From a bacterium (GTDB taxonomy: Bacteria; Fidelibacterota; UBA2242; JAFGTP01), in contig DATGCI010000255.1 in NCBI GenBank assembly GCA_035312185.1, positions 1-53,340 of the forward strand: a DNA stretch of 53,340 nucleotides, written 5' to 3'. The position numbers were made by a program, and so were the translations under genes. Shown one piece after another: positions 1 to 53,340 of this stretch; the first letter of the stretch is position 1, and each line of letters starts with the position of its first letter. The notes under the pieces are model-generated. The model worked only from the letters and a program-made list of their open reading frames with translations. It made no database searches and was not told where the DNA came from.

Positions 1-8
1 AAAAAGGC

Positions 9-1415
9 ATGCCCTTTTTTGTTAATCCCTATTATTTATCGCTGGTTGCTGTTGATGATAATCAAATCCCATCCGGAATTGATCAGACTATTCGTGATTA
101 CATGATTTATAGTGATGAGTTGATTGATGAATTCGGCGAAATTGTAGCCTGGGAAAAAGAAGACCAGGTCGAGCCTGGCAAGCCCAATGCTGCTGGTTGG
201 ATTTTACCAACTCGCCATAGTATGCATCGCCGCTATCCTAATGTTGCTATTTTGATTCCCGACACAATGGGACGAGCATGCGGCGGATTGTGTTCAACCT
301 GTCAGCGCATGTATGATTTTCAGCGGGGCCATCTTGACTTTGACTATGATAAGAAAAAACCCCAGGAAAGCTGGCCTGATAAATTAAATAGGCTCATGAA
401 TTATTTTAAAGAGGACTCGCAGCTAAGAGATATTTTGATAACTGGCGGTGATGCTCTGATGAGTTCCAACCAAAGTCTCCAACAAATCCTCGATGCTGTA
501 TATAAAATGGCTAGAAAGAAAAAAGAGGAAAATAAAGAACGGCCCCAGGGTAAAAAATATGCTGAAATGGTCAGGGTCAGGTTGGGAACTCGACTACCGG
601 TTTATTTGCCTCAGAGAATTGATGATGAGATGATAGAAATTTTACAGGATTTTAAGGAAAAAGCCCGAAAGGTCGGAATCAAGCAGTTTATTATCCAGAC
701 TCATATTGAATCGCCTCTGGAAATCACCGATCGTACCAGGGAAGCAGTTCAAAAGTTTCTCAAGGCTGGCTGGATTGTGACCAACCAACTTGTTTTTACC
801 GCTGCTGCCTCCAGAAGAGGACATACTGCTCAATTAAGGAAAATATTGAATGATATTGGGGTCTTGACCTATTATACTTTTTCTTGTAAAGGTTTTATGG
901 AAAATCATCACCACTTTGTACCTCATGCCAGAGCAGTGCAAGAGCAACTAGAAGAAAAAATATATGGTGTAGTCTCCAAGGATTCTCAGGAACAATTAAA
1001 TGACTTTACTGAAAATGTGCCTGATTTGAAGAAAAAAATTGATGAATTACGAGAAGAAGCGGATGTAGATTTTTTAAGCACTGATCGTAATATGCTAAAC
1101 CTACCAGCAGTTGGAAAAAGTTTAACTTTTCGCACAATAGGTCTGACCTGGGATGGACGCCGAATTCTGGAATTTGACCATGATCCCAATCGAGCTCACA
1201 GCCCTATAATTGAAAAAATGGGCAAAGTCGTTATTATCGAATCAAAATCCATATCTGACTATCTCAAACAACTCCAAGAAATGGGCGAAGATGTAGAGGA
1301 TTACAAAGGAGTCTATGGTTATTCCATGGGAGCAACAGAACAGCGGGCACCAATCTATCGATATCCTGAATATGATTTTGAAACTACAGACCGAATCTCA
1401 AATTTGGAAGTCTAG
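9..1415 (+). CDS. KamA-family radical SAM aminomutase-like protein (lysine 2,3-aminomutase family); frame is open to the window edge, so the N-terminus may be truncated
   Basis: CGGLCSTCQRMY gives the CxxxCxxC radical-SAM motif in KamA-type context, followed by ITGGDALM; 468-aa ORF; no stop upstream of the first ATG in frame. Confidence 0.7.
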   Translation: MPFFVNPYYLSLVAVDDNQIPSGIDQTIRDYMIYSDELIDEFGEIVAWEKEDQVEPGKPNAAGWILPTRHSMHRRYPNVAILIPDTMGRACGGLCSTCQRMYDFQRGHLDFDYDKKKPQESWPDKLNRLMNYFKEDSQLRDILITGGDALMSSNQSLQQILDAVYKMARKKKEENKERPQGKKYAEMVRVRLGTRLPVYLPQRIDDEMIEILQDFKEKARKVGIKQFIIQTHIESPLEITDRTREAVQKFLKAGWIVTNQLVFTAAASRRGHTAQLRKILNDIGVLTYYTFSCKGFMENHHHFVPHARAVQEQLEEKIYGVVSKDSQEQLNDFTENVPDLKKKIDELREEADVDFLSTDRNMLNLPAVGKSLTFRTIGLTWDGRRILEFDHDPNRAHSPIIEKMGKVVIIESKSISDYLKQLQEMGEDVEDYKGVYGYSMGATEQRAPIYRYPEYDFETTDRISNLEV

Positions 1416-1687
1416 AAAAATGGGTACAAAAAGACTGTCTATTTGATAATCATTTATAATTACCGCCAGACAAAGACCATTATCCCAAAAGAGCTTGTAA
1501 AATAGTGGGGAACAATTCTCCTATTTCCTGACTTTAAATTCTGAAGTGACGATTTTAAATATTAATGTAAATTGTTACATAAAAATATTTAAATTATTGC
1601 TTTATTCGCTGTTTAAAAATTATTAAAGTTGGTATACTAGAGATTGTCAATATTTAGTTGAATAGATTCGGGAGATGAAGAAGCAGG

Positions 1688-4318
1688 ATGACTAAAGTCA
1701 AACAGAATAAAGGTGCAACTCCGGTCATGCGGCAATTCTTTTCTGTTAAAGCTCAATATCCGGACGCCATTGTGCTCTTTAGAATGGGTGATTTTTACGA
1801 AACTTTTGAGGAAGATGCCAAGAAAACGGCGCGCATTTTAAATATTAATTTAACAAAAAGAAAAAATGGCAAAGCCTCCTCAGTGCCTTTGGCTGGTTTC
1901 CCTTATCATTCTCTCAATAATTATCTGCATAAATTGCTCAATGCCGGTTACAAAGTTGCAATTTGTGAACAGGTTGAAGATCCCAAAAAGGCCAAGACTG
2001 TAGTTAAAAGAGAAGTGGTCGAGGTCGTTACTCCCGGGACTGCTATGTCAGGCAAATACCTGGAGAATAATAAGAATAATTATCTAATTTCAGTCCAATT
2101 TCATCGCAAAGATGCGGGTATTTCTGCGATTGATGTTTCTACTGGAGAATTTATTCTGACTGAAGTCCACAAAGATAGAGTCAAGGAAAAGGTCATGGCT
2201 TTTGGCCCTTCTGAAATTATTTGCCCGGAGAAATACAAAGATGAAATCTATGAACTATTCTCCCGAACGGTTTTGCGGATAACTCCTCTTCCGGACTGGA
2301 TGTATGAATATGACGAAGCTTATCAGCGTCTGACTGAGCATTTTGAAGTTAGCAATCTAAAAGGCTTTGGTTGTGAAAATGCTGGTCTTGGAATTGGCTC
2401 TGCTGGAGCTATTCTTAACTATCTTCAGGAAAATTATCAGAATAATTTGTCCCATATTCCCAAAATTCAGTGGGAAAGCGATGATGATATCCTTGGCCTC
2501 GATGAATTCACTCAGAAAAATCTGGAAATTACCAGAACAATGCAGGGCGGCAGCAAAGAGGGTACGCTTCTCAATGTAATCAATGAAACAGTCTCACCTA
2601 TGGGATCCCGCCTTCTGAAAAAATGGCTGATCCGGCCTCTTCGCCGCATTAGCGAGATAAATTCCCGTCTTGATAAGGTTGGTTTTTACTTTCAGGATCG
2701 TGAGGAAAGAAGCCGAATAAGAGAAATCCTCAAAGAATGCGGCGATATTGAAAGATTGCTTGCCAAACTGAGTGCTGATCGAGCTAATGCTAAAGATATC
2801 TCACTGCTGGGCTACAGTCTCAAACTTTTGCCCGATATCGTTGCTAATATTAAGAATGAAGCCATATTTGAAGATATTATGGAACAGGTTGACTTTCTTG
2901 AGGAGGCTATTGAGCTCATTGATGAATCTCTCAAGGATGAAGAGGATTTGCCTGTTTCCATTCGAGAAGGTGGCTTCATTGCTGATGGATATAATGAACA
3001 ATTGGATGAATATCGTAGCCTGGTAAAAAATAGTAAGGATTGGATCGCACAGATGCAAAAAACTGAGCGGGAAAATCTGGACATTTCTTCTCTGAAAGTT
3101 GGCTATAATAAAGTACATGGCTATTACATAGAAGTAACTAAAACCCACACCGATAAAGTACCGGATAATTATATTAGAAAACAGACTCTGGTCAATTCTG
3201 AGCGCTACATTACAGAAGACTTAAAGGAGTATGAAGAGAAACTGCTCAGTGCTGAAGACAAAATTGGCGATCTGGAATATGAACTATTTCAGGAAATTCG
3301 GGAGAAATTGCTTGTTCATATTGAAGCTATACAAAAAGATGCTGCAGCAGTTGCTCAACTTGATGTATTTTCTAGCCTGGCGGAACTGGCAGAAGAAAAG
3401 GATTATTGTAAACCGGAAGTCAAAAATGATACAGAAATTCGCATCAAAGAAGGACGCCATCCTGTTGTTGAAGATTTGATGCCAGCTGGAGAAAAGTTCG
3501 TTACCAATGATCTCCATATAGATAATTTGCGCAAACAGATCTTCATAATCACCGGGCCCAATATGTCTGGTAAATCAACTTATTTGCGGCAGATTGGACT
3601 AATTGTCTTGATGGCTCAAATGGGTAGTTTTGTTCCGGCTTCAAAAGCTATCATTGGAGTGGTTGATAAAATTTTCACCAGAGTTGGGGCCAGCGATAAT
3701 CTGGCTGCCGGAGAATCTACCTTTATGACTGAGATGATCGAAGCCGCCAATATTCTCAATAATGCCACCAATCAATCGCTGGTCTTACTTGATGAAATTG
3801 GTCGGGGAACATCGACCTACGATGGAATGGCTCTGGCCTGGGCTATTACTGAGTATCTTCACAATAATGACAAAACTGCTGCAAAAACTCTTTTCGCAAC
3901 CCATTATCATGAACTAACGGAACTTGAGAAAATTTTACCACGAGTTATCAATTATAATGTGTCCGTAAAAGAATATGGTGATGAAATTGTCTTCATGCGC
4001 AAAGTTGTACCAGGAGCTTGTGACCAGAGTTATGGTGTGCATGTTGCTCGCATGGCCGGTCTTCCCAAGAAGATAATTCACCGTTCTAATGAAATTCTCA
4101 ATAATTTATCTTCCAGTGAAAAAGCGCTACCTGTGGATGGTGAAAATTTCAGACAACTCGATGATAATCCCAACCAAATAGACCTGTTTTCCCAAAAAGA
4201 TGAAGAAGCTGAAAAGTTGAAAAAGGAAATTGAATCTGTTGAAATTGATCATATGACTCCCATGCAGGCTCTCAAAAAATTAGACCAATTAAAAAAGGAT
4301 TACAGTTCGGAGCAATAA
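1688..4318 (+). CDS. mutS: DNA mismatch repair protein MutS
   Basis: N-terminal mismatch-binding motif GDFYETF; Walker A GPNMSGKST; STFMTEM; LLDEIGRGTSTYDG; 876 aa. Confidence 0.97.
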   Translation: MTKVKQNKGATPVMRQFFSVKAQYPDAIVLFRMGDFYETFEEDAKKTARILNINLTKRKNGKASSVPLAGFPYHSLNNYLHKLLNAGYKVAICEQVEDPKKAKTVVKREVVEVVTPGTAMSGKYLENNKNNYLISVQFHRKDAGISAIDVSTGEFILTEVHKDRVKEKVMAFGPSEIICPEKYKDEIYELFSRTVLRITPLPDWMYEYDEAYQRLTEHFEVSNLKGFGCENAGLGIGSAGAILNYLQENYQNNLSHIPKIQWESDDDILGLDEFTQKNLEITRTMQGGSKEGTLLNVINETVSPMGSRLLKKWLIRPLRRISEINSRLDKVGFYFQDREERSRIREILKECGDIERLLAKLSADRANAKDISLLGYSLKLLPDIVANIKNEAIFEDIMEQVDFLEEAIELIDESLKDEEDLPVSIREGGFIADGYNEQLDEYRSLVKNSKDWIAQMQKTERENLDISSLKVGYNKVHGYYIEVTKTHTDKVPDNYIRKQTLVNSERYITEDLKEYEEKLLSAEDKIGDLEYELFQEIREKLLVHIEAIQKDAAAVAQLDVFSSLAELAEEKDYCKPEVKNDTEIRIKEGRHPVVEDLMPAGEKFVTNDLHIDNLRKQIFIITGPNMSGKSTYLRQIGLIVLMAQMGSFVPASKAIIGVVDKIFTRVGASDNLAAGESTFMTEMIEAANILNNATNQSLVLLDEIGRGTSTYDGMALAWAITEYLHNNDKTAAKTLFATHYHELTELEKILPRVINYNVSVKEYGDEIVFMRKVVPGACDQSYGVHVARMAGLPKKIIHRSNEILNNLSSSEKALPVDGENFRQLDDNPNQIDLFSQKDEEAEKLKKEIESVEIDHMTPMQALKKLDQLKKDYSSEQ

Positions 4319-5359
4319 ATGAAAAACTTTGCCTATAAAAAGCCTTTAATATTTTTGGTGATCTTATATCTTACAGCTATTTTGCCTGTTTTTGGTTTTG
4401 GGGTCAAGTATGGAGATGAATTTCTCAGATTTGGTACGGGAGTTCGAGAAAATAGTCTTGGCGGGGCCGCTGTATCAAGTTCTGAGCCCGTAGTCGGTGC
4501 TTATTGGAACCCTGCCCTTGTTTCACAAACAAAACGCTTCAAGGCCCAAATTATGCACAGTGAAGAATTTGCTGGAGTTGTTAATAATGACCACTTTTTT
4601 GTTAATGTACCGGGAAAGAGAAATCTCAATTTTGCAGCCGGTTTTTTTCGTACAGGTGTAGATAATATTCCGGCTACTGCAAATACATTAATCGAATATG
4701 GAACAGAAAACGGTCAACTTGATGCTGGCGATCGGATTGATTATGATAAAATCTCCTATTTTAATGCTTCAGAATCAGCCTTTTTCCTGGCTGCAGCCCG
4801 TTCAATTTCTCATGATTTATCTGTTGGGGCAACCTTTAAGAGCATTCACAAAAATCTCTATGAACAGTATGCCTGGGGTTTTGGTCTGGATGCCGGAATT
4901 TTTTACCAACCACTAGAAAATTTGCAAACTGGTGCAGTCCTGCGTAATATTACAACGACATTTTTATTTTGGAATGATGGTGAGCGAGAAATTATCAAGC
5001 CTTCTTTGGCTGTGGGCGGTTCCTATGGAATGTCAATAAATTCACTAAAACTTAAAATCCGTCCTATGGTTGGTCTTGATATGGATCTGGAAGGTGAACA
5101 AAATAATGTGGATCTCAATCTTCAGACCATGAATGTCCGCTTAAGAAGTGGATTGGAAATTGTGTACAACCAATTGATCGCCATTCGAGCCGGTCGCGAT
5201 GATCTGGGCAGCTTTCATCTGGGATGTGGACTGAAAACTCCCTATGGCAATCTGGATTATGGTTTTGCTATGGGGCAGGGCTATTCCGATCTAGGTAATT
5301 CCCATAGATTGGGTTTGACTCTTGATATTAGAGCGATTCAGAATTTTATTACGGAATAA
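4319..5359 (+). CDS. Outer-membrane beta-barrel protein, PorV/PorQ-like
   Basis: Signal-peptide-like N-terminus MKNFAYKKPLIFLVILYLTAILPVFG; LGGAAV...YWNPAL motif and alternating Gly/aromatic pattern; ATG abuts the mutS stop. Confidence 0.45.
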   Translation: MKNFAYKKPLIFLVILYLTAILPVFGFGVKYGDEFLRFGTGVRENSLGGAAVSSSEPVVGAYWNPALVSQTKRFKAQIMHSEEFAGVVNNDHFFVNVPGKRNLNFAAGFFRTGVDNIPATANTLIEYGTENGQLDAGDRIDYDKISYFNASESAFFLAAARSISHDLSVGATFKSIHKNLYEQYAWGFGLDAGIFYQPLENLQTGAVLRNITTTFLFWNDGEREIIKPSLAVGGSYGMSINSLKLKIRPMVGLDMDLEGEQNNVDLNLQTMNVRLRSGLEIVYNQLIAIRAGRDDLGSFHLGCGLKTPYGNLDYGFAMGQGYSDLGNSHRLGLTLDIRAIQNFITE

Positions 5360-5423
5360 TTTTTCATCAGTAGTAGCATAGAAACTTGCAATTAAGAGTA
5401 TAAAGGCATTAATTTAGAAATAT

Positions 5424-6680
5424 ATGATTACTACTTATATTAACTTTGGTATATTATTTGTCCTGCTTTTTTTGTCAGGGTTTTTCTCCGGTTCTGAAAC
5501 GGCTCTATTTTCTCTCACCGAGTTGCAGAAGAAAAATCTGCGGAGTAAAACGCCTGACAAAGGCACGAAAATCAGCAATTTGCTGGAAAATCCGGGCAAA
5601 TTGATCATTACCATTATCCTTGGGAATGAATTTGTAAATGTGGCAATATCAACACTTTCAGCAGGATTGATCATCACTATTTTTAATCAAGAAGTGCCCT
5701 GGATCAACATCTTTATCGTCTTGCCCACAATCTTACTTTTTGGCGAAATTGTACCTAAAACTTTTGCTATCAATAATAATGAAAAATTTTCCCGTCTAAT
5801 AGCCTCGCCTTTGACTCTTTTCAATAAGCTTATCACGCCTTTTCGTTGGCTAATCCATCATGTTTCCGATGCGATTGTCAATATTTTTGTGCGGGAAGAA
5901 TCCCGGGGTGGCAATATTCTAACCGAGGATGTTGTCAAGACGATTATAGAAGAAGGTGAAAAAGAGGGCGTTCTTGATCGTGAAGAAAAATATTATATTA
6001 ATAAGATATTTGACTTTGGAGACACACTTTTACGGGATATTATGACGCCTCGCTCCAATTTATTTGTTCTGCCGATTGATATGAATCTTAGTGAAATGAT
6101 CACTAAGATCAAGGAAAATCATTATTCGGCTGTCCCTATTTATAAAAATAATATTGATAATATTCAGGGAATAATTTTTGCTACAGATCTAATTGGTTTG
6201 ACAGAGGAGGAAATCAATAATTCCGCCGAGACTATTCAGAGGCTGCTGAGAAAACCTGTTTTCATTTCGGAAGCAACCCGGGCTGATGAGATGTTCAAAA
6301 AATTTCAGCAGCAAAAGATTTCAAAGGCTATCACCATTGACGAATACGGTGGTGTACGAGGAATGATAACGATGGAAGACCTGCTGGAAGTTATTTTCGG
6401 CGACATTATCGATGAATATGAGGTCAATGATAAAAAATACAAGCAGATTGCTCCTGATCAATATACTATGGATGGTGATCTCACACTGGAAGAGTTCAAC
6501 AAACTTTTTGATTCTGATTTTAGTTCCGAATACATTGAAACTCTAGGTGGCTTTTTACTGAATATTTTTGGAGAATTGCCGGATCAGAATGCCACGATTT
6601 ATTATTCCGATTTTTATTTCAAGGTCGCAGAAGTGGAAAATAATAAGATAAAAAAAGTAAGGGTGAAAAAAGTAAAATAA
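5424..6680 (+). CDS. CNNM/HlyC-CorC family membrane protein (DUF21 - CBS pair - CorC_HlyC)
   Basis: N-terminal TM region with GSETALFSL; CBS-pair region; C-terminal CorC-type domain; 418 aa. Confidence 0.85.
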   Translation: MITTYINFGILFVLLFLSGFFSGSETALFSLTELQKKNLRSKTPDKGTKISNLLENPGKLIITIILGNEFVNVAISTLSAGLIITIFNQEVPWINIFIVLPTILLFGEIVPKTFAINNNEKFSRLIASPLTLFNKLITPFRWLIHHVSDAIVNIFVREESRGGNILTEDVVKTIIEEGEKEGVLDREEKYYINKIFDFGDTLLRDIMTPRSNLFVLPIDMNLSEMITKIKENHYSAVPIYKNNIDNIQGIIFATDLIGLTEEEINNSAETIQRLLRKPVFISEATRADEMFKKFQQQKISKAITIDEYGGVRGMITMEDLLEVIFGDIIDEYEVNDKKYKQIAPDQYTMDGDLTLEEFNKLFDSDFSSEYIETLGGFLLNIFGELPDQNATIYYSDFYFKVAEVENNKIKKVRVKKVK

Positions 6681-7921
6681 TGTCAGTAGCTGCCTCGCTC
6701 ATAATAATTCTAATCTGTGTAATTGGTGAAGCCTTTTTCTCTGGTTCGGAAATAGCTCTTGTATCAGTTGACAAAATTAAAATGCGTCATCAAGCCCAGC
6801 AAGGCCAAAGTGCTGCCCAATTGATTACTAAAACAATCAAATCACCTGAGAAAATTTTGGGGACTACACTTCTGGGAACTAATGTATTTACTGCTACAAA
6901 TACCACTGTGGCTGCGTCTATGTTTTACAAATTACTGGGGCCTCCAGGAATTACAGTCTCTTTGATCACTATGGCTTTTGTCAATTGGATTTTCTGTGAA
7001 ATCGTTCCCAAAAGCGTTTTTCAGCAACTTTCCGATAAAATAACTCCGAAAATCATTTACCCATTGAAATTTTTCTATTATCTGTTTTTTCCAGTTGTAT
7101 GGTTTTTTACGACTGTAGCCGGATTTTTAACTACAATTCTGCAGGGCGGAAAAGCTGATCAGGATAATACTTTTGTCAGCCGCAACGAACTTAAAAGTCT
7201 GATGAAAATGAAGCATTCAAAAAGTGATGTAAAGCCTGGCGAAAAACAGATGATCAGCAAAATGCTGGATTTCAACGAAATTGAAGTCGGTGAAATTTTC
7301 AACCATCTTAGTAATGTGGCAGCAATTAGTAGAGATTCCACGGTGGAAGAAGCCATCCAAAAATTTAAAAACACAAAGCATCGGCGCTTGCCTGTCTATA
7401 AAAACCGGATAGATAAAATAGTCGGCATTATTAATAGTTTTGATATTATGGCGGAGGACAAAAATAAAAAGATTAAATTCTATGTTCGTCCGGCATTTTA
7501 TGTCCCTCCTTCTAAAAAGATCGCTGTTCTTCTAGAAGAATTACAAACGAATGGTCGCAATATGGCTATTGTTGTTGATGAATTTGGCGGAGCTGAGGGT
7601 ATCATTACTATTGAAGATATTTTGGAAGAAGTTGTCGGTGAAATTGAAGATGAATATGACCGGCAAAAAAGGCGCTATCGGATTACAGAAGATGGAGCCT
7701 TTATTCTTGATGCTCACATTGAACTTGATATAATCAATAGCGAACTAGAACTCGATCTTCCAGAAGGTGACTATGAAACTCTGGCCGGACTGGTCTCGCA
7801 TCATTTCAGAAGAATCCCTCAGGACGGCGAAAGTATTCAGGTTGAAAATTATCAGATCGATGTTCTCAAAGCCAATCAAAGAGCTGTGATGAAAGTTAAG
7901 ATAAAAGAAATTGAGGAATAG
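6680..7921 (+). CDS. CNNM/HlyC-CorC family membrane protein, tandem paralog
   Basis: GSEIALVSV in the N-terminal TM region, CBS pair, CorC-type C-terminus; start overlaps the stop of the preceding paralog. Confidence 0.85.
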   Translation: MSVAASLIIILICVIGEAFFSGSEIALVSVDKIKMRHQAQQGQSAAQLITKTIKSPEKILGTTLLGTNVFTATNTTVAASMFYKLLGPPGITVSLITMAFVNWIFCEIVPKSVFQQLSDKITPKIIYPLKFFYYLFFPVVWFFTTVAGFLTTILQGGKADQDNTFVSRNELKSLMKMKHSKSDVKPGEKQMISKMLDFNEIEVGEIFNHLSNVAAISRDSTVEEAIQKFKNTKHRRLPVYKNRIDKIVGIINSFDIMAEDKNKKIKFYVRPAFYVPPSKKIAVLLEELQTNGRNMAIVVDEFGGAEGIITIEDILEEVVGEIEDEYDRQKRRYRITEDGAFILDAHIELDIINSELELDLPEGDYETLAGLVSHHFRRIPQDGESIQVENYQIDVLKANQRAVMKVKIKEIEE

Positions 7922-7994
7922 TACTTTTATTTTTTTTTATTTTGATAATATCAAAAGATTAGTAAACTTTAATTCTATTTTGATAAATAAGTAT

Positions 7995-9845
7995 TTAATC
8001 AGAAAGATATTCATTAATTCCTTCGGCAGCAAGTTTAGCATCGGAAATTGCAGTAACAGCGTCTAGATTTGTATTTACAATATCTCCACCAGCAAAAACA
8101 TTGGGAATAGATGTCATCCCATTTTTATCAATTGCCACTTTTTTTCTTTTAGTAAATTCAAGTTCTTTTTCGTATTTACCTAAAAATGAAAAATCAGGTC
8201 TCTGGCCAATAGCCTCTATGATCATGTCGCCTCTAATAAATTTGGTATTGTTTTCATTGTAAGTTGGTGAAAAGCGGCCATTTTCATCAAATACTGATTC
8301 TACTTTTTTACATTCTAATCCTTTAATTTTTCCATTCTCATTAAGGACGACTTCTTTCGGTCCCCAGGTAGGATTGAACTGAATGCCTTCCTCTTTCGCT
8401 TCTGTGATTTCTTCCTCTGTAGCGGGAATTTCATCCCAGCATTCCAGACAAACAGTTTTGGTTTTTACTTTTTCCTTGGGATGTTGCATATGCTGAAGCC
8501 GTATCGATTCACGAGCCACATCCATGGCAACATTGCCTCCGCCAATAACAATAACCTCTTTCCCAACTTTTCTTTGTTCACCGACCTTGTTATCCTTCAG
8601 AAAATCAAGGGCTTGTTGACATCTATCTGAATTTTTAACTCCTGTAGAAAAACTTACTGTATTACCTATTCCTAAAAATACAGAATCGTAATTTTCCAAT
8701 AATTTTTCAAATTCTATATCTTCACCCACTTGAGTGTCGAATTGAAATTGAACTCCAAGTGATTCTATATAATTCACATCTTTATCAATACTTTCCAGTG
8801 GCAATCTGTATGTTGGTGGCCCTGTTCTGAGTGCCCCCCCACCGCCGGAAAGTTCCTCAAACACGATGACTCTATGTCCTTGTAAACGCAGAAAATAGGC
8901 CAATGAGAGTCCACTTGGTCCGGCTCCAATAATGGCAATTTTTTTACCAGTAGGTTTTCCTGGTTGTATTTCAAGTGCCTCCTTGTAATTTTTGACCGTG
9001 TCTGCGGCATAACGTTTAAGCCATCTGATGGCTAGGGAATCACCTTGAATTTTTAATGAACAGGCATCTTCACAATACTTCATGCAGACCCGCCCACAAA
9101 TTGATGGAATAGGATTGTCTTCGTATATTTTATTTAAAGATTTCTCGGGTTTATTTTTAGCGATGGCATCAATATAATCAGAAATTTTCAAATGGGCAGG
9201 ACAGGCTTCTTCACAAAGTCCACATTCGAGACACCGGTAGGCCTCTTCTATAGCTTGATTCTTATTATAGCCCAGCACCTGTTCAATAAAAGATAGTTTC
9301 CTCTTCTCTGGAGGTATCTGAGGCATTTCAATTCTATCCGGTTCAAAAAGAGCATATTCCAATTTAGGTGCAAATCCCTGATAATTTTCTTTTCTGTGGT
9401 TGAGGCTGGCCTTTAAGACTGAATAATCATCACCAGATACAAAATTTTCTTGATCAACTTTTTCATTTTTAGGAATAAAAGTAAAAGTATCAGTATTAAA
9501 ATGAATATGAAAATAATCTCTGGTTAATGATAGGGATCCGGGAGGACAAATATCAACACAAAGACCACAAAAACAGCATCTACCATAATCAAGTTTGGGG
9601 CGTTCGTCCTTGATCCCCTCATCAGGCTTAGCCACTAATTCTGAGATTTTAACCATTTCTATAGCTTCGTTAGGGCAAATGTCAGCACAATTACCACAAC
9701 CAGTGCATTTTTCCCAGTCATTAGTGTGAAACCCCCTATATCTGGAGGCTGGTTCTTTTAATTCAAAGGGATATTGTAAAGTTTTTGGTTTTTGAAATAA
9801 AAATTTTATGGCTTTAAAGGGATTTAATAAACTCGTTTTTGACAT
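7995..9845 (-). CDS. Fusion protein: NuoI/MbxN-like 2x[4Fe-4S] subunit plus GltD/NfnB/SudA-like FAD/NAD(P)H oxidoreductase
   Basis: N-terminus has CTGCGNCADICP and CCFCGLCVDICP. Middle has RCLECGLCEEACP and ICGRVCMKYCEDAC, the GltD N-domain pattern. Then IAIIGAGPSGLSLA (FAD fold) and VIVIGGGNVAMDVA (NAD(P)H fold). Confidence 0.8.
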   Translation of the reverse strand: MSKTSLLNPFKAIKFLFQKPKTLQYPFELKEPASRYRGFHTNDWEKCTGCGNCADICPNEAIEMVKISELVAKPDEGIKDERPKLDYGRCCFCGLCVDICPPGSLSLTRDYFHIHFNTDTFTFIPKNEKVDQENFVSGDDYSVLKASLNHRKENYQGFAPKLEYALFEPDRIEMPQIPPEKRKLSFIEQVLGYNKNQAIEEAYRCLECGLCEEACPAHLKISDYIDAIAKNKPEKSLNKIYEDNPIPSICGRVCMKYCEDACSLKIQGDSLAIRWLKRYAADTVKNYKEALEIQPGKPTGKKIAIIGAGPSGLSLAYFLRLQGHRVIVFEELSGGGGALRTGPPTYRLPLESIDKDVNYIESLGVQFQFDTQVGEDIEFEKLLENYDSVFLGIGNTVSFSTGVKNSDRCQQALDFLKDNKVGEQRKVGKEVIVIGGGNVAMDVARESIRLQHMQHPKEKVKTKTVCLECWDEIPATEEEITEAKEEGIQFNPTWGPKEVVLNENGKIKGLECKKVESVFDENGRFSPTYNENNTKFIRGDMIIEAIGQRPDFSFLGKYEKELEFTKRKKVAIDKNGMTSIPNVFAGGDIVNTNLDAVTAISDAKLAAEGINEYLSD

Positions 9846-9859
9846 TTAATATAACCTCT

Positions 9860-10960
9860 TTATCTATCGATTTCAGGGGCAACAACATATAAACTCATCA
9901 TAATATTTCCAACATCAGCAATATCTTCCCCTACCAATAAATTTTCTAAAATTGTTAGACCATGGGAGTATGAAGGCGTACGAAAGTGAACTCTATAGGG
10001 CTTTTTACCACCACCACTAACAATATAAAGTCCTAGTTCACCGCGCGAGGATTCACACCTTACATAGGCCTCGCCTTCCGGTATTTTCCATTTAAAAGGA
10101 TTTGGAGTTTTTGTGTAAACCGGACCCTTTTTAGGCATTTTATTAATTAGTTTAAAGATCATGTGCACGCTTTCAATCATTTCATCGTGAATGGTTAATA
10201 ATCGTGAATAAGCATCCCCGCCTTTTCTGGTTGGCACATACCATTCTACTTGATCGTAAGCTGCATAAGGTTCAATTTTTCTTATGTCATATTTCATCCC
10301 GGTGGCTCTAATTGCATGGCCGACTGCCCCCATTTTTTGGGCATTTTCTCGGTCTAATTTTCCAATACCTTTTGTCCGTTTTTTAAAAAGCCTATTTTCA
10401 AAAAATGTAGAATTGTAATCCGGTATTTTTCCACCAATTGTGTGGAGTGTTTCAATGATTTTATCTTCGAAACCATTAGGAAAATCACGTCTTACTCCAC
10501 CAGGCCGAATATAAATATGGTAAACCCTGGCTCCTGTCAGTTCTTCAAATAAATCCAGAATTAAGTCTCTATGATACATTGCCCAATTAGCAACTGTATC
10601 AAACCCGAGCATATTTGAATAGGCCCATAGACCAAATAGATGAGAGGCTACTCTGGCAAGCTCAAGGTAAATGCTTCTTATATATTTTCCTCTTTCAGGA
10701 ACATCTATTGCCGCTAATTTTTCTACCCCCATAGAATAAATTAATTCTATATGATCTGGTTCTACTACGTTTATGCGACATACTAGAGGAAAATTTTGCA
10801 TCCAGGTTCGACATTCCATAAGTTTTTCAAAACCACGATGCAAATAGCCGGGATTAGCAGTAGCTTTTTTAATTCGGTCGCCCTCCACATTTAAGGTAAT
10901 GCTGAAGTTTCCAACCATGCCGAGATGCTGCGGCCCATAATATAGTTCTAGTTCTCGCAT
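9860..10960 (-). CDS. NuoD/MbxL-like subunit (homologous to group-4 hydrogenase large subunits but without NiFe cysteine ligands)
   Basis: GPQH...GYLHRGFEKLME...ARVASHL...GGVRRD...ESSRGELGLY...EIDR matches the NuoD/MbhL architecture; no CxxC motif at either end. Confidence 0.85.
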   Translation of the reverse strand: MRELELYYGPQHLGMVGNFSITLNVEGDRIKKATANPGYLHRGFEKLMECRTWMQNFPLVCRINVVEPDHIELIYSMGVEKLAAIDVPERGKYIRSIYLELARVASHLFGLWAYSNMLGFDTVANWAMYHRDLILDLFEELTGARVYHIYIRPGGVRRDFPNGFEDKIIETLHTIGGKIPDYNSTFFENRLFKKRTKGIGKLDRENAQKMGAVGHAIRATGMKYDIRKIEPYAAYDQVEWYVPTRKGGDAYSRLLTIHDEMIESVHMIFKLINKMPKKGPVYTKTPNPFKWKIPEGEAYVRCESSRGELGLYIVSGGGKKPYRVHFRTPSYSHGLTILENLLVGEDIADVGNIMMSLYVVAPEIDR

Positions 10961-11051
10961 TTCCTTCCTTTTTAATTATCTAAGTCACTATTGAGGTTGA
11001 AATAATGTTTCATTTACAATTATTTATTTTTTCATATTTTTTATTCTATTG

Positions 11052-11558
11052 TTAATGATCTTCTATCTCCGGGATATTACAAAACATATCATCCACAAAT
11101 TTTCTGGTATCGAAATTTTTTCTAAATGGAGGTATTTCATATTCTATTTCTAAAAAGAGGGGCTTTAGACGAGGATGGCCCTGGAAATGTATTCCAAAAA
11201 GTTCATAAATTTCGCGTTCATAGGGCTCGGCGTTTTCAAATATATTGATAACTGTCATAAACCTAGCTTTCTCTCGGGAGATTCTTGTTTTTATTATGAT
11301 ATTTTGTTTTTCTCTATGATGAAATTCATCATCTCTTTTCATGTAAGCAGAGACAATATAGACTAGTTCAAATTTATTCTCATTAATAAGATCCACACAT
11401 GAGATTAGGGCTAAATGTTCATATCCGGCATTTTTTAGGTAACTCAAAATGGAAATTACTCCATCTTTTGAGATGTTAATTATCATTCGATTCTCTTCCG
11501 GAATATTTATATCTATACTGTCAAATGCCATTTTAATCTTTTGTTTTAAATCATTCAT
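11052..11558 (-). CDS. NuoC/MbxK-like subunit
   Basis: 168 aa; ERE(I/V)YE-(L/M)FG-type motif (EREIYELFGIHFQGHP); position between NuoB-like and NuoD-like genes. Confidence 0.7.
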   Translation of the reverse strand: MNDLKQKIKMAFDSIDINIPEENRMIINISKDGVISILSYLKNAGYEHLALISCVDLINENKFELVYIVSAYMKRDDEFHHREKQNIIIKTRISREKARFMTVINIFENAEPYEREIYELFGIHFQGHPRLKPLFLEIEYEIPPFRKNFDTRKFVDDMFCNIPEIEDH

Positions 11559-11568
11559 TAAATTTTCC

Positions 11569-12111
11569 TCATTTGAATAATGGGGGCCAGTCTAATGAAC
11601 CCAGAATTTTCTCCTGATTAGCTCGATACTGGTCATAATTATTCCGATACTTTTTGTATCCATTGGCCATATCATTATCAATCATTTTCCAGAGATGGGT
11701 AACGGCTATAAATATAGCTTCCGGACGGGGCATACATCCTGCAATCCAGCCATCTACTGGTATGTATTTGTCGAGATGTTTAATTGTATTGTAGGAATCC
11801 CAGTACATACCACCGTTGATAGGGCAGGACCCAAAACCAACGGTATATTTAGGCTCCGGCATTTGTTCATAGGTCCTGATAATAGCTTTTAATGTCTTGA
11901 GAGATACGTATCCTGTTATCAAGAACAGATTGGCTTGTCTGGGTGTTGCTGCAGGAGTTACTCCAAAACGCTCTGCATCCCATCGGGTAGTAATTGTTGG
12001 TGGAATTTCAATGATACCGCAACCAGTGCAAAAATAGACAGCATGAAGGGAGTATTTATTTCCCATCTTTGCTGGAGTTTTTATCCATTTTATAAGTTTA
12101 TTTCTATCCAT
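11569..12111 (-). CDS. NuoB/MbxJ-like [4Fe-4S] subunit
   Basis: FCTGCGIIE, GSCPINGG and GCMPRPE supply the four Cys of an N2-type cluster. Confidence 0.85.
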   Translation of the reverse strand: MDRNKLIKWIKTPAKMGNKYSLHAVYFCTGCGIIEIPPTITTRWDAERFGVTPAATPRQANLFLITGYVSLKTLKAIIRTYEQMPEPKYTVGFGSCPINGGMYWDSYNTIKHLDKYIPVDGWIAGCMPRPEAIFIAVTHLWKMIDNDMANGYKKYRNNYDQYRANQEKILGSLDWPPLFK

Positions 12112-12127
12112 TAAAATTCTCTCTTCT

Positions 12128-13027
12128 TTATATTAAAACTGTTACAACCAGGCCCAAAAAAGCCAGAAAAGCAGGAATACCAAATAAATATTTTATTGCT
12201 TGTTCTGTTCTTAAACGGGGAAATACTGCATTAATAAAAACTCCTAATATAAATACTAACAAAACTTTAAGGAAAAAAAATGCTAAATTATTTGCTCCGC
12301 CTAAAAATAGGTTTACAAAAAGAGAAATACCAATTACAATAGCAAAAGCATGCTCAATCTTGGCAAGAGCAAGATATGTTCCTCCGTATTCTACCATTGG
12401 TCCTGATGAAATTTCTTGTGGGGCTTTAGAAATTTCAAAAGGCCGAACACCTAAAATTGCCGGAAGTATCAAGATATAAGCAATTCCAGGCAAGACTAAG
12501 GGCAACCTGAACAATGACCAGCTTCCCTTTTGTTGCAAAGCAACAATTTCTGTAATCGATATGGTTCTATAATGAGTCATCAAAGCTAAAAGAATTAGCA
12601 ATAGGGAAAATTCATATCCAAGGGTTAACAGCAATTTTCTGGATATTCCAATACTGCTGTTAGGATTGGCTGCTTCACCACTACTTAATGCTATTCCTAG
12701 AGGTGCTAATAGCATTATATATAAAATTACAAGTAAACCTCCAGAGTTACTCAAAGGATGGATTCGGCCAAAAGGAATAAACAAAACAACTGCAATAGAA
12801 CCTGCAATAGAAAAGATTATCCCAAAATTGAACAGGTGGCCATGACTTACACTTTTCTGGCTGAACATTCTAATTATGTCAATGACCGGCTGGGTAATAG
12901 GAGGTCCATACCGCCAGTGGATCCGTGCCATTATTTTTCTCGATAATCCTAAAAAGAAAACACCAACAATAAGAGCTAGAAGAGGAGATAATATGATTTC
13001 AAATATATGCATTACCACAAACTCCAT
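12128..13027 (-). CDS. NuoH/MbxM-like membrane subunit
   Basis: 299-aa polytopic protein with a WRYGPP..QP..D motif typical of NuoH/HycD-like subunits. Confidence 0.8.
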   Translation of the reverse strand: MEFVVMHIFEIILSPLLALIVGVFFLGLSRKIMARIHWRYGPPITQPVIDIIRMFSQKSVSHGHLFNFGIIFSIAGSIAVVLFIPFGRIHPLSNSGGLLVILYIMLLAPLGIALSSGEAANPNSSIGISRKLLLTLGYEFSLLLILLALMTHYRTISITEIVALQQKGSWSLFRLPLVLPGIAYILILPAILGVRPFEISKAPQEISSGPMVEYGGTYLALAKIEHAFAIVIGISLFVNLFLGGANNLAFFFLKVLLVFILGVFINAVFPRLRTEQAIKYLFGIPAFLAFLGLVVTVLI

Positions 13028-14850
13028 TTTAATTGTACAAATATTAAGATTGCCAGGAATAGGATGATATACATTACATAATTACCTACATAGCCATTGT
13101 ATATTTTTCGCAGTTTACTCGATATTTTCTTTATCCAATCTGCCAAAAGCGTATAGAATATATCGACAATATCTTTTAAATAAGGCCTTATCACTCTGTA
13201 TAAGGGCTTATAAAACTCGACTGTATAATGATATCTACCCCGGGGCACTGATGTACCAGCAGCATAGGTATCATCCTGATTTACAGATTTGGCTTTTGAA
13301 CCCAATTTTGACAATAGCCATACCAGAAGAATTCCTGCTGAAATAGCAGTAAAAATATTAATTGTATTCAATGCACCAGTTGATGAAGCCAAACCCCATA
13401 AGTTTATATTCAAAGATTCTAATCCAAAAGAGATAATAATTGAATTTATTGCTTTTAATGGGAGACCAGGAAAAATACCCAAAATGATTACAGCTAGGGA
13501 TAAAATTATCATTGGCAATTGCATAGAAAAGGGGGCCCTGCCAATTGATTTGAATTTTTCAGGAGTCTGACCTAGAAAAATATTGTGAATTAACTTAAAG
13601 CTATACAAAATAGTTCCCCAGGTTCCAAATAATGCAAAAAAAGCCAGAAAAGGTGATTTATTAAGTATTAAGGATTTATAGATAAACCACTTTGAAACAA
13701 AACCATTTGTCAATGGAACACCGATTAAACCACATGCTCCAACTAAAGCGGCAACGAATGTAATAGGCATTTGTTTGATCAGCCCACCTAAAGAATTTAA
13801 ATCCCGGACTCCATCTGTTCGGTATTCTACTGCTCCTATAGCCAGAAATAAAAGGGCTTTAAATGTAGCATGATTAATGAAATGAAATATTCCACCTGTT
13901 AAACTCAAACTTGTACCAAAAGCAATTCCAAGGATAATATATCCTGCCTGAGCTACAGTTGACCAGGCTAATAATTTTTTAGCATCCTCCTGGATTAGAG
14001 CTACAAAAGTGGAAAAGATAATTGTTACAGTAGCAAGAATATTTATAACTATTGTAAAGCCTGGCAGGGATAATAATTTTTGCACTCCAACTATAACATA
14101 AAGCAGCAGAAGAAATCCATAAGTCCCCATTTTTATCAGTATCCCGGATAGAATGGCACTGAAAGGAGAAGGCGCCTCAGAATGAGCAGGGGGTAGCCAG
14201 GCATGGAAAGGTAATATAGCGTTTTTTACACCAAAGGCTACGGAGAAAAGTATCATTATAAAAATAGTGTTATACAGTGATAAATTAATATTACCTGCTA
14301 ACTGTGATATAATTAGGGTTCCCTGAGTATTTAATATGAATAGAATTCCAATAAGCATAGCCATGGATCCGAAAATGGACATTATGATATATTTTATACC
14401 GGCAGCTAGAGAAGGACCACGTTTATAACTAATTAGTAGGAAAGTGGCCCAGCTCATCATTTCCCAAAAAATAAAGAAACTTACTAAATCTCCTGATAAT
14501 ACTATACCGATCATTGCGGCATTAATAAAAAGAATCATAAAATAATAGAAATCTACTTTTTCTTTTCCCTTCATATAACTCAAAGAGAAAATAACAGAAA
14601 GTGAACTAAGAATGGAAATTGCAATCGCAAAAATCCAGGCTAGATTGTTGATTCTTAGAGTAAGTCGAAGTCCTAAAAATTCAAAAAGAGGGGTTTCAAT
14701 ATTTTTACCGAATAATAAAGCTATCATAGGAATCAGGGCTGTAGAAAAAACAACTGCTAAAGTTTTGCGAAGCTTGCTTGAAACTTTGCCTGCCAGGTAG
14801 GTAATTATTGCACCACTAAAAGCAACTATAAGTATTAGCGCCAAACTCAT
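13012..14850 (-). CDS. MrpA/NuoL/MbxH'-like antiporter-type subunit
   Basis: 612-aa polytopic protein; HAWLPPAHSEAPSPFSAILSG proton-pump-subunit motif. Confidence 0.85.
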   Translation of the reverse strand: MSLALILIVAFSGAIITYLAGKVSSKLRKTLAVVFSTALIPMIALLFGKNIETPLFEFLGLRLTLRINNLAWIFAIAISILSSLSVIFSLSYMKGKEKVDFYYFMILFINAAMIGIVLSGDLVSFFIFWEMMSWATFLLISYKRGPSLAAGIKYIIMSIFGSMAMLIGILFILNTQGTLIISQLAGNINLSLYNTIFIMILFSVAFGVKNAILPFHAWLPPAHSEAPSPFSAILSGILIKMGTYGFLLLLYVIVGVQKLLSLPGFTIVINILATVTIIFSTFVALIQEDAKKLLAWSTVAQAGYIILGIAFGTSLSLTGGIFHFINHATFKALLFLAIGAVEYRTDGVRDLNSLGGLIKQMPITFVAALVGACGLIGVPLTNGFVSKWFIYKSLILNKSPFLAFFALFGTWGTILYSFKLIHNIFLGQTPEKFKSIGRAPFSMQLPMIILSLAVIILGIFPGLPLKAINSIIISFGLESLNINLWGLASSTGALNTINIFTAISAGILLVWLLSKLGSKAKSVNQDDTYAAGTSVPRGRYHYTVEFYKPLYRVIRPYLKDIVDIFYTLLADWIKKISSKLRKIYNGYVGNYVMYIILFLAILIFVQLKWSLW

Positions 14851-15119
14851 CCCAGTACGCTCCTTATATAATCTATTTGATCTATAAGCTCTGAACTAGC
14901 CGGACGTAAAATTCCGTTTATAAAATCTGGATATATTCCGATAAATATTATAATTGAAGCAAAAATTATCATTGGTATTAATCCTGCAGCTGGTGCTTCT
15001 GCTTTTTTAATATCAGGGTTGCCATCTTTGAAATATACTACTTGAATCACACGGAAAAAATAGGCGCCTTCAATTACAGTTCCGAGCAAAACAAGCCCAA
15101 TTAATATTATGTTCAACAT
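14847..15119 (-). CDS. C-terminal two-to-three-TM segment of the MrpD/NuoN-like subunit, expressed as a separate ORF or split fragment
   Basis: ATG directly follows the in-frame TAA of the 403-aa ORF; 403 + 90 aa equals typical MrpD length; hydrophobic. Confidence 0.5.
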   Translation of the reverse strand: MLNIILIGLVLLGTVIEGAYFFRVIQVVYFKDGNPDIKKAEAPAAGLIPMIIFASIIIFIGIYPDFINGILRPASSELIDQIDYIRSVLG

Positions 15120-16331
15120 TTATCCAGTAGTCAGGGCAGCCTTAACAATCGTAAATTTGCTTACAAAACCCACAAATGGTGGGAGGCCTACCATAGAAAA
15201 AACTCCGATAGTAAATAGAAGTGTGGTAACCGGCATCTTCTCGCCAATACCTTCGAAAGAATCAATTTCCATAGAACCAGTTCTATAGATCATAAAGCCT
15301 GTTGCCAGAAATAATAATGCTTTCCCTAGCGTATGACTTATCATTTGAAATAATCCACCGGTAATTCCAGATGATGAGGCTATTGAAAAAGCAAAAACAA
15401 TAAGACCAATCTGTCCAATACTGGAATAAGCCAGCATTCGTTTTATATTATTTTGACCAAAAGCACACAGTTCTCCAATTAAAAGTGTAACAACTCCCAG
15501 AGAAAGAAAAAATATGAAAAAGTTGGATACATTGAATATAGTAAACAGAAATCGAATAATGGCATATAAACCTACTTCAATGGCAATGCCAGAAAGAATT
15601 GCACTAATAGAAGAAGGAGCGGAGGAATGGGCGTCTGGTAGCCAGGCATTCAGAGGAAAGATAGCGGCTTCAATCTCTAATCCCGTAATAATTAGAGCCA
15701 TTGGTACTAATATAGATTTTGTTTCTACTGATTGAATTTGTCGGGCAAGATCGGCCATATTCAGACTGCCAAACTGGCCATAGAGCAGTCCAATTCCTAT
15801 CAGTAGAAGGCTTGAACCGATGGAGCCTTGAATCAAATATTTTATAGCGGATTCAATTCCTGCTTTATCTCCGAAATAGGCTACCAGAGCATAGGATGAA
15901 ATACAAAGAATCTCAAAAAATACAAAAAGATTGAATATGTCTCCAGTGAGGACAACTCCGGTTGCTCCGGTCAATAACAGCATATAAAGAATGTAATATT
16001 TCTGATGAGCACCCTCCTTGATATATTTTAGAGAGTAAATAGATACTAAAAGACCTGCTAAAGATATTAAAATGGAAAATAATATTCCAACTGGACCAGC
16101 AAAAAGGTTAATGCAAAAGGGCGGAGCGAACCCTCCAATTTTTATAATAATAGATGCATCTAAAATCCGGGGGACTAATGATACAGAAAGAATAAGATTA
16201 AAAAGGAATCCAATCACAGGCATCCATTTAACTATCTTATTTGAGAGTAATCCCAGGAGTGGTATAAAAAATGCTATGCCTAGTGGTACAGAAATTAATA
16301 AAACAGGATTTAAGTAAGTTATCTCATTCAT
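15120..16331 (-). CDS. MrpD/NuoN/MbxH-like antiporter-type subunit (lacks the usual C-terminal approx. 90 aa)
   Basis: NAWLPDAHSSAPSSISAILSG motif; polytopic; 403 aa. Confidence 0.85.
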   Translation of the reverse strand: MNEITYLNPVLLISVPLGIAFFIPLLGLLSNKIVKWMPVIGFLFNLILSVSLVPRILDASIIIKIGGFAPPFCINLFAGPVGILFSILISLAGLLVSIYSLKYIKEGAHQKYYILYMLLLTGATGVVLTGDIFNLFVFFEILCISSYALVAYFGDKAGIESAIKYLIQGSIGSSLLLIGIGLLYGQFGSLNMADLARQIQSVETKSILVPMALIITGLEIEAAIFPLNAWLPDAHSSAPSSISAILSGIAIEVGLYAIIRFLFTIFNVSNFFIFFLSLGVVTLLIGELCAFGQNNIKRMLAYSSIGQIGLIVFAFSIASSSGITGGLFQMISHTLGKALLFLATGFMIYRTGSMEIDSFEGIGEKMPVTTLLFTIGVFSMVGLPPFVGFVSKFTIVKAALTTG

Positions 16332-16360
16332 ATAATTTTATCCTATTAAAAGTAAAATCA

Positions 16361-16723
16361 TTAGTATTTTTGCTCTCTTATTTTTTTCAAATTAAGTGTT
16401 CCGTAATGATGGAAAAGTCTGATTGCTAGGGACAGGGCCAGGGCGAGAACAGCCAATCCTATTACAATAGCTGTTAATACAAGGGCCTGAGGAACTGGAT
16501 CAACCATATTTTTGGCTTTTAATCCGATCTTTGAGAATATTGGTGCTGTGCCTTCACTAATATATCCGAGCGAAATGAGGAATATATTAACTCCGGTTTC
16601 AAGGATACTTAAACCTATTATAACTTTTATTAGATTCTTTTTTGAAAGAATAATGAATAGACCTATAAATATGAGACCAAAAGCACCAATGTAATATATA
16701 TAACTGTTTAAAAAGTCAATCAT
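16361..16723 (-). CDS. MrpC/NuoK-like subunit
   Basis: 120 aa, three TM segments, LIKVIIGLSILETGVNIFLISLGY. Confidence 0.75.
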   Translation of the reverse strand: MIDFLNSYIYYIGAFGLIFIGLFIILSKKNLIKVIIGLSILETGVNIFLISLGYISEGTAPIFSKIGLKAKNMVDPVPQALVLTAIVIGLAVLALALSLAIRLFHHYGTLNLKKIREQKY

Positions 16724-17406
16724 CTAGTCTCCTCCATCAGATGATCTATAATTATGGTCAATTCTGAGCCTACTTTGAATCCAATTGCAATATAAATAAT
16801 GGGAATTATCCCTGCACTAAAGAGATTGTTTAATTGGCCTTTGGGAAGAAAATTGGATAAAAAGAAGTGGCCTCCAACTGCAAGACCTACTAGACCGAGA
16901 ATTAAAAAAGTCAGGCCACTCAGAGATTCTGCTAAAGTACTACCACTCTCACTGACTCTCTTACCGTGGCAGCCAAGATAGGCCAATAAAAAAGCCGATG
17001 CAATCACAGCACCACCCTGAAATCCTCCACCAGGGGAAAGATGACCATGGATAAAAATATAGGCACCGAAAATTAGGATAAGGGGAAATAAAAATCGACA
17101 TCCAGTGGAAAGAATGAGACTCGCTTCTTCTACTTTGGCTTTATTTTTATTTTGGAATGTGGCCAATACCGCTCCTAATCCAATTGCAGCCAGGAAAAGC
17201 ACTGTAACTTCTCCAAGTGTATCAAAACTTCTATATTGAACAACAACAGAGGTAACAATATTTGAAGCCCCTGTCTGTTTTCTACCCTTTGCATTGTAAT
17301 ATTTACCAACTTTGGATTTATTTTCTCCAAAATGAATGTTCTGTAAAGATGTGAAAATACCCCATGCAATAATTAGTAATAAGATTATTCCAATAATCTT
17401 TCTCAC
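16720..17406 (-). CDS. MrpB (MnhB)-domain subunit
   Basis: NIVTSVVVQYRSFDTLGEVTVLF motif typical of MnhB; polytopic. Confidence 0.75.
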   Translation of the reverse strand: MRKIIGIILLLIIAWGIFTSLQNIHFGENKSKVGKYYNAKGRKQTGASNIVTSVVVQYRSFDTLGEVTVLFLAAIGLGAVLATFQNKNKAKVEEASLILSTGCRFLFPLILIFGAYIFIHGHLSPGGGFQGGAVIASAFLLAYLGCHGKRVSESGSTLAESLSGLTFLILGLVGLAVGGHFFLSNFLPKGQLNNLFSAGIIPIIYIAIGFKVGSELTIIIDHLMEETR

Positions 17407-17642
17407 TCTTCGTACCTCTTTGTTCGCTTAATGGCGATGATAAATACTGCAGTAACTAGGGCCGCTCCTATCGAAGCTTCGGCCATGGCTACATCAGGAG
17501 CTTGTAGAAAATAGAATAAAACTGAGGCCGACAAACTAACAAGACAGGAAGCTATGACCGCACTTATCAAGTCTTTAAAAATTAAAGCTGCTACTGCCGA
17601 GACCAACATAAGTATGACCAATAGTGAAACTATAATAATCAT
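17403..17642 (-). CDS. DUF4040/MbhD-like small membrane subunit
   Basis: 79 aa; LQAPDVAMAEASIGAAL motif; 4-nt overlaps with both neighbours. Confidence 0.65.
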   Translation of the reverse strand: MIIIVSLLVILMLVSAVAALIFKDLISAVIASCLVSLSASVLFYFLQAPDVAMAEASIGAALVTAVFIIAIKRTKRYEE

Positions 17643-17971
17643 TTTGTCTCCTCGTATCCATCAAAATATTTTGTTTTGTCAACAATGCTTTGATCCCATA
17701 GTTCAACACCGATTTTTTTAGATGCTCTGGCAATTGCGTGACTGGAAATAGGATTTGTAATTAGTACAAAAAGGGCAATAAGTAAACATTTCCAAAACCA
17801 GCCCGGTTGCATTATGCCAACTCCAATAATTGTAAAAAAAGTCCCAAACGTTGTACACTTCGTTCCGGCTTGAATTCTATTATATACATCAGGTAGTCTT
17901 AGAACACCAAAATTTCCTAACATTAAAAATAAAACGCCGATGCCTGTCACAATTGTGCCGAATAATTCCAT
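17639..17971 (-). CDS. MrpG (MnhG)-like subunit
   Basis: GNFGVLRLPDVYNRIQAGTKCTTFG motif. Confidence 0.8.
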   Translation of the reverse strand: MELFGTIVTGIGVLFLMLGNFGVLRLPDVYNRIQAGTKCTTFGTFFTIIGVGIMQPGWFWKCLLIALFVLITNPISSHAIARASKKIGVELWDQSIVDKTKYFDGYEETK

Positions 17972-18232
17972 TTAAATCCCCTTTTCCATATATCTTGCCA
18001 GAGCAACTAGCCCTACAAAGGCAAGTAAGGAATAAACTAAAGATACATCTAGATAAACATACCTTTTAAAAACAAAACCTAACAGAACTAGTAAGGCAAC
18101 AGCTGTAGTAGTTATTGTGTCCATTGCTACCGCTCTGTCTGAGGCAGTAGGCCCTATCATCAATCGGATAGTACTGAATATGAATCCTAACCCGATAAGA
18201 GACAAAAACACTAAAATAATTGTACTATTCAT
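17972..18232 (-). CDS. MrpF (MnhF)-like subunit
   Basis: IRLMIGPTASDRAVAMDTITT motif; 86 aa. Confidence 0.8.
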   Translation of the reverse strand: MNSTIILVFLSLIGLGFIFSTIRLMIGPTASDRAVAMDTITTTAVALLVLLGFVFKRYVYLDVSLVYSLLAFVGLVALARYMEKGI

Positions 18233-18744
18233 GAAAAGATCACCTTTAAATATTTTTCAAATTTTGCCCCGATCATTTTACTAGAATTATCTACATCTTG
18301 ATAACGAACATTTATCCAATGGATAAGCATTTTATCACCTTTTATATCCAGGGTAAAGGTTCCAGGCGTGAGGGTTATTGAATTTGCCAGGATTAATTTG
18401 GCGATATCCTGTTTTAAGGAGGTCTTAATTACTACAATACCAGGTTTTATAGGCATTTTGGGATGAAGGACTCTATAGGCGACATCAAAGTTGGCTTTAG
18501 TAATTTCTACTAAAAGCACAAAAATATATGCTATAAAGAATATAATGCGTTTTACGCTTAAAGGGGGTAAGCCTAAATACTCGTATCTTTTACTTAAAAA
18601 TATTGACAGAATAAGACTAATCAAAATACCTATTGAGAGCTCCTGCCAGTGAAAAGTGCCTGTAAGAATAAGCCAGATAATTACTAGTATAACGAAAAGA
18701 TATAAGAAATTCCTGAGTTGATATTTATTATTCTGCTTCCGCAT
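18229..18744 (-). CDS. MrpE (MnhE)-like subunit
   Basis: 171 aa; two N-terminal TM segments followed by a soluble domain; first gene of the mrp-like block. Confidence 0.7.
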   Translation of the reverse strand: MRKQNNKYQLRNFLYLFVILVIIWLILTGTFHWQELSIGILISLILSIFLSKRYEYLGLPPLSVKRIIFFIAYIFVLLVEITKANFDVAYRVLHPKMPIKPGIVVIKTSLKQDIAKLILANSITLTPGTFTLDIKGDKMLIHWINVRYQDVDNSSKMIGAKFEKYLKVIFS

Positions 18745-18817
18745 TTACCTCCTCCTTATGCTTTCACAATTAATTCAACTCCTTTGGTAAAAAATTTATT
18801 CTTCATTTAAAGATATT

Positions 18818-19441
18818 TCACTTTTTATAGGAATAATAAGCCAATTTTGATAATTCTGTACTAAGATCTATACATGTTACTTCGATATTCTCGGGCATTA
18901 CTATTTGGCAGGGAGCAAAAGACAAGATCGCTTTTATCCCCGCATCTTTCATTTGTTGGGCTACATTATGGGCTGCTTCTTCCGGTACAGTCAAAACTCC
19001 CATCTTAATATCTTCTTCTATTATTCTTTTTTTCATGAGGTCAATATTTTCAATTGTAACGCTATGGATTTTTTTACCAATTTTTTGCAAATCATTGTCA
19101 AAGGCCATAACAATTTTAAAACCTTCGGAATCAAAACCACGATAAGATAATAATGCCTTGCCAATATTCCCAACTCCTGCCAGAGCAACTTCAGAAGGTG
19201 GCTCGAGTTGTAGAATATCTTTGACTTCGTCAATTAGATTTTCTACATCGTATCCAACACCTTTAGTACCAAAGTCTCCAAAGTAGGAGAAGTCTTTCCG
19301 TATAATAGCAGGATTAACGTTGCATAATTTTGATAAATTGTAGGAGGAAACGTATTTTTTGCCGATTTTAGATAAACAAAGTAAAGATCTAAAATAGGTG
19401 AATAAGCGACTTATTGTTTCTTTGGGGATTTTGTTTTTCAT
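18818..19441 (-). CDS. rex: Redox-sensing transcriptional repressor Rex
   Basis: N-terminal winged helix (IPKETISRLFTYFRSL); Rossmann motif LAGVGNIGKAL; 207 aa. Confidence 0.85.
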   Translation of the reverse strand: MKNKIPKETISRLFTYFRSLLCLSKIGKKYVSSYNLSKLCNVNPAIIRKDFSYFGDFGTKGVGYDVENLIDEVKDILQLEPPSEVALAGVGNIGKALLSYRGFDSEGFKIVMAFDNDLQKIGKKIHSVTIENIDLMKKRIIEEDIKMGVLTVPEEAAHNVAQQMKDAGIKAILSFAPCQIVMPENIEVTCIDLSTELSKLAYYSYKK

Positions 19442-19469
19442 GATCTCAATTAGTGTTAAAATTATGTGA

Positions 19470-19487
19470 TTGTGAATATAATCACAA
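19470..19487. promoter_or_regulatory. Rex operator (TTGTGAATATAATCACAA) embedded in the 36-bp palindrome 19461..19496
   Basis: 17/18 match to the TTGTGAA-N4-TTCACAA consensus; 29 bp upstream of the rex start; flanked by extended perfect 15-bp arms ATTATGTGATTGTGA / TCACAATCACATAAT. Confidence 0.65.
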
Positions 19488-19497
19488 TCACATAATC

Positions 19498-19526
19498 AAT
19501 CTATGTCATGAAATGTTAAATGTCAA
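19498..19526 (-). promoter_or_regulatory. Candidate sigma-70 promoter of the rex-mrp-mbx operon
   Basis: On the minus strand: -35 TTGACA (19526..19521), 17-bp spacer, -10 TAGATT (19503..19498); the palindrome starts 2 nt downstream. Confidence 0.45.
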
Positions 19527-19776
19527 GAAAAAAATAAATATAGTGGCCTGGGCCCTATCCAAAGTTAAATATAGATGCATTTATATTACTGTATTTTAGT
19601 ATATTATATAAATATTTTTTTATTTCTGGAAAATTTGCGATAAATATAATTTACAGCATAAAAATATTGATTTATTTTCCAGGTTTCTGGTTAATAGTTT
19701 ATCCCCTAGCTTAACAATAGATGTAAATTATTCAATTAACACTTGATTTGTGAATTTTAGTTTGTTACATTAATTA

Positions 19777-19790
19777 TGAACTTATGTTCA
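19777..19790. promoter_or_regulatory. TGAAC-N4-GTTCA dyad (TGAACTTATGTTCA) upstream of the CGGC operon
   Basis: Perfect 5+5 inverted repeat 73 bp upstream of ATG 19863; same dyad occurs twice in the DUF134 promoter. Confidence 0.45.
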
Positions 19791-19862
19791 TTATTAGAGA
19801 GCGCTTGTGAAATTACCACCACAATCAAATTTATTTAAATTTTTAAAACTAGAGGGGTAATT

Positions 19863-20309
19863 ATGGGAAAAATAAAAAAATTGGGGATCATTATTTGTGA
19901 TCGCTATAGGAGGTGCGCAGGTGGGAAATGCTTTCGCGCTGTTCGTAATAGGAAAGGTGCTTTTAAAAGATACAAGGATAGTAAGGTTGAAGTAAGGGGT
20001 TATACAACCTGTGATGGATGTCCTGGAGGAAATATAGAATATGCTGTTGATGAGATGACTTCTAATGGAGTTGAAGCCGTTCATTTAGCAACTGGTTTGA
20101 TTGTTGGGTATCCACCCTGTCCTTATATTGATTTTTTTCATAATTTTATTGAAGAGAAGTATAAAATTGAAGTTGTTTATGGGACCCACCCAATTCCTCA
20201 AAAATATTATGAAATGCACAAAAAATTGAATACCTGGCAGGAAGCTAAATGGCAGGAGATCATTCAACCAACTCTGGATAATAGGGGTATCCGAATGTCC
20301 TACAACTAA
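19863..20309 (+). CDS. CGGC domain-containing protein
   Basis: IIICDRYRRCAGGKCF and TTCDGCPGGN motifs; 148 aa. Confidence 0.75.
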   Translation: MGKIKKLGIIICDRYRRCAGGKCFRAVRNRKGAFKRYKDSKVEVRGYTTCDGCPGGNIEYAVDEMTSNGVEAVHLATGLIVGYPPCPYIDFFHNFIEEKYKIEVVYGTHPIPQKYYEMHKKLNTWQEAKWQEIIQPTLDNRGIRMSYN

Positions 20310-20368
20310 TTGTAAGCAAAGATTTATTTAATATGGTATAATGGCCATTATAAAAGGATATCAAAAAA

Positions 20369-21142
20369 ATGTATAAAAAAATATTAATTTTATGGTTCAT
20401 CCTCTTTTTGGGTTTTGGATTCTCCCAGGCAACCTCTGGAAAAGCGGAAATTCTAATAAGTTCAGTTTATGACAATTATCAAACTGATAAGGATCTTAAA
20501 AGTGGATGGGGTTTTGCCAGTTTAATTAAAACTCCCCAGGATATGATTCTTTTTGACACTGGTGGAGATTTGGAGAAGCTTCTTTTTAATATGCAAAAAA
20601 TGGAGATCAATCCTGATTCTATTAATAAAGTTTTTATTTCCCACATTCATGGTGACCATTTGGGAGGATTGGAAGGATTGTTAGATATGAATAATGATAT
20701 GACAGTTTTTATTCCACAATCTTTTCCAAATTCAGTAAATAGGATGATTCTTAAAAAAGGTGCAAAATTCATTAGAATTAAAGAACCAAAGCAAATATTA
20801 CAAATTATTTATACAACAGGAGAAATATATGGGCCGCCGCAGGAACAATCATTAATTATTGAGTCCCATAAAGGATTAATAATTATAACTGGTTGCGCTC
20901 ATCCGGGCATTGTAAAAATTATTGAGAAATCGATAAAAATAATTAATAATAACAAGGTTTATCTAGTATTGGGCGGTTTCCATCATCCGTCTCTTTCAGT
21001 TGTAAGCGAGTTCCGTGATATTGGAGTACAGAAAGTAGCTCCATCCCATTGTACTGGCGATAAAGTCAGAAATGCCTTTGCTAAAGAATATAAGAAAAAT
21101 TTTATCGAATATGGAGTAGGAAAAACAATTAGGATAAAATGA
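20369..21142 (+). CDS. MBL-fold metallo-hydrolase (COG1237-like), with signal peptide
   Basis: HIHGDHLGG (HxHxDH); hydrophobic N-terminus MYKKILILWFILFLGFGFSQA; paralog of 41797..42435. Confidence 0.8.
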   Translation: MYKKILILWFILFLGFGFSQATSGKAEILISSVYDNYQTDKDLKSGWGFASLIKTPQDMILFDTGGDLEKLLFNMQKMEINPDSINKVFISHIHGDHLGGLEGLLDMNNDMTVFIPQSFPNSVNRMILKKGAKFIRIKEPKQILQIIYTTGEIYGPPQEQSLIIESHKGLIIITGCAHPGIVKIIEKSIKIINNNKVYLVLGGFHHPSLSVVSEFRDIGVQKVAPSHCTGDKVRNAFAKEYKKNFIEYGVGKTIRIK

Positions 21143-21143
21143 T

Positions 21144-22247
21144 ATGAAAAAAATTGGATTAATCGTAAATCCTATTGCAGGAATGGGAGGAAGTGTTGGC
21201 TTAAAAGGAACTGATGGTGATATTTTCAAAGAAGCTCTTAAACTAGGTGCTGAGCCTGTTACACCTGAAAGGACAAGGAATCTATTTCGTCATGTTGAAA
21301 AGAATAAATATATTGATCTAATAGTCGCTCCTGATAAAATGGGGGCAAAATATATTAAAGGGACAGATATTTCCTATAAGTTAGTCGGAAATATACCAGA
21401 AAAGACTTCAGCAGAAGACACAAAAAGAATCGCACAAAAAATGGTAGATAAGGAAATAGATTTGTTGGTTTTTGTTGGTGGTGATGGAACAGCGAGAGAT
21501 ATATATGATGCTATTGGCCTGAAAATTCCGGTTGTAGGTGTCCCATCTGGAGTAAAAATATTCAGTCCGGTTTTTGCTGTCAGTGCAAGGGCCGCGTCAA
21601 AAATGGTGGATGCATATGTCGAAGGTACCGATACAATAGAAAAAGAGGTGCTCGACATTGATGAAGATGCTTTTCGAAATAATAGACTCGCTTCTAAACT
21701 ATATGGTTATCTTAGAGTGCCTAAGGTTAATAAATTGCTCCAGCAAGGAAAAGAATCCTCAAACCGGGATAAATCTTCCCGCAAAATCAAATCTGAAATA
21801 GCAGAATATATAGTTAAAAATATGAAAAATGATTATCTGTATCTGCTCGGACCGGGAACAACATTGAAAGCCATTTCAAATAAAATTGGTATTCCCAAAA
21901 CTCTTCTTGGCGTTGATGCAATTTTCAACAAAGAAATAATTGGGAGTGATTTAAATGAACAGGATATTTTAGGATTATTGGAAAAATACGAGAAGGCAAA
22001 GATCATTGTAACTCCGATTGGAGGCAATGGGTTTATTTTTGGAAGGGGCAGTAAGCAATTTACTCCTCAAGTATTAAAATCAATTGATAAAGAAAATATA
22101 ATTATAGTTGGTACTAGCAATAAAATTAAAAAACTCGATTGCCTGAGGGCTGATACAGGTGATCAGAAAGTTGACAATTTACTATCCGGAAATATCAAGG
22201 TCATTGTAAGTGGAAAAGAGGAGTCCATAATGGAAGTAAGAGTTTGA
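21144..22247 (+). CDS. ATP-NAD kinase-like family protein (COG3199/AcoX-like)
   Basis: VFVGGDGTARD (GGDGT kinase motif); 367 aa. Confidence 0.7.
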   Translation: MKKIGLIVNPIAGMGGSVGLKGTDGDIFKEALKLGAEPVTPERTRNLFRHVEKNKYIDLIVAPDKMGAKYIKGTDISYKLVGNIPEKTSAEDTKRIAQKMVDKEIDLLVFVGGDGTARDIYDAIGLKIPVVGVPSGVKIFSPVFAVSARAASKMVDAYVEGTDTIEKEVLDIDEDAFRNNRLASKLYGYLRVPKVNKLLQQGKESSNRDKSSRKIKSEIAEYIVKNMKNDYLYLLGPGTTLKAISNKIGIPKTLLGVDAIFNKEIIGSDLNEQDILGLLEKYEKAKIIVTPIGGNGFIFGRGSKQFTPQVLKSIDKENIIIVGTSNKIKKLDCLRADTGDQKVDNLLSGNIKVIVSGKEESIMEVRV

Positions 22248-23233
22248 GTACAATTAAACTAAATATGAATGAGATGCCCTTTCCACCTTCCGATAAAGTT
22301 ATCAAGGAAGCTAAAAAGGGCCTTGCAAAACTGAACCGCTATTCAGACCCAAAGGATCTAGATGCACTTCAGGGTGCGATTGCTAAATATTGTAATGTGT
22401 CAAAAAGGCATATTGTTTTAAGTAATGGATCAGATAGTCTCCTGAGAGAAATAATTCATTCTTTCTCTAATCATCGAAAAGTCATTATGGTTTACCCTTC
22501 ATTTCTTCCTATTGCAAAATGTGCAAAAGAATCAGCAAAGAAGCTATTGAGAATTCAACTCAGCCCTCCCAGTTTTAGACTAAATCCAAAAATTATTTAC
22601 AATGAAATTCAAGACCATACCCTGATAATTATCGATAATCCTAATAATCCAACTGGCAAAGCACTAATTAATAGAGATTTAACTAAAAATATACTTGAGA
22701 ATAAAAATACATTACTGGTAGTTGATGAAGCCTACTTTGAATTTTCTGGAATAACAATGGCTGATTTGGTAGAACAATATCCAAATTTAGCAATTACCAG
22801 AACTCTGGATAAAGCCTTTGGTCTAGCAGGAGCCCGTATCGGATATCTCATTGCAGGAGATATCTTTCTGGATAAATTATCTTCCTCCTATTCATTTCTT
22901 CCACAGGCCAGCTTGAATTGTGCTTTAAAAGTGATAGAAAATCCTGGAGAAAGTAAGCAGAAAATTAAATACATAATTAAAGAAAAGAACAGAATACAAG
23001 AGGCATTAGATAAAATAGGATTACAAGTATTCTCAAGCAAAACTAATTTTTTACTTATAAAATCTAATATAGTTGAACTGACCAAAAAATTAGAAGATCG
23101 GAATATACTTGTTTTTGATCTTTCCAAACATTGGATACCTGGATATATTCGGGTAACAATTGGAACACAAGAAGAAAATGATATATTTCTGTCTAATATA
23201 AAATGTATTCTTCAAAAGCATAAAGAAAGTTGA
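22244..23233 (+). CDS. Class II PLP aminotransferase/decarboxylase (HisC- or CobD-like)
   Basis: DNPNNPTG; TLDKAFGLAGARIGY (PLP-Lys region); TTG start overlaps the upstream stop, with an alternative ATG at 22265. Confidence 0.75.
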   Translation: MSTIKLNMNEMPFPPSDKVIKEAKKGLAKLNRYSDPKDLDALQGAIAKYCNVSKRHIVLSNGSDSLLREIIHSFSNHRKVIMVYPSFLPIAKCAKESAKKLLRIQLSPPSFRLNPKIIYNEIQDHTLIIIDNPNNPTGKALINRDLTKNILENKNTLLVVDEAYFEFSGITMADLVEQYPNLAITRTLDKAFGLAGARIGYLIAGDIFLDKLSSSYSFLPQASLNCALKVIENPGESKQKIKYIIKEKNRIQEALDKIGLQVFSSKTNFLLIKSNIVELTKKLEDRNILVFDLSKHWIPGYIRVTIGTQEENDIFLSNIKCILQKHKES

Positions 23234-23261
23234 TTTAATTATTAGAAAAGGAGAGTCTCAA

Positions 23262-24428
23262 ATGAAAGCAAGCAAAATGGTTTCGGATAGAATTTCGCAA
23301 ATTGAAAAATCTGCGATTCATGAAATGACAAGATTATCCAAGAATATTAATGATGTTGCCTTTTTGTCCTGGGCAAAACCGACCTCTGGCACACCGGGGC
23401 ACATTAACAAGGCTGCCATGGAAGCAATAAGAAGTGGAAAAGTGGGAGGCTATTCTCAAAGTTCAGGATTATTGGAATTAAGGCAGGAAATTGCAAAAAA
23501 ATTGCAAAGAGATAATAATATTGATGCAAATCCTTCCCAAATTATTGTTACTGTAGGTGCTATAGAGGGTTTATCTGCATCTATAATGGCCCTGATCGAT
23601 CCCGGTGATGAAGTGATTTTGCCTTCTCCAACTTATTCCACTCACATTCGTCAGGTTGTGCTTGCTTCCGGAAAACCGGTGCTTGTTCCAACTATAGAAG
23701 AAGAAGGCTTTGACCTGGATATCGATGCTATGAAAGAAGTAATAACTCCGAAAACAAAAGCCATTTTATATTGCTCTCCAAGTAATCCCACAGGGACTGT
23801 TTTTTCTGAGGAAACTTTAAGGGAGTTAGCCGATATAGCGCTGAAAAATGATTTGATGATAATTACAGATGAAGCCTATGAATACTTCACATTTGATGAT
23901 AATCAACATTTTAGTATTGCTTCTATACCTGAATTGAAAAAGAATGTAGTCAGTTGTTTCACTTTTACAAAAAGTTATGCCATGACTGGCTGGAGAATTG
24001 GATATTTACATGCTGATGGATCTTTAATACCACACATTACAAAAGCTCACATACCCTTTACAATTTGTGCACCAGTCGTTTCCCAATATGCCGCATTAGG
24101 AGCGTTAAAAGGATCACAGAATTGTATTACAGAGTTTAGAGAACACTATCTTGCAAGAAGGGATCTAATGTGCGAGAGATTGGATAATCTTAGTCATATC
24201 TTTGAATACCAAAAACCGGGTGGTTCTTATTTAATGTTCCCAAAAATAAAAATAGAAGAAGGTCGGGATTCTACGAAATTTTGCAAAGATCTTTTACAGA
24301 AAGCAAAAGTATCAACAACTCCTGGAATTGCTTTTGGTCCAACTGGAGAGAGGCATTTACGGCTTTCATTTTGTGTATCTGAAGAAATGATAAACAAAGC
24401 ATTTGATCGGATGGAAAAATATTTTTAA
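23262..24428 (+). CDS. Class I PLP aminotransferase (AspC-like)
   Basis: SPSNPTG; TFTKSYAMTGWRIGY; Shine-Dalgarno AAGGAGA upstream. Confidence 0.85.
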   Translation: MKASKMVSDRISQIEKSAIHEMTRLSKNINDVAFLSWAKPTSGTPGHINKAAMEAIRSGKVGGYSQSSGLLELRQEIAKKLQRDNNIDANPSQIIVTVGAIEGLSASIMALIDPGDEVILPSPTYSTHIRQVVLASGKPVLVPTIEEEGFDLDIDAMKEVITPKTKAILYCSPSNPTGTVFSEETLRELADIALKNDLMIITDEAYEYFTFDDNQHFSIASIPELKKNVVSCFTFTKSYAMTGWRIGYLHADGSLIPHITKAHIPFTICAPVVSQYAALGALKGSQNCITEFREHYLARRDLMCERLDNLSHIFEYQKPGGSYLMFPKIKIEEGRDSTKFCKDLLQKAKVSTTPGIAFGPTGERHLRLSFCVSEEMINKAFDRMEKYF

Positions 24429-24528
24429 ACCTCTAAAAACAAGATTAATGCTTTAAATTTTAAGATAATTTCAAGTGGGAATGCCGATAAAATAAAAAAA
24501 TAAATATATTAAAAGTATAAGAGGTGAT

Positions 24529-25950
24529 ATGAATTCGCAACCATTTAATATTTATTCCCTTTTTATGCCCTATTTTTGGGCTAAGAAGGATAAAATCATT
24601 AACAAAATTCAGAATAGATTTGATAATATAAAATTAAGTGGTTTCCAAAAACTGGATGGAATTATTGATACAAAAAGCCGGTCTAAAGCTTATCAAGAAA
24701 TTGAGAAAGCGGATAATAATCTGGATGGAATTATCGTATTTGGTGGCTTTTTAGACAAAGAATTGACAGATTTTGAATTGCCAGTCATTTTTGTGAGAGC
24801 AGTAATGGGGGTTGGTGACTGGCAAAAAGGGGTTGCTAATTTTTATCAAGATGAAAAGGTTTTGACTTCAACCTTGAATGAGATAGATAATCAGGAATCA
24901 AATATAGAAGCGAGTTTCCAGGATTTATTTGATAAAATTAATTTAATAAAAGCTTTAAAGCAGATTAAGCAGACAAAATTAATTTGCATTCAAGAGAAAG
25001 AAATATTTGGGAATTACGATGTGTTTGGCATGGATTATCATTTTTCTTTGCCTTATAATTATAATCAGGTTTATAAAAACAATTTAGAAAAATTGGGAAT
25101 AAATATTGAACATATTAAAATGAGCAACCTGGTGAAAGATTTAAAAAGAATCAATGAAAACAAAATCATAAAAATTGCCAATCGATGGATTAACAATAGT
25201 CGGAAAGTAAATCAGGAAACAGACAGGAGCGAGATTGAAAAAGCGGCCAGAATGTATTTAGCAATTAAAGGATTGATGGATACAAATAATGCTCAGGGAG
25301 CGATCATACGCAGTTTGGTACCCTGGGCAGAAGGTTTGATAGATGTCACTCCCTGTTTAGCAAATACAGAATTAAATCGGTAGTTAAAAGTAGGAGTATG
25401 TGAAGGTCTTGTTAATAATGCTATTGGTGAATTGCTGGGACTAAAATTCGCTGGCAAGCCTAGTTTTATTGGCGATGTTGTTGGTATAGATTCTATCAAT
25501 AACATCGTAACCTTTGCCCACTGCCAAAGTCCAATTAATCCTCATGGGGATAAGACAGTTTCCTATAGTATTAGAAGCCATGCCCTCCAAAAAAAGAATA
25601 GAATGTTGCCTGATTATTATCCAGAGATAGGAAAGAATAGAAGCGCTGCTGTTAAAGTTGATCTCCCAATAAATGAGACTGTCACAATATTTAAAATGAG
25701 CCTGTACGACCAGAAAATTGCGGTTAGCAGAGGTAAAACAGTATTTGGTTCCCAATTTTACCGCGATTTTGACGATAGATTATGTCGAACCAAATTATCT
25801 GTGAGAATGAATGCCAGTGGCTTTGAACAAAACTATAACACTACAACTTTTGGAGTCCACCGCAATATTTTATTTGGGGACTACAAAAAGCCACTGCAAC
25901 AAATCGCCAAATTAATAGGATATAATATAATAGAAGAAGACAGAAGTTAG
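24529..25950 (+). pseudogene. Single 473-codon frame interrupted by one in-frame TAG (25381..25383); possibly a sugar isomerase (L-fucose/L-arabinose isomerase superfamily)-like protein
   Basis: ORFs 24529..25383 and 25432..25950 share a frame; translation continues LKVGVCEGLVNNAIGELL directly after the TAG; family assignment is by eye only. Confidence 0.5.
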
Positions 25951-26015
25951 TATAATTTAAACGCAATGCTGAATAAGTATTCTCAAATTGTATATTGTAA
26001 CTGAATTAAATGGAT

Positions 26016-26831
26016 CTATTCCAGGATTTTTTCCACATTCTCAGCAATAGTTTTAAATGAATTGGATGTCATGGAATCGGGACGTTCCAGAAAAACCGGT
26101 TTTCCGGCATCACTGAGTTCGCGATTTTCCTTTTCCATAGGAATATTGCCAAGATAAGCTACGTCCATTTGTTCAGCCATTTTTTTGCCACCGCCAGTGC
26201 CAAAGAAATCAATTTCTTTGCCACAATGGGGGCAGATCAGACCAGCCATATTTTCAACAACAGCGATATTGGGAATTTCCAGTTTTTTGGCCATATTTAC
26301 AGCCCGGCGACAATCCAGCAAAGAAACTTCCTGAGGTGTAGTGACTACAATTGCCATTTTAGGTTTGAGCTTCTGAGAAGCAGTCAAAACTTCATCTCCA
26401 GTACCAGGAGGCAGGTCAGAAATGAGATAATCCAGCTCTTCCCAAACAACATCGCCGATGAATTGATTAATTGTTCCCGAACGGAGAGGACCACGCCAGA
26501 TAACTGGTTGATCTTTGGGAACCATGGGCGCGATGGAAATTACCCGCAGACCTTCTTTAACATGGGGTAGAATTTGATGCTTGTCCATGGCTTCCGGTTT
26601 GCCTTTGATACCCACCATTTGAGGTACATTAGGGCCCGTTATATCGGCATCAAGTAGACCGACTTTATTCTTATTATCCAGTAAAGCATAGGACAGATTG
26701 ACAGCCACAGTGCTTTTTCCAACACCACCTTTTCCACTGAAAACTACAATTCTATTCTTAATCTGTTTCAGATTTTTTTCTATGCGGTTGTTTTGTTCTT
26801 CCATTTGTTTCTGTTGATTCATTTGTTGCAT
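26016..26831 (-). CDS. Mrp/NBP35 (ApbC-type) iron-sulfur cluster carrier ATPase
   Basis: Deviant Walker A SGKGGVGKST; CPHCG motif; 271 aa. Confidence 0.9.
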   Translation of the reverse strand: MQQMNQQKQMEEQNNRIEKNLKQIKNRIVVFSGKGGVGKSTVAVNLSYALLDNKNKVGLLDADITGPNVPQMVGIKGKPEAMDKHQILPHVKEGLRVISIAPMVPKDQPVIWRGPLRSGTINQFIGDVVWEELDYLISDLPPGTGDEVLTASQKLKPKMAIVVTTPQEVSLLDCRRAVNMAKKLEIPNIAVVENMAGLICPHCGKEIDFFGTGGGKKMAEQMDVAYLGNIPMEKENRELSDAGKPVFLERPDSMTSNSFKTIAENVEKILE

Positions 26832-27056
26832 TTTTGATTCCTTCTTAAATTAAATAATCGGAAAAGTTAACTATCTTAGAGCTTGTTTCCCAACTTAAAT
26901 TTTTTGGGTTGGAATTTGTTGTATTGTTAAAGTATTAAATCAAATATTTATAGCCTCCTGACCTTTTTTTACAGATCAGTTGATTTTTTGTCAATGCTAT
27001 ACCCCCCGCCCTCTATTAAAGAGGACGAGAGGTTAGCAGAGGAGGGACTAAATTAA

Positions 27057-28415
27057 TTACTCTGATTCGATTTTATTAATGGCATCTTCAGCAGCTTTAA
27101 TCAAGGGATATTTTGTTGGTGCAGTAGTCAACAGAGGATGAGTACCAATTTGAAATGAGACTAGTTCATAGACCGTTACAGCTTTTTGAATAGCCAGAGC
27201 AATGATATTGATCATTTCACCAACAGATTTTCCGCCACAAAGTTCACCACCAATGATTTCACCATTGCCAGGAGATACGATCAATTTGACTTCAATCTCC
27301 TTCGCACCTTTAATTGTGCCAGGGTGGCGATCCATGGTTTTAAATTTACCGGTTACAAATGAGACATTGGCTTCCCGAGCAGTCTGTTCAATTGCTCCTG
27401 CCGAAGCAAAAGCGTGACCGTGAATCTCGGTGGAAAATACTGAAAGTGTGCCATAAAAATTCCGCAGCAGTTTGATGTTAGACAGATTGTAACCCAGAAC
27501 ACGGGCTTTGGCAGTTGCTGTGGAAGCTAGCATAATATTATCTGTACGGCCGGTTATGAATCCGTGAGTTGCCGAACAATCGCCGACTGCATAAACTTCC
27601 TTTACACTGGTACGTAAGTAGTTGTCCACCTGAATAGCACCATTTTGATCTAGTTCCAGGCCACTTACTTGAGCCAGGTCTGTATTGGGCTTAAAACCGA
27701 TAGCAGAAATGACAAGATCGGCATCTATTTGGTAACCATCCGCCATTTCTACTCCGGTAACTTTTCCATCCTTTCCCAGAATTTTTTTGACGCTCTTTTC
27801 AGTAATTACGTTGACGCCGACTTCAGTGAGAAGTTTATCGGATTTGGCAGCAAAATCTGGTGAAAAAGCTTGATACAGACAATGTTTCGCCATCTCAACA
27901 ATGCTGACTTCTTTATCTTTGTGTTTTGCTAATTGTTCAGCAACTTCTACTCCTATAAATCCACCACCGATCACAACAATTTTATTCTTCTTTTCTATCT
28001 CTGAGTGCAATTTGTCAATGTAATTATAACGTTTGCGAATATAATGAACACCGTCCAGATCATAGCCTTCAATGAATTCCGGGATTATAGGACTTGATCC
28101 GGTAGCAAAAACCAATTTTCCATAGGAAAATTCTTTCCCATCCTTTGTTGATAATTGTTTGGTGTCAGTGTCAATTTCTACAACCCGATCGATTAAAACT
28201 TCGCCACCAACATTGATAAAACCTTTAGGGCCCATTTCATTATCTTTGACTCCTTTTAGATCGTGAAAAACATAGGGAATCCCACAGGGAACTAGACCTT
28301 TGTCATCTTCCTTGATCATCAAGAAGCTTTTATCAGGATTCTGCTTTTTACCTGTTATACCTGTGATGATCCCTGAAGGACCACCACCAATTATTATGAC
28401 ATCAAATTCTTGCAT
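27057..28415 (-). CDS. Pyridine nucleotide-disulfide oxidoreductase, CoA-disulfide reductase/NADH oxidase/NSR-like
   Basis: IIIGGGPSGI; single redox Cys in LVPCGIPYV; second fold VIGGGFIGVE; 452 aa. Confidence 0.8.
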   Translation of the reverse strand: MQEFDVIIIGGGPSGIITGITGKKQNPDKSFLMIKEDDKGLVPCGIPYVFHDLKGVKDNEMGPKGFINVGGEVLIDRVVEIDTDTKQLSTKDGKEFSYGKLVFATGSSPIIPEFIEGYDLDGVHYIRKRYNYIDKLHSEIEKKNKIVVIGGGFIGVEVAEQLAKHKDKEVSIVEMAKHCLYQAFSPDFAAKSDKLLTEVGVNVITEKSVKKILGKDGKVTGVEMADGYQIDADLVISAIGFKPNTDLAQVSGLELDQNGAIQVDNYLRTSVKEVYAVGDCSATHGFITGRTDNIMLASTATAKARVLGYNLSNIKLLRNFYGTLSVFSTEIHGHAFASAGAIEQTAREANVSFVTGKFKTMDRHPGTIKGAKEIEVKLIVSPGNGEIIGGELCGGKSVGEMINIIALAIQKAVTVYELVSFQIGTHPLLTTAPTKYPLIKAAEDAINKIESE

Positions 28416-28439
28416 ACATACTCTCCTTTCGAATTACAT

Positions 28440-28784
28440 TTATATTTGAAATTTTTCTAATTTATCATCTTGATAAGCCTGATAAGCCTCTTTTAGATTC
28501 ATGTTATGAGCACCGGAATAGACCTCCATGTTTATTTTTTCAAGAGCACGCGCAGCATTGCCACCGGGGCCATTACCTGTAATCAGCACATCAGGATTAA
28601 TGTCAGCGAATTTTTGGGCTGTCTGCGGACCGGCACCATGGGCAACATTTGCTATTTCGCGATTGTCATGGCTCACCAGTTCATCTTTTTCCTGGTCATA
28701 GACCACAATGAAATCAGTTCTTCCAAAGCGGGGATCGATTTGTGAATCCCAGTTCTGTCCTTTTGCTGTAAATGCAATTTTCAT
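28440..28784 (-). CDS. NifX/NifB-C-terminal-like (COG1433) metallocluster-binding domain protein
   Basis: MKIAFTAKG...DPRFGR...; 114 aa; typical architecture of this family. Confidence 0.8.
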   Translation of the reverse strand: MKIAFTAKGQNWDSQIDPRFGRTDFIVVYDQEKDELVSHDNREIANVAHGAGPQTAQKFADINPDVLITGNGPGGNAARALEKINMEVYSGAHNMNLKEAYQAYQDDKLEKFQI

Positions 28785-28934
28785 AAGTAACTCCTTTTTT
28801 AACTATTAGTTATTATTTCACTTTTTGTTCATTCAAATCAACTTATTCGATAGTTTTATTTTGTCAATGTTACAAAATTCACACTATGAATATTTTTCTT
28901 AATAATATATCAAAAAACTTCTCATCAAATCTGG

Positions 28935-29567
28935 CTAAACATTTACATTACAATCGCACCTTACACTAGCGATTATATCCTGTTCGCCAAAACGGGACTT
29001 GCTAAAATTGTAAATTGTTCCTTTTTCTAAATTACTATTGTGCATAATTTGGCTGGATACCTGTTTTTCTTCTATAAATCCAGCCCGCTCAATTTCTTGC
29101 TTCAATTCATTTACGGATGTCTTGCTTAATTCAATCAAGGGGAAATTATCAGCAGTATGCTTCGGAAAAATTGACAGCAATCCCTGAATTTTTAGAATTC
29201 GATATAATTCCTTAAACAAGCTGGCCCGCTCTTTTTTGTCAAAAAAGTGCAGCACATCATAAAGTAAAATAACATCAAAGAAATCATTATCAAATTCCGT
29301 GTAAAAACTGCCAGTAGTTTTTACAATTGTTAGGTTATTAAGTGAGGCCTGTTCAGCTTTATTTTGAACTTTATTTAGGCTGGAATTGTTTTGATCAAGA
29401 GCAAAGACCTGGCCTTTCGGGTTAGTAATCCGGGCTGCAGGAATGCTGTAAGTTCCCTTGCCGCAACCAAAATCCAGAATCCTATCCTGACTCTCGATTC
29501 CGACTTTTTTTAAGAGTTGTATTGCCAGATCATTTTCCCAGTTTTCTGTCCAATTATTCATGATCAC
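28935..29567 (-). CDS. Class I SAM-dependent methyltransferase
   Basis: Motif I ILDFGCGKGTYS; 210 aa; start uncertain (GTG 29567 or ATG 29561). Confidence 0.75.
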   Translation of the reverse strand: MIMNNWTENWENDLAIQLLKKVGIESQDRILDFGCGKGTYSIPAARITNPKGQVFALDQNNSSLNKVQNKAEQASLNNLTIVKTTGSFYTEFDNDFFDVILLYDVLHFFDKKERASLFKELYRILKIQGLLSIFPKHTADNFPLIELSKTSVNELKQEIERAGFIEEKQVSSQIMHNSNLEKGTIYNFSKSRFGEQDIIASVRCDCNVNV

Positions 29568-29617
29568 CCAACTTTTTTGAAAATAGTCTCAATTAATATT
29601 GCGCTCAACATAGACTG

Positions 29618-30016
29618 TTAATCCCTAAACACCAGATGTTTCCGCTCTCTACCTTTCTCCCATTCTGACTCAATTAAGTCCAGGTTGTCTTCAACTTTCT
29701 TAAGTCCGTCCTGCAAATTTTCTTGACCAATAACAATACAGACAAATTTTTTGCGAATACGCTTTATATTGGGACCAAAAACCCGGGAGCAGACCACCTG
29801 AACATTTTCCTGCTTTAATAGTTGAGCAATACCTTTGGCTTTTTTAGGATCGGCATGGACTTCTTCTTCCTCATCAACTGTATTATCAATAGTTGTTATA
29901 TGCTGGAATTGATTATCCTTTAACCGATAGATTTTGTAAAGATTAGCATCGCCAAAATGGCGGTCAATAAATTTTTTACCATCATCAGTTGCTAGAGCAA
30001 TTTTCATATCTTTCAT
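29618..30016 (-). CDS. NifX/NifB-C-terminal-like (COG1433) domain protein
   Basis: MKIALATDDG...RHFGD...; Shine-Dalgarno AGGAGA 7 nt upstream. Confidence 0.8.
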   Translation of the reverse strand: MKDMKIALATDDGKKFIDRHFGDANLYKIYRLKDNQFQHITTIDNTVDEEEEVHADPKKAKGIAQLLKQENVQVVCSRVFGPNIKRIRKKFVCIVIGQENLQDGLKKVEDNLDLIESEWEKGRERKHLVFRD

Positions 30017-30034
30017 ATTGTTTTCTCCTGATTT

Positions 30035-30919
30035 TTAGTGCTTACCTGTTGCTGATTTCTTAATTTTATTCCAATATTTTTCAACTTTTTTACCAACACC
30101 CTTTTCATCAAATTCTACGATAGTTTGTCCGGCTGTCATGGATTTGGTGAAATTTTTGTCATAAGGTAGATCGCCAAAATGTTCAATTCCTTTTTCTTTG
30201 AGGAACTCCATTATCTCCTCAGTTTTGCCTGGATTGAGATCGGCTTTGTTGATAATACAGCCAGCCGGGATTTTGAATTTTTTGACCAGTTCGTAAACCC
30301 TTTTCAGGTCGTGGATCCCAGAACTGGTCGGCTCAGTGACTAGAACAACAAAATCAGCCCCTGAAAGAGATGAAACCACCGGACAACCAATTCCCGGTGA
30401 ACCATCTACTAAAATCCAGTCCAGTCCTTTTTCTTCAGCAATTTTATTGGCTTCTTGTTTTACTTTTGCAACCAGTTTGCCGGAATTCTCTGCCCCAATA
30501 TCAAGACGGGCATGCATCATAGGAGAGCCTGTCTTGACAGTAGATCGGTACAATTGACCAATATTTTGTTCGATCATTGTGATAGCATCAATAGGACAGA
30601 CATGGTAACAATAACTACAGCCTTCACATTCTAGAGGTAGAACTTCGTATTTACCGTCGATAACTTCTATAGCGTCAAAGCGGCAAACCTCGGCGCAACG
30701 ATTGCAATTGATACACTTTTCATGGTCAATCTCTGGTAATTCTCCGCTGTAAAAATCTTCAGAATGAGCAAAATCAGGTTGCATCAATAAATGCATATCA
30801 GCAGCATCAACATCACAGTCAGCAAGAATAGCCTCCTGCCCGGCCAGCATTCCCAGGGAGGCCGCTATACTGGTTTTTCCGGCGCCACCTTTTCCGGAAA
30901 TTATTACTATTTCTTTCAT
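30035..30919 (-). CDS. MinD/ParA-type P-loop ATPase with inserted 2x[4Fe-4S] ferredoxin domain (COG1149-like)
   Basis: SGKGGAGKTS; CINCNRCAEVC and CEGCSYCYHVCP. Confidence 0.85.
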   Translation of the reverse strand: MKEIVIISGKGGAGKTSIAASLGMLAGQEAILADCDVDAADMHLLMQPDFAHSEDFYSGELPEIDHEKCINCNRCAEVCRFDAIEVIDGKYEVLPLECEGCSYCYHVCPIDAITMIEQNIGQLYRSTVKTGSPMMHARLDIGAENSGKLVAKVKQEANKIAEEKGLDWILVDGSPGIGCPVVSSLSGADFVVLVTEPTSSGIHDLKRVYELVKKFKIPAGCIINKADLNPGKTEEIMEFLKEKGIEHFGDLPYDKNFTKSMTAGQTIVEFDEKGVGKKVEKYWNKIKKSATGKH

Positions 30920-31782
30920 TGTTCACCTCTCTTCGTGCGTTCTGTAATAAATTTTTCTACTTTTTTCAGTTCTTGTTCAACTTCAGCGACCTGTTCAAAT
31001 AACAGTTTGCCATTGGAATAAAGTTCTGCAATTTGCCGGCTGTCCGGAATTCTAGCCAGAATTTCGATATTTTCATCCTGGCAATATTGGTAAACATCCT
31101 GATTACCAATCCCATCCCGGTTGACAATTACATAAAAATCTTTTTCTAATTTTTGCATAGTATCAACGGAAAGCTTGAGGTCATGAAGTCCAAATGGTGT
31201 AGGTTCGGTGACCAGGAAAACTAGATCTGCAGCTTTGGTCGCCTCTATAACAGGACAAGAAGTTCCCGGTGGTGAGTCATAAATTTTTAAAATAGGTTTA
31301 TCAAAATTTTCATCAACATATTCAATGGTCTGAGAGATGAGAGGAACGGCCTGCTCTTCACCAATATTGAGCTTACTTTCGACAAAGTCGAGTCCATTCT
31401 CCTTAATATGGCGCAGTTGTCCCATTTCCTTATCAACCATTGGTAGCGCCTCGACAGGACACAATTCTGAACAGGCAAAACAACTATGGCAAAGTTTGGG
31501 AAACACCAAAATTTCATCCATGATCTGAGTAATGGCATTGAAATTACAAATCTGACGGCATTCGCCACACAAAGTGCATTTATCTTCCTGCCATTCAGGT
31601 ACTTTTACATACATTTTTTCTTCATGAAAAGTTTCACCTTCAATAAATATACCAGAGTTAGGTTCTTCCACATCTAGATCAGTTAGAACAACCTGTCTGC
31701 TGGAGGAAAGGTAGGCAGCCAGATTGGTCGCCAGCGTGGTTTTCCCTGTCCCTCCTTTTCCACTCGCAATTGCTATTTTCAT
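30916..31782 (-). CDS. MinD/ParA-type P-loop ATPase with inserted ferredoxin domain (COG1149-like), paralog
   Basis: SGKGGTGKTT; CTLCGECRQIC and CHSCFACSELCP; 4-nt overlap with the downstream paralog. Confidence 0.85.
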   Translation of the reverse strand: MKIAIASGKGGTGKTTLATNLAAYLSSSRQVVLTDLDVEEPNSGIFIEGETFHEEKMYVKVPEWQEDKCTLCGECRQICNFNAITQIMDEILVFPKLCHSCFACSELCPVEALPMVDKEMGQLRHIKENGLDFVESKLNIGEEQAVPLISQTIEYVDENFDKPILKIYDSPPGTSCPVIEATKAADLVFLVTEPTPFGLHDLKLSVDTMQKLEKDFYVIVNRDGIGNQDVYQYCQDENIEILARIPDSRQIAELYSNGKLLFEQVAEVEQELKKVEKFITERTKRGEQ

Positions 31783-31843
31783 TGTTGCTCCATTATTCTT
31801 AAAGTAATTAGATATTCATATTTCTATTCATCAGTTATCAAAT

Positions 31844-32572
31844 TTAAGATAATTCGGCTACCAGATTATCCACCATTTTAGAAGCCTTGCCCTGCAAGAA
31901 TACATCAGTAATTTCTCGGGTAAAATTAGAACGATTAGTATTGATTTCAATAATACTTGCCCCATTGCGTTTGGCAATAAAGGGAATTTGGGAAGCCGGG
32001 ACTACTTCTCCAGTCGAACCGATGATCAGAAATACATCAGCGATTTCAGCCTCCTTGAATGAATTGGTTCGAGCTGGTTCTGGAATAGCTTCACCAAAAA
32101 AGATGAAATCCGGCTTGTAAACCTGGCCGCAATTATTACAACTAGGTGGGAGCTGATCCAGGTCAATCTTTGTTGCTTTCTTGCGATTTTTGCAATTGGT
32201 ACAGACCATCTCCCGAGAATTGCCGTGAAATTCATACACTTTACTACTACCAGCTTCCTGGTGTAAATTATCAATATTCTGAGTAATAACAGCGTCTATA
32301 TAACCCTGATCTTCCATCTCAGCCAATCCAATATGAGCCGGATTTGGTTTTGCTTGACCGAAAAAATCATAAAAAATTTCTTTAATAAGATGCCAGGAAT
32401 CTTCAGGATTTGTTCTGAAATAAGATATATCCAGGATTCTGGGATTATATTTATTCCAGAGGCCATTGGGACCTCGAAAGGGCGGTATCCCGCTCTCTAC
32501 TGAAATCCCTGCGCCAGTAAAAGCTGTCACATGCTCTGCATTCTGGATGATTTCTGCTGCTTTTTCGATCAT
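31844..32572 (-). CDS. cobB: NAD-dependent protein deacylase (Sir2 family)
   Basis: GAGISVESGIPPFRG; QNIDNLH; zinc ribbon CTNC...CNNCG. Confidence 0.88.
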   Translation of the reverse strand: MIEKAAEIIQNAEHVTAFTGAGISVESGIPPFRGPNGLWNKYNPRILDISYFRTNPEDSWHLIKEIFYDFFGQAKPNPAHIGLAEMEDQGYIDAVITQNIDNLHQEAGSSKVYEFHGNSREMVCTNCKNRKKATKIDLDQLPPSCNNCGQVYKPDFIFFGEAIPEPARTNSFKEAEIADVFLIIGSTGEVVPASQIPFIAKRNGASIIEINTNRSNFTREITDVFLQGKASKMVDNLVAELS

Positions 32573-32598
32573 ATATAGAATTCAGTTCCTTTCTTATT

Positions 32599-34476
32599 TT
32601 AGTTGCGTAAACTTAAAGCTACTTCATATCCTGAGCGAATGGCATCCTGGGCTTTGCCTACTCTTTTGGCATCACCTGCAAATTGATAATCAATCTGATC
32701 TTCCAGCTCATCGGAAAGAGGATCATAGGATTTCATACCGGCTGCCAGAATTATATTATCTATATTTTCTATCTTTTTAGTTTTAATTTTTTCATCTTCA
32801 TCAACTTCAAGTTCGGCAGTTGTGTTTTTTATTTTTACCACCCGATGATTAGTCAGAATTTTGACCTGATTGTTTTTTAATTTTTTCATAGTCAGAGCCT
32901 TTTCAATCATTTCCATGCCCTCAGCCACGCTTTCCAGCATTTCTACAATAATTACCTCATTGCCATTATCGGTCAATTTTGAAGCCATTTCTATTCCGAT
33001 CAATCCTCCACCAATTATCAAAATACGCTGATCTTTTGGCAAATTTTTCTCGAGCAGAAAATCAGCCCAATAATATTCGTCCAGGCCTTCGATAGGTGGT
33101 ACTGCAGGAACGGCTCCAGTTGCCAGAATAATCTTAGAAAATCCATTATTCATGAGGTCTTCTCGTGTTGCTTCTTCACAATGCACTTCAATATTCCGGT
33201 TTTCTATTTCTTCTCTGTAGTAGTCAATGATTCTTTTCAGGCTCTCTTTTTTTGGTGGTAAATGAGCAAGATTAAATTGTCCGCCCAGTTTCTCTTTTTC
33301 ATAAAGGACGACATCGTGTCCAATTGTATCAAGAGTAAGTGCGGCTTCCATTCCGGCCAAACCTCCTCCAACAATCGCATATTTTTTCTTGTCTTCAGTT
33401 AGTTCAGGTTCAGGCAGGATTTCACCAACTCTGGGATTGACAACGCAGTGCAATCCTTTGCCACCTTTCACGCCACCCAGGCAACCCTCTGAGCAAGCCA
33501 GACAAGGGCGAAAAGGCCCATCTACTTTCTGAAGATATTTACCAACAAAGTCCGGATCGGCCAGCAGTGCTCTTCCAATTGCCATATAATCGGCCATGCC
33601 TTCATAGCGAATCTTCTGTATGTCTTCACTGGCATTAATTTTTCCAACAGCAATCACCGGCACATCAACAAATTTTTTAATTTCACTGGCCATATTCCAG
33701 GTTTTACCTTTGGGAACGAACATATGCTGAAAATACCAGGGCGGTGTTGAGCAAACAGTTCCGGCTGAAACATGAATTGCTTCGATTCCTTGATTTGCTA
33801 AAATTTTTGAAAATTTGACCATGTCCTTGAGTCTAATACCATCATCAATCATTTCATCACCACTTAAACGGGCAATTACAGGTATATCAACACTATTTTT
33901 GACTGCTTCTAGAACCTGAATCGGAAATTTTATTCTGTTTTCAAAATTGCCTCCATATTGATCATCTCTATCATTGACCTGGGGAGATAGAAATTGAGCC
34001 AGAAGGTAGCCGTGGCCAAATTGAAGTTCAACAAAATCAAAATCAGCTTTTTCTGCTCTTTTGGCAGCTTTAGTGAAAAGATTGACCACTCCTTGCATAC
34101 CTTTGGTATCCAGTTTTTCAGGAGTAGCACCGCCATTTTCACAGGCTTTGTCAGTTGAAGAAACATGGTAATTGCCGGGAATTTTAGGATTTGCCATCCG
34201 ACCTGGGTGATTTAGATGGGCAATTACTTTTGTGCCCTGCTCATGTAAAAGAGCGGTTAATTTTTGCAGTCCAGGAATTTTGTCATCATTATCAATTCCT
34301 AATTGCGTTGGAATTTCCCGTAAACCTTTATCAAGAAAAAAAGGCTCGGGAGTCACAGCACCTAGATGCTCTCCTCTCTCTTCATAAAAATTGAGGTGGC
34401 GTTGATTGATCTTTCCATCTTTACTGTAACCAAGTTTGATTGGCGCCAGGATGAATTGATTCTTTAATTCTAACAT
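32599..34476 (-). CDS. OYE-like FMN / [4Fe-4S] / FAD-NAD(P)H oxidoreductase (2,4-dienoyl-CoA reductase / NADH:flavin oxidoreductase family)
   Basis: HLNHPGRMAN; CLACSEGC-x11-C cluster motif; GGGLAGMEAA and IGGGLIGIEMA folds. Start reassigned to ATG 34476 (MLELKNQ) with GGAGG 5 nt upstream. Confidence 0.85.
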   Translation of the reverse strand: MLELKNQFILAPIKLGYSKDGKINQRHLNFYEERGEHLGAVTPEPFFLDKGLREIPTQLGIDNDDKIPGLQKLTALLHEQGTKVIAHLNHPGRMANPKIPGNYHVSSTDKACENGGATPEKLDTKGMQGVVNLFTKAAKRAEKADFDFVELQFGHGYLLAQFLSPQVNDRDDQYGGNFENRIKFPIQVLEAVKNSVDIPVIARLSGDEMIDDGIRLKDMVKFSKILANQGIEAIHVSAGTVCSTPPWYFQHMFVPKGKTWNMASEIKKFVDVPVIAVGKINASEDIQKIRYEGMADYMAIGRALLADPDFVGKYLQKVDGPFRPCLACSEGCLGGVKGGKGLHCVVNPRVGEILPEPELTEDKKKYAIVGGGLAGMEAALTLDTIGHDVVLYEKEKLGGQFNLAHLPPKKESLKRIIDYYREEIENRNIEVHCEEATREDLMNNGFSKIILATGAVPAVPPIEGLDEYYWADFLLEKNLPKDQRILIIGGGLIGIEMASKLTDNGNEVIIVEMLESVAEGMEMIEKALTMKKLKNNQVKILTNHRVVKIKNTTAELEVDEDEKIKTKKIENIDNIILAAGMKSYDPLSDELEDQIDYQFAGDAKRVGKAQDAIRSGYEVALSLRN

Positions 34477-34587
34477 TTGTTCCTCCCATACTTTCATTAA
34501 TCTACTCAAACTTTCTAATTAGACTGGATGGTGTCCCTCGATTTGAAACCCATCTTACAGCCACCTCTCCTTACGCCATGATATATT

Positions 34588-35235
34588 TTATTTTGTTGCT
34601 CCTAATAATCTTACGTATTTAAACAGGAATAAATTTTCACTGAAACTCTGAAAACCTGTCTGCGACAATATTTCTTTCCAATTTTTATCGATGTAATCAA
34701 AAGCATAGGGACACTCTAGAAGTTTAAAAGGGTATCGGACAATAAAGGGCTTAGAATCCAGGTCAAATTCATTGTAGTCAAGGATGAAAAAAGTACCTCC
34801 AGGTTTCAAGGCTTTATAAGCATTCTCTATAATTCGCTGTCTGACCTGATGAGGGAATCCATGTAAAACAAATGAAATGAAGACTTTGTCAAATTCCTGT
34901 TCATATTCCAGCGGTTTATCAATGCGTTGATTGTGGATCTCCATATTGGGAAATTGCCGGGTTTTTTCTTTGAATTGTTCTATCATCTCTGCTCCAATAT
35001 CAAGAGCGGTGATCTGACCCTCCTCGGAAAGATATTTTTGCATTAATAATGCATTACGGCCAGTTCCGGCTCCAAGGTCTAGAATCTTATCTTCAGGAGA
35101 AATATCCATCATCGCAATAGTTCGGCGAATGAAAAATGGATATATTCCCAGAGTTGCAATATTCAGCAATACATCGTAATGCCTGGCAAGCCAGGGCGTG
35201 AGTTCAACTTCTGAGTCAGGATATAATTTTGCCAT
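34588..35235 (-). CDS. Class I SAM-dependent methyltransferase (UbiE-like)
   Basis: Motif I ILDLGAGTGRNA; 215 aa; Shine-Dalgarno AAGGAG. Confidence 0.8.
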   Translation of the reverse strand: MAKLYPDSEVELTPWLARHYDVLLNIATLGIYPFFIRRTIAMMDISPEDKILDLGAGTGRNALLMQKYLSEEGQITALDIGAEMIEQFKEKTRQFPNMEIHNQRIDKPLEYEQEFDKVFISFVLHGFPHQVRQRIIENAYKALKPGGTFFILDYNEFDLDSKPFIVRYPFKLLECPYAFDYIDKNWKEILSQTGFQSFSENLFLFKYVRLLGATK

Positions 35236-35300
35236 AGGTGCTCCTTAAAATTTCTGGTCTCTTTTAGTTGCTTTCCGATTTTACTCTTCGCAATTTACTC

Positions 35301-35570
35301 TTATTCCCAGTATTTTTTAATTTCCTTATTGAAATCAGGAAAATAATTACCAATCTGTTTTAATTTGAATTTTGACAAAATTGATTCTTTGGATTCTCTT
35401 TCCAGGAGGAATTCAAAGGACTTCTCAATGAGTTCTTTTTTGGAAATCTTGCCTTCAGTCAAATCCTGGTAACATTCGGGCTCCAGAATCACGATGTGAT
35501 CAGAATAACCACTATCTTCGGTTACCATTACTCTGTATTGGTTTTCAGTGATCTTGTTAACTTCTACCAT
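35301..35570 (-). CDS. Hypothetical protein (89 aa)
   Basis: Start moved to ATG 35570 (MVEVNKI) preceded by AAGGAG at 5-nt spacing; no recognised domain. Confidence 0.45.
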   Translation of the reverse strand: MVEVNKITENQYRVMVTEDSGYSDHIVILEPECYQDLTEGKISKKELIEKSFEFLLERESKESILSKFKLKQIGNYFPDFNKEIKKYWE

Positions 35571-35677
35571 TTTTACTCCTTCCTTTATCTGTTTCCAATT
35601 TGCAATTGAAAACAATGTTTAGTAAGGATTTCCTGTAATTTTTCAATTTATAAATATTTCCAACCATTTCATTTTTT

Positions 35678-36898
35678 CTATTTTTGACAGTTCAGCTGAT
35701 AGATGAAATACAATGAACTAAAAATTAAAAAGATTACAATTAGAAAAAATATCCGAAAGCTAAACTGATCGATTAACCATCCTCCGATTAATGGAAAAAT
35801 TACCGGCAGAATATTTCCAGCACCTGTTAAACCTGTATAAAGCGCTCGATTTTTGTTAGTGGTCACTTCCAGCAAAATTCCGCTGATCACAACTCTATGA
35901 AAAGCATACACAATTCCACCTCCTAAAAATATATAGGGAAACAGAACAGCACCTGGAAAAATGAGCAATAAAAGCGGAATAAAAACAGCCAGAAAAGTGG
36001 TTATATAAAGAAGATAATGATAGCGCAATTTTTTAGCATAATAGAACATTATACTGCCGGTGACTACTCCGCCGATAACTTTTAAAAGTAGATAGTTACC
36101 AATATTGTGGGTATCAGCACCAAATGTTTGTTTGGCATATAAAATGAGAAAAGGCAGAAGAATCAGAGTCAGGCCCTGAGTATTAAGGATCATTAAATAA
36201 CTGGGAAGTCTTTTATTGTTTTTGAATTCCTGAAGGGTGACCTGAAAGAAAGCCTTGATATTACTGATTTTTAGATGTTCGGCTGCAACCTCTTTTATCT
36301 TCCAGAAACCTAGCGAGGCCAGGCCTAGCAAAACACCAGCGATAATAAATAAATAGGAATAATTATCCGGATAGGAATGGGTGCGCAGAATCCGCCGTGC
36401 AAAATAGGCTGAGACAAGGATGCCCAAACTGGAGGCGACCTGCTTAATAGAAAAGAAGTGCTTGCGTCGCTCTTCCAATATGGATTTACCCAAAATATCA
36501 GTGTAATTAATATTGGCAAAACCACCACTAACTGAAAAGATAAAAATGAGAAGGAAAATAGCAAGAATTACCAGACCATTAGCAATAAGATCAGAAAAAA
36601 TAAAAAGCAGGGCCATTCCAAACAATGCTACTATTCGAGTATTTATACCAATTAGCAGGTATCTTTTTTTAAAGCGTTTATTGCTCAATGAGGGGGCAAA
36701 AACCAGCTGGGCCAATTTACCACCACCGATCATGATTGCTGTCAATATTCCAATATGAAGGGAAGACCCTCCAGCATCAACCATCATGGCGGGAATTACA
36801 GTATCAATATCCATAAAATTTTTGGCCAATGCTAACAAAGTAGCGTGCCATAAAAAGGAATAATAGTTGTTTTTCGATATTTTCTGGGTCAGTTTCAT
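35678..36898 (-). CDS. MFS-type transporter
   Basis: 406 aa; about 12 hydrophobic segments in a 6+6 arrangement. Confidence 0.7.
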   Translation of the reverse strand: MKLTQKISKNNYYSFLWHATLLALAKNFMDIDTVIPAMMVDAGGSSLHIGILTAIMIGGGKLAQLVFAPSLSNKRFKKRYLLIGINTRIVALFGMALLFIFSDLIANGLVILAIFLLIFIFSVSGGFANINYTDILGKSILEERRKHFFSIKQVASSLGILVSAYFARRILRTHSYPDNYSYLFIIAGVLLGLASLGFWKIKEVAAEHLKISNIKAFFQVTLQEFKNNKRLPSYLMILNTQGLTLILLPFLILYAKQTFGADTHNIGNYLLLKVIGGVVTGSIMFYYAKKLRYHYLLYITTFLAVFIPLLLLIFPGAVLFPYIFLGGGIVYAFHRVVISGILLEVTTNKNRALYTGLTGAGNILPVIFPLIGGWLIDQFSFRIFFLIVIFLIFSSLYFIYQLNCQK

Positions 36899-36950
36899 AG
36901 CAATCGGTCTATCCTATTCATTTAATGATGTTGTCTAAATATCAGCTATA

Positions 36951-37373
36951 TTATCTTTCTCTGACCATTGTTGTGTTACATTGCGGGCATCTAATCTCAA
37001 AACAGGGCTGACCGCGTCGATGGGGCTCCCGATGTCCGCAATCAGGACATACACAATATCCGCCCGGGCCACTTCCGGCTCCAGGTCCCTGACCGCTGCC
37101 TCCACGACCGCCACCCTGACCTGTTCCCATACTGCGACTACCAGCATTTCTCTGAGATCCGGCAGCTCCCGCAGTTTGAGTAGTTCTGGTCGCGCTATCA
37201 TTTTCTACAATGATCGCATCAACAGGACAGGCTTGCGCTGCCGCTTCAATACAGGCGGCTTCAGGGTCTTTGACTTTGGCTTTCATGCCATCCATTTCAA
37301 AACCCTGAGGACAGGTGTTCACGCAAATATTACATCCTATACAGGTTTCCGGGTTAACTTTTACTTTTGCCAT
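36951..37373 (-). CDS. [4Fe-4S]/[3Fe-4S] ferredoxin fused through a Gly/Arg-rich linker to a C-terminal Cys4 zinc-ribbon-like module
   Basis: CIGCNICVNTCP...CP; linker GTGQGGGRGGSGQGPGAGSGPGG; CVCPDCGH...CPQCN. Confidence 0.75.
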   Translation of the reverse strand: MAKVKVNPETCIGCNICVNTCPQGFEMDGMKAKVKDPEAACIEAAAQACPVDAIIVENDSATRTTQTAGAAGSQRNAGSRSMGTGQGGGRGGSGQGPGAGSGPGGYCVCPDCGHREPHRRGQPCFEIRCPQCNTTMVRER

Positions 37374-37384
37374 AATGAGCCTCT

Positions 37385-37948
37385 TTATTTAATGTTCTTC
37401 GATTTTTTGTAGTTTTTCTCTCCGGCTTGAATTTCTACTTCCAGCCAATTAGCAGGAGGAACAAAAGGGCAGGCGTAGTTTTCATTGAAAGCGCACCAGG
37501 GGAGTGTTGCATAATTAAAGTCAAGAATCCATTTTCCGGCTTCAGTTTGATGTTCCCCATAATAAAGATCCATATAACGACCAGCTCCATAACTTTCTTT
37601 ATCATTGGTCTTATCTTTATAAGGAATGAAAAGCCGGTCTTCACCAACTCTGCTTTTGTAAGCTTCCAGTGTGCACTGCTTTCCATTTACCCGAAAATGG
37701 AACTTGCCCCAGATCAACATGTCGCGAATGTTACCTGCTGTATCATTGACTTCGATTGGTTCCTTATCTTTGAGTTCATCGAGTTCCAAAATAATGCGAA
37801 GATCATTATTGAGCGGATAATATTCCAGCCCTTTGAAATTCGCTCGCTCATCCAGAGGTATCGGGGAGGACGAATTGGTTTTGAAAAATTCGTCTTTGCG
37901 CTTTCTATGTATTTCGAGGTCTTTTAATAATCTATCAGTTTTTTGCAT
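37385..37948 (-). CDS. DUF1684 domain-containing protein
   Basis: 187 aa; N-terminal RKRKDEFFKTNSSSPIP...FKGLEYYP pattern typical of DUF1684 (recognised by eye). Confidence 0.6.
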   Translation of the reverse strand: MQKTDRLLKDLEIHRKRKDEFFKTNSSSPIPLDERANFKGLEYYPLNNDLRIILELDELKDKEPIEVNDTAGNIRDMLIWGKFHFRVNGKQCTLEAYKSRVGEDRLFIPYKDKTNDKESYGAGRYMDLYYGEHQTEAGKWILDFNYATLPWCAFNENYACPFVPPANWLEVEIQAGEKNYKKSKNIK

Positions 37949-37963
37949 TTCAACCTCCTGATT

Positions 37964-38719
37964 TTAAGGTTTTAAATGTTCAGCTTCACTACCATCAGGC
38001 AACATATAATCAGGATGATAGCGGCCTGATTCTTCCATTTTATAGCGCTGGCATTTTTGCCAGTTACCTTTGCAATAAAGTTCTGACCATTTTCTATCCA
38101 GGCGGCCCTGCTCTGTATATCTTTTTATGGGGCAGACTGGATACCATTTACATTGTTTTTTGAGAATTTTTAATCGGACGTAGCTAGCTTCCAGATTCCC
38201 TTGCAATTCAGGCTGATAAAGAGGCGTAGCAGGATGGGATAAGGGAAAAATTTTGATATCGTCTGCCACAATCAATTCTGCAATATGATCTTTAAAATTG
38301 TTTTTGGGAAGGTCGTTTATTATTCCATATTCATCAAAGATAAATTTAGTTGCATAATAACCCAGGGGAACCAAAATATCGGGCCTGGTTAGTTCTATTT
38401 CTTGCATTAAATATTTGCTGCAGCTTTCGATTTCATCCTGTTTGGGCTTACGACAGCCTGGTAACATGCACTTTATTAGATTAGTGATATAAAAATCATT
38501 CCAGCTTAATTCTGCTTTCTGAATCAATTCGCGAAAAATTTGTCCGGAGGGGCCGACAAACATGGCATCCTGTTCATCCTCCATTTCCCCTGGAGCCTGG
38601 GGTATCAAAAATAATCTTGCTTCAGGATTGCCTTCTCCAACAAGAGCGTGTTGCCTGGTCTTATGCAATCGACATTTTGTGCAACTTCTTATTTTTTTGT
38701 TTAATTCTTCTAAAGTCAT
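37964..38719 (-). CDS. Family 4 uracil-DNA glycosylase with about 60-aa Cys-rich C-terminal extension
   Basis: CTKCRLHKTRQHALVGEGNP; PQAPGEMEDEQDAMFVGPSG; extension CKWYPVCP...YCKGNWQKC. Confidence 0.85.
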   Translation of the reverse strand: MTLEELNKKIRSCTKCRLHKTRQHALVGEGNPEARLFLIPQAPGEMEDEQDAMFVGPSGQIFRELIQKAELSWNDFYITNLIKCMLPGCRKPKQDEIESCSKYLMQEIELTRPDILVPLGYYATKFIFDEYGIINDLPKNNFKDHIAELIVADDIKIFPLSHPATPLYQPELQGNLEASYVRLKILKKQCKWYPVCPIKRYTEQGRLDRKWSELYCKGNWQKCQRYKMEESGRYHPDYMLPDGSEAEHLKP

Positions 38720-38846
38720 TGGTACTTATTGGTGTTAGTATTCTAAAACTAAGTTTTATTCTTTCGCTCCTGAATTATTGCATTCTTTTCATAGAGAATT
38801 TCTCTGTTAAAATCCCAATGGAAAATGATATTAAATAGATAATAAA

Positions 38847-39095
38847 TCATGAATTCTCTTCTTGCAATAGCTTTCTTTGATTATAGACACTCCGGGGGTT
38901 TTGATGACACCAGCCGCAGCGACGATAATTTGCTTCCGGTTCCGGAGTCTCAACTGGCTTCTTTTTACCATGAGCATCATACATTGGCTTTACCATGGTG
39001 CGAAATTCTACAATTGTTCCCGAATCATCGCAATAGGGACAATGTTCCCATTTTTCCTCTGATATTTTTATCTGTTTCATAGCCTTACCTGTCAT
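38847..39095 (-). CDS. Small Cys-containing (zinc-ribbon-like) hypothetical protein
   Basis: CPYCDDSG and CGWCHQ pairs; tightly follows the DUF89 gene; start uncertain (39095 or 39080). Confidence 0.4.
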   Translation of the reverse strand: MTGKAMKQIKISEEKWEHCPYCDDSGTIVEFRTMVKPMYDAHGKKKPVETPEPEANYRRCGWCHQNPRSVYNQRKLLQEENS

Positions 39096-39103
39096 AAAAT
39101 GAG

Positions 39104-39955
39104 CTATACTCTTTTCTCATTATCTATAAGGATTAAAGAACCTTCTGGGACTCCAATATCCCTGGCAATCACCTCACATTTAGCTTTTAATAAAAAGAAA
39201 ATTGGACGATCTATTGCCGAGAGAGCCTCGTAATTGCCCTGCCCCTTACTGATGATCATGTCGGCATTATCAAAGAGTTCTAAAAATTTATCATTACAGG
39301 TTTCTAGGACTGTTCCCGGAGCAGATGTTCCTGATGAAATCACCCGGGCAACTTTATCTATCCCAACCGTAGATGCTTCTTTTTTGGTAATGTCATTTAT
39401 TACGGGTTTCTCGCGAACAGCAAAAGTGACCGGTGTATCAATTTCTTCAATAAGAAGTTTATCAAAAACTGCTTCACCGGCATTATCCCCGAGATAAAGA
39501 ATATTATTGCTTTCCTTGATATATTTCTTGAAAGTTTCAAAATGATTAATATATAGATCCTGGTGCAAGGATTTTAGAATATCTTCCTCAATATTGAAGG
39601 TTTTAGTGGCACCCAGATCTATTATATTTCCTGCAATAGCCAGTTTAACAGCGTCCAGGAGGCGGTCATCAGATTCATCCAGAATTTCTTTCATATGAGG
39701 ATAGAGTTTAGTGGCTTTTTCAATATGTTCTTTTTTATTAGCAGCAAAGGGATCGGGATTGCCACTGACTTTTTTAATTCTTTCATACATGTGCAAGGCG
39801 ATCTCAGGTGGACTGCTCTCCATGGGAATGCCACGAATCATTTCTCCAACATTATCTAGAATATCTTTTACTCTAGATTCATCTTCTGTTGATAACCGAC
39901 CAACTCTTAGGGCCTGTTCCATAAAACAGGGAATACAATCAAGATAGGTTTTCAT
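39104..39955 (-). CDS. DUF89 (ARMT1-like damage-control phosphatase) family protein
   Basis: N-terminal LDCIPCFMEQALR; 283 aa; Shine-Dalgarno AAGGAGA. Confidence 0.8.
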   Translation of the reverse strand: MKTYLDCIPCFMEQALRVGRLSTEDESRVKDILDNVGEMIRGIPMESSPPEIALHMYERIKKVSGNPDPFAANKKEHIEKATKLYPHMKEILDESDDRLLDAVKLAIAGNIIDLGATKTFNIEEDILKSLHQDLYINHFETFKKYIKESNNILYLGDNAGEAVFDKLLIEEIDTPVTFAVREKPVINDITKKEASTVGIDKVARVISSGTSAPGTVLETCNDKFLELFDNADMIISKGQGNYEALSAIDRPIFFLLKAKCEVIARDIGVPEGSLILIDNEKRV

Positions 39956-40141
39956 TAATTTGCTCTCCTTGACTCAGTTTTCGATTTTAGTATAAGCTGA
40001 ATTGATAATAATTTGATTTGTTTTTTTGATGCCGCTGCTGTGGATTATCAAATCGAACTTGTTCTTCCAAAATCTTACTCCGTTCATTTTCTTTATAGAA
40101 AAATTCAAGTGAATAAAACATATAGGTTTAAGCAATCTTAT

Positions 40142-40522
40142 TTAGTCCGGATATTCTGAAATTTCAATTTTGTTACCGGAATGATCTTCAACAAAAATAA
40201 GGTCTTTTTTATTTTCCCGGGAAATAATATGAACCGGGTAGCCTTTTTCTTCCACACGATCTACAAAAGCCATTCTGTTGTTTTGATAAATGGCAATGTG
40301 ATTATAAACCGGAGTAACCTTCTCCTGACAATAGAATAGCTCTAAAACAAAGTTATCTTTGGCTAATACGACAATAGATGTGTTTTTCTCCAGTTTAAAT
40401 ATCTTTTTGGAAATTTTGGTTGGGATTTTGAATTCCTTGATTTCCTGCATCCCAAGAATGTCTTTATAGAAATTTTGAATATCTACTTTATTATTGATAG
40501 TTATTCCAATGTGTCCAAACAT
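40142..40522 (-). CDS. VOC (glyoxalase/bleomycin-resistance/dioxygenase) family protein
   Basis: 126 aa; HIGITI...FYKDILGM N-terminus typical of the VOC fold. Confidence 0.6.
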   Translation of the reverse strand: MFGHIGITINNKVDIQNFYKDILGMQEIKEFKIPTKISKKIFKLEKNTSIVVLAKDNFVLELFYCQEKVTPVYNHIAIYQNNRMAFVDRVEEKGYPVHIISRENKKDLIFVEDHSGNKIEISEYPD

Positions 40523-40533
40523 AATACTCCTTT

Positions 40534-41547
40534 TTAAAATAGGTTGTGTAATAAAAGTCCGGCCCCACCAATTATTAAGCCAGCGACAAGATTAATTATT
40601 TTAACATTAATGAAATTTTTACGTGATTCTGCCAGCATAGGAAGCATACCATGTCCGTCCTGGACAATTGAGCTGGCCAATAAAATTGAAAAAGGTAATA
40701 CACCTTCGGCAAAAAAGGTGACAAAGATTAGATGAGGCCCCGATTGAGGTATCAAGCCTACTAGTACGGCTACCAGGAGTACAATATATTGATTGGAGTC
40801 GATAACTTGCTTCAAATCAATATGAGCAGTAAGCAAATTGAGAACCAGAAGCGCTCCAAAGGTCCATAAAAAAATCTGGGGAACGTGTTTTTTAACAACG
40901 TGCTCCCAGAGATGCTTCTCAAGAAAATGTTCTGGAACAGTGACAACTATAAAAAGAGAGATAGAACTTAAAACCAAAAATGTGATTCTCTTCCAATCCC
41001 AGATCTGAGGGCCCAACTTTCCGAAAATTATCCCAAAAAATAATAGTAAAGTCAACAGAATAAGAACGCCTCTTTGCAAAGATAGGCTTTTTATTTGATC
41101 TGGAATTTCCTGAGTTGGAAAACAGTCGCACATTTCTTCTTGGTGAAGTTCAAGGCGTCTACGACCGGTGCCAATTGAAAGAAATTTATCGCTCAGAATT
41201 CCGAAAATTATCCCAACAACAAAAAGGATTCCAATAATAATAAAGGCTTTTTCAGGAATCATTGCCAGCATAACAAAAGTTTCGTCTCCACTTGTAGCAA
41301 TCATTGCTGCAACGACTGCACCGAAACTTATTACTCCATGGGAAAATAGAGCAACTGCTGTAAACGCTCCCAAACAACCCGGGATAATTCCTAAAAAGGC
41401 GCCTAGAAAATATTGCTTCCACTTACTTTTCTGTAGTGAATCATGCCAAACACCCTGTGTTTGAATATTGATATATTCGATAATTAGCATCATAACAAAG
41501 ACAAAACTGGTTATCATGAGGGCATGATTGAAGGATTTTAATAACAT
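40534..41547 (-). CDS. Polytopic membrane protein, possibly ArsP_2/putative metal(loid) exporter family
   Basis: 337 aa; about 10 hydrophobic segments in two halves around a charged loop; family assignment tentative. Confidence 0.4.
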   Translation of the reverse strand: MLLKSFNHALMITSFVFVMMLIIEYINIQTQGVWHDSLQKSKWKQYFLGAFLGIIPGCLGAFTAVALFSHGVISFGAVVAAMIATSGDETFVMLAMIPEKAFIIIGILFVVGIIFGILSDKFLSIGTGRRRLELHQEEMCDCFPTQEIPDQIKSLSLQRGVLILLTLLLFFGIIFGKLGPQIWDWKRITFLVLSSISLFIVVTVPEHFLEKHLWEHVVKKHVPQIFLWTFGALLVLNLLTAHIDLKQVIDSNQYIVLLVAVLVGLIPQSGPHLIFVTFFAEGVLPFSILLASSIVQDGHGMLPMLAESRKNFINVKIINLVAGLIIGGAGLLLHNLF

Positions 41548-41562
41548 TTTGACTCCTTTAGA

Positions 41563-41784
41563 TTAGTTATCCCGTTTTTTTCCGGGGTGAGGATTTCTTG
41601 ATGAATTGTTCTGGTAATCGGTTGCATAAAAGCCCTGACCTTTAAATACTAGGGCCGGGCTTTTTATCACTCTTTTTGTGGTACCGTGGCAACTGGGACA
41701 CTCTGGATAGGAGTCATCCCTTATGTTTTGCTTTTTAGAAAATGTATAACCACATTCTAGACATCTGTATTCATAAAATGGCAT
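41563..41784 (-). CDS. FmdB-family zinc-ribbon protein
   Basis: MPFYEYRCLECGYTFS...CPSCHG (CxxC_CxxC_SSSS type). Confidence 0.8.
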   Translation of the reverse strand: MPFYEYRCLECGYTFSKKQNIRDDSYPECPSCHGTTKRVIKSPALVFKGQGFYATDYQNNSSRNPHPGKKRDN

Positions 41785-41796
41785 CTTGTCTCCTAT

Positions 41797-42435
41797 TCAT
41801 ATTTCGATTTTGGCGCCAGCACCACCCTGTATATACTGATCTGTATATCGGTTTTTTATCTCTGCAATGTGCTGAGTACAGTGAGTCGGACAAATCATCT
41901 GAATCCCGTTTAATACTTCGTATTGATTAAATCCATGAAAGCCACCAATCAGAGCATACACATCTCCATAAGAACTAGCAACTTCAAGTATATTCTCAAT
42001 ACCCGGGTGAGAACATCCAACAATGACGACCAGGCCTTTTTCAGTCTGCATTATTAGTGATTGCTCGATGTTTTTTAATTCACCAGTAGAGTAAATATTT
42101 TTGTGAAGTTTACTGGCTTTCTCTATATATTGGAGTTCTTTTACATTTTTTATACCCCTTAATGATGGGGGAGAATATACAACAACATCATTATTTTTAT
42201 TTAGAAACGCTGATAAGCCGCCTACGTGATCATAGTGATTATGAGAGAGGAAAATTTCGTCAACACATTCGGGATTTATTTCTAGTTTTGCCATGTTTTC
42301 CATTAATATTTTGCCATTTGAACCGGTGTCAAATAGAATGTTGCATCCATTGGTTTCGACCAGAGCGGCGAAGCCCCAGTCGGATTTGAGCTCCTTGCTC
42401 AAAGTAGTGTTGTCATAAATTATTGTAATTTTCAT
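41797..42435 (-). CDS. MBL-fold metallo-hydrolase (COG1237-like), cytoplasmic paralog
   Basis: SHNHYDHVGG; aligns by eye along its length with 20369..21142; start reassigned to ATG 42435 (MKITIIYDN). Confidence 0.8.
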   Translation of the reverse strand: MKITIIYDNTTLSKELKSDWGFAALVETNGCNILFDTGSNGKILMENMAKLEINPECVDEIFLSHNHYDHVGGLSAFLNKNNDVVVYSPPSLRGIKNVKELQYIEKASKLHKNIYSTGELKNIEQSLIMQTEKGLVVIVGCSHPGIENILEVASSYGDVYALIGGFHGFNQYEVLNGIQMICPTHCTQHIAEIKNRYTDQYIQGGAGAKIEI

Positions 42436-42439
42436 ATTT

Positions 42440-43360
42440 TTACCCTTTGAATAATTTCTGTGGTAAAATATATTTTGACCCCGAATATTGTTTGATAAAA
42501 AATTTACCCTGGTCAATTAAATTTTTCAGCTCCGCTTTTTCGTCAAATTGCTCAGCAATCCATTGAGCCTGTTCTCTACGTAAAGGATGGCGAGCTGTGA
42601 TTTCACTAATAGCTTCTTGAGTGTCTTTATATTTACTAATATTGAAATTGCCGGTTTCATGATAGGCGATTGCCCGGGAACCGCTAATAAGTTTCTGAGC
42701 ATATAGATAGATACCTGGTTCTGGTGGATCCACATCTTCAGCAGGAGGACGAGTTGGTGACATTATAAAAGATTTCTCTGGGGCAATTTTTTCGATAATG
42801 GCTTTTATTCTTTTCAACTCTTCTTTATTATCGTTGTATCCTTTTACAAGCATAGTTTCTGTCCACACCTGCCCTTTAAAATTTTTGCTGAAATCAATTG
42901 TTCCCTGGACTATAGTGTTGAAATCCAACTCTTTGTGTGGCCTGTTAATTCTCTTGAATACAGTCTCCTGCCCTGCATCAATAGAAGGCATAACAAGGTT
43001 CGCGTTTTGAAGATCTTTTTGGACATCTTCTCTGTATAATAGAGAGCCATTTGTTATTACTGCTACAGGAAGGTCAAAATTTTCTTTACTCTGGTTGATT
43101 AACCATCCTAAATCACTATTTAATGTAGGCTCGCCATCACCAACAAAAGTAATATAATCGGCATTAGAATTAAGGACCCTCTCTTGTAGTTCTGAGAAGA
43201 TTTTTTGAGGGTCAAAAAAACTTTTTCGATCAACTGTGAATTTGTCAGTGCGACCTAGTTGACAATATACACAGGAATAACTACAGGTTTTCGCAGGGAT
43301 CGGGCTTACTCCGATTGATTTACCAAGTCTTCGGGAAGGCACGGGACCATAGGTGTACAT
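42440..43360 (-). CDS. Radical SAM protein (COG0731-like)
   Basis: YGPVPSRRLG...CSYSCVYCQ (CxxxCxxC); start reassigned to ATG 43360 with AAGGAG upstream. Confidence 0.8.
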   Translation of the reverse strand: MYTYGPVPSRRLGKSIGVSPIPAKTCSYSCVYCQLGRTDKFTVDRKSFFDPQKIFSELQERVLNSNADYITFVGDGEPTLNSDLGWLINQSKENFDLPVAVITNGSLLYREDVQKDLQNANLVMPSIDAGQETVFKRINRPHKELDFNTIVQGTIDFSKNFKGQVWTETMLVKGYNDNKEELKRIKAIIEKIAPEKSFIMSPTRPPAEDVDPPEPGIYLYAQKLISGSRAIAYHETGNFNISKYKDTQEAISEITARHPLRREQAQWIAEQFDEKAELKNLIDQGKFFIKQYSGSKYILPQKLFKG

Positions 43361-43422
43361 AAAATCTCCTTGGAAAAGTGAAGAGCCGGGAAAGCCCAAC
43401 GGGGAACTTCCCCGGATCTCTT

Positions 43423-43773
43423 TTACTCTTCTTCCAGTTCCTGAATACGATTATTGATATTTTCCAGATTGGCTTTTAACTGCTCAGCCTGATCTTTCAG
43501 AGCTTTTACTTCTTGCTCTTTACTTTGATAGGCTGGTGCAGGATTGGTTACAGGGGCTGTCTGGTTTACTGGAGCGGACCTCCAGCCAAAACCATAGCCT
43601 CTACCAAAACCATAACCGCGGCCTGGACCACGCCCAAAACCACGACCATAACCTGCTCCACCACGGGGAACACCTTTTGTGTAACCCGGAGTGGCGTATC
43701 CTGCGCAATAACCTAAACCTCGACCTGTCATAGGGCCGAAGCCATCAGGTCCTGTACGATCTCCTCTAGGCAT
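43423..43773 (-). CDS. DUF5320 domain-containing protein (Gly/Arg-rich, C-terminal coiled coil)
   Basis: MPRGDRTGPDGFGPMTGRGLGYCAG N-terminus; GRGFGRGPGRGYGFGRGYGFG repeats; C-terminal heptad-like KEQEVKALKDQAEQLKANLENINNRIQELEE. Confidence 0.75.
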   Translation of the reverse strand: MPRGDRTGPDGFGPMTGRGLGYCAGYATPGYTKGVPRGGAGYGRGFGRGPGRGYGFGRGYGFGWRSAPVNQTAPVTNPAPAYQSKEQEVKALKDQAEQLKANLENINNRIQELEEE

Positions 43774-43895
43774 AATGAACCTCCTTTTTTCATTAGCTTT
43801 TGCTTATATTCACAAATTTACCAGACTCCCGATTTTCGGGATTTTCTGTAATTTTGATATTTTGATAATTAAAATTCATAAAATTGATTTCAGTG

Positions 43896-44264
43896 CTAAG
43901 CATGATGACGATGACGTCCATCACCCTTGCCTTCTCCTCGAACACAAAGACTTTCACCGGATTCGAGTTTACCATTGATGTAGTCTTCAATAACACAATC
44001 AACATCACCTTGAACACCGATTATCCAATCAATATTAAATTCTTTGAAAAGACCTTGAGCTTTTCTTCCCATTCCACCGGCAATTATTAATTGGCAATCT
44101 TTGCTATTCAGAAATTTTGGCAGAGCACCAGGTGCATGCCCTGGATTACCAACTATTTCCTTATTCTTGACCTGTTCATCTTTTATCTCAACTATAGTGT
44201 ACTTCGGACAGCGACCAAAATGTTGAGCTACCTGACCATTATTAGTTGCAATTGCTATTTTCAT
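43896..44264 (-). CDS. NifX/NifB-C-terminal-like (COG1433) domain protein
   Basis: MKIAIATNNGQVAQHFGR...; 4-nt overlap with the DUF134 gene. Confidence 0.8.
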   Translation of the reverse strand: MKIAIATNNGQVAQHFGRCPKYTIVEIKDEQVKNKEIVGNPGHAPGALPKFLNSKDCQLIIAGGMGRKAQGLFKEFNIDWIIGVQGDVDCVIEDYINGKLESGESLCVRGEGKGDGRHRHHA

Positions 44265-44761
44265 AAATTACCTCGTTTTTGATTAGTTTTATTTGATTCT
44301 GGACCACGGGGGCCTCTTCTCTTTTTACCTCTACGTTTACCCCGAGGGTTAAACCAACTATTGAGGTCAACTACCTCCGGGGAATCACATTCCGGACAAT
44401 TAGTCGGTACAACATCTTCAATATTAGATGAGGAAACGTCCCCACAGCTCAAACATCTAATCAAATGATGCTGAAAAGAGAATGAACCGCCCTCTATTAA
44501 AAGATCTTTGACACCAATAATAGACTCGGCGATCTTTTTGCGGGCTCCATCTACAAGGCGTGTGAATGTAGGTCGAGAAATATCCATTACCTTGGATGCT
44601 TTTTTGTGAGAATAGCCTTTGTAATCTGCCAGACGAATTGCTTCATATTCGTCAATCGAGAGGATGATCTTTTCCAGCATACGACCGGGAACTCCAATCG
44701 GCTTCATCCCTTTGATTTTGGGGGGCGCTTCTACTTTACGATTTTTTCTTGGTCTCGGCAT
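44261..44761 (-). CDS. DUF134 (UPF0251) putative DNA-binding protein with C-terminal Cys4 extension
   Basis: MPRPRKNRKVEAPP...KPIG; HTH-like KKASKVMDISRPTFTRLV; CLSCGD...CPECDS; GGAGG Shine-Dalgarno. Confidence 0.8.
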   Translation of the reverse strand: MPRPRKNRKVEAPPKIKGMKPIGVPGRMLEKIILSIDEYEAIRLADYKGYSHKKASKVMDISRPTFTRLVDGARKKIAESIIGVKDLLIEGGSFSFQHHLIRCLSCGDVSSSNIEDVVPTNCPECDSPEVVDLNSWFNPRGKRRGKKRRGPRGPESNKTNQKRGNL

Positions 44762-44774
44762 GTGACCTCCATAA

Positions 44775-44788
44775 TGAACTATTGTTCA
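44775..44788. promoter_or_regulatory. TGAAC-N4-GTTCA dyad (TGAACTATTGTTCA), promoter-proximal copy
   Basis: Perfect 5+5 inverted repeat between the predicted -10 and the DUF134 Shine-Dalgarno site. Confidence 0.5.
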
Positions 44789-44793
44789 AAACA

Positions 44794-44822
44794 AATATAA
44801 TGAACTATGGTTCATAAGTCAA
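44794..44822 (-). promoter_or_regulatory. Candidate sigma-70 promoter of the DUF134-led operon
   Basis: On the minus strand: -35 TTGACT (44822..44817), 17-bp spacer, -10 TATATT (44799..44794). Confidence 0.5.
44801..44814. promoter_or_regulatory. TGAAC-N4-GTTCA dyad (TGAACTATGGTTCA), within the promoter spacer
   Basis: Perfect 5+5 inverted repeat 26 bp from the first copy; part of a 12-bp direct repeat ATAATGAACTAT. Confidence 0.5.
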
Positions 44823-44987
44823 GTTTTATCTCAATTTTTTGGTATTTTTTTTGTTTATAATGGATGTTATAGCGAAAAATTTCACTAGATTTTTTATATA
44901 CTTATATTTTTTATAATATTTTACTGCATTTTTGATTGAAATTAACTAACTTAACCGATAAAGTAAACGATTATTAGGAGGCCGAGT

Positions 44988-46004
44988 GTGGCTGGTGAAG
45001 CTATTACACTCAGTGATATAGCAGAAAAATTGAATGTCTCCAGGGTAACTGTGTCCAAAGCCCTTCGTAACCATCCCGATATTAGCGATAATATGAAAGA
45101 CAAGGTGAAAAAAATAGCCGATGAATTGGGATACGTGCCCAATTATATTGCACGAAACCTTTCTTCTAAAAAATCGCACACCATCGGTCTGCTAGTACCC
45201 AAAATTGCTCATCATTTTTATTCTAATTGTATTGAGGCTATCTATAAAACAGCTTATAAAAAAGATTACGATATTATTATGACTGTTTCCCAGGAAAATC
45301 CACAACATGAACGCAAACATATCCAGACTCTATTATCGATGAAAGTAGATGGGATTTTAGCATCTATTACTGAAAATACAGCAAATGATAACGATTTTGA
45401 AGTTATTCGCAAACGGTCTCTACCTCTGGTTTTCTTTGACCGAGTTTTTGATAATAGTTCGGATAATTATGTGATCACCAATGATCGTGAGGCTTCTTAT
45501 CAATTAATTGAACATTGCATAAAATCGGGTTATAATAAAATTGCTCATTTCACCGGTTATAAGCACCTAAATGTTGGACGAGAGAGGGAGAAGGGATTCC
45601 GGGATGCTATGCAGGAACATGATATTGAAATTAGAAAAGAATGGATCGTGCATGGCGGAATTAATGAAAAAGCCGGTTATAAGGGATTAAAAAAGCTGGT
45701 TTCACAGGTAGAATTGCCGGAAATTATATATGCTTTCACCTTTCCTGTTGCCCTTGGAATCTATACAGCAGCTAAAGAATTGCAAATTTCAATTCCAGAG
45801 GAACTCGAAGTTGTATGTTTTGGTGTAGGTAAATATAATCGTTATTTATCGTCTGCGATGACCTATGTGAATCAACCAGCTGATGAGATTGGCCGTCAGG
45901 CTCTAGAACTATTACTCCGTAAAATTGAAAATCAAGATAATCAGGCCGAGCAAATTGTCGTACCATCAGAGTTGAAAATTTGCAAATCCTGTAGAATTAA
46001 ATGA
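44988..46004 (+). CDS. LacI-family transcriptional regulator
   Basis: HTH ITLSDIAEKLNVSRVTVSKALRN; periplasmic-binding-fold C-terminus; GTG start with AGGAGG upstream. Confidence 0.9.
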   Translation: MAGEAITLSDIAEKLNVSRVTVSKALRNHPDISDNMKDKVKKIADELGYVPNYIARNLSSKKSHTIGLLVPKIAHHFYSNCIEAIYKTAYKKDYDIIMTVSQENPQHERKHIQTLLSMKVDGILASITENTANDNDFEVIRKRSLPLVFFDRVFDNSSDNYVITNDREASYQLIEHCIKSGYNKIAHFTGYKHLNVGREREKGFRDAMQEHDIEIRKEWIVHGGINEKAGYKGLKKLVSQVELPEIIYAFTFPVALGIYTAAKELQISIPEELEVVCFGVGKYNRYLSSAMTYVNQPADEIGRQALELLLRKIENQDNQAEQIVVPSELKICKSCRIK

Positions 46005-46201
46005 CTGTTTATAAATGATATAAAGAGGTGAATATTTATAGAATTTATCCATGAAATCAAATTTGTGAATTAAAAAAAATACAAATTATTTGTAAAAATA
46101 AAAGATAGGGAAAATGGATGTATTCGGGATAAAAATCGATTGATTTAGACAATTATCCCAAAAGATAAGTAAAATTGAAATTAAATTTAAAGGAGGCAAA
46201 C

Positions 46202-47281
46202 ATGTCTATTAAATTAAGAGAAGATTGTGATTATTCATTGTTGGTGCCGACCAGTATGGGCTTGAGAATAACGCCTGAAAATGGTCAGCCTGTTCATCTA
46301 AGTACAAAATATACAATGCAGGCAACCAGTGCTGAATCTAATGTGGCCAGCGTGTCGTCCTTTTTGGGGCTTCCGGTCAAAGTATTGACCGCTTTTGTAA
46401 AAGATAATCCGATTGCAAGATTTATTAAGGATGATCTGGGACGCAGACATATGGATTATGAAGCATCGGAAGTGGAAAAAGGCGGCCCCTGGGGCAACCG
46501 CCATCAGATCAATATTGCTGATAGTGGCTATGGTTCACGTGGGCCGCAGGTTACTAATGATCGAGCCGGCGAAGTAGCCCGCTCAATTGATGCTGATGAT
46601 TTTGATCTTGATAGAATTTTTGGTGAAGAAGGCGTCCAAATTGTACATTTATCAGGTTTGATCGCCGCGCTTTCACCGGCAACAGCTCAATTTTGTCTTG
46701 ATATTGCTCGGGCAGCCAAAAAATATGGTACCAGGATATCCTTTGATCTTAATTATAGGGCTTCATTCTGGAAAAATCGTGAGGAAGAATTGCGCCAGAA
46801 TTTTCTGGAGATCGCTGAAATGTCCGATATTCTAGTTGGTAATGAGGAAGATTTTCAGCTCTGCCTGGGATTGAAAGGCCCTGAAGCCGGCGGGAAAAAC
46901 CTGGCTGATAAGATTGAAGGTTTTAAAGGGATGATCAATAGAGCCAAAAAGGAATTTCCCAACGCGACTGTTTTTGCCAATACACTTCGAGAAGTTGTTA
47001 ATGCTAATAGTCATATGTGGGGCGCGATCATGTCAGAAGGTGATAACTGGCATATTGTGGAGCCAAGACAGATAACAGTGCTCGATCGAATTGGCGGCGG
47101 AGATGGATTTGTTGGCGGTATGTTGTACGCTGTCCTGAATGGCTGGGAACCGGAAAAATGGGTTCAATTTGGCTGGGCCAATGGTGCTCTGGTAACAACT
47201 TTGCTGACCGATTATTCACAACCTGCTAATGAAGATCAGATCTGGAGCATCTGGGAAGGCGAAGCCAGAGTAAAACGCTAA
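46202..47281 (+). CDS. PfkB-family sugar kinase (2-dehydro-3-deoxygluconokinase-like)
   Basis: PfkB signature DRIGGGDGFVGG; start reassigned to ATG 46202 with AAGGAGG upstream. Confidence 0.8.
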   Translation: MSIKLREDCDYSLLVPTSMGLRITPENGQPVHLSTKYTMQATSAESNVASVSSFLGLPVKVLTAFVKDNPIARFIKDDLGRRHMDYEASEVEKGGPWGNRHQINIADSGYGSRGPQVTNDRAGEVARSIDADDFDLDRIFGEEGVQIVHLSGLIAALSPATAQFCLDIARAAKKYGTRISFDLNYRASFWKNREEELRQNFLEIAEMSDILVGNEEDFQLCLGLKGPEAGGKNLADKIEGFKGMINRAKKEFPNATVFANTLREVVNANSHMWGAIMSEGDNWHIVEPRQITVLDRIGGGDGFVGGMLYAVLNGWEPEKWVQFGWANGALVTTLLTDYSQPANEDQIWSIWEGEARVKR

Positions 47282-47287
47282 AAAGCT

Positions 47288-47328
47288 GTTCATAAAACTT
47301 CCATATTTCCATTATGAGCCTCTTTTTT
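47288..47328 (+). terminator. Weak intrinsic terminator after the sugar kinase gene
   Basis: 8-bp AU-rich stem (47288..47295 / 47312..47319) followed by CTCTTTTTT. Confidence 0.3.
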
Positions 47329-47464
47329 GATGCAGCCTAGGGTTTACTATTCGAAAATATTGATATAGATAACCATAGCGCTCAAATTTATGCCTAATAT
47401 TATGATTTTTATGACAAATAAAGAGATCAAATACTGGCAGAGTGTTGGGATTATGATAAAGTCG

Positions 47465-47480
47465 CTACTAAATATGGTAG
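47465..47480. repeat. CTACTA-N4-TAGTAG-type dyad, copy 1 (CTACTAAATATGGTAG)
   Basis: Read directly; one of five related 16-mers in 47465..48333. Confidence 0.7.
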
Positions 47481-47569
47481 TTAAGTGTGTTTTCCTAGGC
47501 TGGTCTAGATAATTTTCTGATAAATGGTTTCTCAAATTTCCTCCTTGGGCTAGTTAAAAGGAATGTCAA

Positions 47570-47635
47570 GTCAGGAGTAATTCCGAAAGCGAATGGGGCA
47601 AACTGTTTTCTGTAATTACTCCTGGCATTTTTTTA
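47570..47635 (+). terminator. Orphan terminator-like hairpin (13-bp stem, 31-nt loop, T7 tail)
   Basis: GTCAGGAGTAATT (47570..47582) pairs with AATTACTCCTGGC (47614..47626), one G-U pair, followed by ATTTTTTTA. Confidence 0.5.
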
Positions 47636-47704
47636 TCATATGTTGGGGTATTAATTCGCGAGCATAAATATTGTTTTTAAAGAGAGATTTATTCACTTAT
47701 CATG

Positions 47705-47720
47705 ATACTAAATATGGTAG
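47705..47720. repeat. Dyad copy 2 (ATACTAAATATGGTAG)
   Basis: 15/16 identical to copy 1. Confidence 0.7.
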
Positions 47721-47890
47721 TAATGGGCAATCCCGCCCTCTTTGCATGGTTAGGAGGTTATAGATGTTGAAGCCGCATATAAATTTTTTTGATGATGAGT
47801 GCTAATCCAGGTTAATAAATCGATGATTACTTCTAATAGATCTTAAATATTATTATTTTCTGATTGAATCTACCAGTTGCTGGATTTTGG

Positions 47891-47906
47891 CTACCATATT
47901 TGGTGA
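47891..47906. repeat. Dyad copy 3, inverted orientation (reverse complement TCACCAAATATGGTAG)
   Basis: 13/16 match to copy 1 on the opposite strand. Confidence 0.55.
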
Positions 47907-48086
47907 TTAATAGGTTAATGAAATTGTTCATCAGTATTTTCAGAGCTAAAAAGCCTGGCTTATGCTCAATTATAGATAAAAAAATCTTTAAAGAAAAATT
48001 TTATGTTTCAGTACAAGATAGAAATTACTTTTTTTCAGTAATGGGGAACAAAAATAATAAATGGAAATCTGGTATCATCCTTCTTT

Positions 48087-48102
48087 CTACTAAAAATAGT
48101 AG
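48087..48102. repeat. Dyad copy 4 (CTACTAAAAATAGTAG)
   Basis: Perfect 6+6 inverted repeat CTACTA/TAGTAG with a 4-nt spacer. Confidence 0.7.
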
Positions 48103-48317
48103 TTATATTCTATAATGGTTCTGGCATTCTGAATTGCCAGGATTGTTAATTATATCATTTGCCTGGTTAGGCTCTATTAAATTTCGAACTATTTATTTAA
48201 TAGTGACTGAAAAAATATTTTTCGATAAATGTTGCCAGTCTATTTCAAACTTTAGCTCACCCAAATTTAAAATGCCTGAATAAGATCCTGTTAATAGCAG
48301 AACTTGCTTGCATATAA

Positions 48318-48333
48318 CTACTAAATGTAGTAG
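48318..48333. repeat. Dyad copy 5 (CTACTAAATGTAGTAG)
   Basis: Perfect 6+6 inverted repeat with a 4-nt spacer; 58 bp upstream of the regulator gene start. Confidence 0.7.
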
Positions 48334-48390
48334 TTTGTTGTGGTAGTTGAAAATGTAGTTTCAATGATTGCATAATAAAGCAGGTAGGCT

Positions 48391-49878
48391 ATGGTTAGTA
48401 AAACAAAATTTTACCAGGAAATTGCCACAAAATTAATGGGTGAACTACAACCAGGCCAGGCATTCTGGGAATGTTTTCATTTTATCCAGCAGTATATGCC
48501 CCTTGATAGTCTTAATATTTATTTGAATCCTCATGACAGTGATCAGATCAAACAAATTGCCCATATTTCTGCGCAAAATTCAAAATTTAATAGCAACATC
48601 TCTGTGTACAATCTTCCTAATTTCACTTTTCTAGATACAAAAACAAAAAAAATTGCTCTAATCAATAATCCCAGTAAAAATAGCTTTATAAAGAAACTAT
48701 CCAACCAGTTTAAATCAGGATTCTCATCTATAGTGATGGCAACTAAACGGACAGATAGAATGGAAATAATACTTATACTACAGACTAAAGGGCTCAATCA
48801 ATATAAAAAGCAAAATCTTGAATTGCTAAAAAATGTTCAAAACCTATTCTATAGTAAAATTGAAAGTGGACTCCAGTATTATTCTCTTTATGAAGATTTG
48901 AAATATACAAGGGATACAAAACAATTCTTACAGGAAAAAGTGACTCCGGATAAATTAATCGGGCTTAATTCCGGCTTGAAATCAGTCGATCGAGATCTAC
49001 GGCCACTTTACAATCGCAATGTTCCTATTTTGATAGAAGGTAAAATCGGAGTTGAGAAAAAGGCTTTGGCTCATCATATTCACCAAAATTCATGGCGCAG
49101 TAATAATCTTTTTCTAAGTTTTAACTGTAGTGTCCATGACAGTAAGGAAGCATTTATAAAATTATTTGGCAGATCAAACTCTTCTGAAATTGGACTCTTA
49201 GAATATGGGCGACAGGGAACAATTTTTATGAATTATATAGATCATTTGGATGAAGCAAATAAAAAACGAGTATTAGTAACTTTGAGAAATGGCAGTCTTA
49301 AGCATTTATCGAATTTTTCAGAAAAACCTTTGGATATCAGGCTCATTTGTACTTTTAGCAATAATCCTAAAGTAAGTGAAGAATTTAGAGAGTTTGCTGG
49401 TAAATACAATATTGAAATTCCTCCGTTAAAAGATCGGACTATCGATATTCCCAATTTATTGGAGCATTATACAAAAAAAATAAGTTCGGCAATTGGCCTG
49501 GAATCAGAGCCAAAAACTAGTTCACAAGGCTTAAAAAACTTGATGGAATATGATTGGCCAGGAAATTTGATGGAATTTAAAGCAATTCTGCAAAAGGAAA
49601 TCCTTGATAATCCATCTGGACCGCTTATATTCGCTCAATTATACCAAAGTAAAAAAGAAAAAATAATATTTGATCTTACTAATAAAGATTACTGGCCTGA
49701 TCTGGAGAGTTATATTAAAAAGTATTTACAAAAAGTTGTTGATCGTACTCAAGGTCAAATTGAAGGTGACCAGGGAGCAGCTCAAATTCTACAAATGCAC
49801 CCTAATACATTAAGACACCGCTTAAAAAAATATAATATTCAGTATGGTCGAAGCTGGCAAAAAAACCCAGAAAAATAA
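48391..49878 (+). CDS. Sigma-54-activator (bEBP)-like regulator with degenerate AAA+ core, N-terminal sensory (GAF-like) region and C-terminal Fis-type HTH
   Basis: Collinear with the bEBP core (VPILIEG...ALAHHIHQNS...NCS...LFG...GTIFMNYI...IRLICTFS...PPLKDR..DIP.L..HY...DWPGNLMEF); HTH AAQILQMHPNTLRHRLKKYNI. Confidence 0.8.
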   Translation: MVSKTKFYQEIATKLMGELQPGQAFWECFHFIQQYMPLDSLNIYLNPHDSDQIKQIAHISAQNSKFNSNISVYNLPNFTFLDTKTKKIALINNPSKNSFIKKLSNQFKSGFSSIVMATKRTDRMEIILILQTKGLNQYKKQNLELLKNVQNLFYSKIESGLQYYSLYEDLKYTRDTKQFLQEKVTPDKLIGLNSGLKSVDRDLRPLYNRNVPILIEGKIGVEKKALAHHIHQNSWRSNNLFLSFNCSVHDSKEAFIKLFGRSNSSEIGLLEYGRQGTIFMNYIDHLDEANKKRVLVTLRNGSLKHLSNFSEKPLDIRLICTFSNNPKVSEEFREFAGKYNIEIPPLKDRTIDIPNLLEHYTKKISSAIGLESEPKTSSQGLKNLMEYDWPGNLMEFKAILQKEILDNPSGPLIFAQLYQSKKEKIIFDLTNKDYWPDLESYIKKYLQKVVDRTQGQIEGDQGAAQILQMHPNTLRHRLKKYNIQYGRSWQKNPEK

Positions 49879-50035
49879 ATAAGTTCGACAATTGCATCCC
49901 TCTTTATCTACTCCCAAATCAATTCTCCTAGCTCGCTTTCCATTTTAAAAAATTACAAAATAAAACATCCAACTATTAAGTACATCTGTCGATCTACTTT
50001 TATAAAATATAAATCATTGGCTCCAAGTTATTTAT

Positions 50036-50071
50036 AAAAAAACCCCATAGATATAAAAAATACCTATGGGG
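50036..50071 (-). terminator. Intrinsic terminator of the sulfurtransferase gene (possibly bidirectional)
   Basis: CCCCATAG (50043..50050) pairs with CTATGGGG (50064..50071), 13-nt loop; on the minus strand it is followed by a T7 run (50042..50036). Confidence 0.7.
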
Positions 50072-50094
50072 TTTAGGGGGCTCGAGGGACAAAT

Positions 50095-50970
50095 CTAACG
50101 AGGATCTTTTCCTGTTACTGTTGGATTATCGGGATATGAACTCCATTCTGTGAAAGATCCTTCGTATAATTTTACATCAGGATAATTGAGAAGATGTTTG
50201 AATAGGACATATTCGTTTGTTGCTTCACGGCCTGTACCGCAGGAGCAGACTATGGTTTTATCTTTGGTTATATTTTTTTCTTTCAGGACTGTTTTGATTT
50301 CGTCTTCATCTTTTAATAAGCGAGAATTATCATCACTCATTAAAGATTTCCATGGTAGATTCACAGCACCGGGAATATGACCAGGCTTGATCCAGGGCCC
50401 CTGACCTTGATAGATATTTTCCGGGCGAGCATCAAGGACAATAGTAGCATCATTGTCTTTAATTTTTTTGAAATCTTCATAATCAACAAAAAGTTCGTCT
50501 TGAACTTCTGCTTTAAAGTCAGACTCCTGAACTTTTGGAAATTCTTTGGAAACGGGCCGATCTTCTTCCAACCATTTGTCTAGTCCACCATCAAGGATAT
50601 AAATATTTTTGTGACCAAAACGTTTCAATGAATAGGCAACCATTGTCTGTTCCAAGCCGTCGCCCCAACCTCGGAAAAGTCCAGTTCCTGTGTAAACAAC
50701 TACGGGCTTCTCCGGATCCAGGCCAACACGTCGAAACACAGCCCGGGCTGCTTCTTCTGGAATCCACTTACCAGGCGTTCCATTTTTAGGAACCCTAAAA
50801 AGCTTTGGGTTAAAATAAACAGCACCTGGAATGTGTGCTTTTACGTAATCGTGAATATCAGGTTGCACGTCTAAAATCATAAAATCGTCATCATCAATAT
50901 GCTCAGATAGCCATTTCGTTGAAGTCCATTTTATTTCTTTTTGACCTAAGGGGTATCTTTCTTCTTTCAT
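50095..50970 (-). CDS. Tandem-rhodanese sulfurtransferase (thiosulfate/3-mercaptopyruvate type)
   Basis: Two rhodanese repeats; catalytic loop IVCSCGTGREAT; start reassigned to ATG 50970 with GGAGG 5 nt upstream. Confidence 0.85.
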   Translation of the reverse strand: MKEERYPLGQKEIKWTSTKWLSEHIDDDDFMILDVQPDIHDYVKAHIPGAVYFNPKLFRVPKNGTPGKWIPEEAARAVFRRVGLDPEKPVVVYTGTGLFRGWGDGLEQTMVAYSLKRFGHKNIYILDGGLDKWLEEDRPVSKEFPKVQESDFKAEVQDELFVDYEDFKKIKDNDATIVLDARPENIYQGQGPWIKPGHIPGAVNLPWKSLMSDDNSRLLKDEDEIKTVLKEKNITKDKTIVCSCGTGREATNEYVLFKHLLNYPDVKLYEGSFTEWSSYPDNPTVTGKDPR

Positions 50971-51405
50971 TTTATCCTCCAAATTTTATAATTGTAATGA
51001 TTACAAACAAACAACAGTTTTAGATTAAGGGCCTGTAAAAAAGTTACAAAATACTGGAGAAAAAAATTGTTTATTGAATTTATCCAATTAATGAATACAG
51101 GCCCCTTATTGTCATATAAAGGAGGAGTTTTTTCTCTATAATTTTTACACAGAAAAATTATACTCATTTTAATATTTACAATTGTAAACGGGATAATTTT
51201 CATTTATTTTGTATTTAGCTATGCTAATGATTAAATAAATTGAAAAGTAGAAAGAATGAGACAATATGTCTGAATTAATTGAAGACAATATGTAAAAAAA
51301 ATACCTAAATAGACTGATATATTTTTGTTAATTTATCTGGTATTAAAATTGCAGGGAAAGAAAAAGCTCATTATTAACTGCAAAAAATAAATAGGAGATG
51401 AAAAA

Positions 51406-52077
51406 GTGAACGAAGAAAAATCTAATGTAGAAAACAAAACGAACGAAGATATACAAGAAGAACAAAATTCAGAGCATACTGAAAACTCTGAAAACCAAAA
51501 AGAAACAAAACAAGAAGTTGAGGATCAAGAGGAGTCCAAACAAGAAGTCGAAGAGGATCTAGATGAATCGGAAGAGGACTTAAAATCCCGACTTAAGGAG
51601 ACGGAAGAAAAAATGGAAGAAGTTATCGCTGAAAATGAAAAATTAAATGATAAATTTACCAGATTAGCTGCTGAATTTAAAAATTACAAAAAAAGGACTC
51701 GCAAAGAGGAACAGGAAAGACTCAAATACGAAGGTAAAAGTATCCTCAAAGAGTTACTCCCTGTTTTTGATGATATTGATAGAGCTGTAATCCATCAAGA
51801 AAACAGTTCAAATAATAATACTGAACAAAGCTCTGGTCAGGATACAGATAATGGCGGCCTGAAAATGATTCACAAAAAACTGCATAATGTGCTTAACAAT
51901 CTGGGAGTAGAAAAGTATGACTCTGTTGGTGAAGAATTTGATCCCGATCTCCATCATGCTATTATGACGAAAGAGAGTGAAGATCATGATTCTGACATTG
52001 TTTTGGAGGAAATCGAAAAGGGATATTTGTACAAAGATAAAGTTTTACGATATGCAAGAGTAATCGTTAGTAAATAA
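51406..52077 (+). CDS. grpE: Nucleotide exchange factor GrpE (long acidic N-terminal extension)
   Basis: LPVFDDIDRA, DPDLHHAIM, KGYLYKDKVLRYARVIVSK; GTG start with TAGGAGA upstream. Confidence 0.9.
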   Translation: MNEEKSNVENKTNEDIQEEQNSEHTENSENQKETKQEVEDQEESKQEVEEDLDESEEDLKSRLKETEEKMEEVIAENEKLNDKFTRLAAEFKNYKKRTRKEEQERLKYEGKSILKELLPVFDDIDRAVIHQENSSNNNTEQSSGQDTDNGGLKMIHKKLHNVLNNLGVEKYDSVGEEFDPDLHHAIMTKESEDHDSDIVLEEIEKGYLYKDKVLRYARVIVSK

Positions 52078-52095
52078 ATAAATGAGTTATATTTT

Positions 52096-53274
52096 ATGCC
52101 AAGAGATTATTATGATGTACTGGGTGTTGACAAAGATGCCTCGCAGGATGAGATAAAAAAAGCCTATAGAAAAAAGGCCATGAAATATCATCCGGATAGA
52201 AATCCGGATAATGAGGAAGCCGAAGAAAAATTCAAAGAGGTTTCAGAAGCCTACTCGGTTTTGTCAGACGAAAACAAGCGTCGCAAATATGATCAGTTTG
52301 GTCATGCCGGTGTCAAAGGCGGCCAGGCTGGAGGCGGTTTTGGTGGCGCTCAAGGCTTTAGTGGCCAGGGCTTTGGCGGATTTGATATTTCTGATGCGCT
52401 ACGAATGTTCATGGATGACTTTGGTGGCTTTGGCGGATTTGAAGATTTTTTTGGAGGAAGCCGTAGAGGCAGCTCCCGTTCTCGCCGTTCTTCGAATAAT
52501 CGCAAAAAGGGCAGTGATTTAAAGATAAAATTGTCGCTTTCACTCAAAGAAGCTGCTGAAGGCACAACCAAACACATTAAAATAAAAAGAATGGAAACCT
52601 GCGGCGCCTGTAATGGCAAAGGTGCCGAGCCCGGAACTTCTTTTAAAACATGTCCTGTTTGTAATGGTCAGGGCCAGGTGCGTAATGTTCAGCGCTCAAT
52701 GCTAGGCCAGGTTGTCAATGTACAAACCTGTTCTAATTGTGATGGTCAGGGCAAAATTCCAGAAAAACCCTGTAAAAAATGCTCCGGATCCGGACGAGTT
52801 AAAAAACAGAAAGATATTAAGATTGATATTCCAGCGGGCATTAGTACAGGTCATTATAAAACAATACGGGGAGAAGGAAATGTAGGAGAAAGAAATGGCC
52901 CCCGAGGTAATCTCGTTGTCTTCTTTGAGATAGAGCCCCACAAATATTTTGTCAGGAAAGATGATAATATCTTCATTGAGCTACATGTCTCTCCAGCTGA
53001 AGCTGCTTTGGGCAAAGAGATGAAAGTACCTACATTAAAAGGCGATGTGAAATTAAATATACCGGCTGGAGTTCAGTCTCACAAATTACTCAGATTAAAA
53101 AATAAGGGTCTGCCCCATTTAAATGGTTCCAGTCGTGGTGATCAGTATGTAAGAATTGTTATTGATGTACCTGAATCTACTTCTAAAAAGCAGAAGGAAT
53201 TATACAAAGAACTGGAAAAGATAGAAAGAGGAAATTACAGCAATAATAATCGGTTTTCAAAAATTAAGCAATAA
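52096..53274 (+). CDS. dnaJ: Molecular chaperone DnaJ
   Basis: J-domain with HPD (KYHPDRN); G/F-rich region; four CxxCxGxG repeats ([32 protein letters not shown]). Confidence 0.97.
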
Positions 53275-53340
53275 CCCAAGCAGGTAAATATCTGATAATA
53301 TAGGTGCTTATACTGCAAAAAGACTATAGCTGATGATTTT

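What the first reader, a model, noticed from the sequence alone, without database searches (positions are those of the whole stretch)
7995..19526. Rex-headed 14-ORF Mrp-Mbx/Ehr-type membrane complex with Mbx gene order
rex is followed on the same strand by 14 ORFs with gaps of 91 bp or less and several 4-nt overlaps. The order is MrpE, MrpF, MrpG, DUF4040/MbhD-like, MrpB, MrpC/NuoK, MrpD (in two pieces), a second large MrpA/NuoL-like subunit, NuoH, NuoB, NuoC, NuoD, NuoI-GltD. Two large antiporter subunits, and NuoH placed before NuoB, match the archaeal mbxABCDFGHH'MJKLN order rather than mbh or nuo. The window holds no NuoEFG, no hydrogenase maturation genes and no obvious terminal-acceptor gene. 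So the substrate pair of this presumably ion-translocating complex cannot be read from the sequence. Hydrogenase-related complexes without NiFe ligands (Mbx/MBS, Ehr) are known families. I cannot establish from here whether this exact bacterial variant is already described.
Basis: partly seen in the sequence, partly recalled or inferred. Interest (0 to 1): 0.7.

Follow-up and report, generated by a model that had tools for sequence, protein, structure and literature searches.

The report
Rex-controlled bacterial Mbx/MBS-type respiratory complex
This is a real operon for a 13-subunit membrane ion pump related to complex I, of the known but biochemically untested bacterial "Mbx" type, and its built-in NADH-binding flavoprotein and NADH-sensing repressor give a testable idea of what it does.

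Summary
On the minus strand (19441 to 7995), rex is followed by 14 tightly packed ORFs that make 13 genes in the archaeal order mbxABCD(E/F)GHH'MJKLN.

For the six subunits compared with solved structures (L, J, H, H', M and the N-terminal part of N), the closest match is the Pyrococcus furiosus MBS (formerly Mbx) chain. Complex I and the Mbh hydrogenase score far lower. The large subunit has no NiFe ligands and no quinone-site His/Tyr. The NuoB-like subunit keeps the MBS-type proximal-cluster motif without a gap.

The last gene fuses MbxN to an NfnB/GltD-like flavoprotein. Its NADPH "YRR" motif reads C/S-L-E in all 121 close homologues, which predicts NAD(H). A near-perfect Rex operator lies just after a promoter-like site, and it is conserved in relatives.

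The "two-piece MrpD" is one in-frame TAA followed directly by ATG. A second assembly has it too, but a same-species contig has CAA.

This GltD-fused bacterial Mbx is already described for Thermotoga and others, and its function is disputed. So this is a new member of a known kind.

My best reading is an electron-disposal pump: NADH, then FAD, then five [4Fe-4S] clusters, then a non-quinone acceptor, probably sulfane sulfur. That direction is inferred, not shown.

The parts
19498..19526 (-). Promoter-like site TTGACA-17 nt-TAGATT upstream of rex
   Evidence: 10 of 12 matches. Consensus match only; such sites are not more frequent in this region than in shuffles. The same promoter-then-operator layout is seen in L037.
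19470..19487 (.). Rex operator TTGTGAATATAATCACAA, one mismatch to TTGTGAA-N4-TTCACAA, ending 28 bp before the rex ATG
   Evidence: It is the only match with 1 mismatch or fewer in 53 kb, where 0.01 is expected. Boxes with 1 and 0 mismatches sit at the same place upstream of rex in L003 and L005. L037 has a 3-mismatch version.
18818..19441 (-). rex, the NADH/NAD+-sensing repressor (207 aa) and first gene of the operon
   Evidence: NCBIfam Rex NF003995 scores 240 bits (cut-off 126) and NF003993 scores 232 (cut-off 217). Pfam Put_DNA-bind_N plus CoA_binding. rex also precedes mnhE in L003, L005, L035/L036 and L037.
18229..18744 (-). mbxA (MrpE/MnhE-like, 171 aa)
   Evidence: PF01899, E 2.5e-41.
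17972..18232 (-). mbxB (MrpF-like, 86 aa)
   Evidence: PF04066, E 1.3e-18.
17639..17971 (-). mbxC (MrpG-like, 110 aa)
   Evidence: PF03334, E 3.8e-25.
17403..17642 (-). mbxD (MbhD/DUF4040-like, 79 aa)
   Evidence: PF13244, E 4.5e-19.
16720..17406 (-). mbxE/F (fused MbhE + MnhB, 228 aa), as in MbsE
   Evidence: PF20501 plus PF04039 in one protein. NCBIfam NF009217, 232 bits.
16361..16723 (-). mbxG (MrpC/NuoK-like, 120 aa)
   Evidence: PF00420, E 3.1e-24.
14847..16331 (-). mbxH (MrpD-like antiporter subunit), interrupted by an in-frame TAA at 15120-15122 followed directly by ATG, giving 403 + 90 aa
   Evidence: Best solved match is MbsH 6u8y_H, 301 bits. The two pieces map to positions 4-403 and 408-487 of one 494-position NCBIfam model. 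Relatives are continuous, and L032 has CAA at this codon. The TAA recurs in the independent assembly L039. MbsH E138, E219 and K393 are conserved; K250 is Glu in most of this clade and H330 is Gln.
13012..14850 (-). mbxH' (second, longer antiporter-like subunit with a C-terminal extension, 612 aa)
   Evidence: Full-length match to MbsH' 6u8y_X, residues 5-604 against 6-615, 254 bits. MbhH scores 222 and MrpA 178.
12128..13027 (-). mbxM (NuoH-like membrane anchor, 299 aa)
   Evidence: MbsM 6u8y_M scores 207 bits, against MbhM 72 and ND1 about 58. The TMH5-6 loop acidic residues are kept: MbsM D196 is Glu here, and E203 and E211 are Glu. E104 and E193 are not conserved.
11569..12111 (-). mbxJ (NuoB-like; carries the proximal [4Fe-4S] cluster, 180 aa)
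   Evidence: Ungapped alignment to MbsJ, 222 bits. C28, C31, C96 and C126 correspond to MbsJ C25, C28, C93 and C123, and the FCTGCG loop has the same length.
11052..11558 (-). mbxK (NuoC-like, 168 aa)
   Evidence: PF00329, E 3e-28.
9860..10960 (-). mbxL (NuoD / hydrogenase-large-subunit-like, 366 aa), with no NiFe site and no quinone site
   Evidence: MbsL scores 348 bits over the full length. Of the four hydrogenase Cys positions only the first remains (C61). MbsL C85 and C385 are N64 and V360 here. The complex-I His38 and Tyr87 equivalents are V16 and V65.
9471..9845 (-). N-terminal domain of the last gene: MbxN/NuoI-like 2x[4Fe-4S] ferredoxin domain (about residues 1-125)
   Evidence: MbsN 6u8y_N scores 114 bits over residues 3-112. 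NCBIfam NuoI models hit it. All 9 Cys are invariant in 121 sequences.
7995..9347 (-). C-terminal part of the same gene: NfnB/GltD-like module (Fer4_20 with 2x[4Fe-4S], FAD and NAD(H) Rossmann folds). C466-L467-E468 (nt 8442-8450) occupies the place of the NADPH YRR motif.
   Evidence: NfnI large subunit 5jca_L scores 246 bits and T. maritima NfnB 4ylf_B scores 238. The whole 616-aa protein matches NCBIfam NF010590 'putative oxidoreductase' end to end at 693 bits, below its 946 cut-off. The motif is [S/C]LE in 121 of 121 sequences and is also seen in the Thermotogae and Izemoplasmatales versions.

Best explanation
This is a Rex-autoregulated operon for a 13-subunit bacterial Mbx/MBS-type complex. 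In the wider sense it is an 'Ehr' complex: a relative of group-4 hydrogenases and complex I that has neither a NiFe site nor a quinone site.

What the sequence shows:
- The membrane arm is an Mrp-type module (MbxA-G) plus two antiporter-like pumps (MbxH, MbxH') and the NuoH-like anchor MbxM.
- The peripheral arm is MbxJ, K, L and N.
- MbxN is fused to an NfnB/GltD-like flavoprotein. That module has FAD, two more [4Fe-4S] clusters and a nicotinamide site whose sequence predicts NAD(H) rather than NADP(H).

What I infer about how it works:
1. When NADH builds up, Rex leaves its operator and the operon is transcribed.
2. NADH reduces the FAD.
3. Electrons pass along a chain of five [4Fe-4S] clusters: two in the Fer4_20 domain, two in the MbxN domain, and the proximal cluster in MbxJ.
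4. They reach the chamber formed by MbxJ, MbxL and MbxM.
5. There the MBS-type proximal cluster reduces a non-quinone acceptor, most likely sulfane sulfur (polysulfide), as in Pyrococcus MBS.
6. This chemistry drives H+/Na+ export through MbxM, H', H and the Mrp module.

On this reading the complex is an energy-conserving electron-disposal route. Ferredoxin may still donate electrons at the MbxN domain.

In this strain MbxH is made as two polypeptides by stop-restart at TAA-ATG, or it is impaired.
For: Identity of the complex:
- Domain content and order.
- Synteny in more than 30 loci.
- The best solved homologues for L, J, H, H', M and N are all MBS chains.

A working catalytic core:
- MbxJ aligns to MbsJ without a gap, with the same FCTGCG loop and all four Cys. 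In MBS this loop leaves one Fe of the proximal cluster without a Cys ligand, and that Fe is proposed to be the catalytic site (PMC7684303).
- MbxL and MbxJ are the most conserved subunits among relatives, at 85-89% and 83-85%, against 57-66% for H' and M. This argues that chemistry happens at that site.
- The MbxM coupling loop is conserved.

NAD(H) input:
- The NfnB-like module is complete: all 17 Fe-S Cys are invariant in 121 sequences, and the FAD and NAD Rossmann motifs are present.
- YRR is replaced by [S/C]LE throughout the family.
- YRR holds the 2'-phosphate in NfnB, and DsrL enzymes that lack it use NAD(H) (PMC7596348).

Regulation:
- There is a unique Rex box, with 0.01 expected by chance.
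- Box and rex gene are conserved upstream in relatives that are 72-77% identical.
- Rex regulons include fermentation, hydrogenase and other redox genes that dispose of reductant (PMC6391272).

Sulfur link:
- T. maritima mbxA rises 4.4-fold with S0 (PMC9431562).
- The same-species contig comes from a MAG labelled Tobar18m.

Selection:
- dN/dS is 0.18-0.46 against the same-species contig, based on few substitutions.
Against: - No biochemical data exist for any bacterial member. Donor, acceptor and direction are all inferred.
- Published readings differ: Fd to NAD(P)+ (PMC4758237; bioRxiv 10.1101/322537; PMC4596419) and Fd to S0 (PMC9431562).
- Rex also controls enzymes that do not use NAD(H), such as Ech and PFOR in C. 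bescii. Rex control therefore does not prove that NADH is a substrate.
- By my own estimate from textbook midpoint potentials, NADH to polysulfide has a small standard driving force, about 50-60 mV. It is enough for pumping only at low sulfide, yet the pump architecture matches that of the ferredoxin-driven MBS.
- The window clade lacks MbsL C85 and C385, although these are dispensable in MBS.
- The electron wire between the Fer4_20 and MbxN clusters could not be checked, because the AlphaFold model was poor (pLDDT 58.9, pTM 0.53).
- The TAA in mbxH may impair this strain's enzyme.
Confidence: 0.5

Rival explanations
1. Ferredoxin:NAD(P)+ oxidoreductase, doing the job of Rnf. Reduced ferredoxin donates at MbxN, the GltD-like module reduces NAD(P)+, and the energy difference pumps ions. 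This is the reading most often given in the literature for bacterial Mbx.
For: - Stated for Thermotoga and proteobacteria (PMC4758237), Mesotoga and Caldanaerobacter.
- The nicotinamide-binding module is present and intact.
- By my estimate from textbook potentials, the Fd-to-NAD+ gap of about 130-180 mV suits ion pumping.
Against: - On this path electrons would go from the MbxN clusters straight to FAD. They would bypass the MbxJ proximal cluster and the J/L/M chamber, where all characterised relatives couple redox chemistry to pumping (PMC7684303). Yet J and L are the most conserved subunits.
- The same model for Pyrococcus Mbx has been superseded by the MBS work, which shows sulfane reduction at the proximal cluster.
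- Derepression by Rex at high NADH would switch on an NADH-producing enzyme when NADH is already in excess.
- The YRR motif is absent, so the NADP+ version is unlikely.
Confidence: 0.2
2. Ferredoxin-driven sulfane-sulfur reductase exactly as archaeal MBS. The flavoprotein module would be only a side branch that equilibrates the Fe-S chain with the NAD(H) pool, or a second, minor donor.
For: - Proposed for T. maritima MBX, whose mbxA is induced 4.4-fold by S0 (PMC9431562).
- The MbsJ, L, M, H and H' features are conserved.
- The full MBS pump set fits the larger Fd-to-S driving force.
Against: - A permanent, invariant fusion is costly for a side branch: 17 Fe-S Cys are invariant in 121 sequences, and the fusion is present in both bacterial clades.
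- An open Fd/NADH junction would short-circuit ferredoxin to NAD+ without energy coupling.
- By analogy with how NfnB/GltD modules meet their partners, the Fer4_20 domain probably sits where ferredoxin would dock on the distal MbxN cluster. This is inference and was not tested.
Confidence: 0.15
3. Reverse electron transport. The ion gradient drives NADH oxidation with ferredoxin reduction, and the ferredoxin feeds a hydrogenase. Syntrophic fermenters need such a route.
For: - Rex logic fits, because the enzyme would consume NADH when NADH is high.
- Relatives occur in MAGs labelled Cloacimonadota and Atribacterota.
Against: - It has the same wiring problem as the Fd:NAD+ model, since the MbxJ/L site is off the path.
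- No hydrogenase gene lies in the window.
- No experimental precedent for this in the Mbx/MBS family turned up in the papers I read.
Confidence: 0.08
4. In this particular strain the operon is decaying. The TAA in mbxH inactivates the complex.
For: An in-frame TAA at 15120-15122, where all ten relatives compared at this junction read through. It is reproducible in a second assembly.
Against: - It is the only lesion; all other genes are intact.
- The stop is followed at once by ATG, so re-initiation could give a two-piece protein. By the residue numbering the cut falls about ten residues after the Lys that aligns with MbsH K393, in a segment that varies among relatives.
- dN/dS of the downstream piece and of the other genes is 0.18-0.46 against the CAA strain, though based on few substitutions.
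Confidence: 0.05
5. A true group-4 [NiFe] hydrogenase (Mbh/Ech/Hyf) or a canonical NADH:quinone complex I.
For: - NCBIfam would name the L subunit NuoD: NF004739 scores 414 bits against a cut-off of 360.
- Subunit families are shared with both systems.
Against: - No CxxC pairs for NiFe.
- MbhL scores only 122 bits and HycE 104, against 348 for MbsL.
- The quinone His/Tyr are Val/Val.
- NuoB has CxxC, not CC.
- No NuoEFG and no hyp genes in the window.
- The membrane arm is Mrp-type.
Confidence: 0.02

Closest known systems
Pyrococcus furiosus MBS (membrane-bound sulfane reductase, formerly Mbx; PDB 6U8Y; PMC7684303)
   Same: - Same 13 genes in the same order, with MbhE and MnhB fused in one subunit and two antiporter-like subunits H and H'.
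- For the six subunits compared with solved structures, the closest match is the MBS chain.
- The MbsJ proximal-cluster loop has identical length and Cys pattern.
- No NiFe site and no quinone site.
   Different: - MbxN carries an extra module of about 450 aa (NfnB/GltD-like; FAD, two [4Fe-4S] clusters, NAD(H) site), whereas MbsN is a 208-aa protein that matches only the first ~112 residues of the fusion and takes electrons from ferredoxin.
- MbsL C85 and C385 are Asn and Val here, and a different vestigial Cys (C61) is kept.
- MbsH K250 is Glu and H330 is Gln.
- Regulation is by Rex. From my own knowledge, Thermococcales use the sulfur-responsive SurR.
- The organism is bacterial with low G+C. 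That it is mesophilic is my assumption from its lake origin.
Bacterial 'mbx-like' complex with a GltD-related MbxN (Thermotoga maritima MBX, Mesotoga; PMC4758237, PMC9431562, bioRxiv 10.1101/322537)
   Same: - Same fusion and same gene order. Thermotogaceae, Marinitoga, Izemoplasmatales and Acholeplasma loci are syntenic at 30-58% identity.
- Same [S/A]LE motif in place of YRR.
- Same MbsJ-type motif.
   Different: - The Thermotogae/Izemoplasmatales clade keeps both MbsL cysteines and a His in the beta1-beta2 loop; the window clade does not.
- No rex and no Rex box precede those operons. In Marinitoga an ArsR-family regulator precedes the operon.
- No rubrerythrin follows the operon here, although that paper says one often does.
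Respiratory complex I (Nuo) and cyanobacterial NDH-1
   Same: - Homologous Q-module (NuoB, C, D, I), NuoH, NuoK and antiporter-like subunits.
- If NADH is the donor, the overall logic is the same: a flavin, then an Fe-S wire, then a coupling site, then pumps.
   Different: - No NuoEFG. The flavoprotein is of the unrelated NfnB/GltD type and is fused to NuoI.
- No quinone ligands.
- CxxC instead of CC in NuoB.
- An Mrp E/F/G/B module is present.
- Bit scores to complex I chains are well below those to MBS: 237 against 348 for the L subunit, and about 90-126 against 222 for the J subunit.
NfnAB / GltD / DsrL family of NAD(P)H:iron-sulfur flavoproteins
   Same: Fer4_20 domain with two [4Fe-4S] clusters, an FAD Rossmann fold and an embedded NAD(P) Rossmann fold. 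Scores are 238-246 bits to the NfnB structures.
   Different: - No NfnA partner, so there is no evident bifurcation branch.
- The YRR motif is replaced by C-L-E, as in the NAD(H)-using DsrL-1 type.
- The module is fused to a NuoI-type domain and belongs to a membrane complex.

Membership tests
Mbx/MBS (archaeal membrane-bound sulfane reductase) | 13 genes in the order A B C D E/F G H H' M J K L N, with NuoH (M) before NuoB (J) and two large antiporter-like subunits | tested here: met
   Conserved in relatives.
Mbx/MBS (archaeal membrane-bound sulfane reductase) | Subunits closer to MBS chains than to Mbh, Mrp, complex I or FHL chains | tested here: met
   L 348 against 237, 122 and 104 bits; J 222 against 126, 103 and 101; H' 254 against 222; H 301 against 239; M 207 against 72; N domain 114. 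No tree was built; the ranking is by bit score against solved chains.
Mbx/MBS (archaeal membrane-bound sulfane reductase) | MbsJ proximal-cluster loop three residues shorter than in MBH, with a CxxC whose first Cys cannot reach the cluster | tested here: met
   Ungapped alignment with FCTGCG identical; C28, C31, C96 and C126 present. Met at the sequence level only; the coordination geometry was not tested.
Mbx/MBS (archaeal membrane-bound sulfane reductase) | MbsL has lost two of the four NiFe cysteines and keeps C85 and C385 | tested here: not met
   The window clade has N64 and V360 at those positions and keeps only the first hydrogenase Cys position (C61). In MBS the two Cys are dispensable for catalysis.
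Mbx/MBS (archaeal membrane-bound sulfane reductase) | MbsN is a stand-alone two-cluster subunit reduced by ferredoxin | tested here: not met
   Here it is the N-terminal domain of a 616-aa fusion with an NfnB/GltD-like flavoprotein.
Mbx/MBS (archaeal membrane-bound sulfane reductase) | Polysulfide / dimethyltrisulfide reductase activity coupled to ion translocation | not testable with these tools
   Needs enzyme assays.
Ehr (energy-converting hydrogenase-related complexes, umbrella term) | Relative of the group-4 hydrogenase large subunit without Ni/Fe-coordinating residues, together with Mrp antiporter-like subunits | tested here: met
   Definition as given in PMC6349859. Features shown.
Bacterial GltD-fused Mbx-like complex (Thermotoga type) | The NuoI/MbxN position is occupied by a flavoprotein related to GltD, within an operon that contains a whole mrp set | tested here: met
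   Description in PMC4758237. Synteny with Thermotogaceae and Marinitoga loci.
Bacterial GltD-fused Mbx-like complex (Thermotoga type) | Operon often ends with rubrerythrin | tested here: not met
   Downstream are convergent CNNM/CorC genes. This is an 'often' feature, not a defining one.
Group-4 [NiFe] hydrogenase (Mbh, Ech, Hyf/Hyc) | Two CxxC motifs (L1, L2) that bind the NiFe centre in the large subunit | tested here: not met
   Only one of the four Cys positions is occupied.
Group-4 [NiFe] hydrogenase (Mbh, Ech, Hyf/Hyc) | hyp maturation genes in the genome | tested here: inconclusive
   None in the 53-kb window. The rest of the genome was not available.
Complex I (NADH:quinone oxidoreductase) | Quinone head-group ligands His38 and Tyr87 (T. 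thermophilus Nqo4 numbering) in NuoD | tested here: not met
   Val16 and Val65 in the alignment to the Yarrowia and other 49-kDa subunits.
Complex I (NADH:quinone oxidoreductase) | Tandem cysteines (CC) ligating cluster N2 in NuoB | tested here: not met
   C-T-G-C instead.
Complex I (NADH:quinone oxidoreductase) | NuoE, F, G NADH-oxidising module | tested here: not met
   Absent from the operon and the window.
NfnB/GltD-type flavoprotein | Fer4_20 domain with ligands for two [4Fe-4S] clusters, plus FAD and NAD(P) Rossmann folds | tested here: met
   PF14691 and PF07992. Alignments to 5jca_L and 4ylf_B. All Cys invariant in 121 sequences.
NfnB/GltD-type flavoprotein | YRR motif that binds the 2'-phosphate of NADPH | tested here: not met
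   C466-L467-E468 aligns with Y310-R311-R312 of T. maritima NfnB. The motif is [S/C]LE in 121 of 121 sequences. Its meaning is taken from PMC7596348. This predicts NAD(H).
NfnB/GltD-type flavoprotein | NfnA-type partner (2Fe-2S plus FAD) that gives the second branch for electron bifurcation | tested here: not met
   No such gene in the operon.
Rex regulon | Rex protein and a TTGTGAA-N4-TTCACAA operator in the promoter region | tested here: met
   Conserved in L003, L005 and L037. Binding itself was not tested.

The most novel reading that the evidence does not exclude
This widespread bacterial clade could be an NADH-driven, quinone-independent counterpart of complex I. On this reading, an MBS-type chassis acquired its own NADH-input module independently: an NfnB/GltD-type flavoprotein fused to the NuoI/MbxN subunit, in place of NuoEFG. 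The complex would sit under direct NADH/NAD+ control by Rex and would conserve energy by passing NADH electrons to sulfane sulfur, or to another non-quinone acceptor, at an open-coordination [4Fe-4S] cluster. That would be a second evolutionary route from a ferredoxin-dependent ancestor to an NADH-oxidising ion pump.
Probability: 0.3. Interest if true: 0.7.

Novelty: new member of a known kind. Interest (0 to 1): 0.4.

Why it matters
Bacterial Mbx complexes with a GltD-type subunit are common in anaerobes. More than 120 sequence clusters are at least 68% identical to this one alone. They occur in MAGs labelled Cloacimonadota, Fidelibacterota/Marinimicrobia, Atribacterota, Bacteroidales and others, and there is a second clade in Thermotogae and Izemoplasmatales.

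None has been characterised biochemically. Published metabolic models give them opposite roles: making NAD(P)H from ferredoxin, or reducing sulfur with ferredoxin.

Three points here sharpen the question into experiments:
- The nicotinamide site looks NADH-specific across the whole family.
- The MBS-type catalytic cluster motif and the J and L subunits are the most conserved parts.
- In this clade the operon is headed by Rex, with a conserved operator.

If NADH is the donor, energy budgets in models of these uncultured fermenters and sulfur reducers would change. The complex would also illustrate an alternative path in complex I evolution.

As a sequence feature, however, the operon is a regular member of a family already in the literature.

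Tried and rejected
1. AlphaFold2 of the 616-aa fusion with a 30-sequence alignment, meant to judge whether the two Fe-S domains form one wire. Mean pLDDT was 58.9 and pTM 0.53, with the linker and N-terminus below 50. The model was unusable, so I ran no fold search.
2. Rfam scan of the whole window: no hits.
3. Promoter and terminator scans inside the operon. Counts equal the shuffled expectation (49 against 50.2 promoter-like sites, 7 against 8.4 terminator-like sites). So there is no evidence for or against internal transcription units. Co-transcription rests on the spacing and the conserved synteny.
4. The key comparative paper on Rex regulons (Ravcheev 2012, PMC3294762) is not held. I could not check whether mbx was ever listed as a Rex target.
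5. A literature search for Mbx together with Cloacimonadota found nothing. The MBS review PMC8165549 does not mention the bacterial GltD variant.
6. Exact-sequence look-up of the truncated 403-aa MbxH found nothing. Look-up through MbxJ succeeded.
7. Hypotheses considered and rejected:
   - An alternative genetic code or programmed readthrough at the TAA. The same-species contig has CAA, and every other ORF is intact under table 11.
   - A hydrogenase, or canonical Nuo (see rival explanations).
   - An Nfn-like bifurcating enzyme. There is no NfnA-type partner gene in the operon. A quinone as high-potential acceptor also looks unlikely, because the quinone-site residues are absent.
8. I did not build a formal phylogeny of the L and J subunits. 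Reference sequences for Ech, Hyf, Fpo and Ehr were not available offline, so I used bit-score ranking against solved chains instead.

Full report
**Observation.**
The window has a low G+C content (about 32-41%). Between 7995 and 19441 it carries 15 consecutive minus-strand ORFs.

From the coordinates, the junctions are:
- gaps of 73, 29, 16, 10, 91 and 14 bp
- two 0-bp junctions
- five 4-nt overlaps
- one 16-nt overlap

Pfam and NCBIfam give, in transcription order:
- Rex
- MnhE, MrpF, MrpG, MbhD
- a fused MbhE+MnhB protein
- NuoK/MrpC
- an MrpD-type protein in two ORFs (403 + 90 aa)
- a 612-aa antiporter-like protein
- NuoH, NuoB, NuoC, NuoD
- a 616-aa protein with a NuoI-type dicluster domain followed by Fer4_20 and Pyr_redox_2 (GltD/NfnB-like)

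The whole 616-aa protein matches the NCBIfam model NF010590 'putative oxidoreductase' end to end at 693 bits, below its cut-off of 946. The fusion is therefore itself a recognised but unnamed family.

**The split MrpD.**
The two ORFs are in the same frame. They are separated by one TAA (15120-15122), which is followed directly by ATG. They map to positions 4-403 and 408-487 of a single 494-position model.
- In ten relatives the gene is continuous.
- In L032 the codon is CAA. L032 is 97-99% identical at the nucleotide level, so it is the same species; its MAG is labelled Candidatus Neomarinimicrobiota, now Fidelibacterota.
- An independent ENA assembly, L039, differs from the window at 3 of 12,543 bases and carries the same TAA.

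This is therefore a real, recent C-to-T nonsense change in one strain lineage. It is neither an ancestral feature nor an assembly error. Stop-restart could still give a two-piece MbxH. Nothing else in the operon is damaged.

**What family it is.**
The order MnhE-MrpF-MrpG-MbhD-(MbhE/MnhB)-NuoK-MrpD-MrpD'-NuoH-NuoB-NuoC-NuoD-NuoI is that of mbxABCD(E/F)GHH'MJKLN. I compared six subunits with all solved structures. Each has the Pyrococcus furiosus MBS chain (6U8Y) as its best match, by a wide margin:

| Subunit | MBS chain | Next best |
|---|---|---|
| L | 348 bits | complex I 237, MbhL 122, HycE 104 |
| J | 222 bits | NDH-1 126, complex I 103 or less, MbhJ 101 |
| H' | 254 bits, full length | MbhH 222 |
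| H | 301 bits | MbhH 239 |
| M | 207 bits | MbhM 72 |
| N-terminal domain of the fusion | 114 bits | other NuoI-type chains 58 or less |

Further points:
- The L subunit has no NiFe site. Only one of the four hydrogenase cysteine positions is occupied.
- The complex-I quinone ligands His38 and Tyr87 are Val16 and Val65.
- The J subunit has CxxC, not the tandem CC of complex I. It aligns to MbsJ without any gap, and the FCTGCG loop is preserved. In MBS that loop leaves one Fe of the proximal cluster free of cysteine and is proposed to make it the catalyst (PMC7684303).
- Three of the five acidic residues named for the MbsM charge path are kept, including those of the TMH5-6 coupling loop.

The complex is therefore of the Mbx/MBS type. 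It also fits the umbrella term Ehr as used in PMC6349859. It is neither a hydrogenase nor a canonical Nuo.

**Relatives.**
A scan of representative genomes with the fusion protein returned 34 loci. Mapping all window proteins onto them shows the same gene order throughout. There are two clades.

*The window's clade* (67-89% identity)
- It occurs in MAGs labelled Cloacimonadota, Neomarinimicrobiota, Atribacterota, Desulfobacteraceae, Bacteroidales and others.
- It has N and V at MbsL C85 and C385, a conserved Cys at the first hydrogenase Cys position, and Glu at the MbsH K250 position in most members.

*The second clade* (30-58% identity)
- It is found in Thermotogaceae, Marinitoga, Izemoplasmatales, Acholeplasma and Haloplasmataceae.
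- It keeps both MbsL cysteines.

In the large protein database, more than 120 clusters of full-length fusions are at least 68% identical to the window protein. They are annotated only as 'FAD-dependent oxidoreductase' or 'glutamate synthase small chain'.

**The flavoprotein module.**
Residues from about 167 to 616 align with NfnB-type proteins: P. furiosus NfnI large subunit at 246 bits and T. maritima NfnB at 238 bits. All 17 cysteines of the four Fe-S motifs are invariant in 121 sequences.

The motif Y310-R311-R312 holds the 2'-phosphate of NADPH in NfnB, and DsrL enzymes that lack it use NAD(H) (PMC7596348). That motif aligns with C466-L467-E468. The position reads [S/C]-L-E in 121 of 121 close homologues and S/A-L-E in the Thermotogae and Izemoplasmatales versions.

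I infer that the module binds NAD(H), not NADP(H). There is no NfnA-type partner, so there is no evident second branch for electron bifurcation.

**Regulation.**
- The only match in 53 kb to the Rex operator TTGTGAA-N4-TTCACAA with one mismatch or fewer is at 19470-19487, where 0.01 is expected by chance.
- It lies just downstream of a TTGACA-17-TAGATT promoter-like site, and it ends 28 bp before the rex start codon.
- L003 and L005, at about 77% identity, have rex in the same place, with boxes of 1 and 0 mismatches.
- L037 (74%) has rex and a 3-mismatch box after a TTGACT-17-TATAAT site.
- L035/L036 (72%) also start with rex.
- The Thermotogae and Izemoplasmatales loci have neither rex nor a box. 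In Marinitoga an ArsR-family gene precedes the operon.

Rex-headed, self-regulated expression is thus a conserved trait of at least part of the window's clade. L010, L013 and L014, at 65-69% identity, lack rex.

**How it most likely works.**
The following is shown by sequence:
- a complete MBS-like pump
- an intact MBS-type proximal-cluster motif
- an intact NAD(H)-type flavoprotein fused to the electron-entry subunit
- a Rex operator

The following is inferred. High NADH releases Rex. NADH reduces the FAD. Electrons run through two Fer4_20 clusters, two MbxN clusters and the MbxJ cluster. They reach a non-quinone acceptor in the J/L/M chamber, most likely sulfane sulfur. This drives H+/Na+ export.

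Three arguments favour this reading over the commonly cited Fd:NAD(P)+ oxidoreductase role:
1. A ferredoxin-to-MbxN-to-FAD path would bypass the J/L site. Yet J and L are the most conserved subunits, at 83-89% against 57-66% for H' and M.
2. The analogous model for Pyrococcus Mbx has been superseded by the MBS work.
3. Switching on an NADH-producing enzyme when NADH is already high makes little regulatory sense.

Supporting hints:
- T. maritima mbxA is induced 4.4-fold by S0.
- The window also encodes a protein of the CoA-disulfide-reductase/NADH-oxidase family, which by my own knowledge is the superfamily of the NSR sulfur reductases (27057-28415), and a tandem rhodanese (50095-50982). These are weak, circumstantial pointers.

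Caveats:
- Rex also controls enzymes that do not use NAD(H), such as Ech and PFOR in C. bescii.
- By my estimate from textbook potentials, the standard driving force from NADH to polysulfide is small. It suffices only at sub-molar sulfide.
- No member of the bacterial family has been assayed.
- I could not model the Fe-S wire.

I give the identification about 0.9 confidence and the full mechanism about 0.5.

**Comparison with what is known, and novelty.**
- The GltD-type bacterial Mbx was described in 2015 for Thermotoga and some proteobacteria (PMC4758237).
- It features in metabolic models of Mesotoga and T. maritima. A bacterial mbx cluster is also described for Caldanaerobacter/Thermoanaerobacter, without mention of a GltD fusion in the passage read.
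- The archaeal prototype has a structure and a mechanism.

The window's operon is therefore a new member of a known kind. The following appear not to be reported in the papers I could search:
- the Rex-headed arrangement with a conserved operator
- the family-wide NAD(H)-type motif
- the different vestigial-cysteine pattern of this clade
- the strain-specific TAA

None of these makes it a new kind of system. I score interest at 0.4. The operon is ordinary as a sequence feature, but the family's function is a real open question, and these observations make it more directly testable.

Noticed in passing
window 15120-15122 (minus strand); L039 2990-2992; L032 about 285-287: An in-frame TAA splits mbxH into 403 + 90 aa, with ATG immediately after. 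It is present in a second assembly that differs at 3 of 12,543 bases. A same-species contig has CAA at this codon.
   Followed up: yes
L001 2035-2388 and 8310-8795; L004 607-966, 5536-6681, 7809-8252 and 8296-8697; L035 8506-8799: In several relatives, small unrelated genes sit inside the mbx operon at fixed intergenic sites. A 23S-rRNA-intervening-sequence protein (PF05635) lies between mbxG and mbxH. One or two PD-(D/E)XK proteins (PF13366) lie between mbxK and mbxL. An AAA ATPase lies between mbxM and mbxJ. The window has none; its mbxK-mbxL gap is 91 bp (10961-11051).
   Followed up: partly
window 26016-31782 (minus strand): A cluster encodes an NBP35/Mrp-like P-loop protein, a flavoprotein of the CoA-disulfide-reductase/NADH-oxidase family (27057-28415; by my own knowledge the same superfamily as the NSR sulfur reductases), two Nitro_FeMo-Co-like proteins, a methyltransferase and two CbiA/MinD-like proteins with 4Fe-4S motifs.
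   Followed up: partly
window 50095-50982 (minus strand): A two-domain rhodanese (sulfurtransferase) lies about 30 kb from the operon. It is only a weak pointer to sulfane-sulfur handling.
   Followed up: no
window 19863-24428 (plus strand): Transcribed divergently from rex are a CGGC-domain protein, a metallo-beta-lactamase-fold protein, an NAD kinase and two aminotransferases. The 421-bp intergenic region is very AT-rich. I did not establish whether Rex also controls this side.
   Followed up: no
L023 833-1153 and 9983-11829 (Marinitoga lauensis): An ArsR-family HTH protein with three Cys lies directly upstream of mnhE, in the place that Rex occupies in the window. The fusion gene there is read as 527 + 107 aa, probably a frameshift in that assembly.
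   Followed up: partly
L035 11887-21857: Convergent with the mbx operon in this relative is a cluster encoding HdrB/C-like, HdrA-like, MvhD/FlpD-like and large NfnB-like proteins.
   Followed up: no
L001 14402-15334; L015 10907-15175; L004 20254-20757: Some relatives carry a second NuoH/Mrp-type gene set a few kb downstream of the mbx operon. The window does not; two CNNM/CorC paralogues (5424-7921) follow its operon.
   Followed up: no
L011 6216-6233: A one-mismatch Rex box lies about 290 bp downstream of the fusion gene in this relative, presumably serving a neighbouring gene.
   Followed up: no
window 42440-44761 (minus strand): A run of small genes encodes DUF134, a Nitro_FeMo-Co-like protein, DUF5320 and a radical-SAM protein. 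Its function is unknown.
   Followed up: no

Follow-up and report, generated by a model that had tools for sequence, protein, structure and literature searches.

A NuoI/MbsN-type subunit fused to an NfnB/GltD-type flavoprotein in a bacterial MBS/Mbx-type operon: a putative entry point for NADH

The last gene of a 13-gene operon on the minus strand of the window (the whole stretch of 53,340 nucleotides analysed) codes for a single protein in which a ferredoxin-like connector subunit is followed by an NfnB/GltD-type flavoprotein; the gene occupies the same last position in related loci. We think it rather probable that electrons enter, through this protein, a bacterial complex-I-like membrane oxidoreductase of the MBS/Mbx type, linked to Mrp-type subunits, which would transfer electrons from NADH to an acceptor other than a quinone, pump ions and be gated by Rex. 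The fusion itself is already known: it has a curated model (NF010590/PRK13984, "putative oxidoreductase"), it is in print and it occurs in hundreds of species. Degli Esposti 2015 (PMC4758237) describes it in bacterial "mbx-like" or "Mrp-Mbx" operons of Thermotoga and proteobacteria, whose N subunit is related to gltD.

The fused gene, its junction and its distribution

The sequence-only reading had proposed that one 616-aa ORF joins the connector subunit of the complex to a module carrying FAD, NAD(P)H and two [4Fe–4S] sites, and this is borne out by the domain models as well as by the ORF itself. Between 7995 and 9845 the minus strand holds a single ORF starting with ATG; the plus-strand reading of 7995..9845 has stops throughout. 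All the motifs cited in that reading are present in the protein, at the residues listed here.

7995..9845, minus strand: fused subunit, 616 aa (Pfam, NCBIfam, structure searches, alignments)
9510..9845, minus strand: MbsN/NuoI-like 2x[4Fe-4S] domain, aa 1-112
9294..9509, minus strand: linker, aa 113-184
8988..9293, minus strand: NfnB/GltD-type 2x[4Fe-4S] domain, aa 185-286
7998..8987, minus strand: FAD and NAD(P)H domains, aa 287-616
aa 47-58 of the fused protein: motif CTGCGNCADICP
aa 90-101 of the fused protein: motif CCFCGLCVDICP
aa 204-216 of the fused protein: motif RCLECGLCEEACP
aa 249-262 of the fused protein: motif ICGRVCMKYCEDAC
aa 307-314 of the fused protein: FAD-fold motif GAGPSGLS
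aa 435-442 of the fused protein: NAD(P)H-fold motif GGGNVAMD

Pfam finds Fer4 in two stretches (1.7e-13) and Fer4_7 at residues 46-103, then Fer4_20 at 185-286 (4.8e-27) and Pyr_redox_2 at 302-599 (9.6e-27), while NCBIfam assigns residues 3-125 to NuoI models (2.5e-35) and 167-615 to gltA/GltD-type models (5.7e-82). The NCBIfam model NF010590 covers the whole length (residues 1-615 on positions 6-607 of 611, E 2e-208), with a score of 693.4 bits (694.7 in the genome scan) that is under the curated cut-off of 946 bits, a cut-off exceeded in one of 14 control genomes. The 16 cluster cysteines, GxGxxG and GGGNVAxD are invariant in 15/15 and in 53/53 aligned relatives of 38-77% identity, the 53 being a diverse set. 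The AlphaFold2 model of the fused protein is confident, including the linker (mean pLDDT 92.5, pTM 0.86), and thus predicts that both halves form a single packed body.

A fused gene may also arise as an assembly artefact, when two genes are joined through a lost stop or a frameshift, and the window does come from a fragmented MAG (336 contigs, 75.7% complete), with low word depth in the aligned contigs. The suspected junction, 9450..9500, falls inside the linker. Logan contigs from four samples (X1-X4) were aligned to window positions 7900..10100; X1 is a possible source sample and was therefore not counted as independent. In X4, which belongs to a different study, one contig of 18,220 nt spans 7976..10100 with 72 substitutions, and its sole indel, at 9850, lies in the intergenic gap. 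Record 12 of X2 covers 9347..9642, and records 20 and 21 of X3 cover 9098..9402 and 9455..9648, all with 0 differences. The best 120 database relatives are all full length (613-631 aa each, coverage 99-100%), and 77 of 80 species loci align over at least residues 6 to 614, the remaining 3 being truncated at a contig edge. Since the linker is spanned by independent contigs free of indels and 120/120 of the best relatives are full length, a collapsed stop or frameshift is excluded: the check that had been proposed for the junction comes out in favour of the fusion, and we reject the artefact, whose probability we regard as negligible.

The same fusion, sought in other genomes, was found in at least 593 species genomes from many phyla. 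Carriers include Desulfurellales, Chlorobiota, Chromatiaceae, Thiotrichaceae, Ectothiorhodospiraceae, Sedimenticola, a lucinid symbiont and Parasulfuritortus; the labels of the nearest relatives belong to lineages of fermenter type, among them Cloacimonadota and Neomarinimicrobiota. Some carriers are cultured organisms: Halanaerobium saccharolyticum (L078), Prolixibacter denitrificans (L056) and Parasulfuritortus cantonensis (L084). The MbsL-like gene is upstream, on the same strand, in 72 of the 73 related loci whose sequence reaches far enough upstream, and all 11 other scored subunits are present in 49 of the 52 loci having at least 9 kb upstream; the full operon is also found in a Kosmotogaceae locus (L066) and in gammaproteobacterial loci. 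A search for shorter (split) proteins gave 109 matches, mostly contig-end fragments, and a few short N-type proteins on long contigs (138 aa in Thiospirochaeta perfilievii, for instance), which suggests that unfused bacterial forms exist.

Among openly readable papers, the literature search found none that links Rex to mbx or to the fused subunit and no report of an assay of the fused subunit, the papers found only modelling fused complexes. It found nothing on Mbx in Atribacteria and, on MbxN, only unrelated papers. Bacterial or fusion terms are absent from the accessible part of PMC8165549, and that of PMC6085437 mentions MbxL once, in passing.

The partner complex

The genes upstream of the fused gene, all on the same strand, are the following.

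9860..10960, minus strand: MbsL/NuoD-like, 366 aa, without NiFe ligands and without the complex I quinone-site His/Tyr
11052..11558, minus strand: MbsK/NuoC-like, 168 aa
11569..12111, minus strand: MbsJ/NuoB-like, 180 aa, gapless to MbsJ
12128..13027, minus strand: MbsM/NuoH-like membrane anchor, 299 aa
13012..14850, minus strand: MbsH'-like large antiporter-type subunit, 612 aa (NF006419 over 1-604)
14847..16331, minus strand: MbsH/MrpD-like, read as 403 aa + 90 aa (in-frame TAA at 15120..15122, ATG directly after)
16361..16723, minus strand: MbsG/MnhC-like, 120 aa
16720..17406, minus strand: MbsE/MnhB-like, 228 aa
17403..17642, minus strand: MbsD-like (DUF4040-type), 79 aa
17639..17971, minus strand: MbsC/MnhG-like, 110 aa
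17972..18232, minus strand: MbsB/MnhF-like, 86 aa
18229..18744, minus strand: MbsA/MnhE-like, 171 aa
18818..19441, minus strand: rex, redox-sensing repressor, 207 aa (NF003995)
19470..19487, no strand assigned: Rex-box palindrome, differing from the 18-nt consensus at 1 position and placed 29-46 nt before the rex ATG
19498..19526, minus strand: sigma-70-like promoter match TTGACA-17 nt-TAGATT (consensus only), ending just before the Rex box

The 13 subunit types follow the MBS order A, B, C, D, E, G, H, H', M, J, K, L, N, with H and H' duplicated. The operon of the window contains no second N-type gene, and the fused protein is the only N/I-type subunit of this Mrp-linked operon. The in-frame TAA of the mbsH-like gene is private to the window MAG; if the stop is genuine and does not come from an error in reads or assembly, the function of this copy may suffer. 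The genome also carries a second, paralogous operon.

By sequence comparison, the bacterial partner complex is of the MBS/Mbx type, related to the sulfur-reducing ion pump of archaea, and not of the Nuo type as had been supposed. The P. furiosus complex, formerly called Mbx and now MBS (structure PDB 6U8Y), was later found to reduce sulfane sulfur (PMC7684303). Its chains score far above those of complex I and of MBH for the L-like subunit (chain L 5.6e-103, versus 3e-69 for complex I and 2.5e-34 for MBH, 6cfw_L), for the J-like subunit (chain J 5.3e-65 versus 1.4e-35) and for the N-like domain (chain N 7.8e-32 versus 4.9e-13). Residues 17-172 of the J-like subunit align gapless to 6u8y_J 14-169, with FCTGCG identical, so that Cys 28, 31, 96 and 126 correspond to C25, C28, C93 and C123 of MbsJ. 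This subunit has a CxxC motif (CTGC) and not the tandem Cys-Cys of NuoB cluster N2, which is a feature of complex I (PMC7684303); compared with MBH (6cfw_J), the span is three residues shorter (118 versus 121), which makes the motif an MbsJ-type proximal-cluster motif.

His38 and Tyr87 have known roles in the quinone site of Thermus Nqo4, and in the L-like subunit they are replaced by Val16 and Val65, based on the alignment to 2fug_4. The roles of the quinone-site residues are also given in PMC4758237. The only cysteines of the L-like subunit are Cys 50, 61 and 302, none of which is in the C-terminal motif, so the four NiFe ligands are not there. Cysteines C85 and C385 of MbsL are not conserved either (their counterparts are Asn64 and Val/Ala, with one Cys three residues earlier), but this weighs little, since the published C85A/C385A mutants of MbsL are still active and both cysteines are dispensable (PMC7684303).

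A [NiFe] hydrogenase is rejected, considering the missing NiFe cysteines and the low score of 6cfw_L. Canonical complex I is also rejected, as there is no His/Tyr quinone site, no tandem CC and, from 7995 to 19441, no NuoEFG input module. A NADH:quinone oxidoreductase, that is, a complex I with another input module, would agree with the names that NCBIfam gives to the operon neighbours (NuoB, C, D and H), and the genome has a MenA-like gene (86.8 bits, under the cut-off of 102.15; genome completeness 75.7%); we nevertheless hold it very unlikely, because the two quinone-site residues are both Val, the J subunit has CxxC rather than CC and the match to the MBS chains is far better. A NuoF-like gene is found on another contig of this incomplete genome (477.8 bits, under the cut-off of 558.65). 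The idea that the flavoprotein module replaces NuoEFG was likewise not upheld, since in the MBS lineage the module occupies the position where free ferredoxin docks.

Cofactor, electron flow and Rex

The label "GltD/NfnB/SudA-like" given to the flavoprotein half holds for the type of module, but GltD is not the nearest relative: NfnB/SudA scores 245 bits and GltD 155 bits. Among solved structures, phmmer returns 5jca_L (1e-71) and 4ylf_B (3.4e-69), and also 8oh5_C and 9bov_A; Foldseek aligns the model to NfnB with E 4.5e-46, a target TM-score of 0.88 and an rmsd of 2.6 A. The GltD and DPD matches are weaker (6s6s_G 2.4e-44, 1gt8_A 6.2e-34; target TM-score 0.84 for 6s6t_E).

The proposed NAD(P)H input stands as far as the invariant dinucleotide folds are concerned, but NADPH is probably not the cofactor. 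The second strand of the NAD(P) fold ends with Leu467-Glu468, where Pf NfnI-L, 9bov_A and 8oh5_C have Arg-Arg, a pair which, in NfnB, presumably binds the 2'-phosphate. The Leu-Glu form is present in 79 of 80 loci, and Arg-Arg in 4 of the 53 aligned relatives. By the rule of thumb on acidic residues at this position, the cofactor is probably NADH.

In the mechanism that we propose, the C-terminal module would take NAD(P)H (probably NADH) and hand its hydride on to FAD; single electrons would then cross the two [4Fe–4S] clusters of the flavoprotein module, next the two clusters of the fused MbsN-like domain, and arrive at a proximal cluster of the MbsJ type, where J, L, M and H' meet. There, by analogy with P. 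furiosus MBS, the acceptor would be neither a quinone nor protons, and most plausibly sulfane sulfur (polysulfide), whose reduction would power H+/Na+ movement via the Mrp-type subunits. The link to sulfur is circumstantial: it comes from carriers such as Desulfurellales, Chlorobiota, Chromatiaceae, Thiotrichaceae and Sedimenticola and from T. maritima mbxA, which is up 4.36-fold with S0 according to PMC9431562.

The operon is headed by a rex gene (240 bits; curated cut-off 126) and a Rex box with one mismatch, which agrees with the earlier proposal that it is under Rex. We take 19470..19487, an operator-like palindrome, for a putative Rex operator at the operon promoter. The Rex-box scan, allowing up to 3 mismatches, gave 17 matches against 6.06 expected. 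With at most 2 mismatches, a box lies upstream of only 7 of 49 related operons; these 7, confined to 46 kb, are among just 13 boxes in 1.27 Mb. Rex regulons were reportedly described by Ravcheev in 2012. Rex derepresses at high NADH, so that the box strengthens the link to NADH: Rex would hold the operon off until the NADH/NAD+ ratio climbs, and the complex would then be an energy-conserving sink for NADH.

It may be, on the contrary, that electrons run from ferredoxin through the MbsN-type clusters and FAD to NAD(P)+, with Rnf-like energy conservation. The NfnB-type module works reversibly in Nfn enzymes. A ferredoxin:NAD(P)+ oxidoreductase is what PMC4758237 gives for the mbx-like operons of Thermotoga and proteobacteria, and P. 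furiosus Mbx itself used to be seen in this way (view quoted in PMC6349859). We find it unlikely, since it would bypass the coupling site at J/L/M/H', yet the J ligands and all membrane subunits are conserved, and P. furiosus Mbx reduces sulfane sulfur (PMC7684303). The response of Rex to NADH described above also suits a consumer of NADH rather than a producer.

The direction could also be reversed, the ion-motive force lifting electrons from sulfide or polysulfide to NAD+ and providing NADH for biosynthesis, chiefly in sulfur-oxidising carriers (the last six of those listed above, from Chromatiaceae to Parasulfuritortus). At standard potentials, NADH and polysulfide lie about 50-60 mV apart, far less than ferredoxin and polysulfide; such a small gap would favour reversal, and it would make ion pumping on that couple marginal. 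The Riftia-symbiont paper (PMC11636981) counts MBX among the complexes whose direction in vivo is undecided. We judge reversal quite improbable, as in the window the rex gene at the head of the operon fits NADH disposal and the nearest relatives carry fermenter-type labels.

Last, the NfnB-like flavin could bifurcate or confurcate, NAD(P)H electrons being split between the membrane chain and ferredoxin. The closest solved relatives of the module are indeed bifurcating NfnB-type subunits (the four retrieved by phmmer). However, the operon of the window has no NfnA-type partner or second branch, none was scored among the 80 loci as probed with the window proteins, the Fe–S domain has all eight cysteines, and GltD and DPD run the same module without bifurcation, so that we give this mechanism hardly any credence.

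We return to NADH oxidation at an MBS-type site. More tentatively, and as a possibility rather than an expectation, we suggest that complexes of the fused kind are a widespread NADH dehydrogenase of anaerobes that works without quinone. As an NADH:sulfane-sulfur oxidoreductase gated by Rex, specific for NADH and able to pump ions, the complex would allow fermenters to save energy when they get rid of NADH on polysulfide; in sulfur oxidisers it would run backwards as an ion-motive-force-driven sulfide:NAD+ reductase. The bacterial MBX, although the fused form is so common, is still drawn as ferredoxin-driven in PMC9431562. If the module truly oxidises NADH, many anaerobes would have a way to conserve energy while disposing of NADH, with no need of quinone or hydrogenase, and models of redox balance and ATP yield would change for fermenters and sulfur-cycling bacteria; if the NADH:sulfane-sulfur reading is true, it would overturn the ferredoxin-based models of bacterial MBX, that of T. 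maritima for example.

Comparison with known systems

The window locus itself is ordinary, one more member of a known group, with a clear Rex box and a private stop in a pump subunit. It has the same fusion and the same operon as NF010590/PRK13984 and the Mbx-like operons of PMC4758237, and the rubrerythrin gene that this paper describes after the fused gene is found in locus L061. The window copy differs in its score, which is under the curated cut-off (693 bits for a cut-off of 946), and belongs to a clade with a linker insertion of 20-30 residues; its rex gene is directly upstream of the operon, an arrangement common to only 7 of 49 loci.

Compared with NfnB/SudA (P. furiosus NfnI-L, 5JCA; T. 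maritima NfnB, 4YLF; NADH-dependent ferredoxin:NADP+ oxidoreductase), the fold is the same and FAD, the NAD(P)H site and the two-cluster Fe–S domain are all kept. The window protein differs by Leu-Glu in place of Arg-Arg, by an 8-residue insertion before that strand, by cysteine at all eight Fe–S ligand positions (one is Thr in Pf NfnI-L) and by the fusion of its N-terminus to a NuoI/MbsN-type domain; the operon of the window has no gene for an NfnA-type (or GltB) partner. GltD and the N-terminal half of dihydropyrimidine dehydrogenase contain the same module as a plain NAD(P)H-to-FeS input, but the partner here is a membrane complex instead of GltB or the catalytic half of DPD.

NuoEFG of complex I has an analogous role, that of a flavin-based NADH dehydrogenase feeding the NuoI/NuoB cluster chain, with an unrelated fold and another cofactor (FMN in NuoF, FAD here). 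The link here is covalent, and the complex that is fed is MBS-type and, judging from its residues, does not reduce quinone.

P. furiosus MBS has the same subunit order, no solved structure matches the L, J and N parts better than its 6U8Y chains, the J pattern CxxC...C...C is common to both complexes, and both are without a NiFe site and without the quinone-site His/Tyr. The window operon is bacterial and headed by Rex. In P. furiosus, MbsN is a free-standing protein of 208 aa on which ferredoxin docks, whereas the N domain here carries a 500-aa NfnB/GltD-type flavoprotein, and the donor is presumably NADH here and ferredoxin there.

One reading frame for two proteins

The sequence-only reading had described a single gene that joins a NuoI-type ferredoxin subunit to a GltD/NfnB/SudA-like NAD(P)H flavoprotein. 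This observation is confirmed: positions 7995..9845 of the window hold, on the minus strand, one uninterrupted ORF of 616 codons with an ATG start, and the same interval read on the plus strand contains many stops. All the motifs that had been listed are found in place.

Parts of the fused protein
9510..9845, minus (aa 1-112): NuoI/MbsN-like domain with two CxxCxxCxxxCP motifs
9294..9509, minus (aa 113-184): linker of 72 residues
aa 185-286, minus: Fer4_20 domain with eight cysteines
aa 287-616, minus: FAD fold (GAGPSG), then NAD(P)H fold (GGGNVAMD)

The 16 cysteines of the clusters are conserved without exception, as are GxGxxG and GGGNVAxD, in 15/15 and 53/53 relatives, down to 38% identity.

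Logan contigs from four sequencing runs were aligned to window 7900..10100; at about 9450..9500, within the linker, where the earlier reading had asked whether a stop codon had been collapsed, the frame is intact and there is no indel. Run X1 was left out of the junction evidence since it may be the source sample. In X4, a metagenome of lake water that belongs to another study, a single contig of 18,220 nt (word depth 39.6) spans 7976..10100 with 72 substitutions, and its sole indel, at 9850, is intergenic. Record 12 of X2 (9347..9642) and records 20 and 21 of X3 (9098..9402 and 9455..9648) show zero differences. In a collection of 5.8 billion proteins, 6,895 of the 8,000 scored candidates have E <= 0.001, and the best 120 matches are all 613-631 aa long, with 99-100% coverage and 68-97% identity. 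The junction contigs and these full-length relatives exclude a lost stop or a frameshift as the origin of the fusion.

An AlphaFold2 model from 53 sequences has a mean pLDDT of 92.5 and a pTM of 0.86; the linker blocks score 84-94, and the two halves are therefore predicted to form one packed body. The PDB copy searched with Foldseek holds no solved structure of the fused form, since query coverage by solved chains stays at or below 0.68; P. furiosus NfnI-L (5jca_L) ranks first (E 4.5e-46, target TM-score 0.88, compared to 0.84 for GltD).

The operon and the type of complex

The fused gene is the final member of a tight minus-strand gene run.

Genes of the run discussed here
18818..19441, minus: rex, operon head
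14847..16331, minus: MbsH/MrpD-like gene, read as 403 + 90 aa

After rex come MnhE-, F- and G-like genes, a 79-aa DUF4040-type gene, MnhB- and MnhC-like genes, the MrpD-like gene, a 612-aa second large antiporter-type gene, NuoH-, B-, C- and D-like genes, and the fusion. This is the order A-B-C-D-E-G-H-H'-M-J-K-L-N of MBS (formerly Mbx), the membrane-bound sulfane sulfur reductase of P. furiosus, whose structure (6U8Y) is the top solved-structure match for the D-like, B-like and fusion N-terminal parts.

Solved-structure matches
D-like subunit: 6U8Y chain L, 5.6e-103, full length; next, complex I, 3e-69, and the membrane-bound [NiFe] hydrogenase MBH, 2.5e-34
B-like subunit: 6U8Y chain J, 5.3e-65, 156 residues gapless, identical FCTGCG; next, NdhK, 1.4e-35
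Fusion N-terminal domain: 6U8Y chain N, 7.8e-32; next, NdhI, 4.9e-13

The sequence-only reading had NAD(P)H wired into the FeS chain of an Mrp-type ion pump in place of a NuoEFG input module. This interpretation is supported in part, but the complex type has to be revised, MBS chains outscoring complex I for the D-, B- and N-like parts.

One defining feature of MBS is its proximal cluster, with MbsJ C28, C93 and C123 as ligands (PMC7684303), and Cys 28, 31, 96 and 126 of the window J subunit are in exact register with the MbsJ cluster ligands. The residual cysteines C85 and C385 of MbsL are not conserved in the window large subunit; C85A/C385A enzymes of MBS keep full activity (PMC7684303). 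Reduction of quinone by the complex is a rival reading, on which the alignment of the large subunit bears: the quinone-site residues His38 and Tyr87 of Thermus Nqo4 are replaced by Val16 and Val65. Cysteines are wholly absent from the C-terminal part of the large subunit, which thus fits neither a hydrogenase nor a canonical quinone reductase.

The MbsH/MrpD-like gene is interrupted by an in-frame TAA (15120..15122), directly followed by an ATG (both codons within 15117..15122). The frame continues for at least 78 residues past this position in 42/42 relatives with a near-complete H match, and in a genome of the same genus (G001) it is open, with CAA at the stop position and 96% DNA identity; the TAA is therefore private to the window assembly. 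Two origins are conceivable, a nonsense allele and a base-calling error where depth was low; in the first case, the window copy of the pump may be impaired.

Distribution and genomic context

The fused protein aligns end to end with NCBIfam NF010590 (PRK13984, "putative oxidoreductase"; E 2e-208), and its score of 693 bits falls short of the curated cut-off (946). At the level of 50%-identity representatives, 18,596 proteins have E <= 0.001, most being plain NfnB/GltD relatives; the best 150 include 12 full-length fused forms and one matched over residues 1-407. A scan of one genome per species gave at least 598 pattern matches, at least 593 of them confirmed. In the best 80 loci the match runs from residue 6 or earlier to 614 or later in 77, the other three ending at a contig end. 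Record titles of carriers name Cloacimonadota, Neomarinimicrobiota, Planctomycetota, Verrucomicrobiota, Bacteroidales, Spirochaetia, Clostridia, Halanaerobiales, Sumerlaeota, Anaerolineales, Bipolaricaulota, Desulfurellales, Chlorobiota, Kosmotogaceae and many sulfur-oxidising Gammaproteobacteria; Halanaerobium saccharolyticum, Prolixibacter denitrificans and Parasulfuritortus cantonensis are among the carriers in culture.

With the window's own proteins as probes, an MbsL-like gene is found upstream on the same strand in 72 of the 73 loci having at least 1,300 nt upstream, ending within 1,000 nt of the fused gene in 70 of the 73, and all eleven other scored subunits are present in 49 of the 52 loci having at least 9 kb upstream. 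The one exception is a Thiotrichaceae MAG (L061, 9995..12295), where the 10 kb preceding the fused gene contain no gene for an Mbx subunit and the fused gene is flanked by polyprenyl synthetase and rubrerythrin genes; the other operon genes may be located in another part of the genome.

Across the order to which the window belongs, the spread is patchy: 14 of 41 genomes, the window's included, have a fused copy. These copies form two clades (70-78% and 43-50% identity), both present in several genomes. In ten loci of the 43-50% clade, Bacteroidota-type and other (L049, L052, L054, L056, L058, L067, L069, L070, L073, L077), the H and H' antiporter-type genes form a joint reading frame of roughly 1,045 aa. 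A second, clade-B paralogous Mbx-type operon is present in the window's genome, split over three short contigs (C161, C42, C271; L002, L005); its own fused N subunit is 42-44% identical to the window copy.

We note two further loci. Contig C38 of the same genome (about 2400..9748, L006) carries a third Mrp-linked cluster, whose NuoD-like large-subunit gene is truncated by the contig boundary; also present are two MrpD-like genes, MnhB/C/E/F/G-like genes and a 205-aa NuoI-like gene that stands alone. The cluster may encode an MBH-type hydrogenase or another Ehr-type complex. In the window, 27057..28415 (minus) encodes a 452-aa flavoprotein, under NCBIfam cut-offs, of the CoA-disulfide-reductase/NADH-oxidase family, to which the NAD(P)H sulfur reductases from Pyrococcus and Thermotoga belong; as it lies 17 kb from the operon, its link to sulfur metabolism is only circumstantial.

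Cofactor choice, Rex and electron flow

The solved relatives closest by sequence to the flavoprotein half are NfnB-type subunits.

Closest solved relatives
9bov_A, NfnB-type: 9.2e-73
5jca_L, P. furiosus NfnI-L: 1e-71
8oh5_C, StnC: 4.1e-71
4ylf_B, T. maritima NfnB: 3.4e-69
6s6s_G, GltD: 2.4e-44
1gt8_A, DPD: 6.2e-34

Where P. furiosus NfnI-L, 9bov_A and 8oh5_C have Arg-Arg, however, the fused protein has Leu467-Glu468, directly following model strand 461-466, the second of the NAD(P)H fold. Of the 80 related loci, 79 have the Leu-Glu form; its conservation across the alignment of 53 sequences is 90% or higher, with Tyr-Arg-Arg retained in four distant representatives. In the superfamily of flavoproteins with two dinucleotide folds, an acidic residue there usually favours NADH and excludes the 2'-phosphate, from which we infer that the module prefers NADH.

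The rex gene scores above its curated cut-off (240 vs 126 bits). A putative Rex box (19470..19487), an 18-nt palindrome with one mismatch to the consensus, lies 29-46 nt upstream of its ATG, just after a TTGACA-17-TAGATT promoter match; it is the only one-mismatch match in the window, where matches with at most three mismatches number 17 (6.06 expected). Of 49 evaluable related operons, seven have rex directly upstream, and in seven the 1.2 kb before the first subunit gene contain a box of at most two mismatches, four of these boxes before rex and three before mbsA without an adjacent rex. These seven fall within 46,137 nt, and all 80 loci (1,268,571 nt) contain 13, but the loci are kin and not independent, so that this enrichment is a lead and not a statistic.

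Rex-box-like palindromes directly upstream of the first Mbx gene, with no rex directly upstream
L032: 772..789
L036: 1069..1086
L051: 1359..1376

These three suggest Rex control in trans. Since Rex derepresses when NADH accumulates, Rex control suits an enzyme that consumes NADH better than one that makes it; taken together, the clean Rex box and the Leu-Glu signature point to NADH as the substrate.

The cofactor chain from the FAD to the MbsJ cluster is shown by the sequence; donor preference, direction, acceptor and pumping are what we infer. Electrons would pass from NADH to the FAD of the NfnB-type module, then through the two clusters of that module and the two of the MbsN-type domain, reaching the MbsJ cluster and finally an acceptor resembling sulfane sulfur; ion movement would be coupled to this flow. 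The chief weakness of this reading lies in its energetics: at standard potentials, NADH and polysulfide are only around 50-60 mV apart, compared with about 200 mV when ferredoxin is the donor. Low sulfide would increase the difference, as would a high NADH/NAD+ ratio, the state in which Rex releases its DNA. Bifurcation at the flavoprotein is a rival reading that concerns the same module.

The fused gene is thus a further member of a catalogued, widespread kind whose function is predicted, and the value of the window copy lies in its clean Rex box and Leu-Glu signature. The literature searched yielded no assay of any fused member. Two rivals reverse the role of NADH proposed here, and Rex control suits both less well: the complex may be a ferredoxin:NAD(P)+ oxidoreductase, and Degli Esposti 2015, in its treatment of the fused subunit, reads the flavoprotein part as a site of NAD(P)+ reduction (PMC4758237); or it may operate in reverse, and a putative Mrp-Mbx complex of the Riftia symbiont is listed among those of unknown direction (PMC11636981). 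The MBX of T. maritima is modelled as ferredoxin-driven, in an account of sulfur reduction whose passages on MBX do not mention the flavoprotein, and in which mbxA is up 4.36-fold with S0 (PMC9431562).

Follow-up and report, generated by a model that had tools for sequence, protein, structure and literature searches.

The DUF134-led eight-gene operon of an uncultured anaerobe as the probable front end of a larger ORP/IssA-like gene set

The window, a 53,340-nucleotide stretch of DNA from an uncultured anaerobe, probably of the Marinimicrobia, carries eight neighbouring genes that, as called from sequence, appear to form a real operon. A preliminary description had named a family for each; all are open reading frames on the minus strand, and every assignment holds:

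44261..44761, minus strand: DUF134 regulator (PF02001, 89.9 bits; weak Sigma70_r4_2 and HTH_23 matches)
43896..44264, minus strand: NifX-like protein (Nitro_FeMo-Co PF02579, 72.6 bits; NF041136 MrpORP, 102.9 bits)
43774..43895, minus strand: intergenic gap of 122 nt (a small DUF5320-like gene in the sister genome L016)
43423..43773, minus strand: DUF5320 protein (PF17253, 93.5 bits)
43386..43415, minus strand: stem-loop in the spacer between the DUF5320 and radical SAM genes (minimum free energy -25.7 kcal/mol, z -2.0)
42440..43360, minus strand: radical SAM enzyme, COG0731-like, 306 aa (Radical_SAM PF04055, 55.8 bits)
41797..42435, minus strand: COG1237-type metallo-beta-lactamase-fold (MBL) protein, HNHYDH motif (Lactamase_B, 48.7 bits)
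41563..41784, minus strand: FmdB-family CxxC-CxxC zinc ribbon, Zn_ribbon_8 (TIGR02605, 60.1 bits against a cut-off of 31.3)
40534..41547, minus strand: ArsP_2-family permease, TC 2.A.119.2 (PF11449, 144.6 bits; NF037962, 168.7 against a cut-off of 100)
40142..40522, minus strand: VOC-fold (glyoxalase I-like) metalloenzyme (Glyoxalase/VOC PF00903, 33.2 bits)

Two starts were corrected. The radical SAM gene most likely begins at the ATG at 43360, MYTYGPVPSRRLG, which follows an AAGGAG and is the start shared by all homologues, making a start at TTG 43399 unlikely; the MBL gene begins at the ATG at 42435, 4 nt past the radical SAM stop. In order, the spacers between the eight genes are -4 (the NifX-like start overlaps the DUF134 stop), 122, 62, 4, 12, 15 and 11 nt. 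The earlier statement that all spacers but the 122-bp gap measure 23 nt or less thus stands except between the DUF5320 and radical SAM genes, where the start at 43360 leaves 62 nt rather than 23 nt, with room for the stem-loop. This hairpin, a possible partial terminator or RNA-stability element, has a counterpart of different sequence at the matching place in the sister genome. The 122-nt gap is the deletion scar of a small DUF5320-like gene, for the sister genome has ∼270 bp extra at this point, encoding a DUF5320-like ORF (MPRGNQTGP...). Purine-rich Shine-Dalgarno (SD) sites precede all eight starts, that of the MBL gene (AAAGGG) being weak, as had been described, and the 186 nt between the VOC gene and the next same-strand gene, DUF89, hold no terminator-like site, so the operon may extend past VOC. 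The eight genes open an 18.7-kb same-strand run, and further genes lie on the opposite strand:

26016..39955, minus strand: rest of the same-strand run (Pfam and NCBIfam scans)
19863..24428, plus strand: putative second DUF134-regulated operon (Pfam)

The rest of the run encodes DUF89, a small Cys protein, UDG, DUF1684, a ferredoxin-Zn ribbon, an MFS protein and a methyltransferase; an OYE/FadH-like flavoenzyme, SIR2, two MinD ATPases with 2x[4Fe-4S] inserts and NifX2; and another methyltransferase, NifX3, a CoADR-like protein and, at 26016, Mrp. The run thereby contains homologues of the Desulfovibrio orange-protein (ORP) complex. The Mrp gene matches positions 1-249 of MrpORP (312 bits), its P-loop half, and the NifX-like protein of the front operon matches positions 265-365, the C-terminal domain, while the two MinD ATPases resemble Orp3/4 (Orp3/4/5/8/9 are described in PMC6345978). 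The genome's three Nitro_FeMo-Co genes are all found on this same-strand run. A nitrogenase-type Oxidored_nitro gene is absent from the genome, and the NifX proteins presumably serve something else.

The DUF5320 protein is single-copy in the genome. An acidic coiled-coil tail follows its N-terminal 70 residues, which contain 24 Gly, 10 Arg+Lys, 11 aromatic residues, 7 Pro and 1 Cys (pI 10.6), compared with 15 Gly, 7 cationic, 14 aromatic, 11 Pro and 1 Cys (pI 10.7) in the thioferrate-binding tail of IssA (PMC5524996), a likeness of composition. A natural fusion of NifX and DUF5320 occurs in a relative (L039). Genes 1-3 of the operon are of a system type already in the literature, the ORP/MrpORP and IssA-like cluster carriers. 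The NifX-like protein, of the MrpORP Di-Nase-domain type, and DUF5320 would jointly bind anionic Fe-S species as a split IssA/Orp8-like carrier or store, and would act together with the Mrp and Orp3/4-like ATPases whose genes lie farther down the run.

A dedicated operator-controlled promoter had been proposed for the operon; its sequence elements are present, binding being predicted:

44794..44822, minus strand: sigma-70-type promoter TTGACT-17 nt-TATATT of the DUF134-led operon (10/12 consensus matches)
44801..44814, no strand: operator dyad O1, TGAACTATGGTTCA, an exact dyad inside the -35/-10 spacer
44775..44788, no strand: operator dyad O2, TGAACTATTGTTCA, between the -10 and the SD, 26 bp from O1
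19777..19790, no strand: third dyad, TGAACTTATGTTCA, an exact copy, 72 nt upstream of the CGGC-domain gene

Exact TGAAC-N4-GTTCA dyads occur only three times in the 3.0-Mb genome, always in the window and at promoters, the third 25 kb away, 5′ of the CGGC/MBL operon, in flanks resembling those of O1 and O2 (TTATGAAC...GTTCATTAT). Since three is the number expected by chance from base composition (3.5), only the locations and flanks speak for function. The promoter with its two dyads is conserved 5′ of DUF134 at 14 loci in 13 related genomes, and at least one exact dyad precedes DUF134 at four further loci; relatives keep the CTTGAC(A)/TATATT architecture and the position of O1, and the two dyads stay 26 bp apart throughout the order. 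At distant metagenomic loci DUF134 is preceded by related palindromes, TGAGC-N4-GCTCA and TGCTC-N4-GAGCA. The single-copy DUF134 protein consists of an HTH, the Cys4 ribbon previously pointed out (its motif is invariant in 14/14 aligned homologues) and a basic Gly/Arg tail of pI 12.0. DUF134 thus appears to switch the gene set through a conserved palindrome. A dimer would bind the two dyads and, with O1 filling the -35/-10 spacer and O2 lying between the -10 and the SD, would repress its own operon, as it would the second operon through the third dyad, until a signal linked with the metal-sulfur or redox state lifted repression. That second operon encodes the CGGC-domain protein, a second COG1237-like MBL (MBL2), an NAD-kinase-like protein and two aminotransferases; both in relatives and in other phyla, the CGGC, MBL2 and 388-aa aminotransferase genes adjoin those for radical SAM or ORP proteins.

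The radical SAM enzyme has one CxxxCxxC cluster motif and a winged-helix-like C-terminal domain; it contains three Cys in total, the radical-SAM cysteines, and no auxiliary-cluster ligands. Its AF2 model (pLDDT 90.7) has PFL-AE, viperins, TYW1 and NifB as top Foldseek matches (TM 0.5-0.6), and its family comprises 908 clusters at 50% identity (E≤1e-30). The best PDB match of the MBL protein is 7DCK (E 1.5e-41), followed by TM1679 (3H3E) and 2P4Z, none with a named function. With PDB sequence and fold matches that are generic, and no NCBIfam equivalog near its cut-off for either protein, both lie outside characterised subfamilies, in keeping with the preliminary description, in which no member gave a readable chemistry. 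Across several phyla the radical SAM gene recurs beside genes for COG1237 MBL, NifX, Mrp, DUF89 and ArsP_2, with an MBL gene at most 700 nt downstream in 11 of 20 related loci, and is found fused to NifX (P0136, whose N-domain matches NifX2 with E 4e-11) and to a methyltransferase (P0215). By gene association, this single-cluster enzyme and the COG1237 MBL make up a conserved accessory pair, which would act on, or make something for, NifX-bound cargo. Four other loci pair the radical SAM gene with cupin, methyltransferase and OYE genes and lack NifX or MinD genes, so that the enzyme's function may have no more than a loose link to ORP. At the sensitivity of tblastn, roughly one in three distant radical SAM loci is without any partner gene.

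Conservation of gene order had been put forward as a check on the eight-gene unit, and among the 20 related loci the order is kept only in the same-genus genome L016. Relatives reshuffle the eight genes with Mrp, MinD-ferredoxin ATPases, more NifX paralogues, DUF89, CGGC, methyltransferases and an OYE flavoenzyme, families that are all present in the window too. One sister genus (G003/G006/G007) has the regulon split into two operons with the operator in both, [op]-DUF134-NifX-MBL-small ORF-MinDFd1-MinDFd2-NifX3 and [op op]-DUF5320-(rSAM or SIR2)-ArsP2-CGGC-MFS (rSAM, radical SAM), which argues for action in trans and for direct inclusion of the ORP genes. Farther afield, the orders include NifX-NifX-Fdx-MinDFd-MinDFd-rSAM in Omnitrophota (L001), Zn ribbons/CDF+NifX fusion/rSAM/NifX/CoADR in Thermodesulfobacteriota (L036) and MBL-rSAM-MBL in an archaeal locus (L038), and 37 metagenomic loci measuring 8 kb or more contain Mrp (10), MBL types (9), DUF134 (6), MinDFd (6) and ArsP2 (3). 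Two loci suggest a link to iron: Fur-FeoAB-TonB receptor genes lie directly 5′ of DUF134 in L039, and the sister genome has a TonB receptor gene inserted behind VOC.

The last three genes would constitute an accessory module, joined in relatives by DUF89 and another NifX paralogue, that most likely moves metal species across the membrane. Zn_ribbon_8 genes adjoin the radical SAM gene in L036 and six related loci. The permease has about ten hydrophobic segments, as had been described, and invariant PGC, SGDE, CFP, PEHF, SGPH and QDGHGMLP motifs; its gene adjoins that of the radical SAM enzyme in five loci (L017, L018, L054, L055 and L059). The H/E/H/E metal ligands of the VOC protein are invariant, and in relatives its gene travels with DUF89, NifX2 and ArsP_2.

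The operon had previously been read as serving the synthesis or detoxification of a small molecule or metal(loid) species. On that view it would be a self-contained pathway, acting for example on an organoarsenical, with radical SAM, MBL and VOC as its enzymes and ArsP_2 as its exporter. NCBI's curated model NF037962 does name the permease an arsenic efflux protein, which counts against a metal-sulfur reading, and the permease also passes Pfam ArsP_2; the C-As lyase ArsI has a VOC fold, weak ArsM/TehB-type matches come from two of the run's methyltransferases, and the five loci with neighbouring radical SAM and ArsP_2 genes fit this pathway too. Yet PF11449 is a distant, uncharacterised ArsP branch, the permease has no PF03773 match, ArsI's vicinal Cys pair is missing from the VOC protein (whose single Cys is not conserved), the radical SAM enzyme does not match the ArsS/ArsL models, the methyltransferases reach 47-51 bits where the ArsM cut-offs are 263-575, and the neighbouring genes scanned include no ArsR, ArsC or Acr3. 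Arsenic or metalloid chemistry therefore hangs on the permease's family name, with no arsenic-specific marker, and is not supported; with an order kept only within the genus, a set reshuffled in relatives, and a regulator and genes 2-3 of ORP/IssA type, we regard the self-contained pathway as very unlikely. A nitrogenase-independent NifB-like system, in which the radical SAM enzyme joins with a SAM methyltransferase and carriers of NifX type to assemble or modify a complex metal-sulfur cofactor, would suit the missing Oxidored_nitro gene, the adjacency of radical SAM and NifX genes in several phyla, their natural fusions and the NifB fold match; but that match is no better than those to PFL-AE, viperin or TYW1, auxiliary-cluster ligands are absent, and the window contains no evident client enzyme, leaving this proposal highly doubtful.

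We consider it unlikely, if somewhat less so, that the locus is a general redox and damage-control regulon, with Fe-S carriers for cluster repair, the radical SAM enzyme as a repair enzyme, a VOC+MBL glyoxalase-like pair, OYE reductase, CoA-disulfide reductase, DUF89 phosphatase, uracil-DNA glycosylase, NAD kinase and SIR2. These families share the same 25 kb, under or beside operators; VOC and MBL give weak GloA/GloB-type matches, DUF89 matches a damage-control phosphatase model (216 bits), the CoADR-like protein scores 226 bits, thioredoxin and its reductase adjoin MBL-rSAM-MBL in L038, and Rex boxes lie near the cluster in the window and relatives. The glyoxalase, CoADR and DUF89 scores are nevertheless all under curated cut-offs, COG1237 MBLs are a branch apart from GloB with uncharacterised best PDB relatives, and the most constant DUF134 partners across phyla are NifX, MinD-ferredoxin, Mrp and DUF5320 rather than repair enzymes. 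Rex itself, an NADH-sensing repressor encoded at 18818-19441, or another factor might bind the dyads in place of DUF134. The half-site resembles a Rex box, which counts against our assignment of the operator: each dyad matches TTGTGAA-N6-TTCACAA (Rex half-sites, 6-nt spacer) with three mismatches, the third lies in the Rex-CGGC intergenic region, and Rex-like boxes precede DUF134 loci in relatives. However, the organism's canonical Rex box (TTGTGAATATAATCACAA at 19470) has an N4 spacer and occurs only at the rex promoter, the dyad's spacer is 2 bp longer with A/T replacing G/C at the key position, the TGAGC-N4-GCTCA palindromes before distant DUF134 genes are not Rex-like, and both split operons retain the dyad wherever DUF134 is encoded; control by Rex seems to us a poor prospect.

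We favour, with some reserve, the reading that the operon is the promoter-proximal part of a DUF134-controlled regulon handling inorganic iron-sulfur or, more broadly, metal-sulfide material. The literature suggests a role in cell division for the ORP complex, which counts against this reading. The operon is best viewed as the opening part of a bigger ORP/IssA-like gene set that is widely conserved, and not as a stand-alone small-molecule pathway; the regulon would be a Marinimicrobia-type enlargement of the ORP gene cluster found in strict anaerobes, with storage features like those of IssA. The kind of system is thus already known, and the arrangement here is a variant of it.

The eight genes on the minus strand from 44761 to 40142 are best read as the leading operon of a DUF134-controlled regulon for metal-sulfur handling of the ORP/IssA type, which is the best-supported reading and one that we favour with some reserve. 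Comparison with related loci establishes the gene families, a conserved promoter and operator, a gene set that is reshuffled yet conserved, cases in which the regulon is split, and gene fusions. The mechanism we propose is one in which the DUF134 protein would bind the operator and repress, the NifX-like and DUF5320 proteins would hold inorganic Fe-S, the radical SAM (rSAM) and MBL enzymes may act on or for the cargo so held, and the ArsP_2-family permease would move a metal species.

Features of the window (coordinates, strand, description)
44801-44814: dyad O1, TGAAC-N4-GTTCA
44775-44788: dyad O2, TGAAC-N4-GTTCA
44761-40142, minus strand: the putative eight-gene operon
43386-43415, minus strand: stem-loop in the DUF5320-rSAM spacer (-25.7 kcal/mol, z -2.0)
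37964-38719, minus strand: family-4 UDG with a Cys-rich extension
30916-31782 and 30035-30919, minus strand: MinD-type ATPases with 2x[4Fe-4S] inserts (CbiA/ParA and Fer4 domains)
26016-26831, minus strand: Mrp ATPase (P-loop half of MrpORP, positions 1-249, 312 bits against a cut-off of 450)
Remainder of the run, minus strand: DUF89, DUF1684, an MFS transporter, SIR2, an OYE/FadH-like flavoenzyme and a CoADR-like flavoprotein (Pfam/NCBIfam)
Remainder of the run, minus strand: ferredoxin with a Gly-rich linker and zinc ribbon
Remainder of the run, minus strand: two SAM methyltransferases and two more NifX-like proteins
19777-19790, no strand: third dyad, followed after 72 nt by a plus-strand operon
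19863-24428, plus strand: CGGC-domain protein, second COG1237-like MBL, NAD-kinase-like protein and two aminotransferases

The ORF list and the sequence give eight consecutive minus-strand ORFs (DUF134, NifX-like, DUF5320, rSAM, MBL, FmdB, ArsP_2 permease and VOC), and Pfam and NCBIfam agree with the family name that the preliminary description had given to each. A Shine-Dalgarno site is present at every one of the eight starts, as described there. In gene order the spacers measure -4, 122, 62, 4, 12, 15 and 11 nt; the 122-nt gap reported earlier therefore stands, whereas the statement that the others are all 23 nt or less does not hold ahead of rSAM, where correction of the start to ATG 43360, as in all homologues, leaves a spacer of 62 nt. 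The MBL start was likewise corrected, to ATG 42435. A deletion scar accounts for the 122-nt gap; in a same-genus genome a small DUF5320-like gene occupies its position. The stem-loop between DUF5320 and rSAM could keep the level of DUF5320 above that of the downstream enzymes, and in the same-genus sister locus L016 a hairpin with another sequence stands at the equivalent place (~1195-1260). No terminator-like site was found 3' of VOC, and the same-strand run extends for 18.7 kb, to 26016. Conservation of the eight-gene order in other genomes, raised as a check in the preliminary description, was borne out within the genus only (rSAM-MBL-FmdB-ArsP2-VOC in L016) and not elsewhere. Several of the closest rSAM homologues, including P0003 (66% identity), are named Candidatus Marinimicrobia by their sources, and the sequencing runs found to contain the sequence are all DNA metagenomes, those that best match it being labelled soil and salt-lake.

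The promoter of the operon, TTGACT-17-TATATT, holds a pair of TGAAC-N4-GTTCA dyads at a distance of 26 bp: the promoter spacer contains the first, and the second lies between the -10 element and the Shine-Dalgarno site. Only three exact dyads occur in the 3.0-Mb assembly, as many as base composition predicts (3.5); all three, however, lie in the window, at promoters, with the flanks TTATGAAC...GTTCATAA in common. Ten loci of the order keep promoter and dyad pair 5' of DUF134, and four more have one or more exact dyads there. In three related genomes (G003, G006 and G007) the gene set forms two operons, on separate contigs or at separate sites, and the operator is kept in both. One of these runs operator-DUF134-NifX-MBL-small ORF-MinDFd1-MinDFd2-NifX3, where MinDFd denotes a MinD ATPase with 2x[4Fe-4S] and NifX3 a further Nitro_FeMo-Co gene, and in the other two operators are followed by DUF5320, rSAM or SIR2, ArsP2, CGGC and MFS. 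Retention of the operator by both argues for a trans-acting factor, and the position of MinDFd1 and MinDFd2 behind operator, DUF134, NifX and MBL places the ORP ATPases inside the regulon. The SIR2-family gene of G007 (L048, 6879-7604) fills the slot between DUF5320 and ArsP_2 where sister genomes have rSAM. The CGGC protein and a 388-aa aminotransferase of the plus-strand operon also stand beside rSAM or ORP genes in other lineages. Related palindromes of the forms TGAGC-N4-GCTCA and TGCTC-N4-GAGCA lie 5' of DUF134 genes in distant metagenomic loci; no exact TGAAC-N4-GTTCA was found in 711 kb of such loci, so the exact half-site is lineage-specific.

The DUF134 protein (PF02001, COG1342; 89.9 bits against a Pfam cut-off of 27) is quite probably the binder of the dyads. 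Its residues 34-76 give weak Sigma70_r4_2 and HTH_23 matches, and an invariant Cys4 ribbon and a basic Gly/Arg tail are common to its homologues. Binding by Rex, an alternative for the regulation only, is very unlikely: the dyad resembles the Rex operator (TTGTGAA-N4-TTCACAA) in being palindromic, in overlapping a promoter and in its similar half-sites of the form T-T-A/G-T-G-A-A, but these half-sites stand 2 bp further apart than in the Rex box (N6 vs N4) and carry a symmetric G-to-A change, and the sole canonical N4 Rex box in the window (at most one mismatch) is at the rex promoter, 19470-19487. A degenerate N6-spacer Rex box lies at 19805-19824, just downstream of the third dyad. In the related loci L024, L027 and L029, Rex-like boxes TTGTGATTGTGTTCACAA occur ~130-150 nt upstream of DUF134, ahead of its promoter, which hints at extra NADH/redox control.

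A PF04055 match and an AF2 model with Foldseek matches (partial TIM barrel) place the rSAM protein in its superfamily. The three cluster cysteines are its sole cysteines, C26-x3-C30-x2-C33 and GDGEP (a GGE-type SAM motif) are invariant, and there are further strongly conserved motifs of its own; the family comprises 908 clusters at 50% identity (E<=1e-30). The protein falls within no characterised subfamily, its best NCBIfam match reaching 48 bits where the cut-off is 180, and by sequence no PDB match had an E better than 1e-4. Foldseek matches of the confident model (pLDDT 90.7) cover the generic core and are similarly good, at TM 0.5-0.6, for PFL-AE, viperins, TYW1 and NifB. The JGI label 'wyosine synthetase' on homologues was rejected, with 39.1 bits against the TIGR03972 (TYW1) cut-off of 318 and three Cys only, with no second cluster. 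Nothing was found in a literature search on the N-terminal motif. The C-terminal 70 residues adopt a winged-helix topology in a separate model, with no significant match among PDB folds (best E 0.23), and an RRE-like peptide-binding role for this domain is an idea only. The homologues P0032, P0083 and P0101 (409-435 aa), from one family of the order, have a conserved C-terminal extension of ~100 residues that has no Pfam match and occupies the gap ahead of the MBL gene. The MBL protein, with an HNHYDH motif (HxHxDH type), belongs to the COG1237-type group of 7DCK, TM1679 and 2P4Z, and its best PDB matches are 7DCK (E 1.5e-41), 3H3E (1.1e-19) and 2P4Z (2.5e-17). It too falls within no characterised subfamily, the closest structure, 7DCK, having no named function; literature searches on 7DCK, MJ0301 and TM1679 found nothing.

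Gene neighbourhoods demonstrate the association of rSAM with its partner genes. MBL lies no more than 700 nt downstream of rSAM in 11 of 20 related loci and flanks it on both sides in the archaeal locus L038. An Omnitrophota locus has NifX-NifX-Fdx-MinDFd-MinDFd-rSAM, one from the Thermodesulfobacteriota has zinc ribbons, a CDF+NifX fusion, rSAM, NifX and CoADR, and in Zixibacteria rSAM occurs with DUF89, an aminotransferase and PanK; in four other loci the neighbours of rSAM-Cupin_7 are a methyltransferase, an OYE/FadH-like flavoenzyme, NAD kinase, DUF59, CGGC or an aminotransferase. The window encodes homologues of almost every one of these partners. Among 37 metagenomic loci with a length of 8 kb or more, a count of partners within 10 kb of rSAM gave Mrp in 10, NifX types in ~10, MBL types in 9, DUF134 and MinD-ferredoxin in 6 each, CGGC and DUF89 in 4 each, and ArsP_2 in 3, directly adjoining rSAM in all 3; about one third of the loci had none of these partners at the sensitivity used. 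Domains of rSAM, methyltransferase and NifX type are fused pairwise in some relatives: P0136 is a NifX+rSAM fusion whose N-domain matches NifX2, a further Nitro_FeMo-Co gene of the run, at E 4e-11, and P0215 is an rSAM+methyltransferase fusion. A second NifX-rSAM fusion suspected by eye in the N-terminal 140 residues of P0191 was not confirmed by BLAST, and the co-absence of rSAM, DUF134, DUF5320 and MBL from five relatives was not accepted as a separate line of evidence, as the genes lie on shared contigs in incomplete MAGs. The CDF+NifX protein, a cation-diffusion-facilitator transporter fused to a NifX-like domain, adjoins rSAM in a Thermodesulfobacteriota MAG (L036, 5255-6520) and is a second link between transporters and NifX, beside that of ArsP_2 and NifX2.

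The coupling of rSAM to NifX-fold carrier domains, including the P0136 fusion, with NifH-like P-loop ATPases nearby, resembles NifB/NifX. Unlike NifB, however, the fusion has the reverse domain order (NifX-rSAM) and the protein lacks auxiliary K-cluster ligands, having three Cys only; NifB is one among several equally distant fold neighbours, and no PF00148 match to a nitrogenase-type gene was obtained in the genome, which is 75.7% complete. We regard a NifB-like cofactor system as very improbable. Also decidedly unlikely, taken jointly, is a bolder reading in which the COG0731-like rSAM, a class-I SAM methyltransferase and the NifX-type carriers would carry out nitrogenase-independent NifB-like chemistry, of radical and methyl type, on a carrier-bound metal-sulfur cluster, or alternatively would act on the Gly/Arg carrier proteins themselves, and in which DUF134 would represent a new class of transcription factor, with the Cys4 ribbon and the cationic, IssA-like tail as its sensor of inorganic loading.

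A pathway for a metalloid or small molecule, which the permease and VOC families might suggest, is very improbable too. ArsI, a VOC-fold C-As lyase, binds As(III) through a vicinal cysteine pair. The VOC protein, whose four metal ligands are kept, was rejected as ArsI, having a single Cys that is not conserved in relatives and no ArsI-type NCBIfam match. The methyltransferases of the run score far under the ArsM cut-offs, and the genes scanned in the window included neither a regulator nor a reductase or pump of ars type. The permease does score above threshold as NF037962 'arsenic efflux protein' (168.7 bits vs 100) and Pfam ArsP_2 (144.6 vs 32.5), but PF11449 stands far off within the ArsP family as a branch that is uncharacterised (PMC7176098), we found no experimental basis for the NF037962/ArsP_2 name, and the 'arsenic efflux' label of PF11449/NF037962 should not be taken as evidence for arsenic biology. 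Assignment to PF03773 ArsP was rejected, PF11449 being the sole match and the neighbours scanned including no ars genes. With the organoarsenical efflux permease ArsP of Campylobacter jejuni (PF03773, TC 2.A.119.1) it shares TCDB family 2.A.119 of the TOG superfamily, multiple TM segments and Cys-containing motifs; it differs in lying in the separate, uncharacterised PF11449 / 2.A.119.2 branch and in having no ars context. A transition metal would fit its invariant Cys/His/Asp/Glu motifs (PGC, SGDE, CFP, PEHF, SGPH and QDGHGMLP) as readily as any other substrate. In other loci of the order, VOC, NifX2 and ArsP_2 stand together as a block, usually with DUF89 ahead (L026, L028, L029, L020), and in one genus ArsP_2 directly follows rSAM (L017, L018). 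Iron links appear in relatives: in L039 Fur-FeoA-FeoB-TonB receptor genes lie directly 5' of DUF134, and in L016 (4550-6898) a same-strand gene for a 782-aa TonB-dependent receptor is inserted between VOC and DUF89. A broader regulon of redox and damage control is likewise an unlikely reading of the gene set.

The ORP cluster and IssA are already published. In the literature searched we found no description of the DUF134 operator, of the parallel between DUF5320 and the IssA tail, or of the rSAM/MBL extension, and nothing specific on DUF134, DUF5320 or the COG numbers. New from this window are the genome-wide operator count, the third site, the evidence for a split regulon, the deletion scar, the fusion proteins and the negative arsenic tests. 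Of the anaerobe-specific gene sets with an unsolved cellular job, ORP-type clusters rank with the most widespread, and a compact operator/regulator pair (three sites genome-wide and a single DUF134 gene) defines a regulon and could reveal its inducing signal. A split IssA-like carrier, composed of NifX-like and DUF5320 proteins, could show whether bacteria have Fe-S storage of the thioferrate type. Gene fusion, and neighbourhood in several phyla, link the rSAM/COG1237-MBL pair to NifX carriers, and these ties make an uncharacterised rSAM family (~900 clusters at 50% identity) approachable.

The ORP complex of Desulfovibrio includes MinD-ferredoxin pairs, a NifX-like protein and MrpORP (PMC6345978), and our reference is the orp operons of Desulfovibrio vulgaris Hildenborough and D. 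alaskensis G20, with Orp3, Orp4, Orp5, Orp8 and Orp9 = MrpORP (PMC6345978, PMC3897727). Common to both systems are a NifX-like Nitro_FeMo-Co carrier (Orp8-like and single-domain), an ATPase pair of the Orp3/Orp4 MinD type, here in the run but not among the eight genes, and an Mrp/NBP35 Fe-S carrier with MrpORP as its best NCBIfam match; in both the genes are clustered, with an anaerobe-specific distribution and a function that is unsolved. The NifX-like protein (43896-44264) scores 72.6 bits with PF02579 and 102.9 bits with MrpORP positions 265-365, the Di-Nase half. All three Nitro_FeMo-Co genes of the genome fall within the window, one among the eight genes and two in the run, as do its sole DUF134 and sole DUF5320. 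In contrast to the orp operons, just one of the eight genes (NifX-like) is of ORP type, the two-domain MrpORP is absent, its halves being separate genes 17 kb apart at opposite ends of the run, and DUF5320, rSAM, COG1237 MBL, FmdB, ArsP_2 permease, VOC, DUF89, CGGC and others are added. Regulation also differs, with a sigma-70-type promoter and DUF134 dyads here and sigma-54/OrpR/IHF in Desulfovibrio; the window has a single gene of sigma-54-activator-like type (48391-49878), and it does not adjoin the operon. The Cys-rich C-terminal ~60 residues of the UDG are a stand-alone small gene in relatives and are fused to UDG here, and the stand-alone gene adjoins MBL, MinD-ferredoxin, NifX3 or DUF89 (tblastn, 62-70 aa; L019, L023, L029, L045, L047, L051).

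In Pyrococcus furiosus, Fe and S are stored as thioferrate nanoparticles by IssA, which consists of a NifX-like domain with a 70-residue tail of 15 Gly, 7 cationic, 14 aromatic and 11 Pro residues, one Cys and a pI of 10.7 (PMC5524996). The operon likewise encodes an IPR003731/NifX-like domain (PF02579), and residues 1-70 of DUF5320, with 24 Gly, 10 cationic, 11 aromatic and 7 Pro residues, one Cys and a pI of 10.6, form a similarly cationic, Gly- and aromatic-rich stretch, a likeness in composition. Unlike in IssA, this stretch is on a separate protein, to which an acidic coiled-coil tail is added, and the NifX-like protein has just a 16-residue basic tail. The tail chemistry of IssA is proposed to wrap anionic thioferrate. 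Since the composition of DUF5320 matches that of the IssA tail and a relative (L039) encodes a NifX+DUF5320 fusion, the neighbouring NifX-like and DUF5320 proteins look, by composition and architecture, like a split carrier of the IssA type.
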